In this document: positions 1 through 64,000 of the stretch, piece by piece
How positions within the stretch are numbered: the stretch's first letter is position 1
Layout of the letters: each line of letters begins with the position of its first letter
Source of the DNA: Candidatus Doudnabacteria bacterium
GTDB lineage: Bacteria > Patescibacteriota > Doudnabacteria > UBA920
NCBI GenBank assembly: GCA_038230955.1
Contig: JBBRMG010000002.1
Span: 1,199-65,198 of the forward strand
Length of the DNA stretch: 64,000 bases
Direction of reading: 5' to 3'
Notes under the pieces: generated by a model
What the model was told of the DNA's origin: nothing
What the model saw: only the letters and a program-made list of their open reading frames with translations
Databases searched by the model: none
Program-made: the position numbers and the translations under genes

Positions 1-2432
1 CCGGACCGACATGGCAACTCAATAACATCACCAGCTGGGTTAACTACTAACCCTTTCATGCCCGACATCTGAGTTAACTGAGAAGCGGAGCCACGAGCGC
101 CAGAAGTTACAATATAGTGTACCGATGTATGATCAACCACTGTTTGAACGACAGCTTTAGAAATCTTTTCAGAAGCTTCAGCCCATATTTCAATTACACG
201 ACCATAGCGTTCATCTTCTGTCAGCAAACCTTCCCGATGCTGTTCATACACAGTTTGAACTTCAGTGTCAGCTTTTTCTAACAGCTCATACTTAATTTGA
301 GGAATTGTCAGATCATCCATACCCCAAGAGATACCGGATTGTTTCATATAAGTGAAGCCGGTGCGCTTAATTTCATCAATCAGCTCGGCCGTTTTTTCAT
401 TACCAAACATACGATAAGCTTCACGAACCAAAGATTGCAATTTCTTCTTGTCGAACGCTTCGTTCCGATAACCTAGCTCTGGTGGGACAACCTTATTGAA
501 GATAACCCGACCAACTGACGTTTCTATTATTTCAGCGCTATCAAGTCTTACCTTGATGATTGCTTGAATGTCTACATACCCATTTTTGTAAGCCATAATA
601 GCTTCATCAGCATCAGTGAAAATTTTCCCTTCCCCTTTAGCTCCTTCTTTAGTCTTAGTAATATAGTAACACCCTACAACAACGTCTTTGTCAGGGGTCA
701 TAACCGGATCACCGGATGCAGGCTTGAGCAAATTATGAGCGGACACCATAATTTCGCGAGCTTCTTTCTGGGCGGCTTCGGTCAACGGAACGTGGACGGC
801 CATTTGGTCACCATCAAAGTCAGCATTGAATGCAGCACATACCATAGGGTGAAGCTGAATCGCTTTGCCTTCAATTAGTACCGGTTGGAAAGCTTGGAAT
901 CCCAAACGATGCAAAGTTGGCGCACGGTTTAATAGAACGTAATGGTCTTTGGTTACTTCTTCCAGAATATCGTAAACCTCAGTGCGACCTTGCTCAATTA
1001 ACCGGTTGGCGGAACGAACATTATGGGCGTACTCGCGCAAAATCAATTTAGAAATAACAAATGGTTTGAACAACTCCAAGGCCATCGCTTTAGGCAACCC
1101 ACACTGGTGTAGTTTCAAATGAGGACCCACAACAATAACGGAACGACCAGAGTAGTCGACGCGCTTACCGAGCAAGTTTTGGCGGAACCGACCCTGTTTG
1201 CCTTTCAGCATATCAGCTAGGGAACGTAGTTTGCGTTTCTGACCAGTAGAAGCAGTAACCTCTTTGCCATGACGAACCGAGTTATCGATTAACGCATCAA
1301 CTGCTTCCTGTAACATACGCTTTTCGTTGCGAGTAATAACTTCAGGAGCTTTAATCTCCAAAAGTTTCTTTAACCGATTATTACGATTAATAACACGGCG
1401 ATACAAATCATTTAAATCGGATGCAGCAAAACGACCACCATCCAATTGAACCATTGGTCGCAGGTCTGGTGGAATAACTGGCAGATATGAAATGAGCATC
1501 CATTCTGGACGTAATCCAGTTTTAACGAAAGCTTTCACTAACTTCACGCGGCGCAGTAATTTCTTGGCATTCATCCCTTCAGCAGTTTTCAGCTGACTTT
1601 CCAAATCTTGAGCTAACTCTTCCATGTTGATTTGTTCAAGTAAAGTTTTCAAAGCTTCAGCACCAATACCGGCAGTGAATACTGGACCGTACTTCAATGA
1701 CAAGTCACGGTAAGCCAACTCAGAAATAATAGTCATCTTTTTTATGCTCTTCAGTTCAGAGCGAGCTTGATCACGGATATCTTCCAGACTAGCCACTTCC
1801 TTAGCCCACAAATCTTTCATTGTGGTAATTTCAGCATCAATCCGAGCAGCAGCTACATCTGGGTCAACAGCTTTGCCTTTGCCAGTTGAAGCATGACCAG
1901 CAGAGGATCGAGTTTTCCCAATAAGTAATTCATAACGGGTTTCAATCTCTTTTTTCTTGGTCTTGAATTCGCCTTCAATCTGCTCTAAAGTAGCGACGCG
2001 GGCATCTTCGTCGACGCTCATAATAATGTATGATGCAAAATAAACGAGACGTTCTAATTCTTGAACACCGAGATCTAAGATTAAGCCTAAGCGGGAGGGC
2101 ACACTGCGCAGGAACCAAATATGCGCTACTGGAACGGCCAAAGTAATATGGCCCATGCGTTCGCGACGAACACTGGATTTAGTGACTTCAACGCCACACT
2201 TATCACAGACGATATTTTTGTAACGAATGCGCTTGTACTTGCCACAGTAACATTCCCAGTCCTTAATAGGACCAAAAATCTTTTCGTCGAACAAGCCATC
2301 CTTTTCCGGACGCTGAGTCCGATAGTTAATAGTTTCAGGTTTGGTCACTTCCCCATGAGACCATTCCAAAATGGTATCGGGAGAAGCTAGTTTAATTTTT
2401 ACGCCTTTAAATTCTTCGGTTTGTGTAAACAT
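1..2432 (-). CDS. rpoC: DNA-directed RNA polymerase subunit beta' (5' part; runs off the window edge)
   Basis: ATG at 2432 on the minus strand. Translation reads [55 protein letters not shown]...[21 protein letters not shown], the zinc-binding N-terminus of beta'. It lies immediately downstream of rpoB. It is missing from the ORF track because it is open to position 1. Confidence 0.9.
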
Positions 2433-2469
2433 AGAGTTATATAGTGTGAATGAAAGAAAATTGGTTTAG

Positions 2470-5400
2470 CTATTTCGCCTTTTCTTTCTTTTTCTTCTTG
2501 TCCAATGCCTTGCGATCTTCTTCATCGAACAAGGTCATTGGGTTAACTTCTGCCACTACTGGGAGGGGTTCGTCGACCACGGTCGCCCCTGCGGCTTCAC
2601 CGGAAATAATTTGTCCGGCTCCACCAATCAGTTCTACATCTAGACCTAAGCTTTGTAATTCTTTAACTAATACACGGAACGATTCAGGGATGTTCGGTTT
2701 CTTAATCATTTCGCCTTTCACGATCGCTTCGTATGTTTTACTCCGTCCGACAACGTCATCAGACTTAATCGTTAACATTTCTTGTAGCGTATGAGCGGCA
2801 CCGTAACCTTCCAAAGCCCATACTTCCATTTCACCGAAACGCTGGCCACCAAATTGAGCTTTACCACCCAGCGGTTGCTGAGTAATAAGAGAGTACGGTC
2901 CAGTAGAACGAGCGTGCATCTTGTCGTCTACTAAGTGATGCAGTTTCAACATGTAAGCCACACCAACAGTAACCGGCTTGTCGAACGCTTCACCGGTCTT
3001 ACCGTCATGCAATACAACTTTACCGTTTGTCGGAATTCCGGCCTTTTCTAATTCCGCTTTAATCTGAGTTTCCGTGATACCATCAAGAACCGGTGTAGCA
3101 ACTTTATAACCAAGCTTGTGAGCAGCAAAGCCCATATGGGTTTCTAGCACCTGACCCAAGTTCATACGAGACACAATACCAAGTGGGTTCAAAACAATAT
3201 CTACTGGGGTACCGTCAGCCATAAATGGCATGTCTTCTACTGGGATAATACGGGAGATAACCCCTTTGTTACCGTGACGGCCAGCCATTTTATCACCAAC
3301 CTGAATTTTACGAAGCACGGCAATGGAAACTTGAATAGAACGGATAACACCGGACTGCAACTTGTCGCCTTGGTCACGATTGAATTCGCGGATCTGAACA
3401 ACTTTCCCGTATTCACCATGAGGCAAGTTCAAAGAAGTGTCTTTTACATCTCGAGACTTTTCACCGAAAATAACACGCAACAGTTTTTCTTCAGCAGTCA
3501 AATCGGTTTCACCCTTAGGAGTAATTTTACCTACCAAAATGTCACCGGCTTTGACCTGAGCACCAATGCGAACGACACCGGTTTCATCAAGGTTCTTCAA
3601 TTTTTCTTCACCAATGTTTGGGATGTCGCGAGTGACAACTTCCGGACCCAACTTGGTGTCGCGAATATCAATTTTAAAATCTTCAATATGGACAGAACTA
3701 TACATGTCATCTTGTACTAAGCGAGAAGACAACAAAATAGCGTCTTCATAGTTACCGCCTTCCCAAGACAGGAAAGCAATTAATACGTTTTGGCCTAGAG
3801 CCAGTTCGCCATTTTCTGTTGATGTTCCATCAGCCAACACATCGCCGGCTTTTACTTTTTGGCCGCGGTCAACTCGAGCCAGCTGATTGATAGCTGTTCC
3901 GCTGTTGGTACGAATGAATTTGAGTAACGGATAGTCTTTCTTTTTGCCGGAATCGAATTGCACGGAAATCTTATCACCGGCGACAGCTGTGACTTCACCA
4001 TCTTCGTCAGACACAATCACCTGACCGGAATCACGAGCGGCTTTAGCTTCCATACCGGTGCCAATAATCGGAGCTCTGGGAACAATGCAAGAAACGGCTT
4101 GGCGTTGCATGTTCGATCCCATCAAAGCACGGTTAGCATCATCGTGCTCCAAGAACGGAATTAACGAAGTGGTAACGGAAATGATTTGCTTTGGTGAAAT
4201 GTCGACACAGTCGATGCCTTCAGTTTCAGCAATAGTCGGCACACCGTGGACCCGAATGGATTCACGTTCTCTCAGGAAGTAGCCTTTTTCATCCAACTCA
4301 ATGTTCGCCTGACCAATAGTCAGTCTTTCTTCTTCGTAGGCATCGAGGTATTCAATCTTTTTTGTCAGATGAGTCTTAATGCGAATTTCTGCCAAATCCT
4401 GTATGCTGTGAAGTTTCTTGGCATCAACTTCGGTCATGTGAGAGCCAGCTGTAACCACAACATTGCCCTTATCATCTTTTACATCATAGAGGGCAATTTC
4501 ACCGACTGCATCTTTGCCGTCGTTCTTGGCATTCTTCTTGGCCATGCGGTATGGAGTTTCGATAAAACCGAAGTCATTCAAGCGGGCATAAGTAGCTAAG
4601 TGGGCAACCAAACCAATGTTTGGTCCTTCAGGTGTTGTAATTGGGCAAAGACGACCGTAGTGAGACCGATGTACGTCACGCACTTCGAATCCGGCACGCT
4701 CACGAGACAAACCACCAGGACCCATGGCAGACAAACGGCGCTTGTGCTCTAGTTCAGCCAACGGATTGGTCTGATCCATAAACTGAGACAACTGAGATGA
4801 AGAGAAAAATTCCTGCATGGCTGCAACAATCGGGCGGATGTGAATTAACTGAGCCGGAGTAACTGTATCGAGGTCAGCTAAGGACATGCGGTCTTTGGCG
4901 ATGCGGGACATACGAGCTAAACCAACACGGTAGCGAGTCTGAATAAGTTCACCGACAGCACGAACGCGACGGTTAGCTAAATGGTCAATGTCATCAGCAG
5001 GAGCTTGCTCGTTGTTTAGTCGGATAATTTCTTTGACCACAGCGGTCATATCTTCTAGGGTCAAAATGCGAGAGTCAGTGTCGTGGTCGTAATTAGAGCG
5101 CTGGTTGAATTTGTAACGGCCAACTTCAGAAAGATCGTACCGTTCAAAGTTGAAGAACATAGCGCTAATTAACGAACGAGCGTTATCAACAGTTGCCAAA
5201 TCACCCGGACGAATTCTTTTATATACTTCTTTAAATCCTTCATCAGCATTTGTACTCGGATCTTTTTCTAGAGTGGCGGCAATGTAACGCACATCAGGGT
5301 TGGTGTCGAACTCTTTGAAAGCGGCCATGATCTCATCATTAGTAGACAAACCGAACACACGCAGTAAGGCAGTAATAGGGATACGGCGTTTGCGGTCAAT

Positions 5401-5973
5401 TTTTACACCAATGACATTGGAATTGTCAGTGTCCAGCTCTAACCAAGCTCCACGGTTTGGGACAATCTTTGCCCCGTAAACATTTTTGCCACGCGAAAAC
5501 TCCGATGTGTAAAACACACCGGGAGATTTGATCAACTGAGATACGACAACGCGCTCCACACCATTGATAACAAATGTGCCGCGGTTAGTCATCAGGGGGA
5601 AATCGCCGAAGTAAACGTCCTGAGTCTTGGTCTTGCCTGTAACTTTGTTAACTAATTTGGCAGATACATACAACGGTGCTTCGTATGTAGTATTGCGCTC
5701 GCGTGACGTATTTTCATCATACTTTGGTTTGTCGAAAAAATAATCGCCAAATGTTAATTCTAAATTCTTGCCCGTAAAATCTTTAATCGGATTAATTTCG
5801 GACAACAGCTCCTTTAAACCCTTTTCAAAAAACCACTTGTACGAATTGAGTTGAATCTCAATAAGATTTGGCAACTGAGCTGTCTCATGCTGCTTGGTAA
5901 AGAATTTGCGCGGGCTAATTGATGTGGCTGGAGACACAACAACACTGGCGTCTGACTTTGCCTTGGATGACAT
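2470..5973 (-). CDS. rpoB: DNA-directed RNA polymerase subunit beta
   Basis: 1180-aa ORF (2470..6012) with the GKAQFGGQRFGEMEVWALEGYGAAHTLQEMLTIKSDD signature. The start is probably the internal ATG at 5973 (MSSKAKSD...), which is preceded by AGGGGAA; the 6012 start is the alternative. Confidence 0.93.
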   Translation of the reverse strand: MSSKAKSDASVVVSPATSISPRKFFTKQHETAQLPNLIEIQLNSYKWFFEKGLKELLSEINPIKDFTGKNLELTFGDYFFDKPKYDENTSRERNTTYEAPLYVSAKLVNKVTGKTKTQDVYFGDFPLMTNRGTFVINGVERVVVSQLIKSPGVFYTSEFSRGKNVYGAKIVPNRGAWLELDTDNSNVIGVKIDRKRRIPITALLRVFGLSTNDEIMAAFKEFDTNPDVRYIAATLEKDPSTNADEGFKEVYKRIRPGDLATVDNARSLISAMFFNFERYDLSEVGRYKFNQRSNYDHDTDSRILTLEDMTAVVKEIIRLNNEQAPADDIDHLANRRVRAVGELIQTRYRVGLARMSRIAKDRMSLADLDTVTPAQLIHIRPIVAAMQEFFSSSQLSQFMDQTNPLAELEHKRRLSAMGPGGLSRERAGFEVRDVHRSHYGRLCPITTPEGPNIGLVAHLATYARLNDFGFIETPYRMAKKNAKNDGKDAVGEIALYDVKDDKGNVVVTAGSHMTEVDAKKLHSIQDLAEIRIKTHLTKKIEYLDAYEEERLTIGQANIELDEKGYFLRERESIRVHGVPTIAETEGIDCVDISPKQIISVTTSLIPFLEHDDANRALMGSNMQRQAVSCIVPRAPIIGTGMEAKAARDSGQVIVSDEDGEVTAVAGDKISVQFDSGKKKDYPLLKFIRTNSGTAINQLARVDRGQKVKAGDVLADGTSTENGELALGQNVLIAFLSWEGGNYEDAILLSSRLVQDDMYSSVHIEDFKIDIRDTKLGPEVVTRDIPNIGEEKLKNLDETGVVRIGAQVKAGDILVGKITPKGETDLTAEEKLLRVIFGEKSRDVKDTSLNLPHGEYGKVVQIREFNRDQGDKLQSGVIRSIQVSIAVLRKIQVGDKMAGRHGNKGVISRIIPVEDMPFMADGTPVDIVLNPLGIVSRMNLGQVLETHMGFAAHKLGYKVATPVLDGITETQIKAELEKAGIPTNGKVVLHDGKTGEAFDKPVTVGVAYMLKLHHLVDDKMHARSTGPYSLITQQPLGGKAQFGGQRFGEMEVWALEGYGAAHTLQEMLTIKSDDVVGRSKTYEAIVKGEMIKKPNIPESFRVLVKELQSLGLDVELIGGAGQIISGEAAGATVVDEPLPVVAEVNPMTLFDEEDRKALDKKKKKEKAK

Positions 5974-6327
5974 GCGAGTACACTTCCCCTGTGCGCACAC
6001 GGCTGTACGCATTGGCTTAATTATGTAATTTTACTTCAAAAGTACTTTGAAATTTTGATTTTGAAAAAACTCGGAGAACCAAAAACACGATTGTGCGATA
6101 TAAAAAAGGTGTAAATAAGCGGGGTTTTTCCAGCAACGTTCTTGAATACAAAAAAATGCATCCCTCCTTGCATACGCAAAAAAGGGAGGCTTTAGAATTA
6201 GCCTTATTTTCCTATGAGATTGTGCACAAATTCATTCTAGCAGTCAAGAAAAACTTGTCAAGTTTATTTCTGCTGAAAACAAGAACAAGTACATTAACCT
6301 CTTAAACAAAGGGGTTTATCGTTATAG

Positions 6328-6428
6328 CCTATCCCTGTGTGTCCTAGGAAACTAGCGCTCCATTCTCTGCGCCCTACGGGCTAGCTCATGGTCGCTTAAT
6401 AGTTTCTTTCGGACATCACAGGGATAGG
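6328..6428. repeat. long-hairpin structured element, copy A (possible ncRNA)
   Basis: Perfect 12-bp outer stem cctatccctgtg/cacagggatagg extended by tgtcc/ggaca. Inner helix gaaacta (6348-6354) / tagtttc (6400-6406). The 5' flank ttaaacaaagggg.tttatc is shared with copy B. Confidence 0.55.
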
Positions 6429-6462
6429 CACAGATAGACCCTTTAAACAAGGAGGATTTATC

Positions 6463-6564
6463 CATCTGTACTGTATACCACAAATAAACTATTGAGCGAA
6501 TAAGTTGCTAGCCGAAGGCGCAGCAACTCGAGCGATTAGTTTATGGGGGTATACAGTACAGATG
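6463..6564. repeat. long-hairpin structured element, copy B (tandem with copy A)
   Basis: Perfect 17-bp outer stem catctgtactgtatacc/ggtatacagtacagatg. Inner aaacta/tagttt helix and an agttgct/agcaact hairpin. The flanks match copy A but the outer stem sequence is completely different (compensatory change). Confidence 0.55.
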
Positions 6565-6594
6565 CACACATAAAAAACCCTTATTCAAAGACAA

Positions 6595-7149
6595 TTATTC
6601 TATAATATCCCCCATTGGGTAGCCACTGACATCAATACTCCACAGAACCATATTCTTCTTTTTATAGCGCCAGTAAGCAGCGGGGGTGGCTAATCCTCGC
6701 TTTTCTCCCTGTTTTCCTATTAAATACACAGTCCTATGATCCAAAATGTCCAGAACCAAGCTACCAGGTTTAGCCCTCTTAGTGGGTCCTTCTACTAATT
6801 GCTTATCTGCTTCATTTGCGGCCACAATCCGAGAAAGCCTATAGTTATAAGTTAAAAACTCATTCAAACTGGCAAATCCCTGCTTATACCCTTTGCCTAC
6901 CAGAAATATAGTCGGACCACTCCGCACCAAAGTACTCGGTTTATGCGGAAAAGTCGACGTAGTCTGGGCTTGGACTAGTCGCGGCAGATATAAGACTGCG
7001 GTTAGAGCTACAGAGGCGAGCCCAGCTACCAATCCCATAGCCCCAAGCACTAATCTATATCTTAATTTATTCATAAGCAAACTTGTTAATGACTTTCTCA
7101 GGATAACAAAGCATGGGTGAATAAACGCTAAAGAAAAGCTCAATTGCAA
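6595..7149 (-). CDS. hypothetical membrane-anchored protein
   Basis: 184-aa ORF with one N-terminal TM helix (LVLGAMGLVAGLASVALTAVLYL). No motif recognised. Confidence 0.5.
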   Translation of the reverse strand: MQLSFSLAFIHPCFVILRKSLTSLLMNKLRYRLVLGAMGLVAGLASVALTAVLYLPRLVQAQTTSTFPHKPSTLVRSGPTIFLVGKGYKQGFASLNEFLTYNYRLSRIVAANEADKQLVEGPTKRAKPGSLVLDILDHRTVYLIGKQGEKRGLATPAAYWRYKKKNMVLWSIDVSGYPMGDIIE

Positions 7150-7173
7150 CTAAAAAATGCTATACTACAGCAT

Positions 7174-7731
7174 ATGATTGCTTTTTTACGGGGAATTATC
7201 CTTCAAAAGACTCTGACTTTCCTAATAGTAGAGCGGAATGACATTGGTTATAAAGTATTTGTTACCCCGGAACTATTAGATCACCCAATCGGAGCCGAAG
7301 TTCAGCTCTATACTTACTTGAAAACGTCTGATGACGGGCAGACCCTATTTGGCATGCCTGACTTCCCTACTCTTCAATTCTTTGAACTTCTGATTACGGT
7401 AACTAGCGTTGGTCCCAAAATGGCTATTACAATTGTGTCCGCAGCCAAGCTCGATGTCCTCCAACAAGCAATTGCCAGCGGAGATGCGGGGATCTTTACT
7501 CGTATGTCTGGTGTTGGCAATAAAACAGCGGAACGCATTATCCTTGAACTTAAAAATAAAATGAATGTTGGACTAGGCACAACATCTAGCGGCGGTACTG
7601 ACTTATTCGACGCATTGCTCTCGCTTGGCTACAACCCACGAGAGGCTCGGGAAGTCTTGCCAAAAATAGATACCACTGCTGACACCCAGGAACAATTGAA
7701 GCAAGCTCTAAAACTTATTTCTCATAGCTAA
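7174..7731 (+). CDS. ruvA: Holliday junction branch migration protein RuvA
   Basis: MIAFLRGII...GYKVFV...SVGPKMAI...GVGNKTAERIILELK motifs. Internal start chosen to match canonical RuvA N-termini. Confidence 0.85.
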   Translation: MIAFLRGIILQKTLTFLIVERNDIGYKVFVTPELLDHPIGAEVQLYTYLKTSDDGQTLFGMPDFPTLQFFELLITVTSVGPKMAITIVSAAKLDVLQQAIASGDAGIFTRMSGVGNKTAERIILELKNKMNVGLGTTSSGGTDLFDALLSLGYNPREAREVLPKIDTTADTQEQLKQALKLISHS

Positions 7732-7737
7732 TATTTT

Positions 7738-8739
7738 ATGCAGTACGAGCAACTGACAGAAACCAATCGAACAGAATACGACACTTTTATAGCCGCCCAT
7801 CCGAGCGGCTCGTTTTTACAATCGTGGCAATGGGGGGAGTGGCAAAAACAATCTGGCCACGAACCGGTTCGAATCATAATTAGGGCTAATGACCAAATAG
7901 TTGCGGCTACTCAAGTACTCAAAACTCGCATTCCTCGGATGAGCAAATATTATTTATACATTCCTTACGGACCACTCTTTACCAATGAGGCTGCTGCGTC
8001 GTTCCTTATTGGCCAATTGAAAACCAATTTTCCCAATGCGTTATTTTTGCGAATTGAGCCTAAGCAAGAATTGCCATTAATCGGCAAGCCCACTGTTCAT
8101 ATTCAGCCAGGCAAAACCGCAGTGTTGAATTTAAATCAAAGTGTTGATGAATTATTGACTAGCATGCATCAAAAAACTCGATACAACATTAAGGTAGCTC
8201 AAAAACACGGCATTGTTGTCCAAGCTGAACCAGTCATCACGCCGCGGCACGGTTTACACTTAACAGAAGCAGTCGATCTTTTGGTCACAACGGCTACAAG
8301 ACAAAATTACAGAAGTCATGGTCGGGCTTATTACGAAAAGTTGATTGATTTTTTTTCAATCACTTTGAACAGTACCAGCAACTGCACCATCTCAGTATAT
8401 AAAGCATTGCTAGGAACGGAACTACTAGCAGTTGCGCTAATGGTCGACTTCGGTACAACACGCACGTATTTATTTGGTGGCAGTGCGGATAGTCATCGCA
8501 ATGCAATGGCTCCTTATGCAATGCACTGGCAAGCCATGCAAGACGCCAAGAGCCAAGGCCAAGCGTACTACGATTTGTGGGGTACGGAAACTGCGTCAGG
8601 ACAAACCGCAGGCTTTGTTAGATTTAAACTGGGTTGGGGCGGTGAAGATATTGCCTACCCTTCTCCCAAAGATATCATCTACAAACCACTGTGGTATAAT
8701 TTGTACGCGATTCTGCGAAAAGTAAATAGAAAACTTTAA
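7738..8739 (+). CDS. FemAB-family peptidoglycan bridge-forming aminoacyltransferase
   Basis: SFLQSWQWGEW N-terminus, KTRYNIKVAQKHGI, YDLWG...GFVRFKLGWGG. These are typical of FemA/FemX (PF02388). Confidence 0.7.
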   Translation: MQYEQLTETNRTEYDTFIAAHPSGSFLQSWQWGEWQKQSGHEPVRIIIRANDQIVAATQVLKTRIPRMSKYYLYIPYGPLFTNEAAASFLIGQLKTNFPNALFLRIEPKQELPLIGKPTVHIQPGKTAVLNLNQSVDELLTSMHQKTRYNIKVAQKHGIVVQAEPVITPRHGLHLTEAVDLLVTTATRQNYRSHGRAYYEKLIDFFSITLNSTSNCTISVYKALLGTELLAVALMVDFGTTRTYLFGGSADSHRNAMAPYAMHWQAMQDAKSQGQAYYDLWGTETASGQTAGFVRFKLGWGGEDIAYPSPKDIIYKPLWYNLYAILRKVNRKL

Positions 8740-8741
8740 TA

Positions 8742-10088
8742 ATGGGGCTATTTAAAACTATAAAAAATATTGGGCGCGGTGTAATTCCCACATCAATATT
8801 CAAAGCACTACAACCTCTTTACCATGGAATGAATGCCCTCATTGCCACCGTTTATTACGCCCGACCCAGTGAAAAAATGATCATTGTTGGTGTCACCGGT
8901 ACAGCGGGAAAATCCACCACCATTAACGCACTCGCTCACATTCTTAATAGGACTGGTCATAAAACCGGCTTCATTACCACCACTAATTACAATAATGGCC
9001 GCGCAGAGGTACTGAACAAACACGGAGTGAGCATGCCGGGCGGGTGGCTCCTCCAACAACAGTTACGCGAAATCGCCAACAACGGTTGTCGTTATGCCAT
9101 TGTCGAGTGTACTTCAGAAGGGTTAGCCCAAAACCGACATTTGGGTATTAATTTTGACATGGCTCTGCTAACTAACTTAACTCCAGCACATTTAGAAACT
9201 CACGGTGGGTTTGAAAATTATCGCGCTGCTAAAGCTCGCCTATTTATAGCACTCAACGCTAGCAACAAGAAAAAATTATTCGAACAAAAAATAATTGGGG
9301 TTAATTTGGATGATGACAATGCCGATTATTTTTTACAATTCAAAAGTGAAAAAAAATTCGGAATTACTTTTAGTGACCAACAAAGCAATGATTATTCAAC
9401 AGATCAAACCTATTCGGCCACGCTTGTCACTTCTGAGCCCCAAGTTTGTTTTTCCATGGGTGATATCCAATTCAACAATGCTCTCATTGGGAAGTTTAAT
9501 GCGTACAACTTGGCATTGGCTGTCGCTGCTGCCAATGTTTTGGGGACAGGATTGAATCAAAGCGCAGAGGCATTAAAAAGTTTTATTGGGGTACCAGGAC
9601 GCATGGAAAAAATCGCTAATACTCGCGGGATCACAATTATTGTTGACTTTGCTTGTGAACCCCAACCCATGATTAGTTGTTTGGCCTCAGTCAGTAAACT
9701 GCCGCACAACAAATTAATTCACGTATTCGGATCTACAGGCGGCGCCCGTGATATCTCAAAAAGATTTTCATTTGGTCAATCATCAGCCCGCGTTGCTGAC
9801 ACTATGATTATTACTAACGATGATGTATATGAATCCAATCCGACAGAAATTGCTGACCAGATTAAACAAGGTGCCGAGCGATTGCCTGCTGCAGAACATC
9901 ACGTCCAAAAAATAATCACAACTCTCGATCGTCGCCAAGCTATTCGCGAAGCACTGCAATTAGCTCAAGAAGGAGACATTGTCCTCGTTACAGGGAAGGG
10001 CTCAGAACAATTCTTGTCACTACCAGGTAACAAACGGATTGAGTGGGATGACCGGACAGTTGTGCAAGAGGAACTAACCCGATTATGA
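8742..10088 (+). CDS. Mur ligase family protein (MurE-like UDP-MurNAc-peptide ligase)
   Basis: P-loop GVTGTAGKSTT, TPAHLETHGGFENYRAAKARLF, GKFNAYNLALAVAAA, GVPGRMEKI. Adjacent to FemAB. Confidence 0.75.
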   Translation: MGLFKTIKNIGRGVIPTSIFKALQPLYHGMNALIATVYYARPSEKMIIVGVTGTAGKSTTINALAHILNRTGHKTGFITTTNYNNGRAEVLNKHGVSMPGGWLLQQQLREIANNGCRYAIVECTSEGLAQNRHLGINFDMALLTNLTPAHLETHGGFENYRAAKARLFIALNASNKKKLFEQKIIGVNLDDDNADYFLQFKSEKKFGITFSDQQSNDYSTDQTYSATLVTSEPQVCFSMGDIQFNNALIGKFNAYNLALAVAAANVLGTGLNQSAEALKSFIGVPGRMEKIANTRGITIIVDFACEPQPMISCLASVSKLPHNKLIHVFGSTGGARDISKRFSFGQSSARVADTMIITNDDVYESNPTEIADQIKQGAERLPAAEHHVQKIITTLDRRQAIREALQLAQEGDIVLVTGKGSEQFLSLPGNKRIEWDDRTVVQEELTRL

Positions 10089-10486
10089 TTTTATTTATCA
10101 ACACTAGTGAGTTTAACGGATTGCACTTTGCTTTAATTAGCAATACACCGGTCGGCATTAAAAAAGAGTTAACGAAAACTTTGGCTTACAACGAGAATTA
10201 CAAAACAGCAGCGCTACTAGTTCAATTCATGAAATCCGCTCACGTTAGTCCCAAGAGTTTAACCAAAATTATAGCTTGCTCTGGTCCAGGTTCATTCACC
10301 GGTATTCGAGTAGGAATAGCTCTCACTCAAGCTATGGGCTTTGCCTTAGATATTCCTGTGATTGCCATAAAAAAACTGCAAATCCCAACAGACTTGCGCA
10401 AACTTGTTTCCATGCGGGGAAGCAAGGCCACCACTCTCAATTATGGGATGAAGCCGCGTATTACCAAAGCCAAAAAGAAAGATTGA
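10085..10486 (+). CDS. tsaB: tRNA threonylcarbamoyladenosine biosynthesis protein TsaB (short form)
   Basis: CSGPGSFTGIRVGIALTQAMGFALDIPV motif of the YeaZ/TsaB family. ATGA overlap with the upstream gene. Confidence 0.75.
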   Translation: MILFINTSEFNGLHFALISNTPVGIKKELTKTLAYNENYKTAALLVQFMKSAHVSPKSLTKIIACSGPGSFTGIRVGIALTQAMGFALDIPVIAIKKLQIPTDLRKLVSMRGSKATTLNYGMKPRITKAKKKD

Positions 10487-10560
10487 CGGCAACGTATATT
10501 TTATCTAAAATAGGGTTTCAGATGAACGACCAAACATAGACAACGGAGGAAATAGCAGCA

Positions 10561-10764
10561 ATGGGAAATAGAAAAAGTCGAAACGACAATTGGAATAACG
10601 GCAACAAAAAGAATAAATATCGCTCTCGGCCAAAATATTATGCCCTCGGCTCAACCATTGCAGCACCCGCTGCAAGAACGCCCGTCGGCAAAAGCATCAG
10701 TGTATTTAACAACACTCCCATTATCCCTTATGTGACGTCGGGGATAGGCTTTGCGCCTATGTGA
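10561..10764 (+). CDS. small hypothetical protein (basic Gly/Asn-rich N-terminus, hydrophobic C-terminus)
   Basis: 67-aa ORF with a strong GGAGG RBS 10 nt upstream. Followed by a perfect ggcgtc-taa-gacgcc hairpin and a terminator. Confidence 0.35.
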   Translation: MGNRKSRNDNWNNGNKKNKYRSRPKYYALGSTIAAPAARTPVGKSISVFNNTPIIPYVTSGIGFAPM

Positions 10765-10860
10765 CTATTGGCCATCATGGCTATCTTCTTGTTCCAAGTG
10801 GCGTCTAAGACGCCTGCCATAAGAATGTAACGGCCGCAACCATGCAGCGTGTAAAACTCT

Positions 10861-10898
10861 GAGTAGAAGCGATTTATGCTTCTACTCTTTTCTTTTTC
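10861..10898 (+). terminator. rho-independent terminator
   Basis: gagtagaagc / gcttctactc stem followed by ttttcttttt. Confidence 0.6.
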
Positions 10899-11641
10899 TA
10901 TTCTTCCAATTTAAACCGCCATAACACCAAGGCCAACAAAATGGCCAACCATAATAGCAGCGGCCACAAGTTCTGGCTCAATGCATAGGCATGTGCCGGT
11001 TGAGTGTATAGATCTCGCAACCCAGTGGCTAAATAAGTCACCGGTAAAAACTTAGCCACAGTTTGCAAAGACCCAGGCAGTGTTGAGATTGGGTAAAAAA
11101 TACCGCCTAGAAATGTCATGGGAATACTGACCAGTGCCGTAATAGGAGCAGCAGATTCATATGTTAATGCGACTGTAGAAATCAATAGCCCTACCAATAA
11201 AAATATTAACCCGCCAATTAATCCAAAGAGTAGTACCGACAAAAAGTTACCGTAAAACGTCGCGCCGAAGAAGACAATGCCAACTAATGTTAGCACCACC
11301 ATTTGCAAAATTATCATGAGCACCCGAGCGGCAAGCAAACTAAGAATTAACTCTGACTTACTGATCGGTGTCACCAAAAATCTTTTCAGCACTCCGCGTG
11401 ATTTAATATCAATCATCCAGTAAGCCAAGCTATAAGTGCCGGTCTGCATTATCATCCAAGCAATCACTCCTGGGAGGACAAAATCTGAATAGCGGACATG
11501 TTCAACCAAACGCCCTATAGGCAAAACGGACAATGCTAAGTAAACTCCTATCGGCATAGCGATAGTAAAGAACAATCCCCCGGCGTTGCGGTAAATTAAT
11601 TTTAAATTCATTAAAAACAATTGTACAAAACTTTTTGTCAT
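10898..11641 (-). CDS. ABC-2 type transporter permease
   Basis: 247 aa, six predicted TM segments, immediately downstream of the ATPase gene. Confidence 0.75.
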   Translation of the reverse strand: MTKSFVQLFLMNLKLIYRNAGGLFFTIAMPIGVYLALSVLPIGRLVEHVRYSDFVLPGVIAWMIMQTGTYSLAYWMIDIKSRGVLKRFLVTPISKSELILSLLAARVLMIILQMVVLTLVGIVFFGATFYGNFLSVLLFGLIGGLIFLLVGLLISTVALTYESAAPITALVSIPMTFLGGIFYPISTLPGSLQTVAKFLPVTYLATGLRDLYTQPAHAYALSQNLWPLLLWLAILLALVLWRFKLEE

Positions 11642-11643
11642 GT

Positions 11644-12600
11644 CTATATGTCCTCGTAGGAACGTCCGGTTAAATCTAAATACACGTCTTCAAGGCTGGC
11701 GGTCCGAACTGTGAATCCACTGAATCGAATATGTTTCGATTTCAACAGCTCAACAATGGCAGAGATAGAATCCAAAGATTTTACTTCTAGCACCACTTTT
11801 GGGTGATCGCCATACACTTTTGCAATATTATCAATACCTTTCCAAAAACCCTCAGTCAACTGTTCGTTAACCAAAAACGCCACTTGGGTTGTATGAGATA
11901 AATCTTCGATCAAAGTTTTTGGTTCATTGATTGTTAGAATCTCGCCACTGTCCATAATGGCGACCCTGTCACACAAAAACTCTGCTTCTTCCATGTAATG
12001 AGTAGTCATCACGATAGTAATCCCTCGTTTGTTTATCATCCGAACTAGCTCCCATACATCGCGCCGAGCTCTAGGATCTAAACCTGTAGTGGGCTCGTCT
12101 AGAAATAAAATTTCTGGATCATTCACCAATGACGAAGCTAAAGTAAATCGTTGCTTTTCACCACCTGACAAATCTTTGACTTGCGAATGTAGCTTATCGG
12201 TCAAGTTTACAAAACCCAAAAGTTTTTCAATATCCGCCGAACGATTGTAAAAAGAAGCAAACAAATCTAACAACTCTGAAAGATCCATCGATTGCATATA
12301 ATGGCTAGATTGCAACTGTACCCCAATTCGCTTTTTAATATCTGTTGACTGAGATAAATTATCTAAGCCTAGTACTGACACAGTACCAGCTGACTGTTTC
12401 TTTAACCCCTCAATAATTTCCAAGGTTGTGGTTTTGCCAGCACCGTTTGGGCCTAATATACCAAAAATTTCTCCCTGCTTCACAGCGAAGGAGATTCCTT
12501 TTACAGCTTCAAATATGGTTTGTCCTTCTTTCCGGTCCGCCCGAGGCAAGGGGTAGGTTTTTGTCAGTCCGATAATTTCAATCACATTTTCCATGGACAC
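11644..12600 (-). CDS. ABC transporter ATP-binding protein
   Basis: Walker A GPNGAGKTTT, signature LSGGEKQR, Walker B LFLDEPTTGLD. Confidence 0.9.
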   Translation of the reverse strand: MSMENVIEIIGLTKTYPLPRADRKEGQTIFEAVKGISFAVKQGEIFGILGPNGAGKTTTLEIIEGLKKQSAGTVSVLGLDNLSQSTDIKKRIGVQLQSSHYMQSMDLSELLDLFASFYNRSADIEKLLGFVNLTDKLHSQVKDLSGGEKQRFTLASSLVNDPEILFLDEPTTGLDPRARRDVWELVRMINKRGITIVMTTHYMEEAEFLCDRVAIMDSGEILTINEPKTLIEDLSHTTQVAFLVNEQLTEGFWKGIDNIAKVYGDHPKVVLEVKSLDSISAIVELLKSKHIRFSGFTVRTASLEDVYLDLTGRSYEDI

Positions 12601-12610
12601 AGTATATCAT

Positions 12611-12645
12611 AAAAAAACGGCTACATAGTGCGTGCTATGTAGCCC
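12611..12645 (-). terminator. rho-independent terminator
   Basis: ggctacatag-tgcgtgc-ctatgtagcc hairpin with a 7-nt A tract on the plus strand (a T tract on the minus strand), directly after the stop of the 12667..13176 gene. Confidence 0.7.
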
Positions 12646-12666
12646 AATGCGACTGCTTAATGTGAG

Positions 12667-13176
12667 TTAAGCTTTGGCCTTGTATTGCCTTACTTTCATG
12701 GCGACATACAAGGGCGCAGCGATTGCAATAATCACATTACAAATCACTAATCCTAGAACCCAAAAATGAAACTTGAACCCCAGTAATATCCAGTAAGCCC
12801 AACCGCTCTCCCAGGCAAAAACAGCCGCGATGGCAGCCGCCGGTCCGAATAAAATTGGGATCCACAACATTTTCGTAAAGACATTGTTGTTCTTCCAATT
12901 TTCATACGGATGCTTTTCCCAGTCCCAATCATTTTCCGTCAATCCTTTGTACCAACCGGAACGATGAATTAGCAATGCGAATAGGGCCATAAACCCCGTT
13001 CCTGATACCGCCACCAATTCCATGATATAGCGGATTTCAATTGCTTTAGGAAACGCCGCATGCATTCCGGCTAGCAAGAATAAAGTTGCCAAGAGAAGAC
13101 CCAGCACAGAGTACTGAGTACTATTAAAGCTGTTTATTTCATCAGCCCGTTCTTTTATAGATGTATAATAATCCAT
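12667..13176 (-). CDS. hypothetical integral membrane protein
   Basis: 169 aa with multiple hydrophobic helices. A terminator follows it. Confidence 0.55.
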   Translation of the reverse strand: MDYYTSIKERADEINSFNSTQYSVLGLLLATLFLLAGMHAAFPKAIEIRYIMELVAVSGTGFMALFALLIHRSGWYKGLTENDWDWEKHPYENWKNNNVFTKMLWIPILFGPAAAIAAVFAWESGWAYWILLGFKFHFWVLGLVICNVIIAIAAPLYVAMKVRQYKAKA

Positions 13177-13309
13177 TTTACTCCTTATTTATCCTCGTAT
13201 TCTATTGTGAAAGATCTATATCTAATAATAGAATACCATACCTCAACCACATCGTCTCGTCAATATGTGACACTAGGCTTAGTGAGTACAACAGTATATA
13301 ATTAACGGT

Positions 13310-15367
13310 ATGAAATTCAAGATCAAAACTGAATATAGCCCGGCGGGCGATCAACCACAAGCAATCAAGGGGCTACTCAGTTCTTTGGCGGATGGTTACC
13401 GGCACCAGACGCTACTCGGCGTCACCGGTTCCGGCAAAACATACACCATGGCTAACGTGATTGAGAAAATCCAAAAACCAACTCTAATAATGTGTCACAA
13501 CAAAACTTTGGCCGCACAATTAGCTTCCGAATTCCAGCACTACTTTCCTGACAATGCCGTGCACTACTTCGTCTCCTACTACGACTACTACCAACCTGAA
13601 GCCTATATCGCTCGATCCGACACTTACATTGAAAAAGAAACCACAATTAACGAAGAGATTGACCGACTACGGAATGCCGCCACACAGTCTTTGCTGTCAC
13701 GGCCAGACACGCTAATTGTGGCTTCCGTTTCCTGCATCTACGGTTTAGGTAACCCGGCTAATTATTTGGAGTTGTCTTTGGAAATAAAAAAGGGGCAGAG
13801 TTTAAAGCGAGACCGTCTGCTGCGTCGCTTAACGGATTTACAATTCTCGCGTAATGATTACGATTTGCACCGCGGTACTTACCGCGTTCAGGGCGATACT
13901 ATTGAAATTGTTTTAGCTTCGGAGGACACTATTATTCGTCTGAAATTTTTTGGTGATGATGTTGAAGAAATAGAACGTCTCCACATGATTACTGGCGAGA
14001 CGTTAGAAATGTTAGAAAAAGTGAAAATTTTCCCAGCTAAGCATTTCGTGACCCCAGAAGACAAAATGCCCATTGCTCTAGACCGCATTCGAGAAGAACT
14101 ATTGGGGCGCTTAGCTGAATTACGAACACAAGGCAAAATACTGGAAGCCGCTCGATTAGAACAGCGCACTAACTTCGACCTAGAAATGCTCACAAATACT
14201 GGGTTTGTCTCTGGGATTGAAAACTACTCCCGCCAAATGGAAGGGCGCGAACCCGGCGATCCTCCATCTACATTAATCGACTATTTCCCTGATGACTTCC
14301 TTTTAATGATAGACGAGTCGCATCAAACCATCCCTCAAATTGGTGGCATGTACGAAGGAGATAAATCGCGCAAAACCAATTTGATTGATTACGGTTTTCG
14401 TTTACCCTCAGCGTTAGATAATCGACCGTTAAAATTTGCCGAATTTGAAAACAAAATTGACCAAGTAGTGTTTGTATCAGCAACCCCCGGGCCTTATGAA
14501 ATTCGCAAAAGCTTAGATGAGAATTTTAAAGTCACCGACAAAAAGAAAACAATTATCAAAAAAGATTTAAGCAAAATTGCCATCGTCGAACAAATTAATC
14601 GCCCAACAGGATTAATAGACCCGACCATAGAACTACAGCCCATTAAAAACCAAGTAGACCATTTGTTAGAACAAATTCGCATTCGAATAGATTGCGGTGA
14701 GCGAGTCATTGTGACCACACTATCCAAACGAATGTCGGAAGAGTTAACCGAATACATTAAAGAGGCCGGGATTAAAGCACAGTACTTACACTCAGAAATT
14801 GAAACGTTCGAACGTCTAGAAACTCTGCGCGATTTGCGTCTCGGAGTTTATGATGTGGTCATTGGGATTAACTTACTGCGCGAAGGATTAGACTTACCGG
14901 AGGTGTCGTTGGTAGCAATCCTCGATGCGGACAAAGAAGGGTTTTTACGTTCTGAAACAGCGTTCATGCAAATCATGGGGCGCGCCGCTCGTCATTTGAA
15001 CGGCCACGTTATTATGTATGCTGATCGCATTACTAAGTCCATGCAAGCTGCCATAGATGAAACTACTCGGCGGCGCAAAATTCAAGAAGCATACAACACC
15101 GAGCATGGCATTACGCCAAAAAGCATCATCAAAAAAATTGCCGACTCAAGGCTTAGTGGCAGTCACCAAACTGCTGAAGATGACGGCTACCAAGGGGTAG
15201 AGATAGATCCATCTAAGTTGGACGCCACTCAGCTCAAATACTATGTCAATGAGCTCAATGACCGAATGGAACTGGCCGCTAAAGATATGGAATTTGAGCT
15301 GGCGGCACGGTTGCGGGACCGAATTGCCGAAATCAACAAAGTAAGGAAACTGAAGAAAAAGACCTAG
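13310..15367 (+). CDS. uvrB: excinuclease ABC subunit B
   Basis: LLGVTGSGKTYTMANVI, helicase motifs and a C-terminal UVR domain (ELAARLRDRIAEI). Confidence 0.95.
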   Translation: MKFKIKTEYSPAGDQPQAIKGLLSSLADGYRHQTLLGVTGSGKTYTMANVIEKIQKPTLIMCHNKTLAAQLASEFQHYFPDNAVHYFVSYYDYYQPEAYIARSDTYIEKETTINEEIDRLRNAATQSLLSRPDTLIVASVSCIYGLGNPANYLELSLEIKKGQSLKRDRLLRRLTDLQFSRNDYDLHRGTYRVQGDTIEIVLASEDTIIRLKFFGDDVEEIERLHMITGETLEMLEKVKIFPAKHFVTPEDKMPIALDRIREELLGRLAELRTQGKILEAARLEQRTNFDLEMLTNTGFVSGIENYSRQMEGREPGDPPSTLIDYFPDDFLLMIDESHQTIPQIGGMYEGDKSRKTNLIDYGFRLPSALDNRPLKFAEFENKIDQVVFVSATPGPYEIRKSLDENFKVTDKKKTIIKKDLSKIAIVEQINRPTGLIDPTIELQPIKNQVDHLLEQIRIRIDCGERVIVTTLSKRMSEELTEYIKEAGIKAQYLHSEIETFERLETLRDLRLGVYDVVIGINLLREGLDLPEVSLVAILDADKEGFLRSETAFMQIMGRAARHLNGHVIMYADRITKSMQAAIDETTRRRKIQEAYNTEHGITPKSIIKKIADSRLSGSHQTAEDDGYQGVEIDPSKLDATQLKYYVNELNDRMELAAKDMEFELAARLRDRIAEINKVRKLKKKT

Positions 15368-15397
15368 ATCAGCCCCCCGACCACCTAAAAGCCACAA

Positions 15398-15422
15398 AAG
15401 CCCTATATATTGGGGCTTTTTT
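15398..15422 (+). terminator. rho-independent terminator
   Basis: agccc-tatatatt-gggct followed by tttttt after uvrB. Confidence 0.6.
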
Positions 15423-15470
15423 ATTGGCTAAGGCCTTGCTGCTCTTCAGATTAGAATTTGCGCAAGTTAT

Positions 15471-15499
15471 TTGACAAAAAGCTTAGAATTAGGTATAAT
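15471..15499 (+). promoter_or_regulatory. sigma70-like promoter (TTGACA-17-TATAAT)
   Basis: Perfect consensus hexamers with a 17-nt spacer upstream of the 15563 ORF. Confidence 0.55.
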
Positions 15500-15562
15500 A
15501 CCATCAATCAAGGTTTTAATATCACCTTGTACGTTTAGTTCGAAAAGCCATAGGAGGCTAGA

Positions 15563-15967
15563 ATGTTAAAAGAGACACCAATCAAATCGACAACAGTTTT
15601 TTTGACAACAATCGTCAAATTTGGGTTAGTTTTGGGTATTGCTGCAGGTATTGCGGCTTTGGTGCTTGAGGCATCCAAACCACTCAATATCCCATCAATC
15701 AATTCGGCGAACATCGCTTCCATGTACGATAAAACGCACTGGAAGCTTAATGGAAAGATCGCAACGCCAGACGGATTATTGCTTTCGCTGGAATGCATCC
15801 AGTGCAACAAAAACAATGCCAATCAGGTTTCAGTGATGATTCACAATTCCCACAAAAACAGCGGCGAGTTGACAGTTAGGAAGACTTATTTTCTAACCGT
15901 CGCAGAGCCGCCGGCCGATGTCAAAAACCCAACAATCTTCGATTATCTTCAGTTCGATGAAGAATAG
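15563..15967 (+). CDS. hypothetical membrane-anchored protein
   Basis: 134 aa. AGGAGG RBS 6 nt upstream. N-terminal TM helix. Confidence 0.55.
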   Translation: MLKETPIKSTTVFLTTIVKFGLVLGIAAGIAALVLEASKPLNIPSINSANIASMYDKTHWKLNGKIATPDGLLLSLECIQCNKNNANQVSVMIHNSHKNSGELTVRKTYFLTVAEPPADVKNPTIFDYLQFDEE

Positions 15968-16037
15968 TCGAGATTCAGATTTTTTTTGAGCGTGCGAAAG
16001 TAACATTTTACTTCTCGTTGCGCTCTTTTCTTTTGCC

Positions 16038-16066
16038 TTGCCAAATCCCTATGTTTTTGCTACAAT
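16038..16066 (+). promoter_or_regulatory. sigma70-like promoter (TTGCCA-17-TACAAT) for rpsT
   Basis: Hexamers with a 17-nt spacer. About 115 nt of leader follows before rpsT. Confidence 0.5.
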
Positions 16067-16182
16067 CTTATGGCTTTACTAATGTTTTAAGGCTCTCAGG
16101 CTTTCCCGCCGTGTCACAATGGGATAAGGATGAGGCTGTCATAAAGCAGCAAGTTATATCAATGACAACTAATAATATTTAA

Positions 16183-16449
16183 ATGCCTAATACCAAGTCC
16201 GCGGCCAAAGCGATGCGCCAATCAGCCCGTCGCCACGTCGCAAACCTCAAGACCAAAGCTAAGGTCAAAGACGCAACCAAAAAAGTTCGCAAGAGCTTAG
16301 AAGCCAAGTCTGCCACCGAAGCCACCGCTGCATTACGTGGCGCCATGGCCGCTCTCGACAAAGCTGCTAAGAAAGGCGTCATTCACAAGAACACTGCCTC
16401 TCGCAAAAAGTCCCGCATGGCCAAGGCCATCGCCAAACTTTCTAAGTAA
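16183..16449 (+). CDS. rpsT: 30S ribosomal protein S20
   Basis: 88 aa, basic and Ala/Lys-rich. AAKKGVIHKNTASRKKSRM matches the S20 C-terminus. Confidence 0.9.
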   Translation: MPNTKSAAKAMRQSARRHVANLKTKAKVKDATKKVRKSLEAKSATEATAALRGAMAALDKAAKKGVIHKNTASRKKSRMAKAIAKLSK

Positions 16450-16453
16450 ACAT

Positions 16454-16521
16454 CAACACCTCTTATTGAGCTGAAACCAGTCGCTAACGCTCTAATGGTT
16501 TCTCTCTCAACAAGAGGTGTT
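16454..16521. terminator. inverted repeat / bidirectional terminator between convergent genes
   Basis: caacacctcttattgag ... ctcaacaagaggtgtt followed by tttttt. Confidence 0.5.
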
Positions 16522-16523
16522 TT

Positions 16524-17537
16524 TTATTTCTTGCTAATTAAATTAGCAATCAGCTGAACCATCACTTCTTTGTGGTCCGGCTTGCTTTCGGCAACCAAGA
16601 GCGCTATAGCCGTCAAAGCGTTATCAGAAATAATCCGCTCCCCTCTCCGATTATACACTCGATTGTTCTCTACTAAATATAACAGAAACAATAACGAACC
16701 AATGCGCTTGTTGCCATCAGCAAATGGATGATCTTTAATAGCGAAGTACAACAGATGCGCCGCTTTTTCTTCCATTGTTTGATACAGTACTTTGCCATCG
16801 AATGTTTGTTCAATATTTCCCAGCAATGCTTTTAGTTTATCTCCCACCTGTTTGCCAAATAAATCGCTGGCCTGCTTATCTTTCATTAAGCGAGCACGAA
16901 ACCGATCTACTGCTTTTGTTACTTTCTCGTGATCTAACGCCGCAATAACTTTCTTCGTACCTTTTTCCAAAACCAAATCATCTTTGTCATACTGATACAA
17001 CGTCGCCCAAGTATTGGCGTAGTCGGTAATAATATTGAGCACTTCCTTTTCATAACCTTCCAGCTGTTTGTTCTGAATAGCCGTTTGAATTAGGGAAACA
17101 GCCCCCTGCAGTTCTTTGACTTTAGCGACATTCTGATCTTTCAATCGCTGCTGGTTTACGGCGTACCCTTTTAGTAGATAATCACGCAGCCGCTGAGTGG
17201 CCCATATGCGGAACTGGGTGCCGCGTTTGGAATTAACTCTGTAGCCGACCGAAATAATCATGTCGATATTATAGAACTCAATTTCACGCTCTACTTGCCG
17301 TTTTCCTTCCATTTGAACTATCCGGAATTTCCGGATAGTTCGATTTTGGCTTAATTCAGACTCTTTATATACATTTTTAATATGTTCATTAATAGTTCTC
17401 AAGTCTTTACCAAACAATTCTGCCATCTGAGCTTGACTCAACCAAACAGTTTCATCTACAAAATTAACACGAATAACGGGACCTTCGTCAGTTTTATATA
17501 TTTCTATCTCACCTGTTTTAGGTTCATTTTTCCCCAT
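16524..17537 (-). CDS. RhuM-family protein with a C-terminal Fic/Doc domain
   Basis: N-terminus AQMAELFGKDLRTINEHIKNVY...IRKFRIVQMEGKRQVEREIEFYNIDMIISVGYRVNS is RhuM-like. C-terminus HPFADGNKRIGSLLF is the Doc/Fic HxFx(D)GNKR motif. Confidence 0.75.
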   Translation of the reverse strand: MGKNEPKTGEIEIYKTDEGPVIRVNFVDETVWLSQAQMAELFGKDLRTINEHIKNVYKESELSQNRTIRKFRIVQMEGKRQVEREIEFYNIDMIISVGYRVNSKRGTQFRIWATQRLRDYLLKGYAVNQQRLKDQNVAKVKELQGAVSLIQTAIQNKQLEGYEKEVLNIITDYANTWATLYQYDKDDLVLEKGTKKVIAALDHEKVTKAVDRFRARLMKDKQASDLFGKQVGDKLKALLGNIEQTFDGKVLYQTMEEKAAHLLYFAIKDHPFADGNKRIGSLLFLLYLVENNRVYNRRGERIISDNALTAIALLVAESKPDHKEVMVQLIANLISKK

Positions 17538-17655
17538 ATATTTTCTGATTACACACTACTACTCAAGAGTAACATACTCAAGATAAAATTTCGTTAAAGC
17601 TTTTGTAAATTCTATATAAAATTTCAGTTATACGGAAGCCCCCCGGTAGCTCACC

Positions 17656-18396
17656 TCAATTTATAAAAGGCTTCGCTGCTTGCCAGGCCATATCAAACAT
17701 CGCTTTCATGGTACCAACAATACTGACATCTTCAATGCGTACTACAAACAAGTTATTCTCGTGAATGCGAAACAGTGCCATGACATTGCCGTATATTGCA
17801 CTGTCGTTTTCAATCCCCTCTTTTGTGGCCAGTCTCGAAGAGTAATGCTTGCCCGCGGTTAAGGCATATCGCTTGGAACTACGGCGGGTTTCTGGGGTAT
17901 CAGCAATAATTTCCCGAGTTCGAATTTGATTCTGCTCAATAGTTTCGCTTAAGTGCGTAAAAGTATTGTGGAAGATATGTTCAAAAGTGGCTAAGTTAGT
18001 CCAAAATCTAATGTTGTTAGCCTGGCTAATTTCATCGTAAATTTGTTCCATCCCTTTTTTCCCGACCAATACACGCACCCCAGGCCGTCCCTGTTCCGCG
18101 TTTTGTATAGCTCGCAACTCTGGCATTGCCGCTTGCACGGCCTGCAGTTGCTCTTGCGCCCTTAGCTCCAGCAATTCCGGATTGGCTGGATAATAGTATT
18201 CTTTTTTCCCGAGCGGCACCTTCTCCAATAAGCCGTCTTTCATGAGTTGCTGGATATGAATGTAAGCTGTGGGACGTTTTAAATCAGCCTTTTGAGCCAG
18301 TGTTTGAACCGATGCCGTGCCTAAAGATAATGCTGCTAGGTAGATTTTAGCAGCTTTTTCATCAAACCCGAGGGTGGTTAATGTATTAGAATCCAT
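17656..18396 (-). CDS. TrmB-family transcriptional regulator (copy 1)
   Basis: N-terminal wHTH LGFDEKAAKIYLAALSLGTASVQTLAQKADLKRPTAYIHIQQL and a C-terminal effector domain ending MAWQAA. Start taken at MDSNTL (18396) rather than the ORF-track 18483. Confidence 0.75.
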   Translation of the reverse strand: MDSNTLTTLGFDEKAAKIYLAALSLGTASVQTLAQKADLKRPTAYIHIQQLMKDGLLEKVPLGKKEYYYPANPELLELRAQEQLQAVQAAMPELRAIQNAEQGRPGVRVLVGKKGMEQIYDEISQANNIRFWTNLATFEHIFHNTFTHLSETIEQNQIRTREIIADTPETRRSSKRYALTAGKHYSSRLATKEGIENDSAIYGNVMALFRIHENNLFVVRIEDVSIVGTMKAMFDMAWQAAKPFIN

Positions 18397-18424
18397 ATCA
18401 AAAGTATGGATTTTTTTTATTATT

Positions 18425-18443
18425 TTGTCAATAAAACTGACAA
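18425..18443. promoter_or_regulatory. palindromic candidate operator TTGTCA-N7-TGACAA
   Basis: ttgtcaataaaactgacaa lies between divergent TrmB copy 1 and the binding-protein gene at 18576. Confidence 0.45.
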
Positions 18444-18575
18444 AAATAAACAATATTAAGCAATATATCCCAATAAATGGCAAGTTATTATCCTATAATC
18501 AGTTTTGTCGTTAATTTTTCTGTCATTCTCTGCTATTCTTGTTCGTTAAACATTAATCAATAAGGAGCATGATAA

Positions 18576-19685
18576 ATGACTAGATATATCAAGGTATTAA
18601 TTATTGTTGTAGTAATTGTGGCAATTGCAATAATCGCTCATGGCATTACTGACAAAACCACTCCCGCAGCCAGCCAGGCTGGCTTAAAGATAGGATCCAT
18701 CCTGCCTTTAACTGGGGACTTCGCCTCATTCGGCAGCGAAATCAATCGGGGCGCAGAAATAGCGGTGGATGAAGCCAGACAGTCTGGCATTAATATAGAG
18801 TATGTTAGCGAGGATGATCGATCGGAACCCACCAAGTCAGTCGATGCGGCTAACAAGCTAGTTCACGCTGACAACGTAGACGTCGCCTTTACTGCCACCG
18901 TGCAGGAAGTAAAACCTACCGCGCCGATATTCAACAATGGCCAGACACCACTGATTGCAGTATGGGATAGCAATGACTTTATTAAAACCGCTGGCTCAAG
19001 CATCTTTACTACCGGCTTTGGCACGGAAGCCGCTGGTCAAACAATGGCTCGGCACGCACACAATACTTTAGGCTTACAAAAAGTAGCTGTCATACCAATG
19101 AAAGATGACTGGTCTAGCTTGATTGCCGATGCCTATATAAAAGAATTTACCAAGCTGGGTGGCACAGTTACCATGAGCGAACAAACAAGCGCTAACCAAA
19201 AAGATTTTCGCACTCTAATTGCCAAAGCCCAAAATTCTGGAGCAGAAGGAATCTATGCACCACTGTTGCCTCAAGCCGGTGGTCCATTCCTAAAGCAAAC
19301 AAGAGAATTAAACTTCCATGGACCAATCATGATGGGCGATAGTTTTTCTCAGAACGATGTCAATGTCGCCAACGGTGCAGCTGAGAATGTCTACTTCACC
19401 AATTTGTACGCCAGCCAGACTGACCAGTTATCAGCCAAGTACAAAGCTAAGTTCAGCGCTACCCCGAGTGACCCAATCTTTGTCTCATTCGGCTACGACG
19501 CCATTAAAACTATTATTGCAGCACATCACAAAGCAATCGATGATAAAACATCCATTAAGCAAGCGTTACTTAACACGAAATTGCAAGGCACTGGCACTCT
19601 GATTAATTTTAACGGCAAACAATATTCGGAGCGATTAGAAAAACTGTACCAAGTGAAGAATGGACGGTTCATCGAGATAAAGTAA
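18576..19685 (+). CDS. periplasmic-binding-protein type 1 (Leu/Ile/Val-binding-like) solute-binding protein, orphan
   Basis: Signal/TM N-terminus then LKIGSILPLTGDFASFGSEINRGAEIAVDE, typical of the LivJ family. No permease or ATPase adjacent. Confidence 0.75.
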   Translation: MTRYIKVLIIVVVIVAIAIIAHGITDKTTPAASQAGLKIGSILPLTGDFASFGSEINRGAEIAVDEARQSGINIEYVSEDDRSEPTKSVDAANKLVHADNVDVAFTATVQEVKPTAPIFNNGQTPLIAVWDSNDFIKTAGSSIFTTGFGTEAAGQTMARHAHNTLGLQKVAVIPMKDDWSSLIADAYIKEFTKLGGTVTMSEQTSANQKDFRTLIAKAQNSGAEGIYAPLLPQAGGPFLKQTRELNFHGPIMMGDSFSQNDVNVANGAAENVYFTNLYASQTDQLSAKYKAKFSATPSDPIFVSFGYDAIKTIIAAHHKAIDDKTSIKQALLNTKLQGTGTLINFNGKQYSERLEKLYQVKNGRFIEIK

Positions 19686-19715
19686 GATAAAAGCCACCAG
19701 TTGCTGGTGGCTTTT

Positions 19716-20450
19716 TTACTCCATGACCTCTGCCGATCGCCAAGCCAACTCAAATAATGTTTTCAAAGACTGCGATACCTCGCGACTGGTAATCATTACT
19801 GCAAACAGTTCAGGCTGAAAAGAAAAAAATACTACACTATCACCAAACAATGCACTATCTGTCGGAAACGTTAAGCCAATAGGCACAAAACGGAATTGGT
19901 GATTCGGCATTTTCTGCGCCGCCTGGCGATACTCATCATCTTGAGGAGAATGAATAATTAACTCTTTTACTTGAATTCGCTTTTCACTAATGTTTTTTAA
20001 AAAACTTGCCAGTCCCTCGGGAAACATTTTTGCTACTTCTTGCGTAGTGCCAAACAGTGATACTCCACCTGAATTAAATATTTTTTCATAGACCTGCCTA
20101 ACCCCTTCTTTACCTTCATACAACTGCACTTGGGGTTTATCTTTTCGCTTGTTAAAAGAAGCTAATAATTGTGGGAGTGAGTGACTAAGTAAGTCCTGTT
20201 TCTTTTTTAAATCAAAGCTCAATTGCTCAGGTGATTCCGCAGCATACAAAATTTTCTTGTTGCGGGGAATTACATTGACCAAACCCTTTTGTTTTAGCTC
20301 ATCCAATACTAAATAAGTAGTCGGGCGTTTGATTCCCGCTTTCTGGGCAATTCCGTAAACAGAAGCTGTCCCTAGTTCCAATAAAGCCACATAAACGCTG
20401 GCTTGTTTTTCGTTTAGGCCTAATTTTTCCAATACTTCAATCATATCCAT
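19716..20450 (-). CDS. TrmB-family transcriptional regulator (copy 2)
   Basis: LGLNEKQASVYVALLELGTASVYGIAQKAGIKRPTTYLVLDEL wHTH. C-terminus ends LFELAWRSAE. Confidence 0.75.
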   Translation of the reverse strand: MDMIEVLEKLGLNEKQASVYVALLELGTASVYGIAQKAGIKRPTTYLVLDELKQKGLVNVIPRNKKILYAAESPEQLSFDLKKKQDLLSHSLPQLLASFNKRKDKPQVQLYEGKEGVRQVYEKIFNSGGVSLFGTTQEVAKMFPEGLASFLKNISEKRIQVKELIIHSPQDDEYRQAAQKMPNHQFRFVPIGLTFPTDSALFGDSVVFFSFQPELFAVMITSREVSQSLKTLFELAWRSAEVME

Positions 20451-20477
20451 AAATATATTATGACTGTTATTAACAGT

Positions 20478-20496
20478 TTGTCAACTATTCTGACGA
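20478..20496. promoter_or_regulatory. palindromic candidate operator TTGTCA-N7-TGACGA (second half-palindrome at 20553-20568)
   Basis: ttgtcaactattctgacga, plus tgtcagtagaattgac downstream. An adjacent perfect 15-nt palindrome actgttattaacagt is at 20463-20477. Confidence 0.45.
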
Positions 20497-20646
20497 ATTA
20501 ATATCGATATCAGTATTTTGCTTTAAATAAGTCATTTATAAGTTATTAGTAATGTCAGTAGAATTGACTATAACACTATTTTGTTATATAATCTGCTGTT
20601 AAATAAAAACAAAAAGGTTTCATCAATCATTAAGAACCAAAGAATC

Positions 20647-21819
20647 ATGAAGAATATGAAATGGACAGTAGCAGTGGTTATCGTACTGGCCTTAGTGGCA
20701 CTACTAGTAGCAAAGAATAATCATCAGCAGAAAGCTCAGCTTGTGGCAGAGAGATGCGATTCCGGTGACACCATTAAGATCGGGGCCGTGTATACTTTTA
20801 CGGGTAACCTGGCTGACATCGGTGAGTCATTCCGCGAAGGTACTGAAATAGAGAAAGACCAAATTAATGCCGCCGGGGGTATTAACGGAAAAAAGATTGA
20901 GATAATTTACGAAGACGCACCTGATTTCGCCGGCAAGCCTGGAGTAGACGCAGTGCATAAACTAGTATCGCAAAACAAAGTTTGCGCTGTGCTAGATTTT
21001 GTTTACGGTAGTCTCGGTGGTATTAATAGTTTTGCTGAAAAGAACCAAGTACCCATTGTCGACCCGCTGGACTCGTCCGACAAAATTGCTGGGTTTGGTG
21101 ACTGGGTATTCAGTAGCGGTGTGTACGACGACGGCATCGGCACCCATGTCGCTGAATTTGCCAAGAATGAAAAGGGAATCGATAAAGTGTCAATGCTGGT
21201 GGGGCAAGATGAATATCTTTTATCTGTAGCAAGTGGTTTCGAAAAAACATTTAAAGCAGGTGGTGGCCAAATCACTGATCGGGAAGAGTTTGTAATCGGC
21301 ACTACTGATTTTAAAACCTCATTGTCTAAACTAATCCAAAGTGGCGCCCAAACAATATTCATTGGCCACATAGGCGAGGGTGGCATAATTGTGAAGCAAG
21401 CCCGCGAACTCGGTTTTAAAGGTACGTTTCTTGGAACTGATACTTTCAGCTTAGCTGACGTACAAAGAGTAGGTGGCTCGTTACTGAACGACAACTTGTA
21501 CTTTGCGTTATGGCGCAACTTTGATGCCACTACAAAGGACCAGGATCAGTTTTCCAAAGCATTCCTGGCAAAATACAACAAAGCCCCCGGTGATTACATG
21601 TTTTACAACGTACTTGGTTACGATGGCTTAAAAGTAATGGCTGAAGCAATTAGTAAGTCGGACATGACCGGGGGCAGCATAAAGGACCAACTGTACAAGA
21701 TAAATAATTTCCAGGGATTAAGTGGCCCAATTACCATTACACCAGAGGGAATTAATAAAGACCCTAAATCCGCCATGGTAATGTACAAAGACGGCAAGAT
21801 TGTTCGTTACCAGAAATAG
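20647..21819 (+). CDS. periplasmic-binding-protein type 1 solute-binding protein, orphan (copy 2)
   Basis: TM/signal then IKIGAVYTFTGNLADIGESFREGTEIEKDQINAAGGINGKKIEI. Start taken at MKNMKW. Confidence 0.75.
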   Translation: MKNMKWTVAVVIVLALVALLVAKNNHQQKAQLVAERCDSGDTIKIGAVYTFTGNLADIGESFREGTEIEKDQINAAGGINGKKIEIIYEDAPDFAGKPGVDAVHKLVSQNKVCAVLDFVYGSLGGINSFAEKNQVPIVDPLDSSDKIAGFGDWVFSSGVYDDGIGTHVAEFAKNEKGIDKVSMLVGQDEYLLSVASGFEKTFKAGGGQITDREEFVIGTTDFKTSLSKLIQSGAQTIFIGHIGEGGIIVKQARELGFKGTFLGTDTFSLADVQRVGGSLLNDNLYFALWRNFDATTKDQDQFSKAFLAKYNKAPGDYMFYNVLGYDGLKVMAEAISKSDMTGGSIKDQLYKINNFQGLSGPITITPEGINKDPKSAMVMYKDGKIVRYQK

Positions 21820-21830
21820 ACCGTTATAAC

Positions 21831-21856
21831 AAAACTCCCCGGTTACGGGGAGTTTT
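21831..21856. terminator. bidirectional terminator
   Basis: aaaactcccc-ggttac-ggggagtttt between the convergent binding-protein gene and polA. Confidence 0.6.
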
Positions 21857-24695
21857 GTTCCACCCTTTTCATTTGGCCCCAATTATCACCAACCTTAGCT
21901 TCGGCGGTAACCGGTACGGTCAGTTTAATAGCGGACTCCATTAGCGGTTTTATTATTTCTATCCATTTGTCTACGGCGCTCTCTTGGACCTCAAACACTA
22001 ATTCGTCGTGGACTTGCAACAACATGCGAATTTCATCACCTAACCCTGCGATTTCTCTGAAAATGTTAAGCATGGCGATTTTTAACACATCGGCCTGTAG
22101 ACTCTGGATAGGGAAATTTACAGCAGCCCGTTCCGCTGCGGCGCGAATAAAGAACTGCGACGACTTTACTTCAGGGAACTTGCGAGTGCGCCCCAGTTCG
22201 TTCTTCACTAACGCATCGCGGTTGACATCGACTTTAACACTATCTATGTATTGCTTCACTTGGGGATAGGCAGCGAAATATTTATTAATAAACTCCTTGG
22301 CCTCGGCGTTAGTCACAGCGCCAATGCGACTAGACAGACCAAAACTGGACAGACCGTACAACACTCCAAAGTTAATGGTCTTAGCATCACGGCGCATATC
22401 GTCGGTCAGCCCTTCATCACCCACCCCAAATATGGCTCTCGCTGTGTTAGCGTGAATATCTTCTTTGTTTTTAAACACGTGCATCATATTTTTGTCCTGC
22501 GACAAATGAGCGATAATTCGCAGTTCCATTTGCGAGTAATCTATGGAAACAAGTTTGTATCCCTTTTCGGCCACGAACGCTTTGCGAATTTCCGCACCCA
22601 AGCCTGTGCCGCGCACTGGAATATTTTGCAAATTTGGATCAATCGATGACAGTCGGCCCGTCGCGGCAATAGTTTGATTGTAACTAGTATGAATGCGCCC
22701 CGTGGCTGGATTGACTTGCAACGGCAACGCTAGTAAGTAAGTCGATTGCAACTTCGACAGTTCTCGATAATTCAAAATCTTTTCAATAATGGGATGCTCA
22801 CCTAATAAGTATTCCAGCACACCCGCTGCAGTAGACAGTCCTGTTTTGTTTTTCTTTCCTGAAGTTAAGCCGAGTTTATTGTAAAGAATTTCGCCTAACT
22901 GCTTTGGGGAGTTTAAATTAAATTCTTCGTCCGCTAATTTATAGATGTCTTGTTCTAGGTCATTAATCTGATTTTTTGCATCTTCTGACAGCCGAGCAAC
23001 TAAATCAATATCTAACTTGATTCCCCAGCGCTCCATATTGGCTAGCACCGGAATAAGCGGCATTTCAATCTCACGAAAAATTTTGTCTAAGCCTTCTTTT
23101 TTCAGCTCTGGTTCAAAAATTTCTTTTAGTCGCAAAGTAATGTCAGCATCTTCAGCGGCATACCAACTAACCTTTTCTACATCCACTTGGTCCATGGTAA
23201 TTTGGTTCTTACCTTTGCCAATTAAATCTTCAATTGGTTGCATCTGATAACCAAGTTCATTGAACGCAGCAGCATCTAAGCTGTGTTTACGGGTACCAGC
23301 GTTCAGTAAATAAGATGCAATCATAGTGTCGAATGCTGGATTCTCCAGTTTGATGTTCTCGTTTTGCAGCACTAACAAATCATATTTAATGTTGTGGCCA
23401 ATCTTAGCGGCATTACTGGCAATCAGTTTTTTTAACGCTTCGCTTTTCGTAACGATGTTAGCAGGAACATAATAAGCTTCGCCTGGTTTAGTAGCCAATG
23501 ACACGCCTACCAACCGGGCTACGATTGGGTTCAAGCCTGTGGTCTCAGTATCGATAGCTAAATCAGTATTTTTGTCAGTGGACTTAGTAATTTTCTTCAA
23601 AACTTTATCGAGTTTTTCTAAACTGTCGAGCAATTGATAATCCTGTTTAAAATCAACCAGCTTCACGGCCTGAGGCACTAATGGCGCATCCACAGCGCCT
23701 TCATCTTTAGTGGCGGATTTTGCTGTGCCCTTGGATTTGGCTTTAATTTCCGCTGATGCTTCCACTGCCGGCAGCTCTTTAGCCCCAATATAATCTTTGG
23801 GCAACTTGTCTATTAAACTCCGAAACTCCAACTCCTGGAATAATTTCATGGTAGCAGTTAAATCAGCCTGCTTAAATTGGTACGGTTGAATATCAATATC
23901 GAGCGGCACATCGCAAACAATCTTCGACAAGAAATAAGATTGATCCGCCTCTTTCTCACCGTCAATCAACAACTGCAAAATACGCGGCTTAATTTTATCG
24001 CCGATCTTACCAGCTTTTATCGCCGCGTACAATTTTTGCAAAGAGCCAAAATCTTGAATTAACTGGCCAGCGGTTTTTTCACCAATACCACGCACACCTT
24101 TAATATTATCTGATGGATCACCACGCAAAGACTTATAGTCGATCATCTGTAAGGGAGTTAAACCATAGCGGTCTTTCACAGCTTGTTCATCATAAATAGC
24201 AGTATCACCAATGCCTTTACGCAACGTATAAATTTTCACGCACTTATTCACGAGCTGAAGCGCATCTAAATCGCCGGTGACAATCATAACATCGCAGTTG
24301 TCCTGAGATTGTTTGCACAGCTCGGTAGCCAAAGTACCCAGAACGTCATCAGCCTCAAACCCTTTCACTTCAAAAATTGGAATATTTAACAACCGCGCCA
24401 CTTCTTTCACCCGAGGGAACTGATCATACAATTCCTGTGCCGCTTTTACCCGAGTCCCTTTGTACTCAGCGTAACTATCGTGCCGAAAAGTCGGACCAGC
24501 TAAATCAAAAGAGCAAGCAATGTGCGTCGGTTTTAAGTCTTTAATCGCGCGGAGCAGTATCATTGTAAATCCGTAAACTGCATTAGTCTGTTCCCCCGAC
24601 TTTGAGGTCAAAGCCGGAATAGCATGAAAGCCCCGATGAACCAGGGCATTGCCGTCTATCAACATATATCGTTTATCCGCTTTTTTCTTTGGCAT
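21843..24695 (-). CDS. polA: DNA polymerase I
   Basis: 950 aa. 5'-3' exonuclease N-terminus. Polymerase motifs RRDAKTINFGVLYG and QVHDELVFEV. Confidence 0.95.
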   Translation of the reverse strand: MPKKKADKRYMLIDGNALVHRGFHAIPALTSKSGEQTNAVYGFTMILLRAIKDLKPTHIACSFDLAGPTFRHDSYAEYKGTRVKAAQELYDQFPRVKEVARLLNIPIFEVKGFEADDVLGTLATELCKQSQDNCDVMIVTGDLDALQLVNKCVKIYTLRKGIGDTAIYDEQAVKDRYGLTPLQMIDYKSLRGDPSDNIKGVRGIGEKTAGQLIQDFGSLQKLYAAIKAGKIGDKIKPRILQLLIDGEKEADQSYFLSKIVCDVPLDIDIQPYQFKQADLTATMKLFQELEFRSLIDKLPKDYIGAKELPAVEASAEIKAKSKGTAKSATKDEGAVDAPLVPQAVKLVDFKQDYQLLDSLEKLDKVLKKITKSTDKNTDLAIDTETTGLNPIVARLVGVSLATKPGEAYYVPANIVTKSEALKKLIASNAAKIGHNIKYDLLVLQNENIKLENPAFDTMIASYLLNAGTRKHSLDAAAFNELGYQMQPIEDLIGKGKNQITMDQVDVEKVSWYAAEDADITLRLKEIFEPELKKEGLDKIFREIEMPLIPVLANMERWGIKLDIDLVARLSEDAKNQINDLEQDIYKLADEEFNLNSPKQLGEILYNKLGLTSGKKNKTGLSTAAGVLEYLLGEHPIIEKILNYRELSKLQSTYLLALPLQVNPATGRIHTSYNQTIAATGRLSSIDPNLQNIPVRGTGLGAEIRKAFVAEKGYKLVSIDYSQMELRIIAHLSQDKNMMHVFKNKEDIHANTARAIFGVGDEGLTDDMRRDAKTINFGVLYGLSSFGLSSRIGAVTNAEAKEFINKYFAAYPQVKQYIDSVKVDVNRDALVKNELGRTRKFPEVKSSQFFIRAAAERAAVNFPIQSLQADVLKIAMLNIFREIAGLGDEIRMLLQVHDELVFEVQESAVDKWIEIIKPLMESAIKLTVPVTAEAKVGDNWGQMKRVEQNSP

Positions 24696-24771
24696 ACCGG
24701 TATTTTAGCGGTTTCTAAGCATAAACAAAAGCCGCCTGCTCAGAAGAGCTGGCGGCTTGTATAACTCGATG

Positions 24772-25707
24772 TTATTCTTGCGCCTGAAAATCTGGCAAGG
24801 TTATATCTCCGCTAACTTGAACGCTTTGCGTTCCGAAGCGATACAGTCTAGTAATAGACAAAACCTTAACTGTATATGTCTCTCCGATACTAACATTGTC
24901 AAACGAGAAATATCCAAACGCACTTGTAGTTGATGTTCGCGCTACCCCTCTAGAATCTGTTAACGACACTGCTGAATTCCTCAACCCCCGACCGTCAAGT
25001 GCAAGAACTCTTCCGCTAACGGTTGCAGTCTTAGGCTGAGCAACTCTTGCCAATTGAAAGGTAGAGCTTTCACTCGGTGAATTTCTACCATTTCCCGTAA
25101 CATTAATTCGAGAGGCTAAAAGATACTGATCCGGCAAATCGGCTGGTATGGTCCATGTATACTGACCATTGTCAGATGTGCTACTGGTAATAGTATATGG
25201 GGAAATAGTAGGGATATAACACTTAGGAGTCTGGGATAAGCATGCATAATAAGGACTTACCGTTATGCTAACAGTACCGCCAGTCAATCTATTTCGGATA
25301 AGTTTAGGGTTCCAACGGATGGTTTGCTTTTCTCCTGTTTTCCAAACCTCACCAGCAGATGGGCTAGTTACTCTTAGTTGAGCAGTGCTGTCGCCAACAC
25401 AAGTTGAGTTGCCGCAATTCGTGAGATCGAAATTATCATTAACTGGCTGGGCTCCGCATGGTGATGATCTGGAACAAATTACCTTAGTGCGTCCTGACCG
25501 CCTTGCGTCAAACCTATCGGAAGCAAAAGAGGATAATGGATTCAGTTTGATGCCAGCAAGCTGTTGGCCAGTGCTGGTAGTCATTAGCGCTAATGCTCCT
25601 AATATAACCGCAGCAAATAACACGGTTACTATCAGGGCTGTTCGCCGAGACACGGGATGGCTAGGAGTCAGCCTGGTAGTCCCCTTGTCTTCATGGATTT
25701 CTTGCAT
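24772..25707 (-). CDS. secreted/surface protein with an Ig-like domain and a carboxypeptidase-regulatory-like domain
   Basis: TM anchor. VTSPSAGEVWKTGEKQTIRW (Kre9/KNH-like Ig fold). C-terminal VSGRVL..GRGLRNSAVSLTDSRG...GYFSFDNVSIGETYTVKV (CarboxypepD_reg-like). Confidence 0.55.
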   Translation of the reverse strand: MQEIHEDKGTTRLTPSHPVSRRTALIVTVLFAAVILGALALMTTSTGQQLAGIKLNPLSSFASDRFDARRSGRTKVICSRSSPCGAQPVNDNFDLTNCGNSTCVGDSTAQLRVTSPSAGEVWKTGEKQTIRWNPKLIRNRLTGGTVSITVSPYYACLSQTPKCYIPTISPYTITSSTSDNGQYTWTIPADLPDQYLLASRINVTGNGRNSPSESSTFQLARVAQPKTATVSGRVLALDGRGLRNSAVSLTDSRGVARTSTTSAFGYFSFDNVSIGETYTVKVLSITRLYRFGTQSVQVSGDITLPDFQAQE

Positions 25708-25737
25708 AATTCTGTTTTAATTAATAATACTTTTGTT

Positions 25738-26691
25738 TCAATACGATTTGTATGTAGATACATTATAGCATGAATAAAAGGTTTTTGCAAATAAAAAAAG
25801 CGGACGTTCTCTGGTTGAGAATCGTCCGCACCCCCTTGCTATACAATCACTAGAACACCCTTTCGTGGTCTCCATTCTTGCTACTGGAAACACCAGCTTG
25901 AGAGAGAGAGTATATAAATTGTCGCCGTTGCGCAAATACGTGTCAACCCCGCGGACCACAACGCGTATCTGATTAGCCGTAACCGACACTATCCACTGCG
26001 GGTCAACTACTTGACAACAACCAATCACGATAGTCGGCTTTTCGCCGGGAAAGAATCGGCCGTTGAGTACAACCAGGTACGTATCTCGGCCCAGCGCCTG
26101 TTCAGTGACGGACTTAAGCTGTGGCCACTGCTGCTCGGCGTCGATGAATACCGGAATCGTCGTGGCCACTCTCTCGACGCGCTTTGCAGTGATGAAGTAA
26201 ACGTCATAAGACAGATTGCCGGCACTTTCAAAAGTACTGAACCCGCCGTGATGCAGGATGAACCCTAATCCCTGGCCGAAACCATTGTCGAACTGCCAGG
26301 CACTGTACTTAATCACCGACCCATTGGGTCGGGTCTCGAACACGAGCATGGTCACCGGTTCCCTTACCGTAGCAGTAGTCAGCATTAATGTATTGACGAC
26401 GTAGTCAAAAATCTGCGACGGTGGTTCACTAATAATCACCGCTGAAGCTAAACCGTCAGTAACAGCCTGCTTTTGCGAGTCGGTGACTTTAGCGGCAGAC
26501 TTATAAGCCTCGATCTGCTGCAGGGCCTGGTTATCCTCGGCCGAGCCTTTATCGATCGCGCGTCCAATGTCAGCCGGATCCACGATCCGCAACACCGGCT
26601 TCTTTGGCTGGCCATAAGTGGGCGCCACCGAAACCGCAAGAAGAATCCCAACAACGAATACCAACAACGAAAAGTTATTACTTTTTTTCAT
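25738..26691 (-). CDS. secreted hypothetical protein
   Basis: Start at MKKSNNFSLLVFVVGILLAVSVAPTYG (signal peptide) with AAGAGGGAAAAA RBS. The reading frame runs through a terminator and a promoter before its stop. Confidence 0.5.
   Translation of the reverse strand: MKKSNNFSLLVFVVGILLAVSVAPTYGQPKKPVLRIVDPADIGRAIDKGSAEDNQALQQIEAYKSAAKVTDSQKQAVTDGLASAVIISEPPSQIFDYVVNTLMLTTATVREPVTMLVFETRPNGSVIKYSAWQFDNGFGQGLGFILHHGGFSTFESAGNLSYDVYFITAKRVERVATTIPVFIDAEQQWPQLKSVTEQALGRDTYLVVLNGRFFPGEKPTIVIGCCQVVDPQWIVSVTANQIRVVVRGVDTYLRNGDNLYTLSLKLVFPVARMETTKGCSSDCIARGCGRFSTRERPLFLFAKTFYSCYNVSTYKSY
25760..25788 (-). promoter_or_regulatory. sigma70-like promoter on the minus strand (TTGCAA-17-TATAAT)
   Basis: Minus strand reads TTGCAAaaaccttttattcatgcTATAAT, immediately upstream of the 24772..25707 gene. 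Confidence 0.5.
25790..25827 (-). terminator. rho-independent terminator embedded in the 3' end of the upstream ORF
   Basis: gcggacgttctc-tggtt-gagaatcgtccgc with a T tract on the minus strand. Confidence 0.55.
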
Positions 26692-26974
26692 TTTTTCCCT
26701 CTTTTTATCTGTATCTAAACTTAGAACTACTACATTGCTTGGTTTCCCAAACAAAAAACTCTACACTTTTCGAGCCGGTCTGTTTTCCTGAATATTGGAT
26801 ATGTCTGAAAAGTACCGTGAAGGTAAAGCTATAGAGTTTTTTAATCGGGAATCCTATAAAAAGATACCTTTGTATTTATTTTTAAATACCCTCTAGTATA
26901 CTCATAAACAAGCCATTTGTCAAGAGACGAGGCGTGTTAATCAATATTTCTCCTTTAATTAAGCCAAATAATTT

Positions 26975-28630
26975 CTAAGCATTGTCCCCTGCTACTCGGA
27001 AAACCTCTTCAATATCAGTAATTCCACTGGCAGCCTTTAGTATGCCGTCTTGAACCATAGTAACCATGCCATCTTTGAACGCCTGGTCCTTCATTTGTCG
27101 ACCCGACACGCCAGCCAAGATCAGCTCTTTCATTGCATCGTTTAATTCCATCACTTCATAAATACCGATTCGTCCTTTATACCCCAAGTTGTTACATTCA
27201 ACGCAACCAGCTGAATGAAAGAATTGTAACGGTTCAGGCACCACCACATTTGCTGTCGGTGCCATCTCGGCTATAACTTTATTGACCTGATCCATAAGCG
27301 CAGGGGCTATCTCCACGGGTTTGCGACAGGCTTCACAGAGCCGGCGCACTAACCGTTGAGCGATGATGGCGTTAATAGCCGGAGCAATAATAAATGGCTT
27401 AGTGCCCATCGTGACTAACCGCGGAATTGCCCCCGAGGCATCGTTAGTGTGCAGAGTCGATAATACAATGTGACCGGTCAACGCGGCCTGCAATGCTGTC
27501 TCTGCGGTTTCACTATCGCGAATTTCACCCACCATGACAATATCTGGATCCTGGCGCAAAATTGCGCGCAACCCTTTGGCAAAACTAAAATCAATTCGAT
27601 AATCTATTGGAGTTTGCTGGACTCCTTCCAACTTGTACTCAATTGGGTCTTCTAAAGTAATAATTTTTACCCCTGGCTCATTGAGCTCATTTAAAAATGC
27701 GTAGAGTGTTGTGGTTTTTCCACTACCCGTTGGACCAGTGGTAATAATCATACCATTTGGTTTATTCAGTTCGCGCTCAATTACTTCATAAGCGCGGCCG
27801 CGCAATCCTAATTGATCAAGTTTTAAATTTGTAGCGCCAATACCAAGTAACCGAAGTACTATTGCTTCGCCGTAGCCAGACGGCAATACTGATACACGAA
27901 CATCAATGGCTTGCTCTCCGTAATAGAAAGTAATGCGTCCATCTTGTGGCACATTCTCCACATTCAATTTTAGTTTTGACAAGATTTTGATCCGCGAAAT
28001 TATTTTGTGCTTCAAATTAATATCAAAATGGGTCATGTCTTGCAGTACTCCATCAACGCGGTAACGGAGCTTGAGCATTTTTTCCTCTGGCTCCAAATGA
28101 ATATCAGACGCATTGAGACTAACAGCACCACCAAGCATGTTGGCCAATAAATCACTGGCCGACGCCGCGGCTTGAACTGCTGGATCTTTCAACTTTTGCA
28201 GTAAAGTAGTAAAATTTGCCCCTGCATCAATGTGTACCACTTGGTCAAACGTCGACTTCGGCCGTAACACTTTCGCATAATATTTAAGAGTATCCGTGTA
28301 ACTAGCATGGGAAACAAAATACAAAGATACTTTGTATTTTGCTGATAACTCTTTCACCTTATGCTGAAGAATTGGATTGGACGGGTTAATAGTCGCAATG
28401 CGAACATCGTGCACTTCTTTGAAAAATGGTAAACTTTCCGAGTCCTTGGCTTCGTCTTCAGTAAAGTATGATAAAACGTTTAAATCTAAAGGAAAACTGT
28501 GCAAATTCACATAGGGAATACCCAAAGTCTGAGCCTGAGCTTGGGCTTCTTTTTCCTGCATCATCCGATTTTGCTCAGTTAGTGCACGGGCAAAATCTTG
28601 AGGATTTGATGATAAAAATGAGTGCGACAT
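26975..28630 (-). CDS. pilB: type IV pilus assembly / type II secretion ATPase (PilB/GspE family)
   Basis: Walker A GPTGSGKTTT, the GspE signature region, and a C-terminal Cys cluster. Confidence 0.85.
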   Translation of the reverse strand: MSHSFLSSNPQDFARALTEQNRMMQEKEAQAQAQTLGIPYVNLHSFPLDLNVLSYFTEDEAKDSESLPFFKEVHDVRIATINPSNPILQHKVKELSAKYKVSLYFVSHASYTDTLKYYAKVLRPKSTFDQVVHIDAGANFTTLLQKLKDPAVQAAASASDLLANMLGGAVSLNASDIHLEPEEKMLKLRYRVDGVLQDMTHFDINLKHKIISRIKILSKLKLNVENVPQDGRITFYYGEQAIDVRVSVLPSGYGEAIVLRLLGIGATNLKLDQLGLRGRAYEVIERELNKPNGMIITTGPTGSGKTTTLYAFLNELNEPGVKIITLEDPIEYKLEGVQQTPIDYRIDFSFAKGLRAILRQDPDIVMVGEIRDSETAETALQAALTGHIVLSTLHTNDASGAIPRLVTMGTKPFIIAPAINAIIAQRLVRRLCEACRKPVEIAPALMDQVNKVIAEMAPTANVVVPEPLQFFHSAGCVECNNLGYKGRIGIYEVMELNDAMKELILAGVSGRQMKDQAFKDGMVTMVQDGILKAASGITDIEEVFRVAGDNA

Positions 28631-28795
28631 GCTTTAGTTTTTGTATCTGCGGAAACAATTCTTGATTATATTATACCATGATGAGCCGAACCCATCCTCT
28701 TTGCTCCTGAGGAGTACTCCGCAGACAGCACAGCTGTCGAGGACCACGACGAAGGATGTAAGAGGGTGGATTCGGAATGATAATAGAAATAAAAT

Positions 28796-29953
28796 TTAGG
28801 TTGTTTTGACGGCATCAACCAAGAGTTGCTCGACTTGGGACAAGCTAACTCCAGACAAATTCAATGCCACCACTTGGTATAATCCAAAAATATTTACTGG
28901 TGGGGTGAATGTCTCACTGATTTTAGCAGCAATCGCTTCCAACCGAACATGGGGCAGGGATGCCAACATCAACTTGGAGCCAGAACTGGTTTCGCCCATT
29001 AAAGCCACAGACTGGAAGCCGGAGACATTTTCCAATAGTTCTTTCAATACATCCCCCATCCGTTCATCCGTTTCGCCAGTCTTTTCAAAATCAGCAACAG
29101 TCAACTGAGAATAAAGCAACGAGTGCCCAGTGTCTGTTTTAATTCGGGCTAATGCCCGGCCCCATAATTTCAATAACGAAAATTCTTTTGTTTTAAATAA
29201 ATGCTGAATGACATCTTGTTGCTTGGCTCCGTTAGCAATTAAGTCTGAAGCGGTGGTGAACGTTTGCGGTGTGGTGGCTGGATCTTGAAAACTATGGGTG
29301 TTCGCTACAATTCCTGCTAACAGACCTGTGGCAATTGGTTCATCGGTTACCGCAGACTCAATAGAGCGAATGACACTGTAAATAATTTCGGATACCGCCG
29401 CCGCAGTAACTTCCACTACATTAACTGTTCCAAAATATTCATTGGCTGGGTCATCGTCAATATTAATTTTCGGCCGTTCAAAAAATAAGGGTGAATTATC
29501 TGTATATAAACTGCCAAGGTCCTCTAGTGTATGGGCCCCAACTGTAATTATTAAATCATAGGGTTCAGTATTATATGAAACGCTAACATCTTCTGGTAAA
29601 AACTGACCATCTCTTGGTTTCAGGAAAATCTTTACAACATCCGAACCTGACTCATAGCTTAATTCTTCTAGTTGAGCGTGAGCAGTGGTCACTTGGATTA
29701 CAGTAGTGCGATCGGACGAAATATTAGCTTGTACCTCCGGCATTGCACTCAAAAAACCAGCGGACGGCAAAAAAGAGGCCGAGGAAGCCAATGTGACTTC
29801 TTTGCCTAATTTCTTCAAAACGGCATGCAAAGCATAGGCTCCACACAAGCGATCTATCGTTACTGCCGTGGGCAATGCGATGAGGATTTTGCGAGAACGA
29901 CTGACGTTTTCCGAGATTTGGCGTTTCAATTCTATAGGGGTAGGTTGTTCCAT
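28796..29953 (-). CDS. DHH/DHHA1-family phosphoesterase-like protein (NrnA-like) with degenerate catalytic motifs
   Basis: Collinear with NrnA, but DHH is replaced by DDD (NIDDDP), motif I lacks the His, and motif IV is GIVANTHSF. Confidence 0.5.
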   Translation of the reverse strand: MEQPTPIELKRQISENVSRSRKILIALPTAVTIDRLCGAYALHAVLKKLGKEVTLASSASFLPSAGFLSAMPEVQANISSDRTTVIQVTTAHAQLEELSYESGSDVVKIFLKPRDGQFLPEDVSVSYNTEPYDLIITVGAHTLEDLGSLYTDNSPLFFERPKINIDDDPANEYFGTVNVVEVTAAAVSEIIYSVIRSIESAVTDEPIATGLLAGIVANTHSFQDPATTPQTFTTASDLIANGAKQQDVIQHLFKTKEFSLLKLWGRALARIKTDTGHSLLYSQLTVADFEKTGETDERMGDVLKELLENVSGFQSVALMGETSSGSKLMLASLPHVRLEAIAAKISETFTPPVNIFGLYQVVALNLSGVSLSQVEQLLVDAVKTT

Positions 29954-30008
29954 AGCCCATTACTATACAAAATTTTACTCCGGAGGTCAATTCACGGTAC
30001 AATAGAGC

Positions 30009-30446
30009 ATGCAACGCCGATATGACATCCGTCTGACCGAGGCTCGAAAACTAGCAAAAGAGCTGGCCCGTAGCCTTAAAGGAGGCGAAACCTTAGCCTT
30101 AGTCGGCGCATTAGGAAGCGGTAAAACAACCTTTACTCAGGCATTGGGAGCAGCGCTTGGAGTTAAGCACAAAATCCATAGTCCAACTTTTATAGTAATG
30201 CAGGAATTTCCGACTACTCGCAAAACCAGCGGCCACGGAAAAACTAGCAAACAACCAATCTGGCTCATTCACGCTGATCTTTACAGGACTGCAGACTTCC
30301 GGGAAGTAAGATCCACAGGAATTCCTGAGCTTTGGACTAAGCCCAACATTATTACTGTTATCGAATGGGCCGACAAAATTAAAAAGTACTTGCCCTCCTC
30401 TACTATATATATTCATTTAACCCGTGACGTCACAGATGCACAATAA
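30009..30446 (+). CDS. tsaE: tRNA threonylcarbamoyladenosine biosynthesis protein TsaE
   Basis: GALGSGKTTFTQALGAALGV...SPTFIVMQEF...HADLYR. Confidence 0.8.
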   Translation: MQRRYDIRLTEARKLAKELARSLKGGETLALVGALGSGKTTFTQALGAALGVKHKIHSPTFIVMQEFPTTRKTSGHGKTSKQPIWLIHADLYRTADFREVRSTGIPELWTKPNIITVIEWADKIKKYLPSSTIYIHLTRDVTDAQ

Positions 30447-31722
30447 CTTATCACAAAAATATTTAATCTTTATATGCCTAGTGGTAATAGGCGCAGGAAT
30501 TTCTGCATTGCCTCGGAATACTAGGGCTGCCCAAAAGAGCACAGGCTCTTCCGACCCAAGTCAAATTAAATCTCTTACTATTCCCAGCAACTTGGCGCTG
30601 TCTTGGAAAGGTCAATATACTTTGGAGGATGGTTCGTCATTACACCGATTCCATCCAAGCATCAAAGATGCCATCGCTTTTTCATTGACTGGTGCTTACA
30701 CGAATAACATTAAACGCGGTCAACTGTTTTCTTTTAGCCCTGCCGCTGTCTATACGTGGATTGTAGCAAACACCAAAGATTACAATGTAAAACCGCAGGA
30801 GCCAAAAATTACTATAGTCGATGATCGCGTCACTGATTTCCTCGCCCCGCAAAACGGTCAAACGGTTGATGCTTACGCATCGATGGAAAACGCATTAGTA
30901 GATTTGGAAAGCGGTAATTACACAACTACGCCGGTTGTGAATATCACCCAATCTCGCAATAATTTAGATGAGCTCAATAATTTAGGGATAAAAGAATTAA
31001 TCAGCCGAGGTGAATCAACTTTTAATAATAGCCCGGGCAATCGTCGCCACAATATTGCTGTCGGGGTAAAAAGAATGACTGGGGTTATTATTCATCCAGG
31101 TGAAGAGTTTAGCTTCAACAAATTTCTTGGCCCAGTAGAAGCTTACGCCGGATTCTTGCCAGAGCTCGTCATTAAAGGTGGCGAAGGAACCGTTCCTGAA
31201 TTAGGCGGAGGGCTATGTCAAGTTTCGTCCACAACTTTTCGGGCTGCCATTCATGCGGGGCTACCAATTACCCAACGAAAAAATCATTCATACGCAGTAT
31301 CCTATTATGCCCCTCAAGGGACAGACGCTACCATCTATCCTGGGGTAATTGACTTGAAATTCGTAAACAATACTTTGGGCAGTATTATGATTTGGCCTTA
31401 CTTCCCAGAACAAAATAAATTAGTGTTTGATTTTTATGGTACTAGAGATAACCGCCAAGTCATTTTAAAAGACCCTATCCAATATGATCGCAAATCAGAT
31501 GGATCGCTGAAAGCTAGTTGGACTCAAACAGTTATAATGGATGGCACAACCGACACTAAAACTTTTTATTCAGTCTATCAACCACCGGCACTGTTCCATA
31601 AAACCGAAAGGTTTGTGACGGCTGCTCCTGCAGGTACTGTCCCGCCAGTCCTCGCTCCTCCCGTTACAACCACCCCTCCCGCCACTCCCCCGGCCACAAA
31701 ACCCACGCAGATAACTCAATAA
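30424..31722 (+). CDS. VanW-family protein
   Basis: [16 protein letters not shown] and [22 protein letters not shown] match PF04294. Pro/Thr-rich C-terminus. Confidence 0.7.
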
Positions 31723-31724
31723 AT

Positions 31725-32753
31725 ATGATTGAATCTACTGCAGACACATCCATTGCTTCTCCCACGGAATTACCGGAAGAACACGTTTTAGAACAAACCC
31801 TCCGTCCTCAGGGTTTACCTGAATTTATCGGCCAAGAGACTCTCAAGAAAAACTTACTCATAGTAATGGAAGCGGCGCGAATGCGTGGCGATACCTTAGA
31901 ACACGCTATGTTGTATGGTCCGCCAGGTTTAGGAAAAACTACACTGGCTCACATTATCGCCCGAGAAATGAACAGCAATATTAAAGTGACGTCAGGACCA
32001 GCTATTGAACGGGCTGGTGATTTAGCATCACTTTTAACAAACTTGTCCGACGGCGATGTTTTATTCATAGATGAAATTCATCGGCTAAACAAAATAGTAG
32101 AGGAAGTGCTTTATCCCGCGATGGAAGACGGCGTACTCGATATCATGTTAGGCAAAGGACCCGGAGCTCGCAGTGTGCGCATGGACTTACCGAAATTTAC
32201 ATTAATTGGGGCGACAACTCGTATCGGTTTAATTTCTGCTCCCCTGCGTGATAGGTTTGGCTTAGTGTACCATTTAGACTATTATGGTGACGCTGACTTG
32301 GAAAAAATTATTGGCCGCTCAGCCGAAATACTAAAAGCCAAAATTGCCCCGGCAGCTACCGGAGAATTAGCTAAGCGTAGTCGATTCACTCCGCGCATCG
32401 CCAACCGTCTACTCAAACGAGTCCGTGACTTTGCCCAGGTAGGAGGGCATGATACAATTACATTACCGGTAGCCCAGGAGGCTCTAGAATTACTGGGAGT
32501 TGATCAGTACGGATTAGACCGTAACGACCGTCGGATTTTAGAAATTCTTATTGAAAAGTTTAAAGGTGGTCCGGTCGGTTTAACTACCCTGTCAGCAGCC
32601 ACTGGAGAAGAAGCTGATACTATTACCGATGTCTACGAACCATTTCTCATTCGCCAAGGACTGCTCAACCGAACCCCTAAGGGACGAGAAGTAACAGACC
32701 GAGCCCGAGAACACTTAGGCGCGTTGGGAAGCGGCCAAGGCACTATCATTTAA
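31725..32753 (+). CDS. ruvB: Holliday junction branch migration ATPase RuvB
   Basis: [13 protein letters not shown]...[19 protein letters not shown]+ motifs. Confidence 0.93.
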
Positions 32754-32764
32754 AGTCTTACGCA

Positions 32765-32983
32765 ATGCATTACCAAGTCCAGTCAATCATTCAAATAGCG
32801 GCTTACAGTGTATATTATATTATTATCGGACTTCTTGCATTAGCTAGTCTATTTGGGGTTTATATTCTTACCGCCTACGGTCGCAGTCGCAGTATTTCTT
32901 TAGTCGTCAGTTTAATCTATATTGTGGTGTTTCTAATTCTATTTGCAACGTCGCAAAGCACTCTGCATTCACTTTTTTCTTAA
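32765..32983 (+). CDS. small membrane protein (two TM helices)
   Basis: 72 aa, hydrophobic, tightly packed between ruvB and the next gene. Confidence 0.4.
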   Translation: MHYQVQSIIQIAAYSVYYIIIGLLALASLFGVYILTAYGRSRSISLVVSLIYIVVFLILFATSQSTLHSLFS

Positions 32984-32992
32984 CCAAATCTC

Positions 32993-33523
32993 ATGCGCAG
33001 ACTTTTCCCCAGCCAGCTAGATGACGAGAAAATTTACTTAGTTGTAAGAGAGCACTGGTTTTTACTCCTCTTAAAATATTTAATAGTCATCTTTTTATTT
33101 GGCGCGTTGATTGCTTTTCAAACTTACGCTCCAGGGGCCGTGCCGGCATTATTTACCGGTATAGTGGGCAATGTTGTTACGTTAGTGAGCCAGATCTATG
33201 TCATTGCCCTTGTAGCCGCGACATTTTTAGTTTGGGTTCTCTACTATTTAAATATTCAAATTATTACCAATATTCGGATAGTCGATGTTGATCAAGGCGG
33301 TTTATTTCGACGCCGGATTTCTGAATTACATATTGATAAAATTGAGGACGTGACCAGTGAAATTAGCGGTATTTTAGCGAATGTTTTCCAGTATGGCAAC
33401 GTTTCTGTACAGACAGCGGGCACAGTAGAACGATTTGAGTTTTATCGTATTCCCAGTCCAGACCAAGTCGAACGATTAATTTTAGACTTGTACGAAAAGC
33501 GGCCACAACGACCTGACGCTTAA
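32993..33523 (+). CDS. membrane protein with bacterial PH-like domain (YdbS/bPH_2-like)
   Basis: Two N-terminal TM helices followed by a ~90-aa soluble domain. Architecture match only. Confidence 0.4.
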   Translation: MRRLFPSQLDDEKIYLVVREHWFLLLLKYLIVIFLFGALIAFQTYAPGAVPALFTGIVGNVVTLVSQIYVIALVAATFLVWVLYYLNIQIITNIRIVDVDQGGLFRRRISELHIDKIEDVTSEISGILANVFQYGNVSVQTAGTVERFEFYRIPSPDQVERLILDLYEKRPQRPDA

Positions 33524-33535
33524 TTATCTCCTTTT

Positions 33536-34609
33536 ATGAATATCCTCATCCTCGCAGGCGGGTCGGGTACTCGGCTATGGCCTGCTAGTCGGCGCAAGCA
33601 GCCAAAACAGCTTATGCATTTTATCGGTGATAAAACGCTTTTGCAAAATACCTATAACAGATTTAAGGGGTTTGCGCGGCCGGGGCAAATCTATGTTGGC
33701 ACTCTAAAAAACTATGCCGGGGCAATTCAAAAACAGCTGCCACAGATTCCCAAAAAAAACTATTCGTTAGAGCCAACATTAAAAGATCGCGCTCCCGCTA
33801 TTGGTCTAGCCGCACTTATTATGCACCATGACAATCCTGAAAGCTGTTTTGTTACAGCCTGGAGTGATCATTATATAAAAGAGGAAGCGAAATACTTGGC
33901 GATGCTAAGAAAAGCGGAGAAGTTTCTCAAAGCCAACCCAGAACAAACTATTACCGTTGGCATCGCTCCATCTTTTGCCCACACTGGCATGGGCTATATT
34001 GAAAAAGGTAAAATGATAAAATCTATTCCTGGATTAGCAATGAACCATGTTTATGCTTTCAAAGAAAAACCAGACTTAAAAACCGCTACCCGTTATATAA
34101 AATCAAAAAAATACTTATGGAATAGCGGTTACTTTATTTGGAAAACGTCTACTTTGCTAGATTTGTACAAAAAACATTTACCGGAAATTTACGCATTGCT
34201 CATGGAAATTAAACCGGCACTTGGAACAAAAAAACAACAGGCCTCGATAGATAAAATTTATCCACGGATGCCCAAGCTAGACATTGAAAAAGGGCTGATT
34301 GAAAAACTTACCAACCGAATGGTAATAACTGCGGATTTTAGCTGGGCCGATGTTGGCAGCTGGAAAGTAGTGAAAGATGCTCTATCCCCTAACAGCAACT
34401 TAATCAAAGGCCCCTGGGTTGGAATAGATACCGCAGACAGCTTAGTCTACAACTACACCAAGAAGTTAGTGGCAACCGCTGGAACAAAGGACCTGATTAT
34501 TGTCGTCACCCCAGACGTGGTACTTGTGGCCAACAAAGACAGTGCCGAAGACATCAAAAAACTGACAGCTATGCTCGAGGCCAACCCTCAATGGAAGAAA
34601 TTTTTATAG
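33536..34609 (+). CDS. mannose-1-phosphate guanylyltransferase-like nucleotidyltransferase
   Basis: ILAGGSGTRLWPASRRKQPKQ N-terminus typical of ManC/GMP family. Confidence 0.7.
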   Translation: MNILILAGGSGTRLWPASRRKQPKQLMHFIGDKTLLQNTYNRFKGFARPGQIYVGTLKNYAGAIQKQLPQIPKKNYSLEPTLKDRAPAIGLAALIMHHDNPESCFVTAWSDHYIKEEAKYLAMLRKAEKFLKANPEQTITVGIAPSFAHTGMGYIEKGKMIKSIPGLAMNHVYAFKEKPDLKTATRYIKSKKYLWNSGYFIWKTSTLLDLYKKHLPEIYALLMEIKPALGTKKQQASIDKIYPRMPKLDIEKGLIEKLTNRMVITADFSWADVGSWKVVKDALSPNSNLIKGPWVGIDTADSLVYNYTKKLVATAGTKDLIIVVTPDVVLVANKDSAEDIKKLTAMLEANPQWKKFL

Positions 34610-34663
34610 CATCATTACAACTTTCTAAAAAAACTGTATACTAATGATTATTAACCTCCCTCT

Positions 34664-35983
34664 GTGACCCAATTTATTATTCAAGTAATCATTGTTTTTC
34701 TGCTAACCCTGCTTAATGGATTCTTTGTTCTCAGTGAGATTGCTTTGATTTCTATTCGGAAAACTCGCGTGGCCGCTTTGGTTAACCAAGGAAACGCACG
34801 AGCGCTTATTATCCAGCGGCTCCACGACAATCCGGAAAGCCTATTCGCTACCACTCAAGTCGGCGTTTCGCTCATCACTATTGCCGCTTCTGCTTTCGCT
34901 GGGGCCAGTATTGCCAACGAACTTGCCAGTTATGTCCGCCAAATCCCAATCGCATTTTTCTACAATTACGACCACACTATCAGCTTTATTATAGTAGTAG
35001 CCGCTGTGGCCTACCTAAGCCTCATTATTGGTGAGCTGGTCCCTAAATCACTGGGACTACGCTATGCTGAGCGCTTTAGCTTAATTGCTGCTTATCCTAT
35101 CTGGATTTTATCTAAAATTCTTACGGCGCCCATTGCCATACTGACTTTCTCTTCTAATATCATCTTGCGGCTGTTCAAAGATACCACTCACTTTGCCGAA
35201 GGACGATTATCGGAAGAAGAAATTCGAGCCACCATTGCCGAAGGACGTAGAGCTGGAACAATTGAACCCCGGGAACACACTATCATAGAAAACGTGTTTG
35301 ATTTTTCCGACTTAAGCGTCGATAAAATAATGGTTGCCAGAGCAAAAATGACCGCATTTGATAGCAATGAACCTGTGGCCAATATTATCAAAAATGCAAT
35401 CGAATCAGGCTACTCCCGCATTCCAATATATCAAGGAGAACTCAATAATATTATTGGGGTACTTTATACAAAAAAATTACTGTCTGCTTTTGGCCAATCA
35501 TCAGACAATCTTGAACTTAAAAATTATTTAGTATCGCCATCTTTTGTTCCCGCAGCGATGAAAATTAACGATGTATTACATTCTCTTCAAAAAAATAAAG
35601 CCCACCTGGCACTAGTCACAGACGAGCATGGCGAAGTAGAAGGGTTAGTGACCATGGAAGATGTACTAGAAGAAATCGTTGGCGAAATCACGGATGAAAC
35701 TGACGAAGCAAATAGAGAGATTAAACAAACCGGTAATGATTTCTTGGTAGCTGGGGATCTCTCTATCGTTGACTTTAATAAATATTTTGAACAAACTCTG
35801 CCCGAAGACGAAGATTACAATACTATTTCCGGATTTATTTTGGATCAAGTAGGACATTTTCCTGACGCCGGTGAAACAGTAGAATTCGGTGATCTAAAAT
35901 TTATCGTAAAAGAAGCGGCTATGAGAACAGTTAAATCAGTGGTCGTACAAGGTGCCAAAAAAAACACCCCAGCACTTAGCTGA
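34664..35983 (+). CDS. CNNM/HlyC-CorC family transporter (DUF21 + CBS pair + CorC_HlyC)
   Basis: GTG start. N-terminal TM DUF21, CBS pair region, C-terminal GDLKFIVKEAAMRTVKSVVV transporter-associated domain. Confidence 0.75.
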   Translation: MTQFIIQVIIVFLLTLLNGFFVLSEIALISIRKTRVAALVNQGNARALIIQRLHDNPESLFATTQVGVSLITIAASAFAGASIANELASYVRQIPIAFFYNYDHTISFIIVVAAVAYLSLIIGELVPKSLGLRYAERFSLIAAYPIWILSKILTAPIAILTFSSNIILRLFKDTTHFAEGRLSEEEIRATIAEGRRAGTIEPREHTIIENVFDFSDLSVDKIMVARAKMTAFDSNEPVANIIKNAIESGYSRIPIYQGELNNIIGVLYTKKLLSAFGQSSDNLELKNYLVSPSFVPAAMKINDVLHSLQKNKAHLALVTDEHGEVEGLVTMEDVLEEIVGEITDETDEANREIKQTGNDFLVAGDLSIVDFNKYFEQTLPEDEDYNTISGFILDQVGHFPDAGETVEFGDLKFIVKEAAMRTVKSVVVQGAKKNTPALS

Positions 35984-36010
35984 GGTGTTTTAATTCCAAT
36001 TTCTTCTGGA

Positions 36011-36376
36011 TTACATCGCAGAAGCGGTGGAACCAGAATTACCCTTACCTAATCCAACTGCTAAAAATACGACAGTCAAGATCAAGTGGAATAGGTTATC
36101 GGCTAAGTTAACATGTAGCAAACCAAAAATATTGCCGCCGAGCAAGAAGCCCAGAATTGTAACTAAGCCATAAACTACACCAAATACAACTGCAAAAGTT
36201 TTTGCTTGGGATTCTGGCTTACCTGCAAAGTACAGAGCCAAGATACCGGACACAATGTGAATCAAGTTATGCAAGGTGTTGACTTCAAGAATACCCAATA
36301 CCGGGTGGTTAAAAAAACCAAGGATGCCGCTAAGGACAAACACAACACCTAACACATACAATACGTTCTTTATCAT
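36011..36376 (-). CDS. hypothetical membrane protein (DUF4383-like)
   Basis: 121 aa, four hydrophobic segments, HN..H motifs. Confidence 0.45.
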   Translation of the reverse strand: MIKNVLYVLGVVFVLSGILGFFNHPVLGILEVNTLHNLIHIVSGILALYFAGKPESQAKTFAVVFGVVYGLVTILGFLLGGNIFGLLHVNLADNLFHLILTVVFLAVGLGKGNSGSTASAM

Positions 36377-36481
36377 ATAAGTAATTTAAATAACTGTTTT
36401 TTATTGAACATAAGTTCTTGTAGGCATCGACCAGGTCCTACTTCAAGCTTCAAGTTTATTATACCACGACAAATAACAAAT

Positions 36482-37570
36482 TTATTGATTTTCTTCCTCT
36501 TGGACGCTTGGGGCCAAAGTCACATGTTGACCGGCCATTTCTAAGGGGTGAGTGGTGGTAATGAAAGTCTGGAACTTCCCTTGTAAATATTTAAGTAAGA
36601 ATGTTCGCCGGGTTTCATCGAGTTCAGACAAAACATCATCTAGTAGTAAAATTGGCTTATCATCAACCTGAGTCAGGTACTCCAGTTCCAAAATTTTTAG
36701 TGCCAGAATCTGACTGCGTTGTTCACCGCGGGAAGAAAAGGAGCTTAGGTACAACCCCTCGCTTTGTAGGGAGAAATCATCTCGGTGTGGTCCTACCAAA
36801 GAAGTGCCGACAATTTGTTCTTTATTTTTTACCTCTGCCAGACGCTCGGTAAAATTCCCTACAATCTCTTCTTCAGTCTCACCAAGAATGCTGTCATAAA
36901 CCACCTCAACTGTACGATGAAACTTGGAAATAGCTGTATAGACTTCGGAAATATTTTGATTAAGGAAATTTATAAACCGTTTACGCTCCATAACTATTCG
37001 ACTGCCAACTTCTACTAATTGCATATTCCATGGGTCGACATCTTCGGGTCGTGCGCTCCCTAACTTAATATCAGTGAGCAAACGATTTTTCTGCGATAAT
37101 ATCCTTTTGTAATTTGTCAGGTCTTCTAAGTAAGATAAACTTTTCTGCGACATCACCATATTTAAATACTTGCGCCGGGCTTCCGGTGGCTTTGAAAAAA
37201 TATCTACATCAGTAGGTTCAAAAATTACTACCCTCATAAACCCTTGGGCTTCTTTTCGTTTCTTTTTTACGCCATCGATTTTAAAATTAGCATAGATCTT
37301 ATCACGCTTTTCCAAATAAATATCTAGCTGATGATCTTCCCCCTCACGCTCCAGTAACATTTTTATTTCGGCGGCAGCGCTCCCTTTTAAGAAAATAAAT
37401 TCTGCGTCATCTCGAAAAGATTTAAATAAAGAGGCAAAATAAACTGATTCCAATAAGTTAGTTTTTCCCACTGCATTTGGACCAGAAAGCACCACCATGT
37501 CACTGGTGATATTAAGGCTTAGGTCGGGGTAGTTGCGGAAGTTTTTGATCTCGATATTCTTGATTCTCAT
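36482..37570 (-). CDS. recF: DNA replication and repair protein RecF
   Basis: MRIKNIEIKNFRNY...LSGPNAVGKTNLLES. Confidence 0.9.
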   Translation of the reverse strand: MRIKNIEIKNFRNYPDLSLNITSDMVVLSGPNAVGKTNLLESVYFASLFKSFRDDAEFIFLKGSAAAEIKMLLEREGEDHQLDIYLEKRDKIYANFKIDGVKKKRKEAQGFMRVVIFEPTDVDIFSKPPEARRKYLNMVMSQKSLSYLEDLTNYKRILSQKNRLLTDIKLGSARPEDVDPWNMQLVEVGSRIVMERKRFINFLNQNISEVYTAISKFHRTVEVVYDSILGETEEEIVGNFTERLAEVKNKEQIVGTSLVGPHRDDFSLQSEGLYLSSFSSRGEQRSQILALKILELEYLTQVDDKPILLLDDVLSELDETRRTFLLKYLQGKFQTFITTTHPLEMAGQHVTLAPSVQEEENQ

Positions 37571-37583
37571 AAGTTTATTGGAA

Positions 37584-38681
37584 TTATCCTTTAATTGGCA
37601 TAACTAAATACATGTAATCATTGTCGCCTTGGGGCACAAATATAACAGGGGCGTTCTCATCAACCACCTTCACTGTAATGGCTTCAGCGGTCACAACTGA
37701 CAGAACATCGAGAACATAACGATAGTTTAGCATCACTGTGCCGGCCGTTCCACTAATCTCTGCGGGGACCTCTGCCACGCTCTCCCCTACATCATGTGAG
37801 ACTGCGCTCACGACCATGCTTTGCTTATCAGCATCATATGACATTGTGACTGTCCCTGTTCCCCGTGAAAATATACCACTTGTCTTTAGCGCAGATGATA
37901 ATGCTTGCCGTTCTACCAAGATTGTAGCATTAAATGCTTCGGGGATAATCTGCTTATAATCTGGGTACTGTCCGTCAATTAAGCGGCTGACTAAGTAACT
38001 GTCACCAACACTAACGGTCATCTGGCTATCGGCAATAATCACCGAAACATCATCCGTAAACCCATTCAATAATCTAGATATCTCTGCCGCTGTTTTGTGT
38101 GGAATGATAACTTGCTTTTCCAACTCTGATGATTCAACAATGATGGTTCTTTCGGCCAGTCGGTATCGGTCTGTGGCTACCAGTTTTAGGTTTCCTTTTC
38201 CGGGTTGAATCAGTATTCCTGAAATTTCCGGTTGTGATTCACTGGTGCTCGCTGAGAAAACAACTGAGTCTAAGGCATTTTTCAGGGCGGCCCCATTACA
38301 TTTTATTTGCGATCCGTTTTCGACTATTGGGATGGGGGGGAATTCTTCACTTGGTAAAGTTTTTAGTTTGGTTGAATAATGTTCAGTGATAATGCTAATT
38401 TCCCCGTCTTTATTATCCAAAGTTATATTCGTGCTCGGCAAACTGTTTATTAAATCTGTTAGTGTCTTTGCGGGGATGCTCACGCTGCCCTCCTGATCAA
38501 TTTTACAGCGGATGGTTGTGCTGATTGCCACCTCTAGGTTTGTTCCGACCAGTTTAAGCTGCCCATTTTCGGTGGTCATCAAAATACTATTCAGGATTGG
38601 TAGAGTGTTGCTCGTGCCGATAACCCTTCCGACGGTGGCAAGCCCATTCTTTAAATTTTCTTGGGTGCAAACAATTTTCAT
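37584..38681 (-). CDS. dnaN: DNA polymerase III subunit beta (sliding clamp)
   Basis: 365 aa with typical beta-clamp N-terminus. Sits between dnaA and recF. Confidence 0.9.
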   Translation of the reverse strand: MKIVCTQENLKNGLATVGRVIGTSNTLPILNSILMTTENGQLKLVGTNLEVAISTTIRCKIDQEGSVSIPAKTLTDLINSLPSTNITLDNKDGEISIITEHYSTKLKTLPSEEFPPIPIVENGSQIKCNGAALKNALDSVVFSASTSESQPEISGILIQPGKGNLKLVATDRYRLAERTIIVESSELEKQVIIPHKTAAEISRLLNGFTDDVSVIIADSQMTVSVGDSYLVSRLIDGQYPDYKQIIPEAFNATILVERQALSSALKTSGIFSRGTGTVTMSYDADKQSMVVSAVSHDVGESVAEVPAEISGTAGTVMLNYRYVLDVLSVVTAEAITVKVVDENAPVIFVPQGDNDYMYLVMPIKG

Positions 38682-38900
38682 TGTTGTTATTAATTAATTT
38701 AAATAAATAGTAGTAATAGTAATAAGGGCTGGGGATTTGTGGATGGGTGGAATATCGGCAATGTTTATAGGCAGTTTCCCGTTTCTGGTATGTTGGTATC
38801 TCAGTGCACAAAGGGCGGGTAGAGCTGTGGATGTTTGGGGGTAATTATTAGGTGCGCTACATGGCTGTGTATATACTCAGTTTTTATTAAGTGCTTATCA
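38682..38900. other. probable oriC (dnaA-dnaN intergenic): AT-rich DNA-unwinding stretch plus DnaA boxes
   Basis: TGTGGATgg at 38737-38745 and TGTGGATgt at 38825-38833. AT-rich tract 38682-38725. Confidence 0.55.
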
Positions 38901-40271
38901 TCAGGTTATATACAACTTATCCAGTATCAAATCTAATTCCTGTTTTACGGTTTCATTGGTGCTGACAATGTTTTCAATTTTATCAACGCCGTGCATTACA
39001 GTTGTGTGGTCTCTTCCTCCAAAGAACTCGCCAATGGTAGGGAATGAGCTATTGAGTTCTTTTCGTGAGATGTACATTGCTACCTGTCTCGGTTTAACAT
39101 ATTCCTTACGGCGGGATTGTTTAATCAAGTCTTCAATTGTGATGTTGTAGAATTCAGCGACTGACAGAGCAATTTTTTTCAGACTAAGAACTTTCTTTTT
39201 TGCACTCATCATGTTGGCCAAAATTTGTTTTGCTCTGTCCATGGTCAGAGGAACATTTTCCATTTGTTGGAAGACAATTAGGCGATTCAATGCACCTTCT
39301 AACTCTCTTATATTACTAACAACATGCTCAGCTATAAATTCAAGGATGTCATCGGGGATATTTACCCCCCGCTTTTGTACTTTAGAATTAAGTATTGCTA
39401 ATCGTGTTTCCATATCCGGCGCTTGAACATCTGCTACCATCCCCCATTCAAACCTAGATATTAACCTTTGTTCGATTGACGTAATATCTTTTGGCTGACG
39501 ATCGGCGGTGAGGATAATCTGCTTGCCTTTGTCGCGAAGCTCATTAAATGTATGAAAGAATTCTTCTTGCGTTCCTTCTTTACCGGCGATAAACTGAATA
39601 TCATCAATTAGCAACATATCTACCGAGCGATAGATTTTCTTAAACTCATCCATTTTTTTATGGCCAATTGCATATACGTAGTCATTAGTGAATTTCTCGC
39701 TAGTGACGTACAAGACTTTACTCCGGGGATTATCGTGCATCAATTTATTGCCGACAGCGTGCATTAAGTGGGTTTTTCCTAAGCCCACGCCACCGTAAAT
39801 AAATAACGGATTGTACTGTGAACCAGGGTTTTTGCCCACTGCATTACTAGCAGCGTTGGCCAGTTCATTATGCTTGCCAATGACAAGGGTGTCGAAAACG
39901 TATTTGGGGTTTAAACTGCCAGTTGCTGCAGCTGACGTTTCTTTATGTTGATTTTGAAAATCTGTGGTCGATTGTGAGTCTACTCGTTGGCGGTCGACTT
40001 TTGGTGAAGAGCTGGGTTCAGGTCGGGCCTGGCCTACATGATATTTCACTTCTCGGATCTCTGGGCTGATTTGTTTAAGTGTTTTAAGAAGTTCATTGTG
40101 AAATTTTTCGGATATCCACTTACGGATGAACTCGCTAGGCACTCCGACAACTATGCCGTCCTCTGTTCTTTCTAGAATGGAAGTGCCTTTAAACCAGGTG
40201 TTAAAGTTGCCTCGGCTAATTGATACTTCCAGACTGCCTAATATTGATTGCCAGAGTTGTCCGTTTGTCAT
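38901..40271 (-). CDS. dnaA: chromosomal replication initiator DnaA
   Basis: NPLFIYGGVGLGKTHLMHAVGN AAA+ region and a C-terminal DNA-binding domain. Confidence 0.95.
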   Translation of the reverse strand: MTNGQLWQSILGSLEVSISRGNFNTWFKGTSILERTEDGIVVGVPSEFIRKWISEKFHNELLKTLKQISPEIREVKYHVGQARPEPSSSPKVDRQRVDSQSTTDFQNQHKETSAAATGSLNPKYVFDTLVIGKHNELANAASNAVGKNPGSQYNPLFIYGGVGLGKTHLMHAVGNKLMHDNPRSKVLYVTSEKFTNDYVYAIGHKKMDEFKKIYRSVDMLLIDDIQFIAGKEGTQEEFFHTFNELRDKGKQIILTADRQPKDITSIEQRLISRFEWGMVADVQAPDMETRLAILNSKVQKRGVNIPDDILEFIAEHVVSNIRELEGALNRLIVFQQMENVPLTMDRAKQILANMMSAKKKVLSLKKIALSVAEFYNITIEDLIKQSRRKEYVKPRQVAMYISRKELNSSFPTIGEFFGGRDHTTVMHGVDKIENIVSTNETVKQELDLILDKLYIT

Positions 40272-40336
40272 GTTTTTTTCAGGATTTCAAGTTTTATTTA
40301 AGGTTTTTTCAAGATATTCCCCATTGTAACAGGCAC

Positions 40337-40414
40337 TTATCAACATGTAAATAAAAGAAATATAACGCTTATATAAAGCCGTAAATAGTGGTTATGTGAA
40401 TATGGTGTGGAAAA
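40337..40414. other. DnaA-box-like cluster upstream of dnaA (second origin module)
   Basis: TTATCAACA (40337-40345), TTATGTGAA (40392-40400), TGTGGAAAA (40406-40414). Confidence 0.4.
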
Positions 40415-40448
40415 CTATTGAATTTTTGTGTATATCTTTTTTGAAGGA

Positions 40449-40477
40449 TTGACGGTGGCTCAATAAATTAGTATAAT
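40449..40477 (+). promoter_or_regulatory. sigma70-like promoter (TTGACG-17-TATAAT) for rpmH
   Basis: Consensus hexamers with a 17-nt spacer, ~30 nt before rpmH. Confidence 0.55.
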
Positions 40478-40506
40478 AGTCAAAGAATTGTTAATTATTG
40501 TCACTC

Positions 40507-40641
40507 ATGAAGAGAACCTACCAGCCGAAAGTAAAGCGCAGAAAAAGAGTGCACGGTTTCCGTAAACGTATGCAAACCAAGCCCGGAAGAAACGTGTTAG
40601 CCCGCCGCCGTCTGAAAGGACGCAAACGTCTAACTGTTTAA
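40507..40641 (+). CDS. rpmH: 50S ribosomal protein L34
   Basis: [44 protein letters not shown]. 44 aa, below the ORF-track cutoff. Confidence 0.95.
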
Positions 40642-40647
40642 CCCAAT

Positions 40648-40989
40648 ATGTTAAAAAAGAACTACCGCCTAACCAAAAGCAAGGATATCCAACAGACCTC
40701 CATGCGGGGGCGGAGTTTTTTTAACCCCCTTTTTGTGCTTAAATATCGAGCCGCATCTTTAGTTGAGCCGCGGTTTGGGTTTATTGTTTCAACAAAAGTA
40801 TCTAAACGGGCAGTGGAACGTAATCGCATAAAAAGGGTTGCGAGGGAACAAATCCGCTCCATTATTACTGACTTCAAAACCGGAGATTATGTTATCATTG
40901 TAAAGTCTAAAGCATCTGGGAAAACACCCACCGAATTACGGGCTTCCCTATCACAGCTTTGTCAGTCATCTAAGCTTTTGAATCTATGA
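40648..40989 (+). CDS. rnpA: ribonuclease P protein component
   Basis: FGFIVSTKVSKRAVERNRIKRVAREQIR. Confidence 0.88.
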   Translation: MLKKNYRLTKSKDIQQTSMRGRSFFNPLFVLKYRAASLVEPRFGFIVSTKVSKRAVERNRIKRVAREQIRSIITDFKTGDYVIIVKSKASGKTPTELRASLSQLCQSSKLLNL

Positions 40990-41255
40990 ACAAGACTATT
41001 TTAATACCCAGACAAATAGCATTGGTGTTAATCAGGATATATCAGAAAACACTATCACCGGACCACGGGCTGTTCCGAGCACGTTACCCTCACGGGTTTT
41101 GTCGTTACTATCCATCTTGTAGTCAATATGGATACGATGCTATTAGTCGCTATGGTTTGATTCGCGGAGGCCTTATGACAAGCTGGAGAATATTGCGTTG
41201 CAACCCATGGACTAAACCCAGCATAGACCAAGTGCCAACGCGAGCAACAATTTAA
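40986..41255 (+). CDS. yidD: membrane protein insertion efficiency factor YidD
   Basis: CRYYPSCSQYGYDAISRYGLIRGGLMTSWRILRCNPW. Confidence 0.88.
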   Translation: MNKTILIPRQIALVLIRIYQKTLSPDHGLFRARYPHGFCRYYPSCSQYGYDAISRYGLIRGGLMTSWRILRCNPWTKPSIDQVPTRATI

Positions 41256-41278
41256 ATTAATCATTATCTATTTTTCTC

Positions 41279-42004
41279 ATGTTACTACATCTGTACTCTG
41301 AAATTATTTATCGCCCAATATTAAATGTCTTAGTGTTCTTGTATAACATTATTCCCGGACATGATGTTGGTTTGGCGATCATCGCCGTGACTGTCCTAGT
41401 GAGAATAATTCTGGCGCCTTTTATGCACCGTTCATTGAAGAGCCAACAAGCGATGACTGCTTTACAACCAAAGATGAATGATTTACGGGAGCAACATAAG
41501 GATAATAAGGAAGAGCAAGCAAAAGCCATTATGGCTTTATACAAGGAACACAAAGTTAATCCTTTGGCTTCTTGCTTACCGCTCATCATACAGCTACCAA
41601 TTTTAATTGCCCTATATCAAGTATTAGCCAAAGCATTAAGAGGAAATCTAGATGGCCTATATCATTTTGTTCACAACCCAGGTCTCTTAAATCCAAAAAT
41701 GTTTGGATTGATAGATTTGTCTCACCCAAACTTTATTTTTGCTATTGCAGCGGGACTAGCTCAGTTCTGGCAGTCTAAACTAATGACCGCCTCTAACACC
41801 CCTAGCACAGATCCGACAGCTAAAATGATGAACGTTCAAGTGATGTATATTTTGCCATTGATTTCTGTATTCATTGCTTGGCGCTTACCAGCTGGGTTGC
41901 CGTTGTATTGGACCACCACCACTTTGCTGTTAGTCCTGCAGCAAAAATATATTTCTAAGGCAGATCTAAGTACTATCAACTCAACAGCCACTGTTGTTAA
42001 ATAA
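41279..42004 (+). CDS. yidC: membrane protein insertase YidC (short form)
   Basis: YidC/Oxa1 core (LAPFMH...KMNDLREQHKDNKEEQAKAIMALYKEHKVNPLASCLPLIIQLPILIALY). Confidence 0.9.
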   Translation: MLLHLYSEIIYRPILNVLVFLYNIIPGHDVGLAIIAVTVLVRIILAPFMHRSLKSQQAMTALQPKMNDLREQHKDNKEEQAKAIMALYKEHKVNPLASCLPLIIQLPILIALYQVLAKALRGNLDGLYHFVHNPGLLNPKMFGLIDLSHPNFIFAIAAGLAQFWQSKLMTASNTPSTDPTAKMMNVQVMYILPLISVFIAWRLPAGLPLYWTTTTLLLVLQQKYISKADLSTINSTATVVK

Positions 42005-42009
42005 GAACG

Positions 42010-42474
42010 ATGACTGACTACGACAAAGCTGAACAAGTTAAATTGTTAATTCAGAACCTTCTTTCACAAGGCGGTTTTCAGGCCCAAGTTGAATATGAAG
42101 ACAGCTTGCTCAAAGGGCTAGTGTTTAACATTAGCACCCGGGAATCACGTTCCCTTATTGGTCGGCAAGGAATGACCTTGCATGCATTGGAAATTCTAGT
42201 TCATGCATTAGCGGCCCGTACTTTTAAAGGAGAACTATTTCGATTTTCTTTGGACGTCGATGATTATAAGCGTAAGCGTGAGTGGTCTCTAAAAGAGTTG
42301 GCTCGTGAGACTGCAGGAAAACTACAAGCTACAGGTAAGTCTATCGCTTTAGAACCAATGCCCAATTACGAACGCCGCATTGTTCATGCTTACTTACAAG
42401 AAAATTATCCGGAGATTGTTAGTGTCAGTGAGGGCGTGGATCCTAATAGAAAGATTGTTGTTAGTTTGAAGTAG
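42010..42474 (+). CDS. jag: Jag/KhpB RNA-binding protein (KH + R3H)
   Basis: LIGRQGMTLHALEILV (KH) and PMPNYERRIVHAYL (R3H). Confidence 0.85.
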   Translation: MTDYDKAEQVKLLIQNLLSQGGFQAQVEYEDSLLKGLVFNISTRESRSLIGRQGMTLHALEILVHALAARTFKGELFRFSLDVDDYKRKREWSLKELARETAGKLQATGKSIALEPMPNYERRIVHAYLQENYPEIVSVSEGVDPNRKIVVSLK

Positions 42475-42482
42475 GTATACAA

Positions 42483-42593
42483 AAAACACCTCCATCATTG
42501 CTTGAAACTATCGCTCGAGTTGCTGCTGCTGAACTTCGTTCATCATAGCAACTTTGTCGCTCAATAGTTTCCTTGCAACGATGGAGGTGTTTT
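42483..42593. repeat. long-hairpin structured element, copy C (possible ncRNA)
   Basis: 19-bp outer stem aaaacacctccatcattgc/gcaacgatggaggtgtttt (one mismatch). Inner gaaacta/tagtttc helix and agttgct/agcaact hairpin shared with copy B. Confidence 0.55.
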
Positions 42594-42761
42594 GTATTTC
42601 CATTTAAACTGGCAACAACCAGTGTGTTGCATAATAATACTTCAAACTGACAAGCAAGCGTTTATTTTACCCACAGTTTATAATTTATTTAACTTTCTGT
42701 GAACAGGGTTATGCTACGGTAACTGTATGCTATAATATTAATCCCAAGAAAGTTAAATTCT

Positions 42762-43010
42762 ATGACAGAAATAAATTTCCAACCAGTTTTTGATTATATT
42801 GATGCTTTAGAGACAAAGATAGACCCTTTGGTCGAAAGAATTGATGATTTGGGGCACAAATTTGACAATCTTCAATCGGCCGTAGATAAGTCGCTAACGG
42901 ATTTACGCAATATAAATGAGGAGAAAGTAATAACTGCTTATCGTACTAAGCGTTTAGAGGAATGGGCCAAGCCGGTGGGTGAAAAAGTTGAAGTTCCATT
43001 TGAAGTTTAG
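42762..43010 (+). CDS. hypothetical small coiled-coil protein
   Basis: 82 aa, preceded by an extended -10 tgctataat. Confidence 0.4.
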   Translation: MTEINFQPVFDYIDALETKIDPLVERIDDLGHKFDNLQSAVDKSLTDLRNINEEKVITAYRTKRLEEWAKPVGEKVEVPFEV

Positions 43011-43070
43011 GCAAGAATTGAAATCGATAAAATTCCCTTATTAGCGAGGGAGTTTTTGATTGGTGTGGAA

Positions 43071-45902
43071 TTATTGTCCGACGGTGACTGATATTTTTGG
43101 AGTAGTAACACCTGTATCACTTTTTGCAAACAACGAATATTTACCAAGCTTGATTTTGTTGTCAGCCCATTGCACGGAGTATTTGTACCCGTCTTTTGAG
43201 TTGCCGCTAATTATGCCTGGTCCAATAGCTTTTATAATACTACCAGTTTGGTAGTAGAAGATTACTTGAGTATATTGCGCGCTCGCTGAGGCCATAAGCC
43301 CAGCTGGCATAATTAAGAGCGCTCCGTCATTCGGTTGACTCATGACCAAAGGTTGAGGGGCAGATATGGTAACTGTGGTGCTGGCGTCTACTGTGTTGCC
43401 TTGGTTGTCAGTTGCAGTAGCAGTTATTGTATGCGCTCCGTCGGCGTATTTTTTATTAATTTGGAAAGCATATGGTGCTGTAGTCCCGCTGACTATAAAT
43501 TCACCATCAATGGTAATATCTACTTTTGCAATGTTATTACCAGTTGTTTTCACTGTAACCACGAACGGACTTTGAGTGATGATTACATCCTTCAATGGTT
43601 GCGTAATTTCTATTTGCAGATCGTTAGGAGGAGTAACTACCGGAGTGCTTCCCGGGTAAGAGTAGCCATGTGCAAGGGCCCATGCCCTTACTGGGTTTTC
43701 CCAACTCGGGGTATCGGGTTTTTCGCTATGAAGTACGGTAAAGATTTTATCTACAATATTTTCCGGTGGAGTACTGCTATTAGCGGGTAGGCCGGTGGTA
43801 CTGTCGATTTTCACTGAAACATGAACATTATCATAATCTTTCGGAACGGAGTAGTCAGCAAACACTTCAGACTTAGTGTCGGATGAATATTGTGATGGCA
43901 ACTTGCCTGATAGATTATCAATTGTGACATGGGTAATACCTTGGGGTTCTTTAAAATCTTCTTTGGGCCGTTTGCCTAAAGCAGTATTCATAAATGTTTT
44001 AACAATCGGCGCGGCAGTAAATACGCCGTCTGACCCTGGCTTCATTAGAGTGCCGTCATTGTTGCCAGACCACACTCCTACAGATAGGTTTGGGGTAAAG
44101 CACATTGTCCAGCCATCATGCCAACTTTGAGTAGTACCTGTCTTACAAGCCACTTGTTGCCCTGGGTAGGCTAAGGGTGAGGTAGCACCAAATACATAAG
44201 CGCGGGCGTTGTTGTCCGTCATTATGTTAATCAATTCATATGCGGCTTGTGGGTCAACAATTTGCTGATGCTTGTCTTTGAACTCTTCCATTATCTTGCC
44301 GTCTTGTCCTTCGATTTTCATAATTGCGGTTTGTTGGTGCTTGTCACCCATATTAGCGATAGCTCCAAATGCTGCCACATGATCCACCAGCCGCACTTCA
44401 CATCCACCCAATACTAAAGACAAACCACAGTTCTGCAATGACGACGTTATCCCGAGCTTGCGCGCGATCTCAGTAACATTGTTCACACCAACCAAAGCCA
44501 AAGTTTTTACAGCTGGGATGTTCAAGCTGCCCGCCAGAGCTTTGCGCATGGACACAGGACCATTGCTTTCACCGCTATAGTTATGAGGGACATAATCCTT
44601 GCCACCATAGCTACCAAAGTTAGTGACGACATCAATTAATACTGATGCCGGAGCATATTTAAAGTCGGGCCCAACAGCAGTTATATAGGCATAAGGCTTA
44701 AAGCTACTCCCTGGTTGTCGCTGTGATGTGGCGACATTAACATTTGGTTCAAACAGACAATTTTTCCCAGGAGTGCAACCAGCAGGAGTGGATTCACCAA
44801 AGTAGTCTTTGCTCCCAACCATAGCTAGTATTTGACCCGTTTTTGGATCGGTCGCTACTAGGGCTGCATTGTTTGCGTTATATTTTTTTGAGAAGTTGTC
44901 CACTCCACTTTTAACAGCTGCTTCAGCTGCTGTTTGTAATTCGGGGTCTAGAGTAGTGTAAACTTTTAATCCACCATTCTCTAAAGTGCTTTCACCGTAC
45001 TTGTTAGCCAGATAGTCTTGCACAAACATTACGAAGTGCGGCGCCTTAATAGAATTAGACACTGGAACGAACGTCACTTTATCATTTAATGCAGCTTGAT
45101 ACTGTGAGTCGTTAATATAATTTTGATCTTTCATTCTTTGCAACACCAAGTGTTGTCGTGATTGCAAAGCATCAAAATGAGGACCAGTCGGACTATAATA
45201 AGTCGGAGCCTGAGGAATTGCTGCTAAGTATGCAGCCTGAGCGAGCGATAATTTATCCGCTGTAGTATTAAAATAAGTTTCTGCCGCCGCTTCGACCCCG
45301 TATGCATTGCGTCCATAAGGAATTTCATTTAGGTATAATTTAAGAATGTCATTTTTAGAGAAACGGGCTTCAATTTCTATTGATAAAATAATTTCTTTGA
45401 TTTTTCTCAGAATAGATTTGTCTCGGGTCAGAACCGCATTTTTAACAAATTGTTGAGTAATAGTACTGCCTCCCTGTTTGGCCTGACCAGAAGCAACGTC
45501 TACTAATGCTGACCGCAGTGTTCCTGTGATGGAAATACCACCGTGCTTGTAAAAATCTTTGTCTTCAATTGCTATGGTGGCATGCTGTAGATCTGGAGAC
45601 ACTTGGTCCAGCTTAACTAAAGTTCGTTTTACTTCCCCATGAACTTCATATAGTAGTCCCCCATTACGATCGTAAATTTTAGTTGATTCCGGTACGTTGC
45701 GGCCAAGTAATCGGTTTGGATCTGGTAACGCCCTACTATAATAAACAAACAGAAGAGCAATAAATAGGACGCCCGCCGCCGTAAGACGCAAGATCCATGT
45801 TAAAGCCTGCTTCCGGTTAATATTGCGGAAGAATCGTTTAATTTTTTTTACCCAAGCTTTAGTGTTAGTGGCTGGCGAATTCGAGTAGTCGTATATACGC
45901 AT
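43071..45902 (-). CDS. class A penicillin-binding protein (transglycosylase + transpeptidase) with C-terminal Ig-like extension
   Basis: GT51 motifs (ATIAIEDKDFYKHGG, GGSTITQQFVKN), SxxK (SGSSFKPYAY), KTGTT. Extra ~180-aa beta-rich C-terminus. Confidence 0.9.
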   Translation of the reverse strand: MRIYDYSNSPATNTKAWVKKIKRFFRNINRKQALTWILRLTAAGVLFIALLFVYYSRALPDPNRLLGRNVPESTKIYDRNGGLLYEVHGEVKRTLVKLDQVSPDLQHATIAIEDKDFYKHGGISITGTLRSALVDVASGQAKQGGSTITQQFVKNAVLTRDKSILRKIKEIILSIEIEARFSKNDILKLYLNEIPYGRNAYGVEAAAETYFNTTADKLSLAQAAYLAAIPQAPTYYSPTGPHFDALQSRQHLVLQRMKDQNYINDSQYQAALNDKVTFVPVSNSIKAPHFVMFVQDYLANKYGESTLENGGLKVYTTLDPELQTAAEAAVKSGVDNFSKKYNANNAALVATDPKTGQILAMVGSKDYFGESTPAGCTPGKNCLFEPNVNVATSQRQPGSSFKPYAYITAVGPDFKYAPASVLIDVVTNFGSYGGKDYVPHNYSGESNGPVSMRKALAGSLNIPAVKTLALVGVNNVTEIARKLGITSSLQNCGLSLVLGGCEVRLVDHVAAFGAIANMGDKHQQTAIMKIEGQDGKIMEEFKDKHQQIVDPQAAYELINIMTDNNARAYVFGATSPLAYPGQQVACKTGTTQSWHDGWTMCFTPNLSVGVWSGNNDGTLMKPGSDGVFTAAPIVKTFMNTALGKRPKEDFKEPQGITHVTIDNLSGKLPSQYSSDTKSEVFADYSVPKDYDNVHVSVKIDSTTGLPANSSTPPENIVDKIFTVLHSEKPDTPSWENPVRAWALAHGYSYPGSTPVVTPPNDLQIEITQPLKDVIITQSPFVVTVKTTGNNIAKVDITIDGEFIVSGTTAPYAFQINKKYADGAHTITATATDNQGNTVDASTTVTISAPQPLVMSQPNDGALLIMPAGLMASASAQYTQVIFYYQTGSIIKAIGPGIISGNSKDGYKYSVQWADNKIKLGKYSLFAKSDTGVTTPKISVTVGQ

Positions 45903-45990
45903 AGTTCATCTATTATACCCTTTATTGGGTATCTAAGTAAAAAAAAGTAAAAATGTTATACTGTATATAAGACGTATTCATAACAGTACT

Positions 45991-47172
45991 ATGACAAAAC
46001 AAGAGCAAATTAACGGCATACTTAAGCGGGGCGTCGAGGAAATTATCCACGAAAAACACTTAGCCGAGAGCTTAAAAGGGCGTAAGAAATTAAGGGTTAA
46101 ACTTGGCATTGACCCAACTAGCCCTAATATTCACATCGGCCGAGCTGTGGTTTTGTGGAAACTCCGCGCTTTTCAGGAATTAGGTCATCAGGTCGTGTTT
46201 ATTGTGGGTGACTTTACTGGATTAATTGGCGATACATCCGATAAAGACTCAGAGCGCCCGATGTTAACGGAGAGGCAGGTTACGCAAAACATGAAAACGT
46301 ATTTCGACCAAGCTTTTATGGTATTGGACAAAACTAAGACAGAAGTTCACTATAATTCAACTTGGTTAAAGAAGCTCGGATTTGCGGAGATTGGGAAGAT
46401 GGCAGACGCGTTTGGCCTGCATGAGTTTTCTAGTCGCGAGAACATTAAAAAGCGCTTAGATGTAGGGAAAAGAGTGTCCTTGCGGGAATTGATGTACCCA
46501 CTAATGCAAGGTTACGATAGCGTCCATGTGAAGGCCGATATTGAGCTAGGCGGGACTGATCAGCGTTTTAACATGTTAGCCGGTCGGACCATTCAGCAGT
46601 TATATGGACAGGAACCGCAGGATTTAATGACAATGACCTTACTGGAAGGGACGGATGGTCGCAAAATGTCCTCGTCTTGGGGCAATACAATTAATTTAGT
46701 TGATGATCCTCATACAATGTTTGGCAAAGCTATGTCGATCCCTGATAGCTTAATCGAAAAGTTCTTTAATCTAGCAACACCGACTTTATGGAAGCATATT
46801 GATGAGATTATGCACAGCTATGACAACCCCCGTGATCAGAAATTAATTTTGGCTCACACAATTACGGCTCAGTATCACGGTGCCGATAAGTCACGGATGG
46901 CGCAAGAACAATTCATTTCCCAGTTCAGCAAAAAAGAGATTCCCACAGATATTCCTTCGATAAAGCTGAAGGCGGGAAAATATACTGCGATAGATTTATT
47001 AGCTGACCAAAAGTTGGTGGCTAGCAAGGGTGAGGCTCGCCGCGTCTTGGCTCAGAATGGTGTAAAGATGGATGGTAAAACTTTTGTTGGTGACACTTTT
47101 GAATTAAAGCCGGGCGCCGAATTTGTGGTTCAGGTTGGCAAGCGAAAATTTCTCAAAATAAAAAGCCGCTAA
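45991..47172 (+). CDS. tyrS: tyrosine--tRNA ligase
   Basis: HIGR (HIGH motif), KMSSS (KMSKS), C-terminal S4 domain. Confidence 0.85.
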   Translation: MTKQEQINGILKRGVEEIIHEKHLAESLKGRKKLRVKLGIDPTSPNIHIGRAVVLWKLRAFQELGHQVVFIVGDFTGLIGDTSDKDSERPMLTERQVTQNMKTYFDQAFMVLDKTKTEVHYNSTWLKKLGFAEIGKMADAFGLHEFSSRENIKKRLDVGKRVSLRELMYPLMQGYDSVHVKADIELGGTDQRFNMLAGRTIQQLYGQEPQDLMTMTLLEGTDGRKMSSSWGNTINLVDDPHTMFGKAMSIPDSLIEKFFNLATPTLWKHIDEIMHSYDNPRDQKLILAHTITAQYHGADKSRMAQEQFISQFSKKEIPTDIPSIKLKAGKYTAIDLLADQKLVASKGEARRVLAQNGVKMDGKTFVGDTFELKPGAEFVVQVGKRKFLKIKSR

Positions 47173-47206
47173 CTTGCGGCACCGCATTAAACATTATAGT
47201 TAAAAA

Positions 47207-47231
47207 TAAAACCCTCTCGCGAGGGTTTTAA
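47207..47231. terminator. bidirectional rho-independent terminator
   Basis: aaaccctctcgcgagggtttt flanked by A/T tracts. Confidence 0.65.
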
Positions 47232-47235
47232 AATT

Positions 47236-47343
47236 TAGACAGCTGCTGTTTCTTCAGGAGCTGCTTCTTCAGTCTTGGTTTCTTCGGCTGTGTCGTCCAT
47301 AGGAGCGGCTGCGCCGGTGTTATCCATTTCGTCTTCGAACATA
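47236..47343 (-). CDS. putative 35-aa acidic small protein
   Basis: MFEDEMDNTGAAAPMDDTAEETKTEEAAPEETAAV. AAGGGAA RBS-like sequence upstream. Ends at a terminator. Not in the ORF track (under 60 aa). Confidence 0.25.
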
Positions 47344-47466
47344 GTATGTTCCCTTCGTTCTCTTCAGTAAATTCTTTCAGAGAAGCATTAGTTGGTTCCT
47401 GCCTGTGCTGGAACTATGCGACTATTGTAGCACGCATAGTCAGTTCTGTCCAGCGGTGAAATATGA

Positions 47467-47949
47467 CTAAATCATTTGTGCAAGCGCCGCGCATAATGCA
47501 ATCGCTAATGCGTCGGCTGCGTCATCCGGTTTAGGAATGGTTTTTAACTTAAAAGTTTTTTGAACCATGAGCTGAACTTGTTTTTTTTCAGCTTGGCCGT
47601 ATCCGCACAAAGTACTTTTCACTTGTAACGGTGTGAATTCTAGGATTGGCACATGAGCCTGCTCGCAAATTAACAATGCTACACCTCTAGCTTGAGCCAC
47701 CGTAATAGCGGTTTTCTGATTATTAGTGAAAAATAGCCGCTCTATACCTACTCGATCCGGCTTATATTTCTTAATTAATCTTGTCATGTCGTAAGCAAGA
47801 GTAGCTAGTCTAGTGGAGTCTGCTTCCCCCTTTTTTGTTGTAACCACGCCAAATTCTACGACTTGAAATTCATCCTTTTTCCCTGGCAGCGTTTTAATTA
47901 TCCCGTAGCCGGTGGTGGCAGTTCCCGGATCAATGCCTAATATAATCAT
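47467..47949 (-). CDS. ruvC: crossover junction endodeoxyribonuclease RuvC
   Basis: MIILGIDPGTATTGYGII... Confidence 0.88.
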   Translation of the reverse strand: MIILGIDPGTATTGYGIIKTLPGKKDEFQVVEFGVVTTKKGEADSTRLATLAYDMTRLIKKYKPDRVGIERLFFTNNQKTAITVAQARGVALLICEQAHVPILEFTPLQVKSTLCGYGQAEKKQVQLMVQKTFKLKTIPKPDDAADALAIALCAALAQMI

Positions 47950-48668
47950 AAGATTGCGTTAGTGTGAACGCCAATTACATCTTCGTCGTTTTCTAGCTCA
48001 TCGAACAATACTCCGACTTTGTGCTTTTGATCATCTGTTAAGTCAACGCCCTGAGCGCTCTCTTTTATTATTTCTGCTTGAGCGATTTTTGCTCCGGCAT
48101 CGCTAATGACTTTTTTTATTTTGATAAGATCATTTGGTGCGGTATAAATTTCTAAGCCTTCTTCCGATTCCTTGACATCTTCCGCTCCGGCATCAATTGC
48201 TATAAGTTCCAGCTCAGTCAGATCTTTGCCACCTCTTTCGATTAGTATTTGGCCCCGAGTCTGGAATTGCCAGGCTACAGAACCAGTGGCACCTAGGTTG
48301 CCGCCGCTTTTGGATAAAGTATGTTTAATGCTACTGACTGTGCGGTTTTTATTATCGGTGGCAGCTTCAATAATAAAGGCTGTACCGAATGGTCCGTACC
48401 CTTCATACACCGCTTCTTCTATTAATGCGCCGCCTTCACCCAAACCTTTTTTAATGGCACGCTCAATATTGTCATTGGGAAGACTGTATTCTTTAGCGAT
48501 ATCAATGGCTCCCCGGAGCTGCATGTTGAGAGCGGGGTCACCAATGTTACCGCCGTCTTTGACAGCAATGCTAATTTTTTTTGATAACTTGGAAAACAAC
48601 GCCCCCCGTTTTACATCGGCCGCGCCCTTGCTTCTTTTAATTTGTGACCACTTACTGTGTCCGCTCAT
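47946..48668 (-). CDS. yebC: YebC/PmpR family DNA-binding regulatory protein
   Basis: MSGHSKWSQIKRSKGAADVKRGALFSKLSKKI. Confidence 0.9.
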   Translation of the reverse strand: MSGHSKWSQIKRSKGAADVKRGALFSKLSKKISIAVKDGGNIGDPALNMQLRGAIDIAKEYSLPNDNIERAIKKGLGEGGALIEEAVYEGYGPFGTAFIIEAATDNKNRTVSSIKHTLSKSGGNLGATGSVAWQFQTRGQILIERGGKDLTELELIAIDAGAEDVKESEEGLEIYTAPNDLIKIKKVISDAGAKIAQAEIIKESAQGVDLTDDQKHKVGVLFDELENDEDVIGVHTNAIL

Positions 48669-48677
48669 AATAATGAA

Positions 48678-49343
48678 TTATTTAAATGAGACAACTAAGG
48701 TGATTTCCCCTTTTATTGTGGTTTTCTTCTTGAGTTCTTCCAAGGTCTCGCTGACTGTCCCACGTACAAACTGTTCATGCAGTTTGGTTACCTCACGACC
48801 GACAGCGACTTTGGCGTTTGGCTCTAGTGTTTTTATTAGATCCAATGTTTTTATAATACGTTGAGGAGATTCATATGCAACAAGAGTTGCCGCGGCGTTT
48901 TTTGCTTCGTCTATAATCCGTTTTAGTTTCGGTTCAGTTTTAGGGAGAAAACCGACAAACAAGAACCGGTCGGTCGGTAGGCCAGAGGCAGCCAGTGCGC
49001 TAATGGAGGCGCTAGCTCCGGGAATGGGCATAACTTCAATGCCGGCGTCTACGCATGCGCGCACTAAGCGAAAGCCGGGATCAGAAATGGCGGGCATGCC
49101 GGCATCGCTAACCAATGCCGCATCTGTGATTGCTAGCTGTTCTATTAGTTTTGGCAAAACCCGCTGTTCGTTATGATCCGCAAATTGCACTAAAGTTTTG
49201 CCTGTAATTTCGTAGTGATTTAAGAGTTTACGGGTGTGTCCCGGATTTTCAGCAATTATAGTGGCGACTGACTTTAGAGTTTCGATGGCTCTGAGGGTCA
49301 TATCACCCAAATTACCGATTGGGGTAGCTACAATATATAACAT
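48678..49343 (-). CDS. rsmI: 16S rRNA (cytidine1402-2'-O)-methyltransferase RsmI
   Basis: LYIVATPIGNLGDMTLRAIETL tetrapyrrole-methylase fold. Start set at the internal ATG 49343. Confidence 0.8.
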   Translation of the reverse strand: MLYIVATPIGNLGDMTLRAIETLKSVATIIAENPGHTRKLLNHYEITGKTLVQFADHNEQRVLPKLIEQLAITDAALVSDAGMPAISDPGFRLVRACVDAGIEVMPIPGASASISALAASGLPTDRFLFVGFLPKTEPKLKRIIDEAKNAAATLVAYESPQRIIKTLDLIKTLEPNAKVAVGREVTKLHEQFVRGTVSETLEELKKKTTIKGEITLVVSFK

Positions 49344-49365
49344 AAGGAAAGTGGTTACGGCATTA

Positions 49366-49644
49366 CTACCAGCTGCGGTCGTTGGCTTCAAGGTGAAAAA
49401 TGTCTTCAATAAGATCGTATTCGACTTTCATTTTGGCTCGATAATCTTCCAGTCGATCTTTTTCGGCACCCTTACCATTGAACCAATCATCATAAGTCCG
49501 GTTTAGCTCTCGGTCAATTTCCATGCAACGGGCAAAAGCCTGCTCCTCTGTTTGAGGGCCTTTGTCTAGCCACTGGTCATAAGTCATGCCCAAAGCCTCA
49601 GTGTATTTATCTTCAAATAATTCTTTGATGTCTTCTTGATCCAT
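49366..49644 (-). CDS. hypothetical protein
   Basis: 92-aa acidic ORF between TrmB copy 3 and rsmI. Nothing else supports it. Confidence 0.35.
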   Translation of the reverse strand: MDQEDIKELFEDKYTEALGMTYDQWLDKGPQTEEQAFARCMEIDRELNRTYDDWFNGKGAEKDRLEDYRAKMKVEYDLIEDIFHLEANDRSW

Positions 49645-49668
49645 GTAGGTAGTATAATTCAGCTGAGG

Positions 49669-50430
49669 CTAGGAATCAATTTCTTGCCAGATTCCTTTAA
49701 ACATTTCGCGAAAATTGTCTGCCATAACAGAATCATATATTTCCACCAGATAATGAGGCCTTTGGCTGGTGACAATCATAATGATATAACTGCCATTGAC
49801 CCAAGTGGTGGCGGTGAGGTTTTTACTCCCCCGCCAATATTTTATTACGCGGTTTGGGAATTTTTTTTGTTTGATATTTTCCGCTAATTCATTACTCAAC
49901 AATTTAAGTTTGGCATGTTGCGGTGAGCCCTCTTCCCAATACCAATCAATCCATTTTTCATAGTGTTTAACAAAACTGGGATCCTGAAACCCCCACCAAA
50001 CGCCGTCAGTTTCTTGAATGCTTTTGTTCCAGTTTGGCGTTTGCTTATAAAGGTAATCATCTAATTTGTCTTCCGGGATGAACGACACTTTTGGGATGGA
50101 ATATTTGGCGCCGCCAATAAGAGATTGTAGTTCCATTACTGCTTTTTCGGCAATTCTTGCCTGCTTGTCTATAGATTCTCTTTGTTTATTAATAGAAATG
50201 ACTAATTCTTGTGGCGGCTTGGCAACCAAGTATGTTTTAGTTGCACCCAAATCTTCTGTAATAATGCCGCGCTCTATTAAATCTTTGGCCACACTGTAAA
50301 CAGTTGTGCGGTTAATTTTGGTTAATTTGGCAACATTGGTATGGGTAACTTTTCCCTGCTGGAGCACCGTCACATAGACATTTATTTCCTTATCGCTTAG
50401 ACCTAGTTGGCTCAATAATTCATTAATCAT
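49669..50430 (-). CDS. TrmB-family transcriptional regulator (copy 3)
   Basis: LGLSDKEINVYVTVLQQGKVTHTNVAKLTKINRTTVYSVAKDL wHTH. C-terminus ends MFKGIWQEI. Confidence 0.75.
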   Translation of the reverse strand: MINELLSQLGLSDKEINVYVTVLQQGKVTHTNVAKLTKINRTTVYSVAKDLIERGIITEDLGATKTYLVAKPPQELVISINKQRESIDKQARIAEKAVMELQSLIGGAKYSIPKVSFIPEDKLDDYLYKQTPNWNKSIQETDGVWWGFQDPSFVKHYEKWIDWYWEEGSPQHAKLKLLSNELAENIKQKKFPNRVIKYWRGSKNLTATTWVNGSYIIMIVTSQRPHYLVEIYDSVMADNFREMFKGIWQEIDS

Positions 50431-50593
50431 ACAATAATTCTAGCATGTTGTTGATAAATTGTCAACAATAATACATTGCTTGTTTATAAGTGAAATAAGA
50501 AACAGTAGTTAACTTACGTTGATATATTATTGACAAAATGTTAATTTTGAGGTATAGTTAGTTCTTCATTAATTAATCAAAGAAAGGAATTAC

Positions 50594-51430
50594 ATGAAGA
50601 CATATATAAATGCAGTTGTAGTTATCATTGCTATTGTAGCATTGGTTACCAGTGGGGTTGCGTTAAAGAAGGATTCTTCCAGCATCTCCGCGGTGAGTGT
50701 GAGCGATAAGGTCATTAAGAGCGGGGAGCTTCGCATCGGATATATTGTGTATCCCCCACTTCTAATGAAAGACTCGACAAGTGGCAAGCTGTCAGGTATT
50801 TCTTATGACATTGTCGAGCAAGCAGCCAAAAAACTTGGCTTAAAAACAAATTGGGTGGAAGAAGTAGGGTGGGGGTCTGCTATCGAAGGGTTGAAGGACA
50901 ATCGCTATGACATTTTGGGGACAGAAATGTGGCCCAACACCGCCAGGGCTCGCGAAGCAGTATTTTCGAAAGCCCCGATGAATAGCGTGGTCTATCCCTA
51001 TGTCCGACCTGGGGATCAGCGCTTTACTGATTTATCAAAAATAAATTCTAGCCAAAATACAATTAGCGTTCTTGATGGAGAAATGGCTTCTTTTATAGCG
51101 GCGCAGGATTACCCACAAGCCAAGACAAATACTTTGCCCCAATTAGCATCGTATTCCGATGTACTGCTAAATGTCACTACTAATAAGGCAGATTTGGTTT
51201 TTGTTGAGCCTTCTGTCGCAGATGGATTCCTCAAATCACATCCAGGTTCAATCGAACAATTATCTAAGTTGCCATTACGCACTCTTGGCAACGGGTTTGC
51301 TTTAGCTCGTGGTCAAGATTCAATGGTAGGGATGTGGAATATTGCGATGGACGAAATGATTAGAGAAGGTGCTATTGCTAGTATATTAGCAAAGTACAAT
51401 GCTTCGTCCGAGTACACAGTAAATAAGTAG
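50594..51430 (+). CDS. amino-acid ABC transporter substrate-binding protein (family 3 / PBP2)
   Basis: TM/signal anchor. LRIGYIVYPPLLM...DILGTEMWPNTAR. First gene of a three-gene ABC operon. Confidence 0.75.
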   Translation: MKTYINAVVVIIAIVALVTSGVALKKDSSSISAVSVSDKVIKSGELRIGYIVYPPLLMKDSTSGKLSGISYDIVEQAAKKLGLKTNWVEEVGWGSAIEGLKDNRYDILGTEMWPNTARAREAVFSKAPMNSVVYPYVRPGDQRFTDLSKINSSQNTISVLDGEMASFIAAQDYPQAKTNTLPQLASYSDVLLNVTTNKADLVFVEPSVADGFLKSHPGSIEQLSKLPLRTLGNGFALARGQDSMVGMWNIAMDEMIREGAIASILAKYNASSEYTVNK

Positions 51431-51445
51431 TACTAATAAAGCTTT

Positions 51446-52099
51446 ATGTATCAAGTTATTGCTCAATATCATAATTTACTACAGCAAGGTTTTCTTGTAA
51501 CACTAGAGCTGCTCGGCAGTGTAATGCTTATCGGTGTTCCCCTAGGAATTATCCTGGGGGTAGTCGGTGGCAAATACAGTCCAGAGTTTGGTGTTGTAAT
51601 TAAAGCCGTCCGCTTTTTTACCAAAGTAGTTCCTGTGTTAGTGCTATTGTTCTGGCTACACTTTCCTTTGCAGGGTTTATTGAAAATAGTAGTCAATCCA
51701 TTCTGGACCACTATATTAGCTTTGAGCTTTGTTAATACATTTGCTGTCGCTGCATTGATAACCAATGAACTAAGTTTATTACCAAAGTCCTTTCGTGATT
51801 CGGGTATCACCTTGGGAATGTCGCAACGCCAAATAATCTGGTATATAGAGTTACCATTATTAACCCGGCGGGCGTTACCGCAAATATTGCTTGTACAGGC
51901 CGCAATGCTTGAATACACTTTGTTTGCTAGCTTGATTGGAACACCTGAATTATTCCGTACCGCTCAAACAATTAATGCAATGATTTATCAGCCGGTAGAA
52001 ATATACACATTATTAGTTGGATTCTTCTTTGCTATATTAGCACCGTTACATTTGTTAATTTCTTGGATTCAAAAAAAATATGCTTCACAGTATGCTTAA
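51446..52099 (+). CDS. amino-acid ABC transporter permease
   Basis: 217 aa, polar-amino-acid permease family with a conserved EAA-like loop region. Confidence 0.8.
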   Translation: MYQVIAQYHNLLQQGFLVTLELLGSVMLIGVPLGIILGVVGGKYSPEFGVVIKAVRFFTKVVPVLVLLFWLHFPLQGLLKIVVNPFWTTILALSFVNTFAVAALITNELSLLPKSFRDSGITLGMSQRQIIWYIELPLLTRRALPQILLVQAAMLEYTLFASLIGTPELFRTAQTINAMIYQPVEIYTLLVGFFFAILAPLHLLISWIQKKYASQYA

Positions 52100-53210
52100 A
52101 ATTGAATACGCTACCAAAAACTTTAATCCTGATGGCGACTGTCGCGGTATTACCGACGTTTCATTCTCGGCTAACTATGGAGAGATAGTTTGCGTTCTCG
52201 GAGCTAGTGGTTCCGGTAAGAGCACATTACTTAGAGTGCTTGCTGGTCTGGAAAAGTTAGATAATGGAATACGGACTGTTGACCCCGGTATATTGGCTAG
52301 CTATGTCTCCCAAGAATATACTCTATGGCCTCATTTAACCGTGTTAGAAAATATGATTCTCGCACCTAAGCTTAATAAATCAGAGGTTAATGATGTGCAA
52401 AATGAAGCAGTGCAATTATTGCGGAGGTTTGATTTAGGTGATTACGCTAATGCTTACCCAGCAAATTTATCTGGAGGCCAGCGACAGCGAGTAGCTTTAC
52501 TCAGAGCAGTTATGATGAAGCCAAAAGTTTTATTGTTAGATGAAATTACATCAGCCCTAGACCCTGAATTAACGAAAGGCGTGCTCGATCTTATTAGGGC
52601 CTTAGCAAAAGATGGTTACGCTATGGTTATAGTTACTCATCATATGGCATTCGCTCAGTCGATTGCTGATCGCATTGTATTTATGAAACAAGGTAAAGTT
52701 GCCCAAGACATAGCGTCCATGCAATTTTTTACTGAACAAGCTGACCCACAGGTTCGGTCGTTTATTCTTGATATTGCAAAGCGTGATGAGTCAATAGAAA
52801 TATTTAAAGGAGCAGAACAGTTTCAGGCATATCATATGCAATTAATGAAGCGTTTACCGGAAGGCTCTACTATTCATGTTGCCGGTGCTGTCGGGGATGC
52901 TTGGTATGAACCGATGGGTCAATTCTATCAAGCATATGAAGACTTGCGTATTAAAAAACGGATCACCTGGAAAATGGTCACTTATAACCAAGGGGATACC
53001 GATCGTAAATTAGCTCAACAATTTCCAGAATTAAATCAGTTCAGAGAGATGCCTCGCTCTATTCAAAACCCATCTAATTACAATGTATTTGAAGACACAG
53101 TGATTACTCAAATATTTGGCGATGAGCCAACAATTATTCAAACGAAAAACCAAAAAATTGCTGATGGTTATATGAGGTTCTTTGAAGAGTTATGGGAAGC
53201 AGGAAAATAA
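52080..53210 (+). CDS. amino-acid ABC transporter ATP-binding protein with C-terminal TrmB-effector-like domain
   Basis: Walker A GASGSGKST, LSGGQRQRVAL, LLLDEITSALD. A ~140-aa C-terminal extension aligns with the C-terminal domains of the three TrmB regulators in the window. Confidence 0.85.
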   Translation: MLHSMLKIEYATKNFNPDGDCRGITDVSFSANYGEIVCVLGASGSGKSTLLRVLAGLEKLDNGIRTVDPGILASYVSQEYTLWPHLTVLENMILAPKLNKSEVNDVQNEAVQLLRRFDLGDYANAYPANLSGGQRQRVALLRAVMMKPKVLLLDEITSALDPELTKGVLDLIRALAKDGYAMVIVTHHMAFAQSIADRIVFMKQGKVAQDIASMQFFTEQADPQVRSFILDIAKRDESIEIFKGAEQFQAYHMQLMKRLPEGSTIHVAGAVGDAWYEPMGQFYQAYEDLRIKKRITWKMVTYNQGDTDRKLAQQFPELNQFREMPRSIQNPSNYNVFEDTVITQIFGDEPTIIQTKNQKIADGYMRFFEELWEAGK

Positions 53211-53245
53211 AAATTCGGCATCTGCCGGATTGATATATTGTCTTC

Positions 53246-53322
53246 TTGGTGCGCGTGCCTGGATTCGAACCAGGGACCGTCAAGGTATAAGCTTGATGCT
53301 CTAACCAGCTGAGCTACACGCG
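53246..53322 (-). tRNA. tRNA-Ile with anticodon UAU (CCA encoded)
   Basis: Manual cloverleaf: GCGCGTG acceptor, D-arm TAGCTCAGCTGGTTAGAGC, anticodon stem TCAAG/CTTGA with loop CTTATAC, T-arm CCTGG-TTCGAAT-CCAGG, then A-CCA. Confidence 0.8.
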
Positions 53323-53362
53323 CTTAATTTGCCTATACATTATAGCGAAACCAGCCAGCCTT

Positions 53363-53953
53363 TTAAAGGCCCGTTATATCGAGTTTTTTAAGATACTTTA
53401 CCAGTGCACTGAAGTTATTTTGGTAGTGGTACGTCCTCATTCCTAGTTTACGCGCCGGTATTAAATTGACGGCCCGGTCGTCTATGAAAAGTGTTTCTTT
53501 TGGGTTGATGTTGTATTTACGAATTGTGTATTGATAGATGTTTAGATGCGGTTTGCGCATACCTAATCGGGATGAATTAATGAAAGGTACTCCTGCAACG
53601 TTCATGCCATTGTGTTTGATAATCAGAGCCGGCCAAGTTTTTTGATGATTAGATAGAATAAGTACTTGGTAATTTTTGCGCAATTTTTGGAGAATCTTAG
53701 ATGGCGGTAAAGCTTTCGATGTGGCCCAGAGTTTTCTCAGTTCTGTAACTGTAAATTGTGGTAGTAAAGTTTTTTGCATAACCTTCAGCAGAGTTGCTGA
53801 AGAGATTTTGCCCTCGTTGCTGTTGTGCATTGCATGAACGTATAAGCGCTGTTTGCTTTGAGGGAGTTTAGCGAAATGGTATTTTTTTTCAAGAGTCAAA
53901 GTAATCTCTTCTGCTAACACACCAGAAAAATCGAATATTATAGTTTTTATCAT
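53363..53953 (-). CDS. HAD-superfamily hydrolase
   Basis: Motif I IIFDFSGVL (nucleophile Asp retained), motif IV FIDD. Confidence 0.6.
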   Translation of the reverse strand: MIKTIIFDFSGVLAEEITLTLEKKYHFAKLPQSKQRLYVHAMHNSNEGKISSATLLKVMQKTLLPQFTVTELRKLWATSKALPPSKILQKLRKNYQVLILSNHQKTWPALIIKHNGMNVAGVPFINSSRLGMRKPHLNIYQYTIRKYNINPKETLFIDDRAVNLIPARKLGMRTYHYQNNFSALVKYLKKLDITGL

Positions 53954-54051
53954 ATCCTAATTATAACTGAGCCATAGTATATTGGCCACACAATGTTAGA
54001 CCCAAAAGCCCCAGCAAAGGGGTAGCCAGGGCTCCGGGTGATGGGCCGTGC

Positions 54052-54119
54052 GGCGGATATGATTGGAATCGAACCAAATCCGAAAATTAAGCCAGACCGT
54101 CTGTTTTTCATATCCACCA
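54052..54119. ncRNA. tRNA-like minihelix (acceptor stem + T-arm only; strand ambiguous)
   Basis: GGATATG/CATATCC 7-bp acceptor-like stem encloses a GGTTCGATTCC T-loop-like hairpin and one short hairpin. No D or anticodon arms. A-CCA follows on the plus strand. On the minus strand the T-arm sits in its canonical position but is followed by G-CC-G. Confidence 0.4.
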
Positions 54120-54174
54120 CAATTAAGTGTAAATAACGGGTCCTGAAGTTACGTTAAAAAAGTTATCAATTCTA

Positions 54175-54208
54175 AATAAAAAATTCTCCAGAATGGAGAA
54201 TTTTTTAG
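54175..54208. terminator. bidirectional rho-independent terminator (3' of gyrA)
   Basis: aaaaaa-attctcca-gaa-tggagaat-tttttt. Confidence 0.65.
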
Positions 54209-54317
54209 GATATGAATGATCCGTTAGGATTCAATCGGTTCCGCCAGCAGCCAATTTCTACAAAAGATATTAGCTACTCCAGTATTATATTTCGCCATGC
54301 TATTAAGTCAATAGTTA

Positions 54318-56789
54318 TTAGACTAATGCCACGCTGGCAACAGTGTCGCCTTCCGCCATGCGCATGACGCGAACGCCTTGAGTAGCGCGGGATAAAGTAG
54401 AAATAGATTTCAGTGCAGTGCGAATAGTTTGGCCTTGTTTGGAAATAATGACCAAATCTTTTTCTTCTGTGCCATCGAGAATCATCATCGCCATAATTTT
54501 ACCGGTCTTGGCTGTAATTTTTACAGTCTTAATACCGCTGCCGGCTCGCTTCTGGACTTTGTAGTCAGATAGGGTAGTCTTTTTACCCAAACCATATTCG
54601 GTGACGACTAGTACCTCTAAGTTCTTAGTGTCGGTATCTTTGTGAATGACATCCATGGAAACAACATGGTCCCCTTTGCGCAGACGGATGCCGGTAACGC
54701 CGGCGGCTGACCGACCCATGACGCGAACATCAGTCTCTTTGAACCGAACAGCTTGGCCGTCTTCCGTAGTGAACATGACTTCGTCGCTACCGTTGCTGAA
54801 TTTAACCCACTTTAATTCATCGTCTCCTTTTAAGCCAATGGCAATCATGCCACTGCGACGAACTTTGGCGAATTCATCGCGCGATACTTTTTTCACCAAA
54901 CCGTTACGGGTGGCCATGACTACAAATTTGAGCGTGGTGTTTTTTGGTTCAGGTAATACGGCGGTGGAATATTCCCCTGCCCCTAGTTGCAAGAAGTTAA
55001 CCAAAGCTTGGCCTTTCCCAGTGCGTGCTCCTTCTGGAATTTCGTATGCTTTAGTGACAAACACGCGACCTTTGTTCGTAAAGAACATTAAGTTGTCGTG
55101 GGTATTAGCCGAGAACAGGTTGTCTATAATATCTTCTTCTTTCAGGGTCTGGCCAATAACACCCTTACCGCCACGGCTCTGTTGGCGGTAGGTGTCAGGA
55201 GTTAATCGTTTGATGTAACCGGACTTAGTAATAGAGATAATCGATTCGGTTTCTGGGATTAAATCTTCGGCATTGAACTGGCCAATGGCTGAGGGAATAA
55301 TTTGCGTGCGGCGGTCATCACCAAACTTTTGTTTGACTTCAGTAATTTCCCCTTTGATGATGTTCATAATCTTCTTGGGTGAACTCAAAATACCTTCCAG
55401 ATCAGCAATCAACGCTTTCTTTTCTTTCAGTTCGTCTTCAATTTTTTTACGCTCCAAACCAGCCAAGGTTTGTAGTCGCATATCCAAAATGGCTTGAGTC
55501 TGGATTTCAGAAAGTTTGAACTTTTTGATTAAATTTTGGAACGCTTCTTCGCGAGTGCTACTAGCTCGAATAGTTTTGATAACTTCATCAATATGATCCA
55601 ACGCTTTTTTTAAACCTTCTAAAATATGCTCGCGGTCCTTTGCCTTGCGTAGTTCAAATTCAGTGCGGCGACGGACTACAGTTTGGCGATGGAGTAAGTA
55701 GTTTTCTAAGATGCTTTTGATATTCAACACTTGGGGCTGAATGCCGTCTACCAAAGCCAAAGTGTTCATGTGGAACGTTTCTTGTAGCTGGGTGTAGGAG
55801 AATAACTGGTTGAGAATTTTATTGGCTAGTGCGTCCTTTTTCAGTTCGACAACAATACGGACGCCATCTTTGTCGCTTTCGTCACGGACATCTTTAATCC
55901 CTTCAATCTTTTTGTCGCGGACTAAATCGGCAATCCGTTCCAGCATTGTGGCTTTGTTTACTCGGTAAGGAATTTCTGTAATGAGAATGCGGTTGTTACC
56001 GTTTTTCATCTCTTCGATCTCGGTTTTGCCGCGCATAACAATGCCGCCCTTGCCGGTGGCATAAGCATTGCGGATAGCGGCAGCATCAAAAATTAACCCG
56101 CCGGTAGGAAAGTCAGGGCCCTTAACGATGTCGCACAACTGTTCCACAGTAGTGTCTGGGTTCTCTACCAAAGCCACAATGGCATCCACAATTTCGTTGA
56201 GGTTATGTGGCGGAATATCGGTGGCCATCCCCACAGCAATGCCCAATGTTCCATTGAGCAACAGGTTAGGCAGTTTCCCCGGTAGCGTTATCGGTTCTTT
56301 TTCAGTGGAGTCATAGTTGTCACGCCAGTCCACGGTTTCTTTGTCTAAATCTTCCAGCAGGACTTCAGCAATAGCCGACATCTTGGCCTCCGTGTAACGC
56401 ATAGCAGCAGCGCGATCCCCATCCATAGAACCAAAGTTTCCTTGGCCTTTAATGAGCGGATAGCGCATGGCAAAGTCTTGAGCCATGTGAACCATAGAAT
56501 CATATACAGCAGTGTCGCCGTGCGGGTGATACTTACCAAGCACTTCACCAACTACTTTAGCGGACTTTGTGGTTTTAGACGTGTGGCGCAGTCCCATGGT
56601 ATGCATGGCGTACAAAATGCGGCGATGCACCGGTTTCAATCCATCGCGGACATCTGGTAAAGCACGGGATACAATGACTGTCATGGCATAGTCTAAGTAT
56701 GACTCATGCATTTCACTTTCCAGTGTGCGTGGGCGAATGACACCAATGTTGGTGCTGCGTTCTTCTTGTCCTGATCCGTCTTTAGGCAT
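54318..56789 (-). CDS. gyrA: DNA gyrase subunit A
   Basis: SYLDYAMTVIVSRALPDVRDGLKPVHRRILYAM, active-site Tyr region, C-terminal beta-pinwheel repeats. Confidence 0.95.
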   Translation of the reverse strand: MPKDGSGQEERSTNIGVIRPRTLESEMHESYLDYAMTVIVSRALPDVRDGLKPVHRRILYAMHTMGLRHTSKTTKSAKVVGEVLGKYHPHGDTAVYDSMVHMAQDFAMRYPLIKGQGNFGSMDGDRAAAMRYTEAKMSAIAEVLLEDLDKETVDWRDNYDSTEKEPITLPGKLPNLLLNGTLGIAVGMATDIPPHNLNEIVDAIVALVENPDTTVEQLCDIVKGPDFPTGGLIFDAAAIRNAYATGKGGIVMRGKTEIEEMKNGNNRILITEIPYRVNKATMLERIADLVRDKKIEGIKDVRDESDKDGVRIVVELKKDALANKILNQLFSYTQLQETFHMNTLALVDGIQPQVLNIKSILENYLLHRQTVVRRRTEFELRKAKDREHILEGLKKALDHIDEVIKTIRASSTREEAFQNLIKKFKLSEIQTQAILDMRLQTLAGLERKKIEDELKEKKALIADLEGILSSPKKIMNIIKGEITEVKQKFGDDRRTQIIPSAIGQFNAEDLIPETESIISITKSGYIKRLTPDTYRQQSRGGKGVIGQTLKEEDIIDNLFSANTHDNLMFFTNKGRVFVTKAYEIPEGARTGKGQALVNFLQLGAGEYSTAVLPEPKNTTLKFVVMATRNGLVKKVSRDEFAKVRRSGMIAIGLKGDDELKWVKFSNGSDEVMFTTEDGQAVRFKETDVRVMGRSAAGVTGIRLRKGDHVVSMDVIHKDTDTKNLEVLVVTEYGLGKKTTLSDYKVQKRAGSGIKTVKITAKTGKIMAMMILDGTEEKDLVIISKQGQTIRTALKSISTLSRATQGVRVMRMAEGDTVASVALV

Positions 56790-56794
56790 AGCGT

Positions 56795-57007
56795 TTACTT
56801 AATAGGTTTATTATAGTTGTCGCGCAAGTCATTCACTCCGCGCCCGGCTGTATCGAATAGGGTTGTGTCTTTTTGAACGTCTTTATGAATGCCGGCAGTA
56901 GCAATCCAAATAATAATTAAAATTAGAGCTGCCACGCCGCACCAAATCCAAATCATTCTGATTTTTTTTTCTTTTGGTTGGTTGCGAATGTTGTCTATGA
57001 ATGACAT
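56795..57007 (-). CDS. small membrane protein
   Basis: 70 aa with one TM helix (IWIWCGVAALILIIIWIATAGI). Confidence 0.4.
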   Translation of the reverse strand: MSFIDNIRNQPKEKKIRMIWIWCGVAALILIIIWIATAGIHKDVQKDTTLFDTAGRGVNDLRDNYNKPIK

Positions 57008-57018
57008 GGTGCAAGTAA

Positions 57019-57657
57019 TTAACGAAGCGGCTCAATCACAATAACTTTGGTGTTCTCTACTGGTATATCTTTTTTCTTGATGATCAATTTTTCCATGGTT
57101 TCACTTTTGCCACCCATCTCTTTGATAAAAGTTTCTAACTTGTCATATGGTAATGATAGCCCGGCAATTTCATAGTGAGATGGGATAACAATTTTTGGTT
57201 CAATTTCTAACACAACTTTGGCCGCATCTTTAGCGGTCATAACGCTGTTGCCGCCCACTGGCAAAATGAGGATGTCGATGTCGCCCAAGCCTTCCAGGTC
57301 ATCCTTGTCCATCGTAAATTCGCGTATATGGGTCAGGTTGAGGATTTTAATATCTTCGCTCTCAATTAAGTAAGTGGTAACGTAGCGAGTTTTGTCCCCC
57401 TCGTCTTGTTTTAGTGGGATACCCGTCACAGTGATGCCTTTAACATCATACTCGCCTGGATCACTCATGAGGAACGGTTCACCAGAAATGCCAGAGGTAG
57501 CATTGTACAGGGGGTTTGTTTTCTCGGCCAAAAGCAAACAATCGGCCGCTCCCCGGGGCGGAGTCAGACCAGATTGCTTGTCGAATGGGTCAGTAATGGC
57601 TGTCGCGTCTTTGGTGATAATCTTGAAGCTAGATAAGCCGAAATAGTGTATTTGCAT
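57019..57657 (-). CDS. MBL-fold metal-dependent hydrolase family protein (UPF0173/COG2220-like)
   Basis: N-terminus MQIHYFGLSSFKIITKDATAITDPF matches this family. The canonical HxHxDH is not evident. Confidence 0.5.
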   Translation of the reverse strand: MQIHYFGLSSFKIITKDATAITDPFDKQSGLTPPRGAADCLLLAEKTNPLYNATSGISGEPFLMSDPGEYDVKGITVTGIPLKQDEGDKTRYVTTYLIESEDIKILNLTHIREFTMDKDDLEGLGDIDILILPVGGNSVMTAKDAAKVVLEIEPKIVIPSHYEIAGLSLPYDKLETFIKEMGGKSETMEKLIIKKKDIPVENTKVIVIEPLR

Positions 57658-57703
57658 AGGTTTTATATAGGGGTATTATAGCAATTTTGAGGGGTGATGA
57701 CAA

Positions 57704-57734
57704 TAAAAAAACGCTCAAGTGGAAGGGTGAGCGT
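57704..57734 (-). terminator. rho-independent terminator
   Basis: acgctca-agtggaaggg-tgagcgt with a T tract on the minus strand, after the 57771..58580 gene. Confidence 0.6.
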
Positions 57735-57770
57735 TCGAGCAAATTATATTTGCTCTAATAGGTTTTGCAG

Positions 57771-58580
57771 CTAGGTTGATCCGATGTTGGCGCTGCCCTG
57801 GGTCGGCCCGTCGCCGGCCGTCGCCGCTTCGGTTTTGGGCAGTCGTTCGTCCGAATAGTCGTAGGTAAACATTAGGATTGGATGTAACTTTTCTTTATCC
57901 AGAACGATTCCGAGACTGGAATTTATCGTTCTGAGGTATTGGTCTATTTCCCTCAGCAACTGTCGGATTGCCGCCGGTGACCTAGATGGATAATCTTTCT
58001 CCAGTTTATTTAGATTATCCTTTGCGTACGAGAGAATTATGTCGTGGACGATGTCCTGAAGAGTTGCACTTGCCTTCTTCGGATCGACTGATAGAGAGGG
58101 TCCAATATTTTCACTGACTTCCCTGTAGCATATGCCTGCGTTGCTGAACATGGTCGCTTCAGATATTATGGCGATACATCTGTAAGCTTCTTCAGGTTCA
58201 ATTTTCCCAGAAGTAAGTTTGGCATAAGCGACCTGGGCTATGTGCAATGTCTTGGCTCGTTCTTCGGCTATTTTTTGATTCTGGTTTGCCTTGTCTGCCG
58301 CCCAGCATTTTTCGTATTGTCCTATAACCATAAACCAGTCTCGAAGATCGCGGTGGACCTCAATCGGCGCGATATGATGTTTCGTCATAGCGTCTATCAT
58401 CTTTTTGCAATCAGCGGCATTGCTTTCCCCTAATCCTCGCCAGAGTGGCCCGTAAAGTCCTTTGCATCGTTTGAGTGCCCTCCATCGCATCACAGATTTG
58501 TTTGCGAATCTGCCCATCGATATAGATCCAATGGCCGCCAGCACTACCAATAAAATAAAGTAACTTGTTTCAATGTGCAT
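57771..58580 (-). CDS. hypothetical membrane-anchored protein
   Basis: 269 aa with an N-terminal TM helix. Its last ~80 nt are unusually GC-rich and contain a gccgtcgcc tandem repeat. Confidence 0.5.
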   Translation of the reverse strand: MHIETSYFILLVVLAAIGSISMGRFANKSVMRWRALKRCKGLYGPLWRGLGESNAADCKKMIDAMTKHHIAPIEVHRDLRDWFMVIGQYEKCWAADKANQNQKIAEERAKTLHIAQVAYAKLTSGKIEPEEAYRCIAIISEATMFSNAGICYREVSENIGPSLSVDPKKASATLQDIVHDIILSYAKDNLNKLEKDYPSRSPAAIRQLLREIDQYLRTINSSLGIVLDKEKLHPILMFTYDYSDERLPKTEAATAGDGPTQGSANIGST

Positions 58581-58680
58581 AATTTCTCCTGTCGAATTGT
58601 GGATTTTGTTTGTGTTTTTTGATTTTTGCCGGCACAGTAAAGATTGCCAGAATATAGCAGTCTAGCTGGATTCCGACCTC

Positions 58681-58709
58681 TTGTCAATGGCGTCTTCTTA
58701 TGGTATAGT
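58681..58709 (+). promoter_or_regulatory. sigma70-like promoter (TTGTCA-17-TATAGT) upstream of rpsA
   Basis: Hexamers with a 17-nt spacer. Long leader before rpsA. Confidence 0.45.
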
Positions 58710-58900
58710 ACTGCTACTTACTGGTGCCAGTGCCATAAATTGAATAATAACCCCCGGTAAGTCTAAGTAACGGCACTGTTTAATAATTAATATATGAATA
58801 GCGTTTTTACATTTGCTCAACGTGTAATACGTTGATTTTTGTTTTTTGTGAAGCAAAAACAATTTATAGCAGAGCTCACATATATTAGGAAAGGTATTTT

Positions 58901-60244
58901 ATGGCAGAAGAAACATTAATTGAAGCTCAGACAACAGAAGGCGTAAAGCCGGAAGTTCAAGCTGTGAACACTGGTGTCATTACTGGTGATGCTGGTGCAC
59001 AGACCATGACTGATCTCATTGGCAGTGGTGCCGAAATCAAGGTCCTCAAAGCGGGCGACATGATTGAAGGAACTTTAATTACCGTTGGTAAGAATGAAGT
59101 TTACATTGACCTGGTTGGATACGGTGTTGGCGTAGTTCGTGGCCGGGAATTGTATGACGACCAAGCTACTCTCGCCTCTTTAAAACCTGGTGACCAAATT
59201 TTTGCGTCAGTTGTTGAAACTGAAAATAAAGACGGCAACGTTGAATTGTCATTGCGCCAAGCCGGACAAGAACGGGTATGGCAGAAATTACGTGACCTTA
59301 TGGATAGCAAAGAAATTGTATCAACCAAAATTTTGGCAGCCAACAAAGGCGGTCTTATGGTTGAGATTAACAATGTGATTGGTTTCTTGCCGGTATCCCA
59401 GTTGTCTTTGGAGCACTACCCTCGTGTTGAAGAAGGCGACAAGAATCGCATTCTGTCCGTGTTAAACACATATGTTGGGAGTAACTTTAATGTCCAAATT
59501 ATTACCGCTGACTCCAACGAAGAAAAACTGATCGTTTCTGAAAAGGCTGTATTTGAACAAGAAATGGAAGGCAAGTTGTCTCAGTTGAAGATTGCCGATG
59601 TTGTTACCGGTCAAGTCACCGGCGTTGTCGACTTCGGTGTATTCGTAAAGTTTGGTGAACTGGAAGGTTTGGTTCACATTTCCGAACTAGCCTGGCAGCG
59701 TATTGAAAATCCGAAAGATTTGTACCATGTTGGTGATTCAGTCACTGCAAAAATTATTGCTATCGACAAGGGTCGCGTATCTCTGTCTATTAAGCAACTC
59801 CAGCCAGATCCATGGCAGGAGTCGGTGAAGAAGTATGGCATTGGACAGGTAGTCAAAGGGACTATCTCCAAAGTTATGCCATTCGGCGTATTCGTTGAAT
59901 TAGATAAAGACATTCAAGGCTTGGCTCATTTAATGGAGCTGTCTCACGAGCCGGTAAAGTCCGCAGATGAGGTTGTAAAACCGGGCGAAGAATACGAGTT
60001 CAAGATTATTTCCATTGAACCGGCTGAGCATCGTTTGGGTTTGTCTATAAAGCAATTAACTGAAGCGCCGAAAAAGGCTGAGGGTGAAGCGGTTACCGAA
60101 CCTGTGGCCACAGAGACTGCGGCTCCCGAAGGTGCTGAAGAAGCTGCTCCTGCCATTGAAGAGGTAGAGAAAGCAAAAGCAGAAGAGACCTCTGCAGAGG
60201 AAGCTCCGGCGCCTGAAGTTAAAGAAGAAGTCAAAGCCGAATAA
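58901..60244 (+). CDS. rpsA: 30S ribosomal protein S1 (four S1 domains, acidic tail)
   Basis: Repeated S1-domain pattern (GTLITVGKNEVYIDLVGYGVGVV; GQVTGVVDFGVFVKFGELEGLVHISE; GTISKVMPFGVFVEL). Confidence 0.9.
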   Translation: MAEETLIEAQTTEGVKPEVQAVNTGVITGDAGAQTMTDLIGSGAEIKVLKAGDMIEGTLITVGKNEVYIDLVGYGVGVVRGRELYDDQATLASLKPGDQIFASVVETENKDGNVELSLRQAGQERVWQKLRDLMDSKEIVSTKILAANKGGLMVEINNVIGFLPVSQLSLEHYPRVEEGDKNRILSVLNTYVGSNFNVQIITADSNEEKLIVSEKAVFEQEMEGKLSQLKIADVVTGQVTGVVDFGVFVKFGELEGLVHISELAWQRIENPKDLYHVGDSVTAKIIAIDKGRVSLSIKQLQPDPWQESVKKYGIGQVVKGTISKVMPFGVFVELDKDIQGLAHLMELSHEPVKSADEVVKPGEEYEFKIISIEPAEHRLGLSIKQLTEAPKKAEGEAVTEPVATETAAPEGAEEAAPAIEEVEKAKAEETSAEEAPAPEVKEEVKAE

Positions 60245-60261
60245 CATACGATAGAAATTTA

Positions 60262-60292
60262 AAAAGCCTCACTATTATAGTGAGGCTTTTTT
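60262..60292 (+). terminator. rho-independent terminator of rpsA
   Basis: gcctcac-tattata-gtgaggc followed by tttttt, abutting the 3' end of the convergent tRNA-Leu. Confidence 0.7.
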
Positions 60293-60378
60293 GGTGCCCG
60301 AGGTGGGACTTGAACCCACATGCCTATTCGGCACGACATTTTAAGTGTCGCGAGTATAACCAATTTCTCCACTCGGGC
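60292..60378 (-). tRNA. tRNA-Leu (anticodon UAA), type II with long variable arm, CCA encoded
   Basis: GCCCGAG acceptor, anticodon stem CGACA/TGTCG with loop CTTAAAA, variable arm TGCCGAATAGGCA, T-arm GTGGG-TTCAAGT-CCCAC, then A-CCA. Confidence 0.85.
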
Positions 60379-60856
60379 TTATTGTTTTACGCTTGCCTCT
60401 ACCGCGATATGTAGGAGTTAAGCTGTGACAGTTTGGGCAAAGAATTCTTAGATTCTCCATGCGATTATCGTGACGGTCCCCATTAATATGGTCTAACTCT
60501 AGAGGAGTATATCCATCAACGGTCTTTTCCGCCCAACCGCAATGTTCACAGTATCCAGGCTTCATTCCGGCCGCTATCAGTCTGGGTTTGAGTTTGTAGC
60601 TTTGATAGTAACTATGGCTAATCAATATCTCACCAAACGTTCTTTGGGGCTTACCAACGCCACTCATTCCTTTATTCCATGCCTGACCGGTAAAATGAGT
60701 AGTCTTGATTTTATACTGAACAATATATTTCTTTAGCTGATCATAGTTACCGCCAGCTGGACGTAATTTTAACCGAACTAAAACCTGTCTATAACTTTTA
60801 CTATTATAGACTGCATTTCTTAGTTCATCAATTGTCCAAGACCTTTTTCTATTCAT
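60341..60856 (-). CDS. HNH endonuclease (free-standing, homing-endonuclease-like)
   Basis: CEHCGW...LELDHINGDRHDNRMENLRILCPNCHS zinc-finger HNH motif. The 3' end overlaps tRNA-Leu by 38 nt. Confidence 0.8.
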   Translation of the reverse strand: MNRKRSWTIDELRNAVYNSKSYRQVLVRLKLRPAGGNYDQLKKYIVQYKIKTTHFTGQAWNKGMSGVGKPQRTFGEILISHSYYQSYKLKPRLIAAGMKPGYCEHCGWAEKTVDGYTPLELDHINGDRHDNRMENLRILCPNCHSLTPTYRGRGKRKTISPSGEIGYTRDT

Positions 60857-60911
60857 ACATATAGTATGCCTAAGGTCTGATCAAATTATGTTAAAGAACT
60901 TATCAAGCTTC

Positions 60912-60986
60912 TGGAGGTGCGAGCGGGAATCGAACCCGCGCATAGAGGTTTTGCAGACCACCGCGTTACCATTTCGCCATCGCACC
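60912..60986 (-). tRNA. tRNA-Cys (anticodon GCA), U73 discriminator, CCA encoded
   Basis: GGTGCGA acceptor, anticodon loop CTGCAAA, T-arm GCGGG-TTCGATT-CCCGC, then T-CCA. Confidence 0.8.
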
Positions 60987-61033
60987 ACGTTTGGATAAAA
61001 GCTTACATATTGTAGCCGACTAGCGCATAAGAT

Positions 61034-61065
61034 TCAAGAAACAAAAACCCCCGCTTCGTAAGCGG
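61034..61065 (-). terminator. rho-independent terminator
   Basis: cccccgctt-cgt-aagcggggg with flanking A/T tracts, after the 61086..61871 gene. Confidence 0.65.
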
Positions 61066-61085
61066 GGGAAAAATATAAATGTAGG

Positions 61086-61871
61086 TTACTTTTTTACCAG
61101 TTCTGCAGACCCTGCCAATGCAGTGTGCATTGTGTTGCCGTTATTGCTTACACGATCATAAGCTACTTGAGCAGACTGAGTCCACATATGATTTAACTGG
61201 ATCAACAAAGCTTGGTTGTTTCCAACCCAGTGGTTGGAAGCTTTCCCAGGACAAGGTTGTTTGTACAAACCACACATTTGCACCAGGGACATATCAGAGT
61301 ACTTTACTGCTGACTTGCGTGGATATTCGGTTAAGAAGTTATCCATGCTGACGATACCTTCACAGGTATTGTTGCCCATTTTCCATAATCGACCTCCACC
61401 TATTCCCCAATAGTTATATGTACCAGGAAGGGAGTGAAGTCCGAGACCACTTTCAGCGTTTGCCAGCGACAAAATTTTGTCAGCATTCTTCAGGTCGACT
61501 AACGTATCGACACAGTTGGCGAACGGCGAACCTCGGCTAGTTAAGTAATTGTGGAGGTTGTCTTTATATGTGTTTTTGGTTTGGAAATCCAAGTCATGAG
61601 CGGCCAATTCAGCGTAAGCTAATGACGGAATTTGTGATAGCTGGGCTACTTCTACGTTAGAAGCTGCTGCGACCACGATTTGGTCTTCGTTTGCAGGATT
61701 TGGTATTTGTCCTTTGACTTCAAAAACTTGAGCCGTCTTACCTTCATTCTGTAAGCTGAAATCAGCTTGGGCTACTAAATGGGGATATAGAATCCACACT
61801 AGAACCGGGATAAAAGCGAGAAACTGGATGCCTTTATCGATTGCAGAACCAAGGTTCAAGGAAGCTTTCAT
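61086..61871 (-). CDS. secreted hypothetical protein (possible cell-wall hydrolase)
   Basis: Signal/TM N-terminus. Cys-containing soluble domain (NYWGIGGGRLWKMGNNTCEG). No confident family. Confidence 0.45.
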   Translation of the reverse strand: MKASLNLGSAIDKGIQFLAFIPVLVWILYPHLVAQADFSLQNEGKTAQVFEVKGQIPNPANEDQIVVAAASNVEVAQLSQIPSLAYAELAAHDLDFQTKNTYKDNLHNYLTSRGSPFANCVDTLVDLKNADKILSLANAESGLGLHSLPGTYNYWGIGGGRLWKMGNNTCEGIVSMDNFLTEYPRKSAVKYSDMSLVQMCGLYKQPCPGKASNHWVGNNQALLIQLNHMWTQSAQVAYDRVSNNGNTMHTALAGSAELVKK

Positions 61872-62257
61872 TTAATCAGATCAAATTCCTTTCTCCCCTT
61901 AATAATAGAGTTATTACTACGGACCGTAAGTTTACTAAGACGGCTCTCTAAAAACGGGACTTACTATATGGATTTTACCTAAATATTGATAGAATCCCTA
62001 TATTTGGCCCGTTTTTGGGCTCTTTTGGTTAAACAAAAAGAGTGCCGAACTAGCACCTTACAAAGTCATTATAGCAGAATTTTGACCTAAAATCAAGATG
62101 AAATTGTCAGATTCAGCCATAAATAAGGGCAAAAACGTTTTTTTAGGCTTGCCGGAGCGGCGAATTGGCTTGTTTCAGAGGATTTTCAGATTTAGTGATA
62201 TCTTTAACTTTCTTTGATGACAACTATGTTAGGCTCTAGTTAATTAATTTTAACCAT

Positions 62258-63436
62258 ATGCAATCGATAAAATTTTGTTTCATAGTGACTTTGTTGTTTG
62301 TGTTCCCTAACAATGTTTCAGCGGCTGGTGTTCATCATGCTAGAGTCTGTAGCGTTGCTAAAAAAGGAGGGCTAGCAAGTTGTAATGCTCAAGTTGTGGT
62401 TGATGCACAAGGCCATCCGTTATTTAGGTCTGTTCCACTAGGGTTTAGCCCTCAACAATTGCGTAGTGCTTACGGTGTGAGTGGGCAGGCTAATACTCCA
62501 TCTGTTGTAGCCATTGTTGATGCTTATGATGACCCTACTATCAAGAAAGACTTGGATATGTTTAGTCGGAAATTCGGGCTGTCCATATTACCTGATTGCC
62601 AAGGCCTGCCCACTAATGCGTTGCCCTGCTTTACTAAAATGAATCAACGGGGCAAAAAGGCTTTGCCCGTCCCTAATGCTGGGTGGGCCATGGAAATAGC
62701 TTTAGATGTGGAAGCAGTACACGCATTATGCGAAAATTGTTCAATATTATTAGTGGAGGCCGACTCTCCGAATACAAAAAATTTGCTGTTTGCCGAAGAC
62801 ACAGCTGTTGCGGCGGGTGCTCAAGTGATATCTAATTCATGGGGAGGTCCCGAATTTGTAGGGGAAGTTACATTGGACAGCCATTTCAAACAAACAGGTA
62901 TCGCCTATGTATTTAGTAGTGGTGATTCGGGTTATGGAGTACAATATCCGGCAGCCTCACAGTTTGTAACGGCTGTGGATGGTACTAGTTTATTCATGAG
63001 TGGAATGTCTTACAAAGACGAGAACGCTTGGAGTGGTGCTGGTAGTGGCTGTTCCATGTTTGAACCAAAGCCATTGTGGCAAAAGGATGGGCAATGTTCC
63101 GGACGGACAGTGGCTGACGTTTCAGCAGTGGCTGATCCCACTACGGGGACGGCAGTCTATAGCTCTACTAGTCCGAATGGGAAAAAAGGCTGGTTTATGG
63201 CAGGCGGCACCAGTTTAGCAGCACCGATAGTGGCGGCAATTTATGCCATGGCGGGAGATATTACTGGTGACATAAGGGCAAACAGCGCTCCCTATCTCCG
63301 AGGATCAAAGAAAAATTTGCATGATGTATCTGGCGGCAAAAATGGTGATTGTTCATTCAATTACCTTTGTGAGGGAGTAACGAAATACGATGGCCCGACG
63401 GGGCTAGGCAGTCCAAAAGGCCTGGGAGCGTTTTAG
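62258..63436 (+). CDS. secreted serine peptidase of the subtilase clan (S8/S53, sedolisin-like)
   Basis: Signal peptide. AIVDAYDDP (Asp), ISNSWGGPE, GGTSLAAPIVAAIYA (Ser). Confidence 0.7.
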   Translation: MQSIKFCFIVTLLFVFPNNVSAAGVHHARVCSVAKKGGLASCNAQVVVDAQGHPLFRSVPLGFSPQQLRSAYGVSGQANTPSVVAIVDAYDDPTIKKDLDMFSRKFGLSILPDCQGLPTNALPCFTKMNQRGKKALPVPNAGWAMEIALDVEAVHALCENCSILLVEADSPNTKNLLFAEDTAVAAGAQVISNSWGGPEFVGEVTLDSHFKQTGIAYVFSSGDSGYGVQYPAASQFVTAVDGTSLFMSGMSYKDENAWSGAGSGCSMFEPKPLWQKDGQCSGRTVADVSAVADPTTGTAVYSSTSPNGKKGWFMAGGTSLAAPIVAAIYAMAGDITGDIRANSAPYLRGSKKNLHDVSGGKNGDCSFNYLCEGVTKYDGPTGLGSPKGLGAF

Positions 63437-63534
63437 TAATTGCGTTTAGATAAAAGAAAATGCTCCACTTTTGTGAGGCATTTTCTTTTGTAGCTCTTGG
63501 TGGAGGATGTTAGAACTGAGGTGAGTCTTACAAT

Positions 63535-63979
63535 CTAGACCAAAAACACCCTACTTTGATATTCGGGCAATAATACAAGTTCAAATCCATGTCCAACATT
63601 ATCCAGCTTGCCTTTATATTTTTCTGAATAGTGCGGAATAATTCTAATTGGAAGAATTCCCAATCCTTCAATAATACTATTCGCATTCGGGCTATAGCAA
63701 AATTTTCCTAAGATATTGGCTCCCGCAGATTCTCCAGCGATTACTTTTCCATTTAATAACTCTCTTGAAATTGGGAATGTCTTAAGTGTTTCGAGACTTC
63801 AAAGTCTTGTCTCCAATAAAGTATATAACATCTGCCGATTGTATTTGTTCGATAAAATTTTGTTCATTGGCAACCTCAAATATCAGCTGGTTTTGTGTTT
63901 TGGTTTGGTTGAATTCTGCTTTTACTCTTGTGGTATTCTCATTCACCGTTTCAATTTCTTTAGCAAAACAAACTAACAA
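63535..63979 (-). pseudogene. peptidase S51 (PepE/dipeptidase E-like) gene with an apparent frameshift
   Basis: Frame A (63535-63798) encodes ...RELLNGKVIAGESAGANILGKFCYSPNANSIIEGLGILPIRIIPHYSEKYKGKLDNVGHGFELVLLPEYQSRV. Frame B (63782-63979) encodes the N-terminal piece ending ADVIYFIGD. The two frames switch near 63785-63800. Confidence 0.4.
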
Positions 63980-64000
63980 TATCTTAGAATTTTGTGGGAC

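What the first reader, a model, noticed from the sequence alone, without database searches (positions are those of the whole stretch)
6297..6585. Tandem pair of ~140-nt structured elements upstream of rpoB with compensatory outer-stem changes
Two adjacent units share conserved flanks (5' ttaaacaagg.gg.tttatc, 3' cacaNata.a..ccc). Both also share an inner helix (g)aaacta...tagttt(c). Each closes a 12-17 bp perfect outer stem whose sequence differs completely between the copies: cctatccctgtg/cacagggatagg versus catctgtactgtatacc/ggtatacagtacagatg. Pairing is preserved while sequence is replaced, which is the signature of a structured RNA (or structured DNA element) under selection. It is not expected of a simple terminator. 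The pair lies in the 5' region of rpoB and is not an obvious match to any known RNA family from the sequence alone.
Basis: seen in the sequence. Interest (0 to 1): 0.8.

Follow-up and report, generated by a model that had tools for sequence, protein, structure and literature searches.

The report
Dispersed hairpin repeat pair near rpoB
The two ~140-nt units are real, very stable hairpins, but they are two members of a small family of intergenic hairpin repeats found only in one genus-level group of Patescibacteria. They lie after a neighbouring gene and ahead of the rpoB promoter, so they are not an rpoB-specific regulatory RNA.

Summary
Two adjacent hairpins (6327-6429 and 6463-6564) have perfect 13-bp and 17-bp outer stems of unrelated sequence, similar ~33-nt linkers and a shared inner core. 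There are three corrections. First, the core of unit 2 is inverted relative to unit 1. Second, the pair lies downstream of a 159-aa gene and upstream of the conserved rpoB promoter, not in the rpoB leader. Third, the core is a dispersed repeat, with two more copies at 16.5 kb and 42.5 kb inside terminator-like hairpins.

The core is a 7-bp helix P1 (GAAACUA/UAGUUUC), two GAGCGA loop repeats and an optional helix P2-P3. It recurs in the same gene159-rpoB spacer in three genus-level relatives (rpoB 95% identical in the one measured). It is absent from relatives at 85-88% rpoB identity. P1 and P2 covary, the loops stay constant, and wobble pairs favour the purine-loop strand.

No Rfam family, transposase or Tas gene was found. 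Pattern scans of three collections found no further copy, but those of the genome and metagenome sets could match only long-form copies.

Best reading: a lineage-specific, REP/BIME-like family of structured 3'-flank hairpins, probably acting as RNA. How it spreads and why its stems vary are unknown. Interest is moderate.

The parts
6291..6321 (.). Linker R1 (ACATTAACCTCTTAAACAAAGGGGTTTATCG). It is the promoter-proximal copy of the ~33-nt linker.
   Evidence: Direct repeat family D1. My own reading. The linker alone is only weakly structured.
6327..6429 (-). Hairpin U1. Outer stem 6327-6339/6417-6429 (13 bp perfect), sub-helix 6340-6344/6411-6415, and apical module 6348-6406. The module has P1 GAAACTA/TAGTTTC, diverged loop repeats and diverged P2/P3. 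The purine-loop (GAGCG) strand is the minus strand, which is the sense strand of gene159 and rpoB.
   Evidence: (-59.2 / -56.5 kcal/mol, z about -8.5).
6430..6462 (.). Linker R2 (CACAGATAGACCCTTTAAACAAGGAGGATTTATC), between the two hairpins.
6463..6564 (+). Hairpin U2. Outer stem 6463-6479/6548-6564 (17 bp perfect) and apical module 6485-6543. The module reads TAAACTA TTGAGCGA - P2 AGTTGCT/AGCAACT - apical GCC-GAA-GGC - CGAGCGAT TAGTTTA. The purine-loop strand is the plus strand, antisense to gene159.
   Evidence: (-53.2 kcal/mol on both strands, z about -9.5).
6565..6600 (.). Linker R3 (CACACATAAAAAACCCTTATTCAAAGACAATTATTC). It is the most diverged linker copy and overlaps the stop codon of gene159.
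   Evidence: My own alignment of the sequences. The similarity to R2 is weaker than that of R1 to R2.
6595..7074 (-). gene159: a 159-aa predicted secreted protein of unknown family, whose 3' flank carries U2 and U1.
   Evidence: translation with an N-terminal hydrophobic signal. (no Pfam hit). (homologues at 52-69% identity, all next to ruvA and/or rpoB).
6234..6261 (-). rpoB promoter (TTGACA, 16 nt, TAGAAT, 11 of 12 consensus matches, with a TG extension). It is conserved in all relatives, and U1/U2 lie upstream of it.
16455..16521 (-). Copy C4, between the convergent rpsT and RhuM/Fic genes. The outer stem is terminator-like: AACACCTCTTATTGAG / CTCAACAAGAGGTGTT followed by a T-run. The mini module is at 16473-16502 (minus strand: GAAACCA TTAGAGCGTTAGCGAC TGGTTTC). 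It has no P2/P3, and P1 carries a compensatory U-A to C-G change.
   Evidence: I3; 28/32 identical to the L060 module.
42478..42596 (-). Copy C3, starting 4 nt after the jag stop codon. The outer stem ATACAAAAAACACCTCCATCATTGC / GCAACGATGGAGGTGTTTTGTAT has A- and T-tracts, like a bidirectional terminator, and is homologous to the C4 outer stem. The long module is at 42504-42571.
   Evidence: I7; -56.8 kcal/mol on +; -62.3 kcal/mol on -.

Best explanation
U1 and U2 are two members, in opposite orientation, of a lineage-restricted family of intergenic hairpin repeats.

Anatomy. Each member has a long, almost perfectly paired stem whose sequence is specific to that copy. The stem is capped by a conserved apical module with three parts:
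- a 7-bp helix P1 (GAAACUA/UAGUUUC);
- a purine-rich loop with two direct GAGCGA repeats, which can pair with each other as G.A, A.G, G-C, C-G, G.A, A.G, and which together with the UU(R) bulge after P1 resembles a kink-turn;
- optionally, an inserted helix P2 with a small apical stem-loop P3.

Proposed function. The folded single strand is what is maintained. It is most probably RNA, co-transcribed as the 3' flank of the upstream gene. The hairpins would then act as 3'-end structures that terminate transcription, block 3' exonucleases or insulate the next promoter. The conserved module would be a protein-binding platform. In the finding region the tandem, inverted pair separates gene159 from the rpoB promoter.

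The family behaves like REP/BIME elements: it is intergenic, close to stop codons, clustered with alternating orientation and conserved linkers, and it turns over quickly between close relatives.

Shown here: the anatomy, the dispersal, the presence in relatives, the covariation, the strand asymmetry, and the position relative to the promoter.
Inferred: that the active molecule is RNA, the terminator/insulator/stabiliser role, the kink-turn-like fold, and any mechanism of spread.
For: - Four copies in 64 kb share the module, and a 24-base signature matches only them (0 expected by chance).
- All copies lie in 3' flanks. C3 begins 4 nt after the jag stop codon. C4 lies between the convergent rpsT and Fic genes. 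U2 begins ~30 nt after the gene159 stop codon.
- C3 and C4 have A-tract/T-tract terminator-like outer stems, like the ordinary terminators of this genome.
- The same module sits in the gene159-rpoB spacer of L059, L060 and L062. L059 has 95% rpoB identity to the window. These loci carry one mini copy, one mini copy and a tandem pair respectively.
- The L060 module is 28/32 identical to C4, although the outer stems are unrelated.
- Covariation. In P1, 55 of 56 cells are paired and 4 of 7 pairs show double changes. In P2, 2 of 7 pairs show double changes, one of them with three pair types. The L059/L060 outer stems differ by 3 compensatory pairs. The loop repeats TTGAGCGAC...CGAGCGA are identical in C3 and L062-B, and U2 differs only by lacking the final C, while P2 covaries.
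- The purine-loop strand folds better as RNA in 6 of 8 copies, for example L060 at -39.0 versus -23.6 kcal/mol and L062-A at -51.8 versus -37.0.
- That strand is the sense strand of the upstream gene for U1, L059, L060 and L062-B, and of the Fic gene for C4.
- The units lie upstream of the conserved rpoB promoter. They are absent from L001-L003, which keep the promoter and leader.
- No promoter-like site that could drive them independently was found.
Against: - There are no transcript data, so the choice between RNA and single-stranded or cruciform DNA is not settled.
- U1, U2, L059, L060 and L062-B have no U-tract on either strand and were not called as terminators. They are not canonical intrinsic terminators.
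- In U2, L062-A and C3 the purine-loop strand is antisense to the upstream gene.
- U1 folds slightly better on the other strand.
- The copy-specific perfect outer stems and the triplicated linker are not explained by a simple functional-RNA model. Gene conversion between palindrome arms could mimic covariation without any selection on RNA.
- Only 8 copies from 4 genomes are available, and some share ancestry (C3/C4 and L059/L060).
- The rest of the source genome could not be examined, so neither the copy number nor a possible mobilising enzyme is known.
Confidence: 0.55

Rival explanations
1. A purely selfish, non-autonomous mobile DNA element of MITE or REP/REPIN type. In this reading the apical module, or the whole hairpin, is copied to new intergenic sites, preferentially into the loops of existing hairpins. 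An enzyme encoded elsewhere in the genome would do the copying. Any effect on transcription would be incidental.
For: - The distribution is dispersed and intergenic, with 4 copies in 64 kb.
- Number, form (mini or long), orientation and exact position differ at the same locus among genus-level relatives.
- The hairpins are absent from relatives at 85-88% rpoB identity, and pattern scans of the public collections found no further copy, although only the long form was searched in the genome and metagenome sets.
- The architecture is nested and modular. The same module occurs in unrelated stems, the same stem occurs with or without P2-P3 (C3 versus C4), and the L062-B outer arms look like an inverted duplication of part of the neighbouring module.
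- Short direct repeats (GA or AAG) flank P1 in several copies.
- C3 and C4 share an inherited A.C/G.U position in their outer stems, so they are copies of one another rather than independent terminators.
Against: - No transposase, RAYT, recombinase or reverse transcriptase was found among the 56 window ORFs scanned against Pfam. A few ORFs, including the fragment left of rpoB, were not scanned, and several scanned ORFs match no family.
- The architecture is the reverse of that of classical MITEs and REPINs: the apex is conserved and the stems vary.
- The putative target-site duplications are 2-3 nt, inconsistent, and can also be read as structural G.A pairs.
- The orthologous L059 and L060 hairpins have kept their pairing through compensatory and G.U changes, and the wobble pairs are biased to one strand. 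Neutral decay of a dead insertion would not predict this.
Confidence: 0.3
2. Stem-loop-type TIGR guide RNAs. These are tandem hairpins with variable palindromic stems and short conserved motifs repeated twice in the loop. They are used by a Nop-domain Tas protein encoded elsewhere, as described for Patescibacteria.
For: The published description of stem-loop TIGR arrays fits superficially: CPR hosts, tandem units with linkers, stems that differ between units of one array, a motif repeated twice inside the loop, an optional secondary hairpin between the two halves, and a CUU motif at the stem base (PMC12045711; bioRxiv 10.64898/2026.09.09.750476). U1 and U2 have linkers that contain CUU on the + strand.
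Against: - No Nop or Tas protein is detectable in the 64-kb window by Pfam, or by sequence search of the PDB with four of the ORFs that lack a Pfam match.
- The segments where spacers should lie (GAAACUA... and ...UAGUUUC) are conserved in all 8 copies and complementary to each other. They are not variable 8-12-nt guides.
- The loop motifs are GAGCGA repeats, not the CUU/UG or CCA/UG boxes.
- The copies are single or paired and scattered after unrelated genes. Published arrays are described as lying upstream of, downstream of or inside the tas gene.
Confidence: 0.04
3. One reading: a cis-regulatory or small RNA specific to rpoB, lying in its 5' region, duplicated in tandem and evolving by compensatory substitution.
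For: The units are close to rpoB, ~35-300 nt upstream of its -35 box. A module-bearing hairpin recurs immediately upstream of the rpoB promoter in L059, L060 and L062. The folds are very stable.
Against: - The units are outside the transcribed leader.
- The true conserved leader (6227 to 5974) is present without the hairpins in L001-L003 and L061.
- The same module occurs after jag and rpsT, far from rpoB.
- The outer stems of U1 and U2 are not homologous.
Confidence: 0.05

Closest known systems
REP elements and their clusters (BIMEs) of Enterobacteria and Pseudomonas, including REPINs
   Same: They are short palindromic repeats confined to extragenic space, typically just after stop codons. 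They occur singly or in clusters with alternating orientation and conserved linkers. They are lineage-specific and vary in number between close relatives. They act, from general knowledge, as 3' hairpins that stabilise upstream mRNA or terminate transcription.
   Different: In REPs and REPINs the palindrome arms are the conserved part and the loop or spacer is variable. Here the apex is conserved and the long stems are specific to each copy. No RAYT gene is seen, but the rest of the genome is not available. No conserved GTAG-type 5' tetranucleotide is present.
MITEs and nested small dispersed repeats (for example the cyanobacterial SDRs; from memory, not re-read here)
   Same: They are small non-coding repeats that can sit inside other repeats or hairpins. 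They have a modular, nested architecture and are present or absent at orthologous sites.
   Different: There is no whole-length homology between copies. The only terminal inverted repeat is the 7-bp P1 helix. Target-site duplications are not consistent, and no partner transposase was found.
Stem-loop TIGR arrays of TIGR-Tas systems (PMC12045711; bioRxiv 10.64898/2026.09.09.750476)
   Same: Patescibacteria hosts. Tandem hairpins whose stems are palindromic but differ between units. A conserved motif repeated twice in the loop. An optional extra hairpin between the two halves. Linkers between units.
   Different: No tas gene is nearby. There are no variable spacers, because the corresponding segments are conserved and pair with each other. 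The motifs differ (GAGCGA versus CUU/UG). The copies are scattered through the genome.
Rho-independent (intrinsic) terminators
   Same: Stable GC-containing hairpins directly after genes. C3 and C4 have A- and T-tracts like the ordinary bidirectional terminators of this genome.
   Different: U1 and U2, and the copies in L059, L060 and L062-B, lack a U-tract on both strands. The stems are 13-23 bp with a 30-66-nt structured apex, roughly twice the length of ordinary terminator stems here. The apex sequence is conserved across loci and genomes.
Kink-turn / box C/D-type tandem G.A motifs
   Same: A canonical helix (P1), then a 2-3-nt bulge (UU or UUR), then G.A/A.G pairs made by GA on both strands.
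   Different: This rests on sequence-level resemblance only. Position 3b.3n would be a Watson-Crick G-C pair. The long form has a second, symmetric G.A pair set. No L7Ae or Nop partner was identified, and the fold is untested.

Membership tests
Any Rfam family | A covariance-model match at or above the family's gathering score | tested here: not met
   No match overlaps any copy at the gathering threshold. At E <= 5-10 there were only chance hits to miRNA, snoRNA or leader models, 30-55 bits below gathering. L059, L060 and L062 gave none.
rpoB leader / cis-regulatory RNA | The element lies within the rpoB transcript, downstream of its promoter | tested here: not met
   The promoter is at 6261-6234 on the minus strand and is conserved in 6 related loci. 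U1 and U2 are at 6327-6564, which is upstream of it.
rpoB leader / cis-regulatory RNA | Conserved together with rpoB in related genomes | tested here: not met
   L001, L002 and L003 (85-88% rpoB identity) and L061 keep the promoter, and L001-L003 also the full leader (the L061 contig ends just past the promoter), but have no module.
Intrinsic terminator | A GC-containing hairpin followed directly by a U-tract | tested here: not met
   For U1 and U2 the terminator scan lists only hairpins in the rpoB leader, and there is no T-run next to either stem on either strand. The feature is met for C3 and C4.
REP / BIME | Many copies of a short palindrome, restricted to extragenic regions, often near the 3' ends of genes | tested here: inconclusive
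   There are 4 copies in 64 kb, all intergenic and close to stop codons. The genome-wide count cannot be obtained because the source genome is not in the searchable collections.
REP / BIME | Clusters with alternating orientation and conserved linker motifs | tested here: met
   U1 and U2 are inverted relative to each other, with linkers R1, R2 and R3. L062 has the same arrangement of two oppositely oriented units.
REP / BIME | An associated RAYT (TnpA_REP) gene in the genome | not testable with these tools
   None is present among the window ORFs scanned against Pfam. The rest of the genome is unavailable.
MITE | Terminal inverted repeats, target-site duplications and whole-length homology between copies | tested here: not met
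   Homology is confined to the apical module. Outer stems are unrelated except between C3 and C4 and between L059 and L060. The flanking GA/AAG repeats are inconsistent.
TIGR-Tas stem-loop array | A Nop-domain Tas gene adjacent to the array | tested here: not met
   No Nop or Tas hit among the window ORFs scanned against Pfam, or in PDB sequence searches with four of the ORFs that have no Pfam match. A very divergent Tas could escape detection.
TIGR-Tas stem-loop array | [quoted passage not shown] | tested here: not met
   The segments between the stem and the central hairpin are conserved in all 8 copies and complementary to each other, forming P1.
TIGR-Tas stem-loop array | Palindromic stems that vary between the units of one array | tested here: met
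   The outer stems of U1 and U2 are 13 and 17 bp, perfect and unrelated.
Kink-turn motif | C-helix, 3-nt bulge and tandem sheared G.A pairs, with a sharp kink on protein or Mg2+ binding | not testable with these tools
   The sequence pattern GAAACUA-UU(R)-GA-GC ... GC-GA-UAGUUUC is compatible with it. The geometry cannot be tested computationally here.

The most novel reading that the evidence does not exclude
The conserved module (P1, a UU(R) bulge and a symmetric GAGCGA/GAGCGA purine loop, with a tolerated P2-P3 insertion) may be a previously undescribed protein-binding RNA motif of a Patescibacteria lineage. It would be kink-turn-like and carried at the tips of 3'-UTR or intergenic hairpins. 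It could mark transcripts for a dedicated RNA-binding protein involved in 3'-end formation, decay control or localisation. It might also be a spacer-less evolutionary relative of the stem-loop RNAs used by Nop-domain (TIGR-Tas) proteins in the same phylum.
Probability: 0.2. Interest if true: 0.7.

Novelty: new variant of a known kind. Interest (0 to 1): 0.5.

Why it matters
Dispersed palindromic repeats are well known in Proteobacteria. I found none described for the reduced genomes of Patescibacteria in the one full-text search I made for them, and such compact genomes leave little room for selfish DNA.

This family is unusual in three ways. The apex is conserved and covaries across genomes. 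The long perfect stems are specific to each copy. One strand folds consistently better than the other. If the module is a protein-binding RNA platform, it would give a way into post-transcriptional control in an uncultivated phylum. If it is mobile, its nested, stem-replacing behaviour points to an insertion or fold-back copying mechanism that differs from the standard MITE model.

For annotation, the practical result is that these hairpins are not an rpoB riboregulator. The real conserved rpoB promoter and leader lie just downstream of them.

Tried and rejected
- Rfam, at gathering and at permissive thresholds, on the region, on the whole window, on the other copies and on the related loci: nothing relevant.
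- Exact look-up of window proteins to recover the source genome: not on record, three times. The cluster look-up for rpoB gave no accession or organism name.
- Pattern scans for the long-form module: 0 hits in the GTDB species genomes, 0 in the JGI metagenome contigs and 0 in the viral contigs.
- A P2-only pattern in the metagenome contigs: 30 hits, all in high-GC sequence with no module context.
- The linker pattern in the genome collection: 25 hits scattered over unrelated phyla, consistent with chance or ribosome-binding sites.
- A mini-module pattern in the viral contigs: 95 hits, none with the hairpin context.
The absence of the mini form from those collections is therefore untested.
- The CRISPR-like reading (three repeats and two spacers) was rejected, because the 'spacers' are homologous to each other and palindromic.
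- attC (integron) sites were rejected: there are no R''/R' core sites, and the conservation is at the apex rather than at the base.
- Retron or IS200/IS605 ends were rejected for lack of a reverse transcriptase or TnpA/TnpB gene nearby.
- An uptake-signal reading was rejected, because the motifs occur only in these 4 copies and not throughout the coding sequence.
- Orientation relative to the presumed replication origin near 40.4 kb shows no consistent pattern (2 of 4 copies).
- MAFFT alignments of the intergenic regions and of the modules were too poor for the count of structure pairs. Pairs were therefore counted on a manual register.

Full report
**Setting.** The window has 42.7% G+C and a compact gene layout. 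Its rpoB is most similar to proteins named Patescibacteria or Doudnabacteria. The identical protein sits on a 66.7-kb NCBI contig. rpoB is on the minus strand. Upstream of it, also on the minus strand, is a 159-aa gene (6595-7074) with an N-terminal signal-like segment and no Pfam family. Beyond that gene, ruvA diverges. The finding region, 6297-6585, therefore lies between the stop codon of the 159-aa gene and rpoB.

**Check of the observation.** U1 has a perfect 13-bp outer stem (6327-6339/6417-6429). U2 has a perfect 17-bp outer stem (6463-6479/6548-6564). The 5' flanks are 76% identical at a 141-nt spacing. Both units contain an AAACTA...TAGTTT inner helix. The region folds at -134.5 kcal/mol (z = -13.5) on the plus strand and -132 kcal/mol (z = -9.7) on the minus strand. 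Each hairpin alone folds at -53 to -59 kcal/mol, with z about -8 to -10 on either strand.

Two details differ from the description. The inner ~60 nt of U2 is the reverse complement of that of U1 (I2/I4). The 'flanks' are three copies of a ~33-nt linker (R1 6291-6321, R2 6430-6462, R3 6565-6600) that separate two hairpins.

**Position relative to rpoB.** A near-consensus promoter (TTGACA, 16 nt, TAGAAT) lies at 6261-6234 on the minus strand. This promoter is conserved in every related locus fetched: L001, L002 and L003 (85-88% rpoB identity) and L059-L062. The leader that follows it (GUGCACAA..., with two terminator-like hairpins) is likewise conserved wherever the contig reaches it. U1 and U2 are upstream of the promoter and so are not part of the rpoB transcript. 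L001-L003 have the promoter and leader but no hairpins, and only ordinary short terminators elsewhere. The slot between ruvA and rpoB is itself variable. It is empty in L001 and holds an unrelated 195-aa gene in L003.

**A dispersed family.** The inner core recurs twice more in the window.
- C3 (42478-42596) starts 4 nt after the jag stop codon. It carries a long core at the tip of a 19-23-bp stem with A- and T-tracts.
- C4 (16455-21) lies between the convergent rpsT and RhuM/Fic genes. It carries a 30-nt 'mini' core, GAAACCA-GTCGCTAACGCTCTAA-TGGTTTC, which lacks the central helix.

A 24-base signature matches exactly these copies, with none expected by chance. Looser searches for P1-like helices find no further copies. 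The C3 and C4 outer stems are homologous to each other (13/16) and share the same non-Watson-Crick position. The U1 and U2 stems are unrelated to each other and to all the others.

**Relatives.** Homologues of the 159-aa gene (52-69% identity) lie on short contigs with the same synteny. L059 shares 95% rpoB identity with the window over 434 aa.
- L059 and L060 each have one hairpin between the gene and the rpoB promoter, with a mini core. The L060 core is 28/32 identical to the reverse complement of C4, although the stems are unrelated.
- L062 has two units, as the window does. The stop-proximal unit has diverged loops. The promoter-proximal unit is a long form in yet another perfect 13-bp stem.
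- L061, the most distant (52%), has no module, only a linker-like sequence.

The family is therefore shared by a genus-level clade. At this one locus its number (0, 1 or 2), form, orientation, exact position and outer stem all differ between genomes.

**Structure and constraint.** Read on the strand where the loops are purine-rich, the consensus is:
(G)A-GAAACUA-UU(R)-GAGCGA(C)-[P2-P3]-(C)GAGCGA-UAGUUUC.

Across the 8 copies P1 is paired in 55 of 56 cells, and 4 of its 7 pairs show compensatory double changes. P2 has double changes at 2 of 7 pairs, for example AGUUGCU/AGCAACU becoming AUUCGCU/AGCGAAU. The orthologous L059 and L060 outer stems differ by three compensatory pairs and are never disrupted (my reading). 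The loop repeats are identical in C3 and L062-B, and near-identical in U2, while P2 covaries.

The purine-loop strand folds better as RNA in 6 of 8 copies, equally well in U2 and worse in U1. This is because the non-canonical pairs are G.U on that strand and A.C on the other.

Two GAGCGA strands can pair as G.A, A.G, G-C, C-G, G.A, A.G. Together with the UU(R) bulge after P1 this resembles a kink-turn. That is an inference from sequence, not a tested fold.

**What it is not.**
- No Rfam family matches.
- U1 and U2 lack U-tracts and are not canonical terminators. C3 and C4 look like terminators.
- No transposase, RAYT, reverse transcriptase or Nop/Tas protein is encoded in the window, as far as Pfam and PDB sequence searches can tell.
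- The stem-loop TIGR arrays of Patescibacteria are the closest published description. They share variable palindromic stems, a motif repeated twice in the loop and an optional central hairpin. The defining variable spacers and the adjacent tas gene are missing here, so membership is rejected.
- Pattern scans of the GTDB species genomes, the JGI metagenome contigs and IMG/VR found no further copies.

**Interpretation.** The best-supported reading is a lineage-specific, REP/BIME-like family of structured hairpins in the 3' flanks of genes. The folded purine-loop strand, probably RNA, appears to be under constraint. The tandem inverted pair U2-U1 separates the 159-aa gene from the rpoB promoter. 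I put this at about 0.55.

A purely selfish mobile element gets 0.3. It explains the turnover, the nesting and the unrelated stems better. It explains the maintained pairing and the strand bias worse. The two readings are not exclusive, as the REP elements show. An rpoB-specific riboregulator (0.05) and TIGR guides (0.04) are unlikely.

**Unexplained.**
- Why does every copy have its own long perfect stem?
- Why is the linker triplicated around the two hairpins?
- Why do the outer arms of L062-B look like an inverted duplication of part of the neighbouring module?
- Why do the two units of a pair have opposite orientation in both genomes that carry a pair?

These points suggest a fold-back or hairpin-loop insertion process. 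That cannot be tested on eight copies.

Noticed in passing
window 5974-6261, minus strand: The rpoB promoter (doubled TTGACA, then TAGAAT) and a ~250-nt leader are conserved in the related loci. The leader begins GUGCACAA..AUAGGAAAAUAAGGC..AAGCC(C)UUUUUUGC.GUAUGCA..AGGGGAU..UUUUUUUG. That gives two overlapping terminator-like hairpins that look like an attenuator. No Rfam family matches. This, rather than U1/U2, is the conserved 5' element of rpoB.
   Followed up: partly
window 5971-6012, minus strand: The mechanical ORF, and the deposited 1180-aa protein, start at the ATG at 6012. Alignment with L059 and L001 suggests that the real start is the ATG at 5973-5971, which is preceded by GGGGAAG. 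That would give a protein of ~1167 aa.
   Followed up: partly
window 36482-42474: recF-like, dnaN and dnaA genes on the minus strand are followed by small ORFs, yidC and jag on the plus strand. The chromosomal replication origin is probably in 40272-40647. Copy C3 lies ~2 kb from it.
   Followed up: no
window 6595-7074; L001 9604-10001; L003 894-1481: The slot between ruvA and rpoB is hypervariable. It is empty in L001. It holds an unrelated 195-aa gene in L003. In the window and in L059-L062 it holds a fast-evolving secreted 159-aa protein (59% identity to its L059 homologue, against 95% for rpoB).
   Followed up: partly
L002 7138-7179 and 7914-7953: A different 42-nt hairpin repeat (AAGGACCGAAACTGCGCAAA / TTCGCG..GCTTCGGTCCTT) occurs twice, once after each of two LDcluster4 paralogues. 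It is either another small repeat family in a relative or a by-product of a gene duplication.
   Followed up: no
window 6264-6283 (minus strand); L059 ~770-790; L060 ~765-840; L062 ~885-915: A T-rich motif, TTTTCTTGTCAGTT, is repeated one to three times upstream of the rpoB promoter in the close relatives. The window has CTTGTTCTTGTTTTCAGCAG. It could be an upstream promoter element or a protein-binding site.
   Followed up: no
window 26741-26854: A long imperfect inverted repeat (30-nt arms, 77% complementary, 54-nt spacer) overlaps the start of a 338-aa ORF with no known family. It does not contain the module.
   Followed up: partly
window 60292-60986: An HNH endonuclease ORF (60341-60856) lies between tRNA-Leu (whose annotated end it overlaps) and tRNA-Cys. 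This may be a homing-type insertion.
   Followed up: no
window 16524-17537: A RhuM/Fic-domain gene converges on rpsT, and the two genes share the C4 hairpin as their 3' structure.
   Followed up: no
window 42817-42829: A 13-nt exact match to linker R2 (AGATAGACCCTTT) lies inside the 82-aa ORF ~220 nt downstream of C3. The BLAST E-value is about 0.25, so it is probably chance.
   Followed up: no

Follow-up and report, generated by a model that had tools for sequence, protein, structure and literature searches.

Do two neighbouring pairs of a TrmB-like regulator and an orphan solute-binding protein form a repeated sensory cassette with a shared operator? The initial annotation proposed this for two divergent gene pairs in the window, the 64,000-nt stretch of DNA analysed here, which comes from an ultrasmall bacterium of the Patescibacteria. 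In module 1, TrmB1 (17656-18396, minus strand), a 246-aa TrmB-like winged-helix regulator (Pfam PF01978, E 2e-10), is divergent from PBP1 (18576-19685, plus strand; PF13458, E 5e-44). In module 2, TrmB2 (19716-20450, minus strand), a 244-aa TrmB-like regulator with TrmBL2-type architecture (PF01978, E 2e-17), is divergent from PBP2 (20647-21819, plus strand; PF13458, E 2e-49). Both PBPs are membrane-anchored, LivJ-like solute-binding proteins of the HAAT family. The gap between the convergent PBP1 and TrmB2 holds a hairpin (19689-19715; 12 pairs, then a T run in the terminator scan), probably a bidirectional terminator for both genes. Re-reading of the sequence bore out all gene and motif coordinates. 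TrmB1 is present as described, but its annotated end at 18483 is an upstream TTG; homologue alignment and promoter geometry place the true ATG at 18396. For PBP2, ATG 20647 (or 20656) is the likelier start codon, and TTG 20581 is disfavoured because transcription is predicted to begin downstream of it. A Shine-Dalgarno-like AAGGAG (18563-18568) precedes PBP1.

The PBPs belong to Peripla_BP_6 (PF13458) and have the type 1 periplasmic binding fold. PDB matches of PBP1 are branched-chain amino-acid binding proteins, as is the best match of PBP2 (4gnr, E 4e-33). The N-terminal hydrophobic anchor of PBP1 is visible in its sequence. Neither the window nor 12 of 13 related PBP loci have ORFs with at least four transmembrane segments flanking the PBP genes; the exception (L086, 21-725) overlaps another ORF and is ambiguous. 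Genes for an adjacent ATPase or polytopic membrane protein were likewise absent beside the PBPs in the window and in 12/13 related loci, and the scanned window ORFs yielded no permease of the Liv type. The orphan status of the binding proteins holds locally.

The window encodes a third regulator, TrmB3 (49669-50430, minus strand; PF01978), a TrmB-like protein of a separate, larger subfamily. The PF01978 scores of the three proteins (40.8, 63.0 and 49.4 bits) all exceed the gathering cut-off of 25.6. Homologue searches yielded TrmB1 orthologues in Patescibacteria with 40-85% identity, 307 homologues of TrmB2 and 866 of TrmB3; the similarity between TrmB3 and TrmB2 is confined to the helix-turn-helix region. 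The modules are duplicated, as had been proposed, but the tandem duplication is ancient and not recent: TrmB1 and TrmB2 are 29% identical, PBP1 and PBP2 31%. Closer orthologues of each of the four proteins are present in other genomes.

The domain order of the TrmB1 and TrmB2 subfamilies is winged helix, long dimerisation helix and PLD-like C-terminal domain. The winged helix-turn-helix, the dimerisation helix and the PLD-like domain common to TrmB and TrmBL2 were all found. In the AlphaFold model of TrmB2 (pLDDT 84), residues 74-102 are predicted as a long amphipathic dimerisation helix after the helix-turn-helix, a feature of the TrmB family. The best PDB sequence-profile match is TrmB 3qph (E 2e-6, residues 2-156), with the alignment passing through the dimerisation-helix region. 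TrmBL2 (5bpd) is the best full-length Foldseek match of TrmB2 (E 1e-14), and the predicted fold of the C-terminal part matches Nuc and NucT of the PLD family (Foldseek, E 1e-6 to 1e-7). The sugar-binding subdomain of the TrmB/TrmBL1 subgroup is absent, and the proteins, 244-253 aa long, align with TrmBL2 (260 aa) over their whole length. No ligand pocket was identified in the C-terminal domain of the regulator. This short TrmBL2-type architecture leaves the proposed sensory function unsupported.

The palindromes were confirmed by direct reading (18425-18443, 20478-20496, 20553-20568, 20463-20477 and 50448-50468). In module 1, operator O1 is TTGTCAATAAAACTGACAA (18425-18443; TTGTCAGTTTTATTGACAA on the TrmB1 strand). 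It starts 47 nt before the ATG and is the sole perfect match to TTGTCA-N7-TGACAA in the window. O1 of module 2 is TTGTCAACTATTCTGACGA (20478-20496; TCGTCAGAATAGTTGACAA on the TrmB2 strand) and starts 46 nt before the ATG. Module 2 has a further operator, O2, ATGTCAGTAGAATTGACTA (20552-20570), located 74 bp from O1 centre to centre; the TGTCA-N7-TGAC read at 20553-20568 lies within it. A 15-nt palindrome, ACTGTTA-T-TAACAGT (20463-20477), is unique in the window and occupies the entire spacer between -35 and -10 in the TrmB2 promoter, a spacer that is not conserved in the homologue loci. With at most one mismatch, TTGTCA-N7-TGACAA has two matches in 64 kb, both intergenic, against an expectation of 0.26; 3 of 100 shuffles reach two matches. 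Three of the four exact GTCA-N7-TGAC sites in the window are located in these two intergenic regions. The window statistics alone are suggestive of a palindrome that did not arise by chance.

In the palindrome, the promoter-proximal arm doubles as the -35 hexamer (TTGACA) of a promoter of the sigma-70 type, and in promoter direction the 19-bp operator reads T-N-GTCAG-N5-TTGAC-N-A. The predicted TrmB1 promoter (18403-18431, minus strand) comprises the -35 TTGACA (18431-18426), a 17-nt spacer and the -10 CATACT (18408-18403), followed by 6 nt and the ATG (10/12 matches). Its geometry recurs in TrmB1 orthologues. The predicted TrmB2 promoter (20457-20484, minus strand) has the -35 TTGACA (20484-20479), a 16-nt spacer and the -10 CATAAT (20462-20457), again 6 nt before the ATG (11/12 matches); the consensus of 63 TrmB2-homologue loci is TTGACAaAAT...TAtA.T. 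From this geometry, with the -10 box 6 nt before the ATG, the regulator mRNA is predicted to be leaderless. O2, about 73 bp from O1, holds the -35 TTGACT of a divergent promoter, which in the window faces PBP2. This predicted PBP2 promoter (20564-20592, plus strand) has its -35 at 20564-20569, a 17-nt spacer and the -10 TATAAT at 20587-20592 (11/12 matches), and the second palindrome copy reported for module 2 is thereby placed over it. The promoters of TrmB2, PBP2 and TrmB1 are the top three promoter-like sites of a promoter scan of 17500-21900. In module 1, no operator lies over a recognisable PBP1 promoter. A possible -10 box of PBP1, TATAAT, is located at 18494-18499.

The comparison of related loci covered some 4 kb to either side of each homologue. 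TTGTCA-N7-TGACAA (at most one mismatch) is present within 300 nt upstream of the regulator in 63/78 TrmB2-homologue loci, with a modal distance of 47 nt to the ATG; the remaining 557 kb of these loci contain only four such sites. TrmB1 orthologues have the same operator at the same position (L081, L083, L094, L100 and L101). In 33 of 42 loci, a second site, T[A/T]GTCA-N7-TGAC[T/A]A, is located 72-75 bp away from O1 (mode 73), and O2 of module 2 corresponds to it. On the question of chance, these sequence comparisons are decisive. They support the palindrome as a genuine, selected cis-element tied to TrmB-like regulators, as the initial annotation had proposed. The distal arm was also evaluated with the -35 as anchor. 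TGTCA occurs at the exact spacing at 65 of 88 TTGAC anchors upstream of TrmB (74%) and at 20 of 1160 elsewhere (1.7%), which shows that the distal arm is under selection of its own, apart from any role in the promoter. The operator covaries with the recognition helix of the regulator: KRPTxY (TrmB1/TrmB2 type) with GTCA-N7-TGAC, NRTTVY (TrmB3) with GTTGA-N7-TCAAC and KR(T/S)TVYE with a direct repeat TTGAC-N6-TTGAC. From this co-occurrence and covariation, we infer that the TrmB-like protein binds the palindrome.

TrmB3 is divergent from a polar amino-acid type ABC operon (50594-53210, plus strand) encoding an SBP_bac_3 protein, a permease and an ATPase (PF00497, PF00528 and PF00005). Its operator, TTGTTGACAATTTATCAACAA (50448-50468; TTGTTGA-N7-TCAACAA), overlaps the -35 TTGACA (50465-50460), and 6 nt again separate the -10 TAGAAT (50442-50437) from the ATG. 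The window has no other exact GTTGA-N7-TCAAC. A second TrmB3-type element, GTTGATATATTATTGACAA, and the predicted promoter of the ABC operon are located at 50509-50549 (plus strand; -35 TTGACA 50521-50526, -10 TATAGT 50544-50549); the element TGTTGA-N-ATTGACAA is kept in L097-L099. The TrmB3 palindrome had been regarded as related to those of the modules. It is conserved in 4/4 TrmB3-orthologue loci, including L097, L098 and L099, but has a different sequence and belongs to a regulator with another recognition helix. By this comparison, the TrmB3 site is analogous to the TrmB1/TrmB2 operator and not shared with it.

The explanation that we consider probable as a whole is the following. TrmB1 and TrmB2 would represent two old subfamilies of a Patescibacteria-specific TrmB-like family with about 245 aa each. 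They are most likely local autorepressors that block the -35 hexamer, and the divergent "cargo" gene would have been exchanged many times in evolution, with solute-binding proteins as a recurrent minority cargo. A regulator dimer on the operator would keep RNA polymerase from the -35 hexamer and thus repress its own gene. In the TrmB2 lineage, the -35 of the back-to-back divergent promoter would lie in the second operator, seven helical turns (about 73 bp) from the first, and the divergent gene, here PBP2, would be repressed along with the regulator. Speculatively, the two promoters may be repressed cooperatively, or a TrmBL2-like tetramer may bridge the sites. Module 1 would have kept the autoregulatory operator alone, which makes control of PBP1 by TrmB1 uncertain. 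Without an operator over a recognisable PBP1 promoter, half of the two-module claim lacks a regulatory link.

Could the regulator and the binding protein nevertheless be a dedicated cassette, with the palindrome as regulon operator and a regulator responding to the solute captured by the PBP? The claimed pairing does recur. Divergent TrmB/binding-protein pairs are present in the metagenomic loci L006, L081, L090 (three in a row), L092, L093/L094 and L095, and where the partner of a TrmB2 homologue can be identified, it is most often an NMT1-type binding protein. O2 overlaps the predicted PBP2 promoter. Judging from reference titles in PMC4877046, the founding TrmB has a binding-protein-dependent sugar ABC transporter under its control. 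Yet in 79 of 80 TrmB2-homologue loci the regulator has no adjacent PBP, and these loci still keep their operators. LivJ-like binding proteins occur at only 1/80 TrmB2 loci, and the divergent neighbours are heterogeneous and mostly without a Pfam family. The operator is nearly absent beyond the upstream region of the regulator, and its position there is fixed whatever the neighbour. The TrmBs adjoining PBPs in L090 and L092 have a different element, a direct repeat TTGACG-N5-TTGACA, instead of the palindrome; a PBP1 orthologue in L006 has neither TrmB nor site. The regulator also lacks the effector-binding subdomain of the sugar-sensing TrmB. In the loci compared, the operator goes with the regulator's own promoter and not with binding-protein genes. 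It fails as a cassette signature, and we regard the cassette as unlikely.

An operator centred near -38 could also suit a class II activator. The TrmB-like proteins would then act over the -35 region and switch on their own and the divergent gene. With its centre some 38 nt ahead of the predicted start, the operator is near class II positions. In module 1, a possible PBP1 start (after TATAAT 18494-18499) would be about 72 nt downstream of the site, which puts the site at a class I-like position. Activator-dependent promoters usually have no good -35, whereas the hexamers here are near consensus (11/12, 11/12 and 10/12 matches). In PMC3031468 and PMC4877046, the archaeal proteins TrmB and TrmBL2 figure chiefly as repressors. 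Activation is therefore judged quite improbable. That the palindrome is a promoter feature only, a -35 hexamer with an upstream element and no dedicated regulator bound, agrees with the nature of its proximal arm and with the direct, not inverted, -35 copy in some subfamilies, but is very hard to reconcile with the exact spacing of the distal TGTCA, with an element that changes together with regulator subfamily and recognition helix, and with its presence at TrmB genes but absence from other promoters of the same loci.

The favoured autorepressor system, with a control site conserved upstream of a regulator family in dozens of related genomes, is undescribed in the literature searched; it shares features with several known systems. 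The PBPs resemble LivJ/LivK of the HAAT family in matching Peripla_BP_6 and solved LivJ-like proteins. They differ in having no adjacent LivHMGF-type permease/ATPase genes in the window and related loci (L086 being ambiguous) and in their anchoring by an N-terminal hydrophobic helix. Autoregulated bacterial repressors of the MarR/IclR type are also dimeric winged-helix proteins with a palindrome over the -35; they share the autorepression proposed here and the control of a divergently transcribed neighbour from back-to-back promoters predicted here. In contrast to these, our system has a PLD-like effector-domain fold, a regulator mRNA predicted to be leaderless and a pair of operators whose spacing is fixed at about 73 bp. 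Many Patescibacteria lineages also retain this one operator even though the target gene changes between them.

TrmB of Thermococcus litoralis and Pyrococcus furiosus (3qph) shares PF01978 and is the best sequence-profile match in the PDB. Unlike the regulators here, it is an archaeal protein of about 340 aa that acts on TATA/BRE promoters and carries a further sugar-binding subdomain at its C-terminus. Published TrmB sites differ from GTCA-N7-TGAC. Reference titles in PMC4877046 assign to this TrmB the local regulation of an ABC transporter cluster that depends on a binding protein. TrmBL2 of Thermococcales (TK0471/PF0496) is tetrameric and has no sugar-binding subdomain (PMC4877046). It is similar in its length class of about 260 aa and in the order of winged helix, dimerisation helix and PLD-like domain, although the sequences are no more than 17-20% identical. 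As a chromatin protein, TrmBL2 is abundant, has little sequence specificity and forms tetramers and filaments, whereas the regulators of the window go with a sharply delimited 19-bp site in the promoter of their own gene. The sharp conservation of this site argues for specific binding.

Two divergent gene pairs in the window each combine a TrmB-like regulator with a LivJ-like binding protein. In module 1, TrmB1 (17656-18396, minus strand) is divergent from PBP1 (18576-19685, plus strand). Module 2 consists of TrmB2 (19716-20450, minus strand) and PBP2 (20647-21819, plus strand). The ORF list and Pfam scans confirmed this four-gene layout of the initial annotation. The ORF entry for TrmB1 reaches 18483 and begins at an upstream TTG; homologue alignment and promoter geometry indicate that the ATG at 18396 is the true start. 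A third regulator, TrmB3 (49669-50430, minus strand), is divergent from an operon of SBP_bac_3, permease and ABC ATPase genes (50594-53210).

The intergenic regions carry palindromes, and each motif quoted in the initial annotation was found at its coordinates. With up to one mismatch, TTGTCA-N7-TGACAA matches twice in the window (expected 0.26), at 18425-18443 in module 1 and 20478-20496 in module 2. Both matches are intergenic, and at least two matches occurred in 3 of 100 shuffles. Exact GTCA-N7-TGAC is present at four sites in the 64 kb, three of them inside the TrmB1-PBP1 and TrmB2-PBP2 intergenic regions. A protein search yielded 307 TrmB2 homologues, nearly all from Patescibacteria, and a genome scan with TrmB2 provided 80 loci from Doudnabacteria, Parcubacteria, Moranbacteria, Uhrbacteria, Magasanikbacteria and others. 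Among the 78 loci with enough upstream sequence, 63 carry the site, with no more than one mismatch, in the 300 nt before the regulator start; counted from its first base, the site is at a modal distance of 47 nt from the ATG. The remaining 557 kb of these loci contain just four such sites. Selection of sites by the whole pattern is circular, and the comparison was repeated with the right half TTGAC as the only anchor, in regulator orientation. TGTCA at the exact N7 spacing accompanies 65 of 88 anchors upstream of the regulator versus 20 of 1160 elsewhere. This difference argues that the distal palindrome arm is under selection beyond the needs of a promoter.

The aligned upstream regions reveal how site and promoter are interlocked. 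The right arm with its preceding base reads TTGACA, followed after 16-17 nt by a TATAAT- or TATACT-like box and then, after some 6-7 nt, by the ATG. The predicted TrmB2 promoter comprises TTGACA at 20484, a 16-nt spacer and CATAAT ending at 20457 (11/12 matches). For PBP2, it is TTGACT at 20564, a 17-nt spacer and TATAAT ending at 20592 (11/12), and for TrmB1 TTGACA at 18431, a 17-nt spacer and CATACT ending at 18403 (10/12). These are the top three sites in a promoter scan of 17500-21900. The distance from the -10 box to the A of the ATG is exactly 6 nt in TrmB1, TrmB2 and TrmB3 (TrmB3 -10 box TAGAAT, 50442-50437). Because of this short gap, transcription of the three regulators should begin at or next to the start codon, giving predicted leaderless mRNAs. 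The spacer of the predicted TrmB2 promoter is exactly filled by a 15-nt palindrome, ACTGTTA-T-TAACAGT (20463-20477). No second copy occurs in the window, and homologue loci do not conserve the spacer; the palindrome could be the site of a second regulator, for example an SOS-type box, or due to chance. Several homologue loci (L012, L019, L023 and L053) have a GC-rich element, starting ...AAACTGGATCCCGGCT..., that separates the TrmB start codon from the conserved promoter and shifts the operator to 107-194 nt upstream of the regulator start. Locus L006 has a GC-rich, hairpin-prone insert between the second site and the PBP gene. These inserts look like small repeated insertion elements.

The second site, T[A/T]GTCA-N7-TGAC[T/A]A, lies upstream of the first, at a distance of 72-75 bp in 33 of 42 loci (mode 73). 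On the opposite strand it reads TTGACT with a -10 box at the right distance, a predicted divergent promoter. The further tgtca-N7-tgac of the initial annotation (20553-20568) turned out to be this conserved second site. In the window the two sites are 74 bp apart, and the -35 hexamer of the predicted PBP2 promoter overlaps the second. All sites in the window take the form GTCAG-N5-TTGAC when each is read along the promoter it belongs to. A second operator was not found in the TrmB1-PBP1 region of the window, and none was clear or convincing in TrmB1 orthologues. Candidates for the PBP1 promoter are a TATAAT at 18494-18499, perfect but lacking a good -35 hexamer, and the palindrome arm CTGACA, whose -10 box is weak.

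The best-supported mechanism is autorepression: a dimer would bind the palindrome over the -35 hexamer and repress the regulator's own near-consensus promoter. Its basis is the overlap of conserved operators with consensus promoters. In module 2, a second dimer at 20552-20570 would repress PBP2. The two operators of this module are seven helical turns apart, and one may speculate about cooperative occupancy or a bridging tetramer. The TrmB-like proteins might instead activate transcription; this is possible but disfavoured, as the strong -35 and -10 hexamers speak against it. Recognition of the site by the TrmB-like protein itself is best supported, on the evidence at hand, by the covariation of recognition helix and operator. 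TrmB1 and TrmB2 combine the helix KRPTxY with GTCA-N7-TGAC, TrmB3 combines NRTTVY with GTTGA-N7-TCAAC, and the TrmBs of L090 and L092, two loci with PBP genes, combine KR(T/S)TVYE with the direct repeat TTGACG-N5-TTGACA.

Each subfamily keeps its operator. The TrmB1 subfamily has 87 homologues with 40-85% identity; the TrmB1-type site occupies the same place before the orthologues of L081, L083, L094, L100 and L101, and L084 has a variant. The TrmB3 subfamily is the largest (866 homologues). Its palindrome is kept as TGTTGAcAATTTtTCAACA in L097-L099, where TTGACA, -10 box and start codon again have the predicted leaderless arrangement. These loci also conserve a second TrmB3 element (TGTTGA...ATTGACAA), which overlies the divergent promoter. 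In the PBP-adjacent TrmBs (L090 1090-1275 and 3200-3330; L092 560-900), the direct repeat takes the promoter position of the TrmB1/TrmB2 inverted repeat. A -10 box comes next, and the position of the ATG again predicts a leaderless mRNA. These intergenic repeats were read by eye and script, after an automated repeat search had been too insensitive for arms of 5-6 nt. Direct and inverted repeats at the same position would imply differing binding geometries within one TrmB family.

The initial annotation saw in the motif the shared operator of a repeated regulator and binding-protein cassette. A binding-protein regulon marked by this motif was not sustained: almost all TrmB2 loci keep the palindrome, but among the 80 loci a PBP gene adjoins the regulator only in L006. 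A divergent upstream ORF is present in 65 loci, and the neighbours form many small families, most without a Pfam match. Partners include NMT1-type binding proteins (three adjacent, five within two genes), methyltransferases, an O-antigen-ligase/TPR protein, a tyrosyl-tRNA synthetase and small secreted proteins. A secreted family of about 195 amino acids without a Pfam match, with signal peptides ending ...AQ(T/S) or similar, is a recurrent divergent partner (L001, L011, L024 and L030). The partners of TrmB1 and TrmB3 orthologues are likewise varied. A metagenome scan for PBP1-like loci used a three-sequence PBP alignment, a six-sequence set being too diverse, and yielded 11 loci. A TrmB is divergent from a PBP in L090 (three consecutive modules), L092, L093/L094 and L095. 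Three tandem PBPs are encoded in each of L086 and L087, and a TrmB was not detected there. The gene order of L081 is TrmB/PBP, PBP/TrmB1 orthologue, TrmB/radical-SAM and then UvrB. These gene neighbourhoods point to binding proteins as a recurrent partner of TrmB-like regulators in the lineage and to an operator that belongs to the regulator; the motif marks the regulator and not a binding-protein regulon.

PBP1 and PBP2 are LivJ-like by sequence, and both have an N-terminal hydrophobic anchor. Their description as orphans holds at the level of the locus. An adjacent ORF with at least four transmembrane segments was not clearly called at any PBP locus, L086 having one ambiguous overlapping ORF, and the scanned window ORFs included no Liv-type permease.

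Full-length identity is 29% for TrmB1 and TrmB2, and PBP1 and PBP2 share 31%; the similarity of TrmB3 to both regulators is limited to the helix-turn-helix region. A tblastn search found no additional TrmB or PBP copies in the window. The paralogues are old; a recent tandem duplication was rejected in view of identities of only 29-31% and of closer orthologues of each protein in other genomes.

Both cassettes sit between uvrB (13310-15367) and polA (21843-24695), in what seems a hotspot of TrmB cassettes (L081, L084). UvrB is convergent downstream in 19 TrmB2 loci, in agreement with the window. Since TrmB is directly convergent with uvrB in these loci, a Fic/RhuM-family gene (16524-17537, minus strand) between rpsT (16183-16449) and TrmB1, together with its neighbours, looks like an insertion into the uvrB-polA interval. 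A hairpin, AAAACTCCCCG-GTTA-CGGGGAGTTTT (21831-21856), separates the convergent PBP2 and polA genes and overlaps the stop codon of polA. Together with another hairpin at 19689-19715, it suggests that the four TrmB/PBP genes are transcribed as separate units. The window also contains a replication-origin neighbourhood (36482-42474) with recF, dnaN and dnaA (36482-40271, minus strand), followed by rnpA, yidC and a Jag-like R3H-domain gene (40648-42474, plus strand). A lone ORF with an HNH endonuclease motif (60341-60856, minus strand; PF13392, E 4e-6) among housekeeping genes may be a mobile-element remnant.

Patescibacteria have small genomes that encode few regulators, and to our knowledge there is almost no experimental knowledge of their transcription control. 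The regulator and its operator are a concrete pair with strong comparative support for this poorly understood phylum. The predictions, namely exactly placed promoters, leaderless starts and two operators in a fixed geometry, are directly testable with purified protein or, because the promoters are near the sigma-70 consensus, in E. coli. A wider reading is tentative and rather doubtful: a portable unit across Patescibacteria may consist of a leaderless, self-repressing TrmBL2-like gene and back-to-back two-operator promoters, with a tetramer bridging about 73 bp and swapped cargo (binding proteins, secreted proteins, enzymes). If true, it would rank among the principal modes of local gene control in Patescibacteria and offer a ready-made repressible promoter for genetic tools.

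Literature searches on TrmB in Patescibacteria, the Candidate Phyla Radiation and Saccharibacteria found no papers, and searches that included leaderless transcription in Patescibacteria found no description of this TrmB family or motif. Four features of the system appear undescribed: the predicted leaderless regulator mRNA, the -35 hexamer embedded in the operator, two operators at a fixed spacing of about 73 bp, and one operator kept across many lineages while the target gene is swapped. The regulatory logic, an autorepressor with a divergent target, is classical and no new principle.

Domain, helix and fold make the window regulators members of the TrmB family. A profile built from 22 TrmB2 homologues matched TrmB of P. 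furiosus (3qph) over residues 2-156 (E 2e-6). The AlphaFold model of TrmB2 (mean pLDDT 84) shows a winged helix, a long helix formed by residues 74-102 and a C-terminal domain of the alpha/beta type; Foldseek also matched this domain to the PLD-family proteins Nuc and NucT. The best full-length Foldseek match is TrmBL2 (E 1e-14). Winged helix, long helix and C-terminal domain are common to TrmB and TrmBL2; an additional sugar-binding subdomain is present in TrmB and TrmBL1 but missing from TrmBL2, which is a tetramer (PMC4877046). This subdomain is absent from the window regulators, placing them outside the sugar-sensing subgroup, and the model suggests the architecture of TrmBL2. Their association with a specific site sets them apart from TrmBL2.

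Follow-up and report, generated by a model that had tools for sequence, protein, structure and literature searches.

Repeat families such as REP, MITE, Correia, and ERIC consist of copies that are nearly identical over their full length. REP and BIME elements are thought to protect the 3' ends of mRNAs, and the REPs and REPINs of proteobacteria are mobilized by RAYT, a Y1 HUH transposase whose gene is usually flanked by REPs. Correia elements of Neisseria and ERIC/IRU elements of enterobacteria are MITE-like, 100-150 bp long, and co-transcribed with their neighbors; their long RNA hairpins constitute terminators, substrates of RNase III or RNase E, or modulators of stability, partly depending on their orientation. 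In phage T7, the paralogous intercistronic RNase III hairpins R0.3-R1.3 share a conserved internal loop on differing stems and provide the upstream mRNA with a protective hairpin at its 3' end. Integron attC sites keep their outermost R''/R' boxes (RYYYAAC / GTTRRRY) and vary in the interior. In CPR bacteria (Patescibacteria), which have tiny genomes and little non-coding DNA, scarcely any non-coding elements besides TIGR arrays are known to us. The RNA-guided DNA-binding system TIGR-Tas has CPR bacteria as its main cellular hosts; its stem-loop tigRNAs, found in CPR bacteria and in phages, form units at flexible positions and contain variable palindromic terminal stems, two short segments around a loop (itself a hairpin in the CPR TasR clade), and CUU at the stem base (PMC12045711; bioRxiv 10.64898/2026.09.09.750476).

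The 64-kb stretch of Candidatus Doudnabacteria DNA analyzed here (the window) contains four intergenic hairpins of 70-110 bases, named A to D, instead of the three that were counted in the original prediction. The kind of element appears to be a known one, the palindromic intergenic repeat. What is likely to be new, judging from the sequences, is a family that retains only a 28-nt core together with the pairing of its arms.

Copy C, a hairpin of 111 nt (42483-42593, plus strand), begins 9 nt past the stop codon (42474) of jag/khpB, the product of which combines R3H and KH domains (gene at 42010-42474). Its outer stem P1 (42483-42501 / 42575-42593) is formed by the arms AAAACACCTCCATCATTGC and GCAACGATGGAGGTGTTTT, complementary at 18 of 19 positions, as the original prediction had described. 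Junctions of TT and CTT link P1 to the P2 helix (GAAACTA 42504-42510 / TAGTTTC 42565-42571), which encloses loop L1 (CGCTC, 42512-42516), the inner hairpin P3 (42517-42554), and loop L2 (TCGCTCAA, 42557-42564). The inner modules noticed earlier, i.e., GAAACTA/TAGTTTC, an AGTTGCT/AGCAACT hairpin, and CTCGAG, were all found in this copy. An A-run precedes the hairpin and TTTTGTATTT follows it, so that U-tracts are present on both strands; a weak promoter-like site lies nearby on the minus strand (42703-42675). Folded as RNA, the 123-nt region around copy C reaches -53.0 kcal/mol on the plus strand and -60.8 kcal/mol on the minus strand (z = -11.2 and -10.8, respectively), while its shuffles reach about -22 to -25 kcal/mol and none of 200 matches the native fold. 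An independent assembly of run SRR19962015 (Logan) contains the identical region. In inverted form, the terminal 16 nt of jag (42458-42473, TTGTTAGTTTGAAGTA) recur at 42638-42653 (TACTTCAAACTGACAA, 15/16 identical). The two segments, 164 nt apart, bracket hairpin C asymmetrically, and by our own rough estimate some 0.15 such pairs would be expected by chance in the window.

Read in the forward orientation (plus strand for A, C, and D, minus strand for B), all copies follow a common plan: P1, a junction, P2, CGCT(C), P3, (T)CGCTY(T)AA, P2', a junction, and P1'. P1 comprises 16-19 bp of copy-specific sequence; in A-C, its base is separated from P2 by a nearly fixed distance of 21 nt (5' side) or 22-23 nt (3' side). 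The 5' junction measures 2-4 nt and the T-rich 3' junction 3-5 nt. P2 is a 7-bp helix, GAAACYA/TRGTTTC (TAAACTA in B), separated by 1-2 nt from the CGCT(C) loop, whereas P3 is a hairpin of 30-40 nt in A-C that is replaced by AA in D. The P2 helix and the CGCT(C) and (T)CGCTY(T)AA loops make up the 28-nt core common to the four copies. Whereas the stem sequences change from copy to copy, the loops between the helices show little or no variation. As the features that stay constant are the pairing of P1 and P3, free in sequence, and the core, the latter constitutes a putative recognition site. In agreement with the original prediction, the inner motifs exceed chance frequency: AAACTA-N0-3-CGCTC occurs three times in the window against 0.09 expected, the GAAACTA/TAGTTTC module twice against 0.02, and TCGCTYAATAGTTT has three exact occurrences. 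Within the window, neither the outer arms (with up to four mismatches allowed) nor the core match anything else, and a guide function of arms or core was discarded on these grounds.

Copies A and B lie upstream of rpoB. Copy A (6327-6429, plus strand) consists of P1 with one bulged T (6327-6344 / 6411-6429), P2 (6348-6354 / 6400-6406), and the loops CGCTC (6356-6360) and TCGCTTAA (6392-6399); its core is oriented against the flanking minus-strand genes. Copy B (6463-6564) bears its core on the minus strand; its P1 is a perfect stem of 17 bp (6463-6479 / 6548-6564) and the core segments are AAACTAATCGCTC (6530-6542) and TCGCTCAATAGTTT (6486-6499). The inner modules of copy C had been described as the same as those of copy B; they are indeed common to both, but the core of B is on the opposite strand and its helix reads TAAACTA/TAGTTTA. 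Copy B follows the stop codon of an upstream minus-strand ORF (6595-7149) by a few tens of nucleotides. Copies A and B are separated by 34 nt and oppositely oriented in their cores, and each is directly preceded by a 21-nt linker sequence on the plus strand (ACCTCTTAAACAAAGGGGTTT, 6297-6317, before A; ACCCTTTAAACAAGGAGGATT, 6438-6458, before B), the two linkers being direct repeats with 76% identity. The pair may therefore be regarded as a two-unit cluster with alternating orientation, the only such cluster in the family. A strong sigma-70-like promoter of rpoB (6234-6261, minus strand, TTGACA-16-TGnTAGAAT, 11/12) lies downstream of both copies on the minus strand, which places the two hairpins between the end of the upstream gene and this promoter. 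Neither A nor B is followed by a U-tract.

Copy D (16455-16521, plus strand) is a new, minimal member. It is composed of P1 (16455-16470 / 16506-16521), P2 (GAAACCA 16473-16479 / TGGTTTC 16496-16502), and a 16-nt loop, GTCGCTAACGCTCTAA, with no P3. It starts about 5 nt past the stop codon of rpsT (16449) and ends 3 nt ahead of the stop codon (16524) of a convergent RhuM/Fic gene, and TTTTTTATTT follows it. Hence the earlier statement that the copies sit between co-directional genes does not extend to D. Likewise, the outer stem of copy C, considered different from those of other copies, is distinct from those of A and B but homologous to that of D: both contain AACACCTC..ATTG / CAAC..GAGGTGTT and the same A.C mismatch. 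Elsewhere in P1, the two stems differ by coordinated changes on both arms (CATC/GATG versus TT/AA). Shared stem parts combined with coordinated differences suggest that the whole hairpin is the duplicating unit.

All four copies fold far better than their shuffles (z from -6.7 to -11.2). They were registered by hand to the structure and padded with N to keep the register in MAFFT (alignment A5). In this alignment, 96.4% of 139 cells are standard pairs and double-sided changes are seen in 24 of 42 pairs (P1 18/19, P2 2/7, P3 4/16), values to be read with the facts that the alignment was fitted to the structure, that it holds four sequences from one contig, and that P1 of C and D represents a single lineage. 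When the 3' partners are slid by 1-3 columns, just 35-48% of the cells pair and 3-5 double changes are left, and none of 500 shuffles attains the observed pairing values. In P2, compensatory changes preserve the pairing of B and D. The original prediction of one architecture with covarying outer stems is thus borne out as a real family. Template-switch correction of quasi-palindromes is an established mutational mechanism that yields covariation without selection. Arm-to-arm template switching of this type could account for part of the covariation seen here.

A covariance model built from the alignment was run unfiltered over the window and recovered only copies A (65.5 bits), B (86.1 bits), C (93.8 bits), and D (53.4 bits), followed by ordinary terminators below 20 bits; the expectation that the elements would align under a structural model was confirmed in this way. 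On the reverse strand the copies score 25-36 bits, versus 53-94 bits in the forward orientation, which indicates that the core is asymmetric. Both strands of the hairpins fold about equally well, however, so folding does not separate RNA from single-stranded DNA. Neither folding energies nor G.U counts discriminate between the strands: five cells with G.U in the forward P3 contrast with two cells with A.C in P1, the latter representing one event, and these numbers are too small to decide. At the gathering threshold, Rfam 15 reports three tRNAs and nothing else in the whole window, and a permissive search of both loci (E up to 10) returned only chance matches to miRNAs, snoRNAs, and leaders (12-22 bits versus thresholds of 47-73).

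The original description of the copies as intergenic and adjacent to core genes holds (rpoB, jag, and, for copy D, rpsT). Copies B, C, and D start some 3-24 nt past a stop codon (a few tens of nucleotides in the case of B), and their cores are co-oriented with the gene that ends there, while A is the second unit of the A/B pair and has a reversed core. Relative to transcription, core orientation is thus 3:1; relative to replication it is 2:2, the GC skew changing its sign at about 40 kb beside dnaA (negative to the left, positive to the right). The flanks of C and D (A-run/U-run) are similar to those of the canonical bidirectional terminators in the window, which have stems of 12-14 bp and loops of 3-4 nt. 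A G+C-rich stem followed by a U-tract at a gene end is present in C (GGAGGTGTTTTGTATTT) and D (GAGGTGTTTTTTATTT) and absent from A and B. With loops of 35-83 nt, far beyond the usual 3-8 nt, the hairpins are not called by a terminator scan. The reversed orientation of A and the missing U-tracts of A and B argue that termination is not the common function.

Several other features of the window were noted. The probable replication origin (40272-40650) lies about 2.2 kb from hairpin C, in the gap that separates dnaA (38901-40271, minus strand) from rnpA (40648-40989, plus strand); the GC skew switches at about 40 kb, and dnaA-dnaN-recF diverge from rpmH-like/rnpA/yidD/yidC/jag. An inverted repeat at 26741-26854 (arms of about 30 nt with 77% complementarity and a spacing of 54 nt; z of -5.4 for the fold of the minus strand) overlaps the start of an uncharacterized ORF of 338 aa (25738-26754). 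It was rejected as a family member because it has no CGCT core, scores 11 bits with the model, and folds more weakly. A 12-bp inverted repeat after copy C (42687-42698 / 42747-42758) also folds less strongly than the family members and is outside the family. The only mobile-element-like gene seen in the window encodes a free-standing HNH endonuclease of 171 aa (60341-60856, minus strand) and sits between two tRNA genes (60295-60378 and 60915-60986).

The host species is essentially a singleton, given that its exact Jag sequence is confined to an NCBI contig of 66.7 kb and a single contig from Logan, and the collections contain no close relative of it. Homologs of Jag are named as Patescibacteria, and the nearest genomes (up to 68% identity) are MAGs labeled Candidatus Doudnabacteria or 'uncultured Saccharibacteria'. 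A scan with the strict core pattern had no matches in the genome, metagenome, or viral collections. The relaxed core pattern had none in the viral collection and 18 in the metagenome collection, none of them with an outer stem or a hairpin fold; these 18 are read as chance matches, their number being close to our rough estimate from pattern degeneracy and collection size. Among 73 loci of relatives found through Jag (47 of them from CPR bacteria, 0.89 Mb), the family core is absent from the 0.89 Mb of the CPR loci according to both a regular expression and the covariance model; many long hairpins were listed in these relatives, none of which bears the core. A BLAST search of hairpin C against phage and plasmid records returned nothing relevant.

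The comparison of presence and absence among related genomes, proposed originally for the elements in general, concerns copy C only, which is missing after jag in the four closest relatives (68-81% Jag identity). There, jag is followed by a plain terminator of 12-13 bp (AACCGCTC-loop-GAGCGGTT), and a convergent PBP1A gene lies within about 33 nt of jag. Compared with the relatives, the window has about 600 extra bases after jag (cf. 42594-43070), which include hairpin C and an ORFan that encodes a coiled-coil protein of 82 aa (42762-43010). A link between the ORFan and the hairpin was dismissed, as the sole homolog of the ORFan (P0128, 50% identity), situated before rpsP in CPR contig L097, is not accompanied by a hairpin. 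With no copy in relatives or collections and a plain terminator at the orthologous site, the family represents a gain in this lineage. Its absence from about 0.9 Mb of CPR DNA and from public collections fits a young, lineage-restricted expansion.

Some hairpins of the relatives deserve mention in their own right. The post-jag terminators of three loci (L003 1001-1031, L006 10466-10494, and L005 777-809) share the stem AACCGCT(C)/(G)AGCGGTT, and in L003 the stem and loop read CGCTCAATA, the same 9-mer as at the loop/P2 junction of the window core (CGCTCAATAG). This could be due to chance or hint at the descent of the core from such a terminator. A hairpin of about 55 nt recurs some 9-10 kb downstream of jag in five related CPR genomes (L013 18805-18856, L022 19924-19983, L037 19295-19348, L041 20314-20373, and L042 19670-19728). 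It combines a terminator-like closing stem (AAAAACCCCTT / AAGGGGTTTTT or a variant) with a conserved interior, TTGCC..GCCGTCGGGC..GGCAA, has no match in Rfam, and possibly represents a small RNA not described so far, or else a more elaborate kind of terminator. Between yebC and ruvC of a related MAG (L047 15626-15712), there is a hairpin with a perfect 29-bp stem; its apex (GAGTTGCT...TAGCAA) resembles P3 of B and C, probably by coincidence, whereas P2 and the CGCT loops are missing. Hairpins around a TCGGATGCA(C/T)TCGGG(T)ATGA-like motif are present in several related CPR genomes (L019 8232-8306, L026 14713-14844, L031 333-401, and L033 18045-18130) and may represent another repeat or operator family of the clade.

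Our preferred explanation, held tentatively with a probability of about 0.45, is that copies A-D are paralogs of a lineage-specific palindromic repeat that forms a co-transcribed hairpin at 3' ends and is bound at its core by a trans-acting protein. The repeat would duplicate as a whole hairpin, and each copy would be transcribed as the tail of the upstream gene and adopt its long hairpin fold. The outer stem and the U-tract of C and D would constitute an intrinsic terminator, while A and B would more likely form a 3'-end protection or processing structure and, in addition, a barrier that separates the rpoB promoter from the upstream gene. The core is probably recognized by the trans-acting protein, which would either spread the element or bind or cleave the RNA. 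We infer that the hairpins are transcribed, act in termination or stabilization, and recruit a binding factor. Among the three functions offered originally, a REP-like element fits best (positions after stop codons, mixed orientation, the pair with linkers, absence from relatives), whereas nothing speaks in favor of a recombination or insulator site; the third, a small RNA, is considered below.

The main rival is a purely selfish DNA element, such as a REPIN or a non-autonomous IS-like element, which would form its hairpin in single-stranded DNA. A transposase of the HUH/RAYT or another type, encoded elsewhere in the genome, would bind and cleave its core, and any effect on RNA would be incidental. 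The mixed orientation of the cores (3:1 with respect to transcription, 2:2 with respect to replication from an origin placed at about 40 kb by GC skew), the equal folding of both strands, the restriction to one lineage with copy C missing at the orthologous site, the alternating A/B pair with its linker repeat, and the copying of whole hairpins indicated by C and D are all in line with such an element. On the other hand, a scan of approximately 50 window ORFs revealed no transposase, RAYT, integrase, or reverse transcriptase, neither target-site duplications nor conserved termini are present, and all four copies occupy non-random positions at the ends of transcription units. Moreover, the copies are too diverged outside the core for recent activity, yet their pairing is fully kept, a combination that needs either selection or arm-to-arm correction. 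The purely selfish interpretation thus appears rather unlikely; as a DNA-level selfish element is compatible with the preferred explanation, the two are not exclusive. More doubtful still is the possibility that the hairpins are independent small-RNA genes, as raised in the original prediction, or protein-sponge RNAs, each a stand-alone transcript, with pyrimidine-rich loops (CGCUC / UCGCUCAA) that would bind a protein (e.g., of the KH-domain type) or pair with GAGCG targets. Conserved single-stranded loops within covarying helices are a usual signature of functional RNA, the asymmetric core scores much better in the forward orientation, and copy C has both its two U-tracts and the weak minus-strand promoter-like site. 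Nevertheless, B, C, and D follow the stop codons too closely for a promoter to fit in between on the forward strand, and the loop complement TTGAGCGA is not enriched in the window (four sites versus 1.95 expected, two of which are the elements themselves), so the option retains neither promoter nor target support. It also conflicts with the lack of any Rfam family match even in the permissive search, and conservation in no relative would be unusual for a regulatory RNA beside core genes.

Lower again in our estimation is an undescribed class of structured RNA in CPR bacteria, with an invariant, pseudo-symmetric core on freely evolving stems and a dedicated, possibly dimeric protein, or else a core that flips. 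In the former case, the core could consist of two CGCU loops around a short helix and, with its 'spacer' positions fixed, be evolutionarily related to stem-loop tigRNAs or represent their precursor. In the latter, the hairpin core could flip between the arms, which would explain an inverted core inside the otherwise direct A/B duplication. It is very improbable that the hairpins are themselves orphan stem-loop tigRNAs of a TIGR-Tas system whose tas gene lies outside the window, even though they share with them the CPR host, a variable palindromic terminal stem (P1), a hairpin in the middle (P3), and a layout similar to that of the published unit (PMC12045711; bioRxiv 10.64898/2026.09.09.750476). 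The two segments between the stems, about 15-20 nt long (15-18 and 18-22 nt), are close in size to a box, a 10-nt spacer, and a box, and in copy C the base of the stem contains CUU and the sequence runs CUU-17 nt-UG ... CUU-19 nt-UG. However, a tas gene, which encodes a Nop-domain protein, lies beside or contains the units of such arrays, and Pfam detects no Nop-domain or Tas-like protein among about 50 window ORFs; four of the ORFs that belong to no family have no TasR or TasH match among PDB sequences. Real tigRNA spacers are variable, single-stranded, 8-12 nt long, and flanked by box C/D motifs, whereas the would-be spacers here are the most conserved, invariant part, pair with each other to form the 7-bp P2, and show compensatory changes in B and D. 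The CUU/UG boxes (box C/D) are missing in A, in B (5' side), and in D, the copies do not form an array but are dispersed among housekeeping genes across 36 kb, and the outer arms and core have no counterparts elsewhere in the window; membership in this class was therefore rejected. Finally, C and D have outer stems similar to the canonical terminators of the window, but we attach hardly any credence to the notion that the family consists of ordinary terminators or look-alike chance inverted repeats. Core motifs occur 3-4 times versus 0.02-0.09 expected, model scores of 53-94 bits compare with less than 20 bits for real terminators, loops of 35-83 nt with the 3-4 nt of other terminators in the window, and A and B have no U-tract.

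A hairpin family situated where core transcription units (rpoB, rpsT, jag) end would offer a handle on how transcripts end, are processed, and are stabilized in CPR bacteria. The gene that mobilizes the family, if one exists, would bear on the spread of repeats in reduced genomes, and the hairpins themselves are a cautionary look-alike for motif-based finders of TIGR arrays. With four copies on one metagenome-assembled contig, the practical importance is modest for now.

Among the described systems, integron attC sites have the reverse layout: in the present family, the outside varies and the inside is conserved. With no R-box consensus in the copies and no integrase in the window, this class was rejected. 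The T7 hairpins R0.3-R1.3 are similar as a set of paralogous hairpins with conserved internal loops on differing stems, and in the present family the distance from the base of P1 to P2 is nearly constant in A-C; there is no sequence similarity, and the present copies are located on a cellular chromosome and in both orientations. Correia and ERIC elements correspond in length and in the long hairpin, and the roles of the latter could be transferred to the present copies by analogy only; they differ in their conserved terminal inverted repeats, target-site duplications, and high identity, none of which is seen here. Upon inspection, the copy termini differ from one another, and no copy is flanked by direct repeats, contrary to what characterizes MITEs.

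The REP/BIME/REPIN elements are likewise intergenic and mostly located just past genes, and their imperfect palindromes fold into hairpins as RNA or as single-stranded DNA. REPINs have a similar overall size of about 100 nt, and the A/B cluster recalls BIMEs in its alternating orientation and conserved linkers, although it is a single cluster. REP copies, on the contrary, are near-identical over their full length and have a GTAG-type head; in the present family, 18 of the 19 pair positions of the outer stem vary among A, B, and C/D, no GTAG-type head is present, and four copies are known with no RAYT seen among about 50 window ORFs. No such repeat family was found described for CPR bacteria in the literature. 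With just 28 nt in common, the family is atypical in comparison with REP, MITE, Correia, and ERIC. It nonetheless most resembles the palindromic intergenic repeats of other bacteria (REP/BIME, Correia, ERIC).

Follow-up and report, generated by a model that had tools for sequence, protein, structure and literature searches.

A probable HNH homing-endonuclease gene at the 5' edge of tRNA-Leu(UAA) in a Doudnabacteria genome

We analysed a stretch of 64,000 nt (the window) from Candidatus Doudnabacteria bacterium (assembly GCA_038230955.1, contig JBBRMG010000002.1, positions 1,199-65,198, forward strand). The window contains three tRNA genes (ARAGORN) and a single HNH endonuclease gene, which lies between tRNA-Cys and tRNA-Leu and on the same strand. 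An initial annotation, made from the letters alone, had described this arrangement, and ARAGORN, Rfam, the list of open reading frames (ORFs), and Pfam all agree with it. In order of decreasing position, the features of the locus are:

61048-61068: terminator hairpin of the upstream gene; the promoter-like site comes directly after it
61009-61037, minus strand: promoter-like site ahead of tRNA-Cys, TTGAAT-17-TACAAT (matches the scanned consensus at 9 of 12 positions)
60912-60986, minus strand: tRNA-Cys(GCA), a resident gene, upstream in the Cys-Leu(UAA) pair (ARAGORN; Rfam, 65.8 bits)
60379-60911, minus strand: segment of 533 nt that is missing from empty-site relatives (alignment A3 of filled versus empty alleles)
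60857-60911, minus strand: leader of the cassette, 55 nt (alignments A1 and A3; upstream profile of 25 loci)
60341-60856, minus strand: HNH endonuclease ORF, 171 aa (ORF list; Pfam HNH_3 and HNH)
60379-60381, minus strand: TAA that touches the first base of tRNA-Leu, the usual stop position in the family, here out of frame
60292-60378, minus strand: tRNA-Leu(UAA), intact, atypical of the clade (ARAGORN; Rfam, 55.4 bits)
60261-60291, both strands: terminator-like hairpin of 14 bp with A/T runs on both sides (terminator scan and sequence reading)

Both flanking tRNAs are complete according to ARAGORN and Rfam, so the HNH gene lies between genes. The 533-nt segment consists of the leader plus the HNH coding sequence as far as the out-of-frame TAA. 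The hairpin at the far end is common to tRNA-Leu on the minus strand and to the convergent S1 gene on the plus strand. The initial annotation also took the neighboring genes to be accessory, which is doubtful: the 261-aa upstream gene is syntenic in relatives and has an SLT domain there, so it is not accessory. Nor did Pfam, run on the small ORFs, give any support for the frameshifted PepE that had been proposed as another neighbor.

It appears that the HNH gene and the two tRNAs are transcribed together. The terminator scan gave no match from tRNA-Cys up to the hairpin that follows tRNA-Leu. Given this, the promoter-like site ahead of tRNA-Cys, and the lack of any spacer between ORF and tRNA in relatives, we infer that tRNA-Cys, the HNH gene, and tRNA-Leu form one transcription unit, probably starting at 61009-61037. 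The leader is conserved among filled alleles (TTCTTTAAC...TTGATC...; alignments A1 and A3). In the upstream profile of 25 loci, many relatives have a -10-like box (TGnTAnAAT) whose end is 5-8 nt from the ATG, and they lack a Shine-Dalgarno sequence. This suggests that the cassette brings along a promoter and is translated from a leaderless mRNA. In the window, the copy of the box is weak and falls below the threshold of the promoter scan.

The 171-aa ORF exceeds the cut-offs of two Pfam families: HNH_3 (PF13392; 26.7 bits versus a cut-off of 24.8) and HNH (PF01844; 24.5 bits versus a cut-off of 21.4). Among 63 homologues, the zinc cysteines (C103, C106, C140, and C143) and the HNH residues (H123, N135, and H144) are invariant. 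The PHROG 10822 profile matches residues 1-158 (E = 9.9e-46). The best PADLOC model is "homing endonuclease" (E = 2e-19) and not a defence system. We rejected the NCBIfam models ZorE and IscB as the identity of the protein: their scores are far below the cut-offs, and all that they share with it is the HNH motif.

In an AlphaFold2 model of the ORF (mean pLDDT of 84), a three-helix bundle at the N-terminus (residues 9-47 or so) is followed by a flexible linker and then by a zinc-bound beta-beta-alpha-metal HNH domain (about residues 100-150), whose strand-strand-helix core is present in the model. Foldseek matches of the model were only to the HNH domains of McrA, ScoMcrA, and Cap5, apart from weak helix-turn-helix-like matches of the N-terminus. 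We found no Pfam family for the N-terminal part. Some representatives of the family have two or three tandem copies of the N-terminal module, as expected if it were a modular DNA-binding domain.

The family is large, with over 5,500 sequence clusters at 90% identity, mostly from Patescibacteria; clustering at 50% identity gives 186 clusters with E up to 1e-30. Among the homologues, dN is 0.2-0.4 and dS is saturated. For pairs with measurable dS, dN/dS ranges from 0.04 to 0.34, with a median of 0.20. The catalytic core is conserved, and purifying selection acts on it. These ratios indicate that the ORF has been kept functional by selection rather than decayed; the window's copy is altered only in its C-terminal frame.

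That alteration lies at the boundary with tRNA-Leu. The initial annotation noted that the ORF ends within tRNA-Leu, and indeed codons 160-171 and the stop lie inside the tRNA, with codon 160 straddling its 5' end, for an overlap of 38 nt. The annotation was also correct that the stop is the anticodon: the anticodon of tRNA-Leu begins at its position 36, which is 60343, and the stop TAA is 60343-60341. However, the closest homologues of the protein do not end in this way. They are 156-163 aa (about 158 aa) and cover 92% of the query. The last 13 residues of the window's protein (159-171) are unmatched in homologues and form a tail that results from reading on into the tRNA. This tail could impair the window copy.

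The coding sequences of three syntenic relatives (L001, L003, and L004) finish with TGA or TAA right before the first base of tRNA-Leu. In DNA alignment A1, the window reads AAA ACA ATA A|GCCC versus AAA AAA TAA|GCCC in L003, so that 7 nt in the window (ACAATAA) correspond to 6 nt in L003 (AAATAA) and in L004 (TTATAA); in L001 the coding sequence ends with TGA|GCCC. The one extra base, in ACA[A]TAA, puts the TAA at 60381-60379 out of frame, and translation runs on to the anticodon. The extra base may be real or may be an assembly error. Ending at the anticodon is not a special coincidence, as this triplet stops every ORF that enters tRNA-Leu(UAA) in the same frame. Among 84 related loci, including the window, about 4 have their stop at the anticodon, and so does a phage locus (L123). 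Of the same 84 loci, 19 have a gap of 0 nt between stop and tRNA and 32 have one of 1-22 nt; in the other 33 (39%) the ORF runs into tRNA-Leu, with an overlap of 1-131 nt. Judging from these alignments, the overlap and the anticodon stop are incidental by-products of a 1-nt insertion.

Could the window's copy be a decaying relic, with its protein lost or inactive, even though the family is mobile? The usual stop is 1 nt out of frame, so that the ORF gains 13 unrelated residues; the promoter-like motifs in the leader are weaker than those of relatives; and processing by RNase P would strip the mRNA of its stop codon. On the other hand, residues 1-158 are intact and all of the invariant residues are present. 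Also, given how many ORFs of the family enter the tRNA, C-terminal tails seem to be tolerated, and the extra base may be an artefact of assembly. So we consider a relic to be unlikely.

If the HNH gene is mobile, as the initial annotation proposed when it described a homing-endonuclease-type selfish insertion at a tRNA locus, then there should be alleles that lack it, and precise empty sites support the proposal. We chose close relatives by ribosomal protein S1 (73-92% identical), regardless of whether they have the HNH gene, which gave a small sample of six informative loci; another locus, L294, was uninformative and was left out, and several of the source "genomes" are metagenome assemblies. 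The annotation had named universal presence of the HNH gene in relatives as the observation that would count against mobility. Instead, of the six relatives, with S1 75-86% identical, five have an empty site with the same synteny. The gap between tRNA-Cys and tRNA-Leu in these is 10 nt (L287), 1 nt (L289/L290), 6 nt (L291), 16 nt (L295), or 1 nt (L296). L291 is from a complete genome of 943 kb (CP064996.1). The surrounding order is kept at the empty sites (GyrA/Lactamase_B_3/S1 ... tRNA-Leu/tRNA-Cys/SLT-like), and tblastn with E up to 10 found no remnants of an HNH gene in them. The sole filled site among these relatives, L292, is also from Doudnabacteria, and its HNH protein is 57% identical to the window's. 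The insertion or deletion is clean, between the end of tRNA-Cys and the first base of tRNA-Leu (alignment A3).

We also scanned the genomes of species representatives for the motif GGYATACN7ACTTAARAT. There were 120 matches, mostly in phyla other than Patescibacteria, and these gave 105 tRNA-Leu(UAA) loci; this sample yields no estimate of occupancy for close relatives. Just one of the 105 loci (L272, from a Peregrinibacteria genome) has the HNH gene. At 26 of them, tRNA-Cys is directly followed by tRNA-Leu(UAA), without an HNH gene and with a gap of 4-817 nt. These HNH-free pairs are from Planctomycetes, Omnitrophota, Bdellovibrionales, an insect endosymbiont, and many Patescibacteria; for example, the gap is 8 nt in Taylorbacteria, 24 and 63 nt in Moranbacteria, and 12 nt in Parcubacteria. 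In E. coli K-12, the spacer between Cys and Leu in glyW-cysT-leuZ is 12 nt. Since the Cys-Leu(UAA) pair is found in E. coli and in many phyla, the pair must be ancient. The HNH gene is an insertion with a patchy distribution, rather than an ancestral gene that has become fixed.

What is the HNH family attached to? Scanning metagenome contigs with the HNH protein gave 80 loci with 55-67% identity, which together with the window and L001-L006 makes 87. tRNA-Leu(UAA) is immediately downstream of the HNH gene in 84 of these. Of the three exceptions, two are at contig ends and one (L022) is real. The upstream side is less constant: tRNA-Cys(GCA) is present in 51 of the 87 loci, at 49-200 nt from the ATG in 50 of them and at 670 nt in the other, and at a few loci its place is taken by tRNA-Lys, Gln, Glu, Gly, or Leu. 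The tRNA-Leu genes of these loci differ through compensatory changes in their stems. More generally, contigs of bacteria and metagenomes encode close relatives of the HNH protein (55-78% identical), and these are linked to tRNA-Leu(UAA). Full-length homologues are also found on phage contigs, with 35-48% identity. A tRNA lies within 150 nt of the HNH gene at 51 of 80 viral loci, and tRNA-Leu is the neighbor at 38 of the 80. In the cultured Citrobacter phage Michonne, for example, the annotated coding sequence of the HNH gene stops 1 nt short of a tRNA-Leu that belongs to an array of about 20 tRNA genes.

HNH-positive loci also have an unusual tRNA-Leu. Relative to the clade's usual tRNA-Leu, the genes at HNH-positive loci (n = 5) are 74-81% identical, versus 88-100% at HNH-negative loci (n = 5; Mann-Whitney p of about 0.01, with lineages that are not independent and about 4 independent HNH-positive lineages). 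The window's tRNA-Leu is 74% identical to that of the empty-site relatives. If we compare pairs of loci, then the identity of tRNA-Leu(UAA) is 89-100% (mean 93.6%) when both lack the HNH gene, 70-90% (mean 76.2%) when both have it, and 76.4% on average when one has it and the other does not. These classes of pairs are equal in their S1 identity (about 83%) and in their tRNA-Cys identity (88-92%). Relative to the clade's usual tRNA-Cys, HNH-positive loci are 88-100% identical (mean 95.6%) and HNH-negative loci are 76-100% identical (mean 93.3%). The comparison of L004 to L296 illustrates the pattern: S1 is 91% identical, tRNA-Cys is 100% identical, and tRNA-Leu is just 79% identical. At the DNA level, HNH-linked tRNA-Leu genes are 73-78% identical, so they have diverged like coding DNA, while other tRNAs from the same loci are 92-100% identical.

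These HNH-linked tRNAs do not look degraded. They have compensatory changes in every stem (alignment A4), and the pair C11-G24 of the D-stem is replaced in all five HNH carriers. Their Rfam scores are 51-56 bits versus 56-62 bits for the empty-site tRNA-Leu genes, and are well above the threshold. Their closest relatives fall outside the clade, and several of these are in other HNH-bearing loci; the window's tRNA-Leu is closest to a tRNA-Leu from Magasanikbacteria that has no HNH gene beside it (89%). This suggests that the HNH-linked tRNA-Leu genes are of foreign origin. Across all Patescibacteria, the contrast is lost: tRNA-Leu and tRNA-Cys both saturate, at about 72-76% identity. Across the Patescibacteria, the identity of the HNH protein is weakly correlated with that of tRNA-Leu (Spearman 0.18), so strict co-inheritance of the nuclease and the tRNA is not supported.

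We think it likely that the ORF is a free-standing HNH homing-endonuclease gene with a short leader of its own, placed right against the 5' end of tRNA-Leu(UAA), where relatives without the gene have just a Cys-Leu spacer of 1-16 nt. The predicted nuclease would nick or cut HNH-free alleles within or beside the tRNA-Leu gene. Repair from an HNH-bearing copy would then bring in the cassette, probably along with the linked allele of tRNA-Leu. Presumably, if the cassette and tRNA-Leu are copied together, then the tRNA-Leu beside an HNH gene should be atypical and the tRNA-Cys should be typical. A divergent linked tRNA-Leu is what homing on the neighboring gene predicts, either by co-conversion or because the carrier's allele is resistant.

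The same arrangement might also limit the nuclease's expression. The HNH gene would be transcribed with the tRNAs, and RNase P, cutting at the first base of tRNA-Leu, would determine the mRNA's 3' end. For the window, this cut would remove the in-frame stop codon, so each transcript could give either mature tRNA-Leu or a complete mRNA for the nuclease. Such either/or processing would hold expression of the nuclease low, as has been proposed for segB of phage T4.

It is possible, although we are doubtful, that the mobile unit is larger and comprises the leader, the HNH gene, and its own allele of tRNA-Leu(UAA), and that it drives the replacement of the clade's usual tRNA-Leu(UAA) gene by its own, resistant allele. 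The target would then be the usual tRNA-Leu(UAA), perhaps in the D-arm with its C11-G24 pair. If so, this would be a gene drive that acts on an essential tRNA and that is common to the chromosomes of Patescibacteria and the tRNA arrays of phages.

Another possibility is that the nuclease was adopted by the host and is kept because it benefits the cell, for example by cutting the tRNA-Leu genes of incoming phages or in competition between related strains, rather than by homing. The strong purifying selection is equally expected for a host-adopted gene, and the family is very large and well conserved. Phage tRNA arrays that include tRNA-Leu would offer potential targets, and the HNH domain is like those of the defence nucleases McrA, Cap5, and ZorE. 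But just 1 of 6 close relatives and 1 of the 105 tRNA-Leu(UAA) loci from the motif scan carry the gene, and there is no partner defence gene. Furthermore, the strict single insertion site and the altered neighboring tRNA fit homing, which is also what the best PADLOC model points to. We see host adoption as quite improbable.

It is harder still to believe that the HNH gene is ancestral at this position in the clade and was then lost precisely and repeatedly. This would explain why the order of tRNA-Cys, HNH, and tRNA-Leu is kept in many diverged loci (the 51 of 87 with tRNA-Cys upstream). Also, within the clade the HNH proteins are 57-71% identical to the window's and S1 is about 83% identical, so the gene is old there. 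However, the empty spacers are 1-16 nt, as in E. coli and many phyla, and have no remnants of the HNH gene in tblastn with E up to 10. And the tRNA-Leu of empty sites is nearly identical across the clade while each of the HNH-linked ones is different, which independent deletions would not produce. Finally, a group I intron sits in the anticodon loop of tRNA-Leu(UAA) in cyanobacteria and plastids, and although this is the same tRNA species and the ORF ends at the anticodon, we reject with near certainty the idea that the ORF is the remnant of an endonuclease from such an intron, as the ORF is upstream of tRNA-Leu and not within it, the tRNA-Leu is uninterrupted and has a full tRNA score, and there are no matches to intron families in 60150-61150 with E up to 1.

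If we return to homing, then the arrangement itself has precedents. Homing endonucleases in tRNA clusters are textbook knowledge for phages T4 and T5. Here, the same type of arrangement is found on the chromosomes of Patescibacteria, where the element is very abundant and borders one particular tRNA gene on its 5' side. If tRNA-Leu is exchanged along with the nuclease, then a selfish element turns over an essential gene for translation in bacteria with reduced genomes, and the tRNA arrays of phages and the tRNA operons of their hosts draw on one pool of mobile nucleases. On a more practical level, the element accounts for HNH ORFs that gene callers extend into tRNA-Leu and for the frequent contig breaks at this locus. 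The natural pairs of filled and empty alleles are a resource for defining a new HNH specificity.

What is known, then, is that endonucleases are found in the tRNA clusters of phages; what we add is the strict association with tRNA-Leu(UAA), the home on the chromosomes of Patescibacteria, and the divergent linked tRNA. Among the titles and abstracts listed by full-text literature searches on HNH or homing endonucleases, tRNA genes, and Patescibacteria or CPR bacteria, we did not find the tRNA-Cys/tRNA-Leu element. The CPR bacteria do contain LAGLIDADG homing endonucleases, in the introns and spacers of rRNA (PMC8172020, PMC7143001). Like the window's gene, these are selfish endonucleases in operons of stable RNAs and in the same group of bacteria, but they belong to another family of nucleases, are mostly borne by introns, and are associated with rRNA instead of tRNA. 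In the tRNA arrays of mycobacteria and mycobacteriophages, HNH genes are the most common coding sequence, and a connection has been drawn between them and changes in the set of tRNAs (PMC5966550). Those arrays are large, with many tRNAs, and are on phages and plasmids; we liken their HNH genes to the window's gene by their setting.

A precedent for an ORF end at a tRNA processing site is SegB of phage T4, a free-standing homing endonuclease of the GIY-YIG family that is encoded in the T4 tRNA cluster (PMC2330249). The end of the segB ORF is the 5' processing site of the downstream tRNA-Arg, with the cut between the last sense codon and the stop, and SegB drives the preferential inheritance of the surrounding tRNA genes (PMC2330249). 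That the endonuclease's expression is throttled by tRNA processing has been described for segB and mentioned for the F-Tfl genes of phage T5 (PMC2330249). As in the window, segB is free-standing between tRNAs, and as in the window's syntenic relatives, its ORF ends at the 5' processing site of the downstream tRNA. Unlike the window's protein, SegB is not an HNH nuclease, it acts between co-infecting phages, and the tRNA downstream of it is tRNA-Arg.

Relatives of the window's protein in phages are less particular about their neighbors. Gp141 of Michonne, a member of PHROG 10822, is 38% identical to the window's protein over 91% of the query and has the same layout ahead of tRNA-Leu. Across phages, the tRNA beside the HNH gene is not constant: besides Leu, for which several anticodons are found, it may be Tyr, Phe, Trp, or another, and where it is tRNA-Leu the HNH gene may lie on one side or the other. 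In T5, F-TflI and F-TflII as well as F-TflIV are free-standing, site-specific HNH endonucleases that are encoded among tRNA genes, according to Akulenko 2004 as cited in PMC2330249. The F-Tfl genes are borne by a phage, and the window's gene is on a bacterial chromosome at one fixed site. T5 hegA aligns with the window's protein over residues 72-153 only (45% identity), without full-length homology, and lacks the N-terminal three-helix module. One homologue of the window's protein in the databases bears the name "F-TflIV".

A single metagenome assembly (GCA_034680565.1) contains both a filled allele (L003) and an empty allele (L296) of the same locus, and their adjoining S1 genes are 90% identical. 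Therefore, carriers of the HNH gene and non-carriers live together in one sample. Such coexisting populations are a natural setting for homing.

The stop codon at the anticodon has a counterpart in phage. On a phage contig from IMG/VR (L123:3001-3480), an HNH homologue (40% identity) is arranged as in the window: its ORF overlaps tRNA-Leu(UAA) by 38 nt and stops at the anticodon.

Within the HNH family, some representatives (P0242, P0093, P0243, P0245, and others) are 280-350 amino acids long, and the window's protein matches them in two or three stretches. This pattern in the sequences suggests that the N-terminal three-helix module is tandemly duplicated in these longer proteins. In the window, a strong promoter-like match also lies within the HNH ORF, in its 5' portion:

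60803-60831, minus strand: TTGATG-17-TATAAT, 10/12

From this site, tRNA-Leu could be transcribed independently of whether the nuclease is translated.

In other Patescibacteria genomes, the spacer between tRNA-Cys and tRNA-Leu(UAA) holds cargo other than the HNH gene, at four loci:

L199:1580-2049: ORF with a NUDIX box
L216:5964-6591: Saccharibacteria ORF, 153 amino acids, no homology detected
L253:3995-4406: Saccharibacteria ORF, 132 amino acids, no homology detected
L284:754-1570: Peregrinibacteria ORF, 240 amino acids, on the opposite strand

Insertion into this spacer appears to have happened repeatedly.

As for the genes near the cassette, a 392-amino-acid protein (window 62258-63436, plus strand) matches Peptidase_S8 (E = 1e-9). 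The small ORFs at 63500-64000 had been described in the initial annotation as a frameshifted PepE, which we could not confirm, as they have no peptidase S51 match in Pfam. Neither the gene for the 392-amino-acid protein nor the small ORFs occur in the syntenic relatives; there, a tRNA-Gly/Phe/Val/Leu(GAG) cluster takes their place on the far side of the SLT-like gene. At another filled locus, an ORF with a faint match to LAGLIDADG_3 (L004:1-469) lies upstream of the HNH cassette at a distance of about 3.5 kb, so the cassette has a second homing-endonuclease-like gene nearby.

One tRNA-like gene and one tRNA gene at these loci are unusual:

L291:6386-6459 (CP064996.1), minus strand: odd tRNA-like gene reported by ARAGORN, its anticodon having four bases (cgtc)
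Window 53247-53323, minus strand: tRNA-Ile, anticodon UAU, adjoining gyrA

The first, at an empty-site locus, has the S1 gene on one side and a gene for a trypsin/PDZ protease on the other, and is not reported by Rfam at the gathering score. The UAU anticodon is uncommon among bacterial tRNA-Ile; this gene keeps its position beside gyrA in four relatives (L287, L289, L292, and L296).
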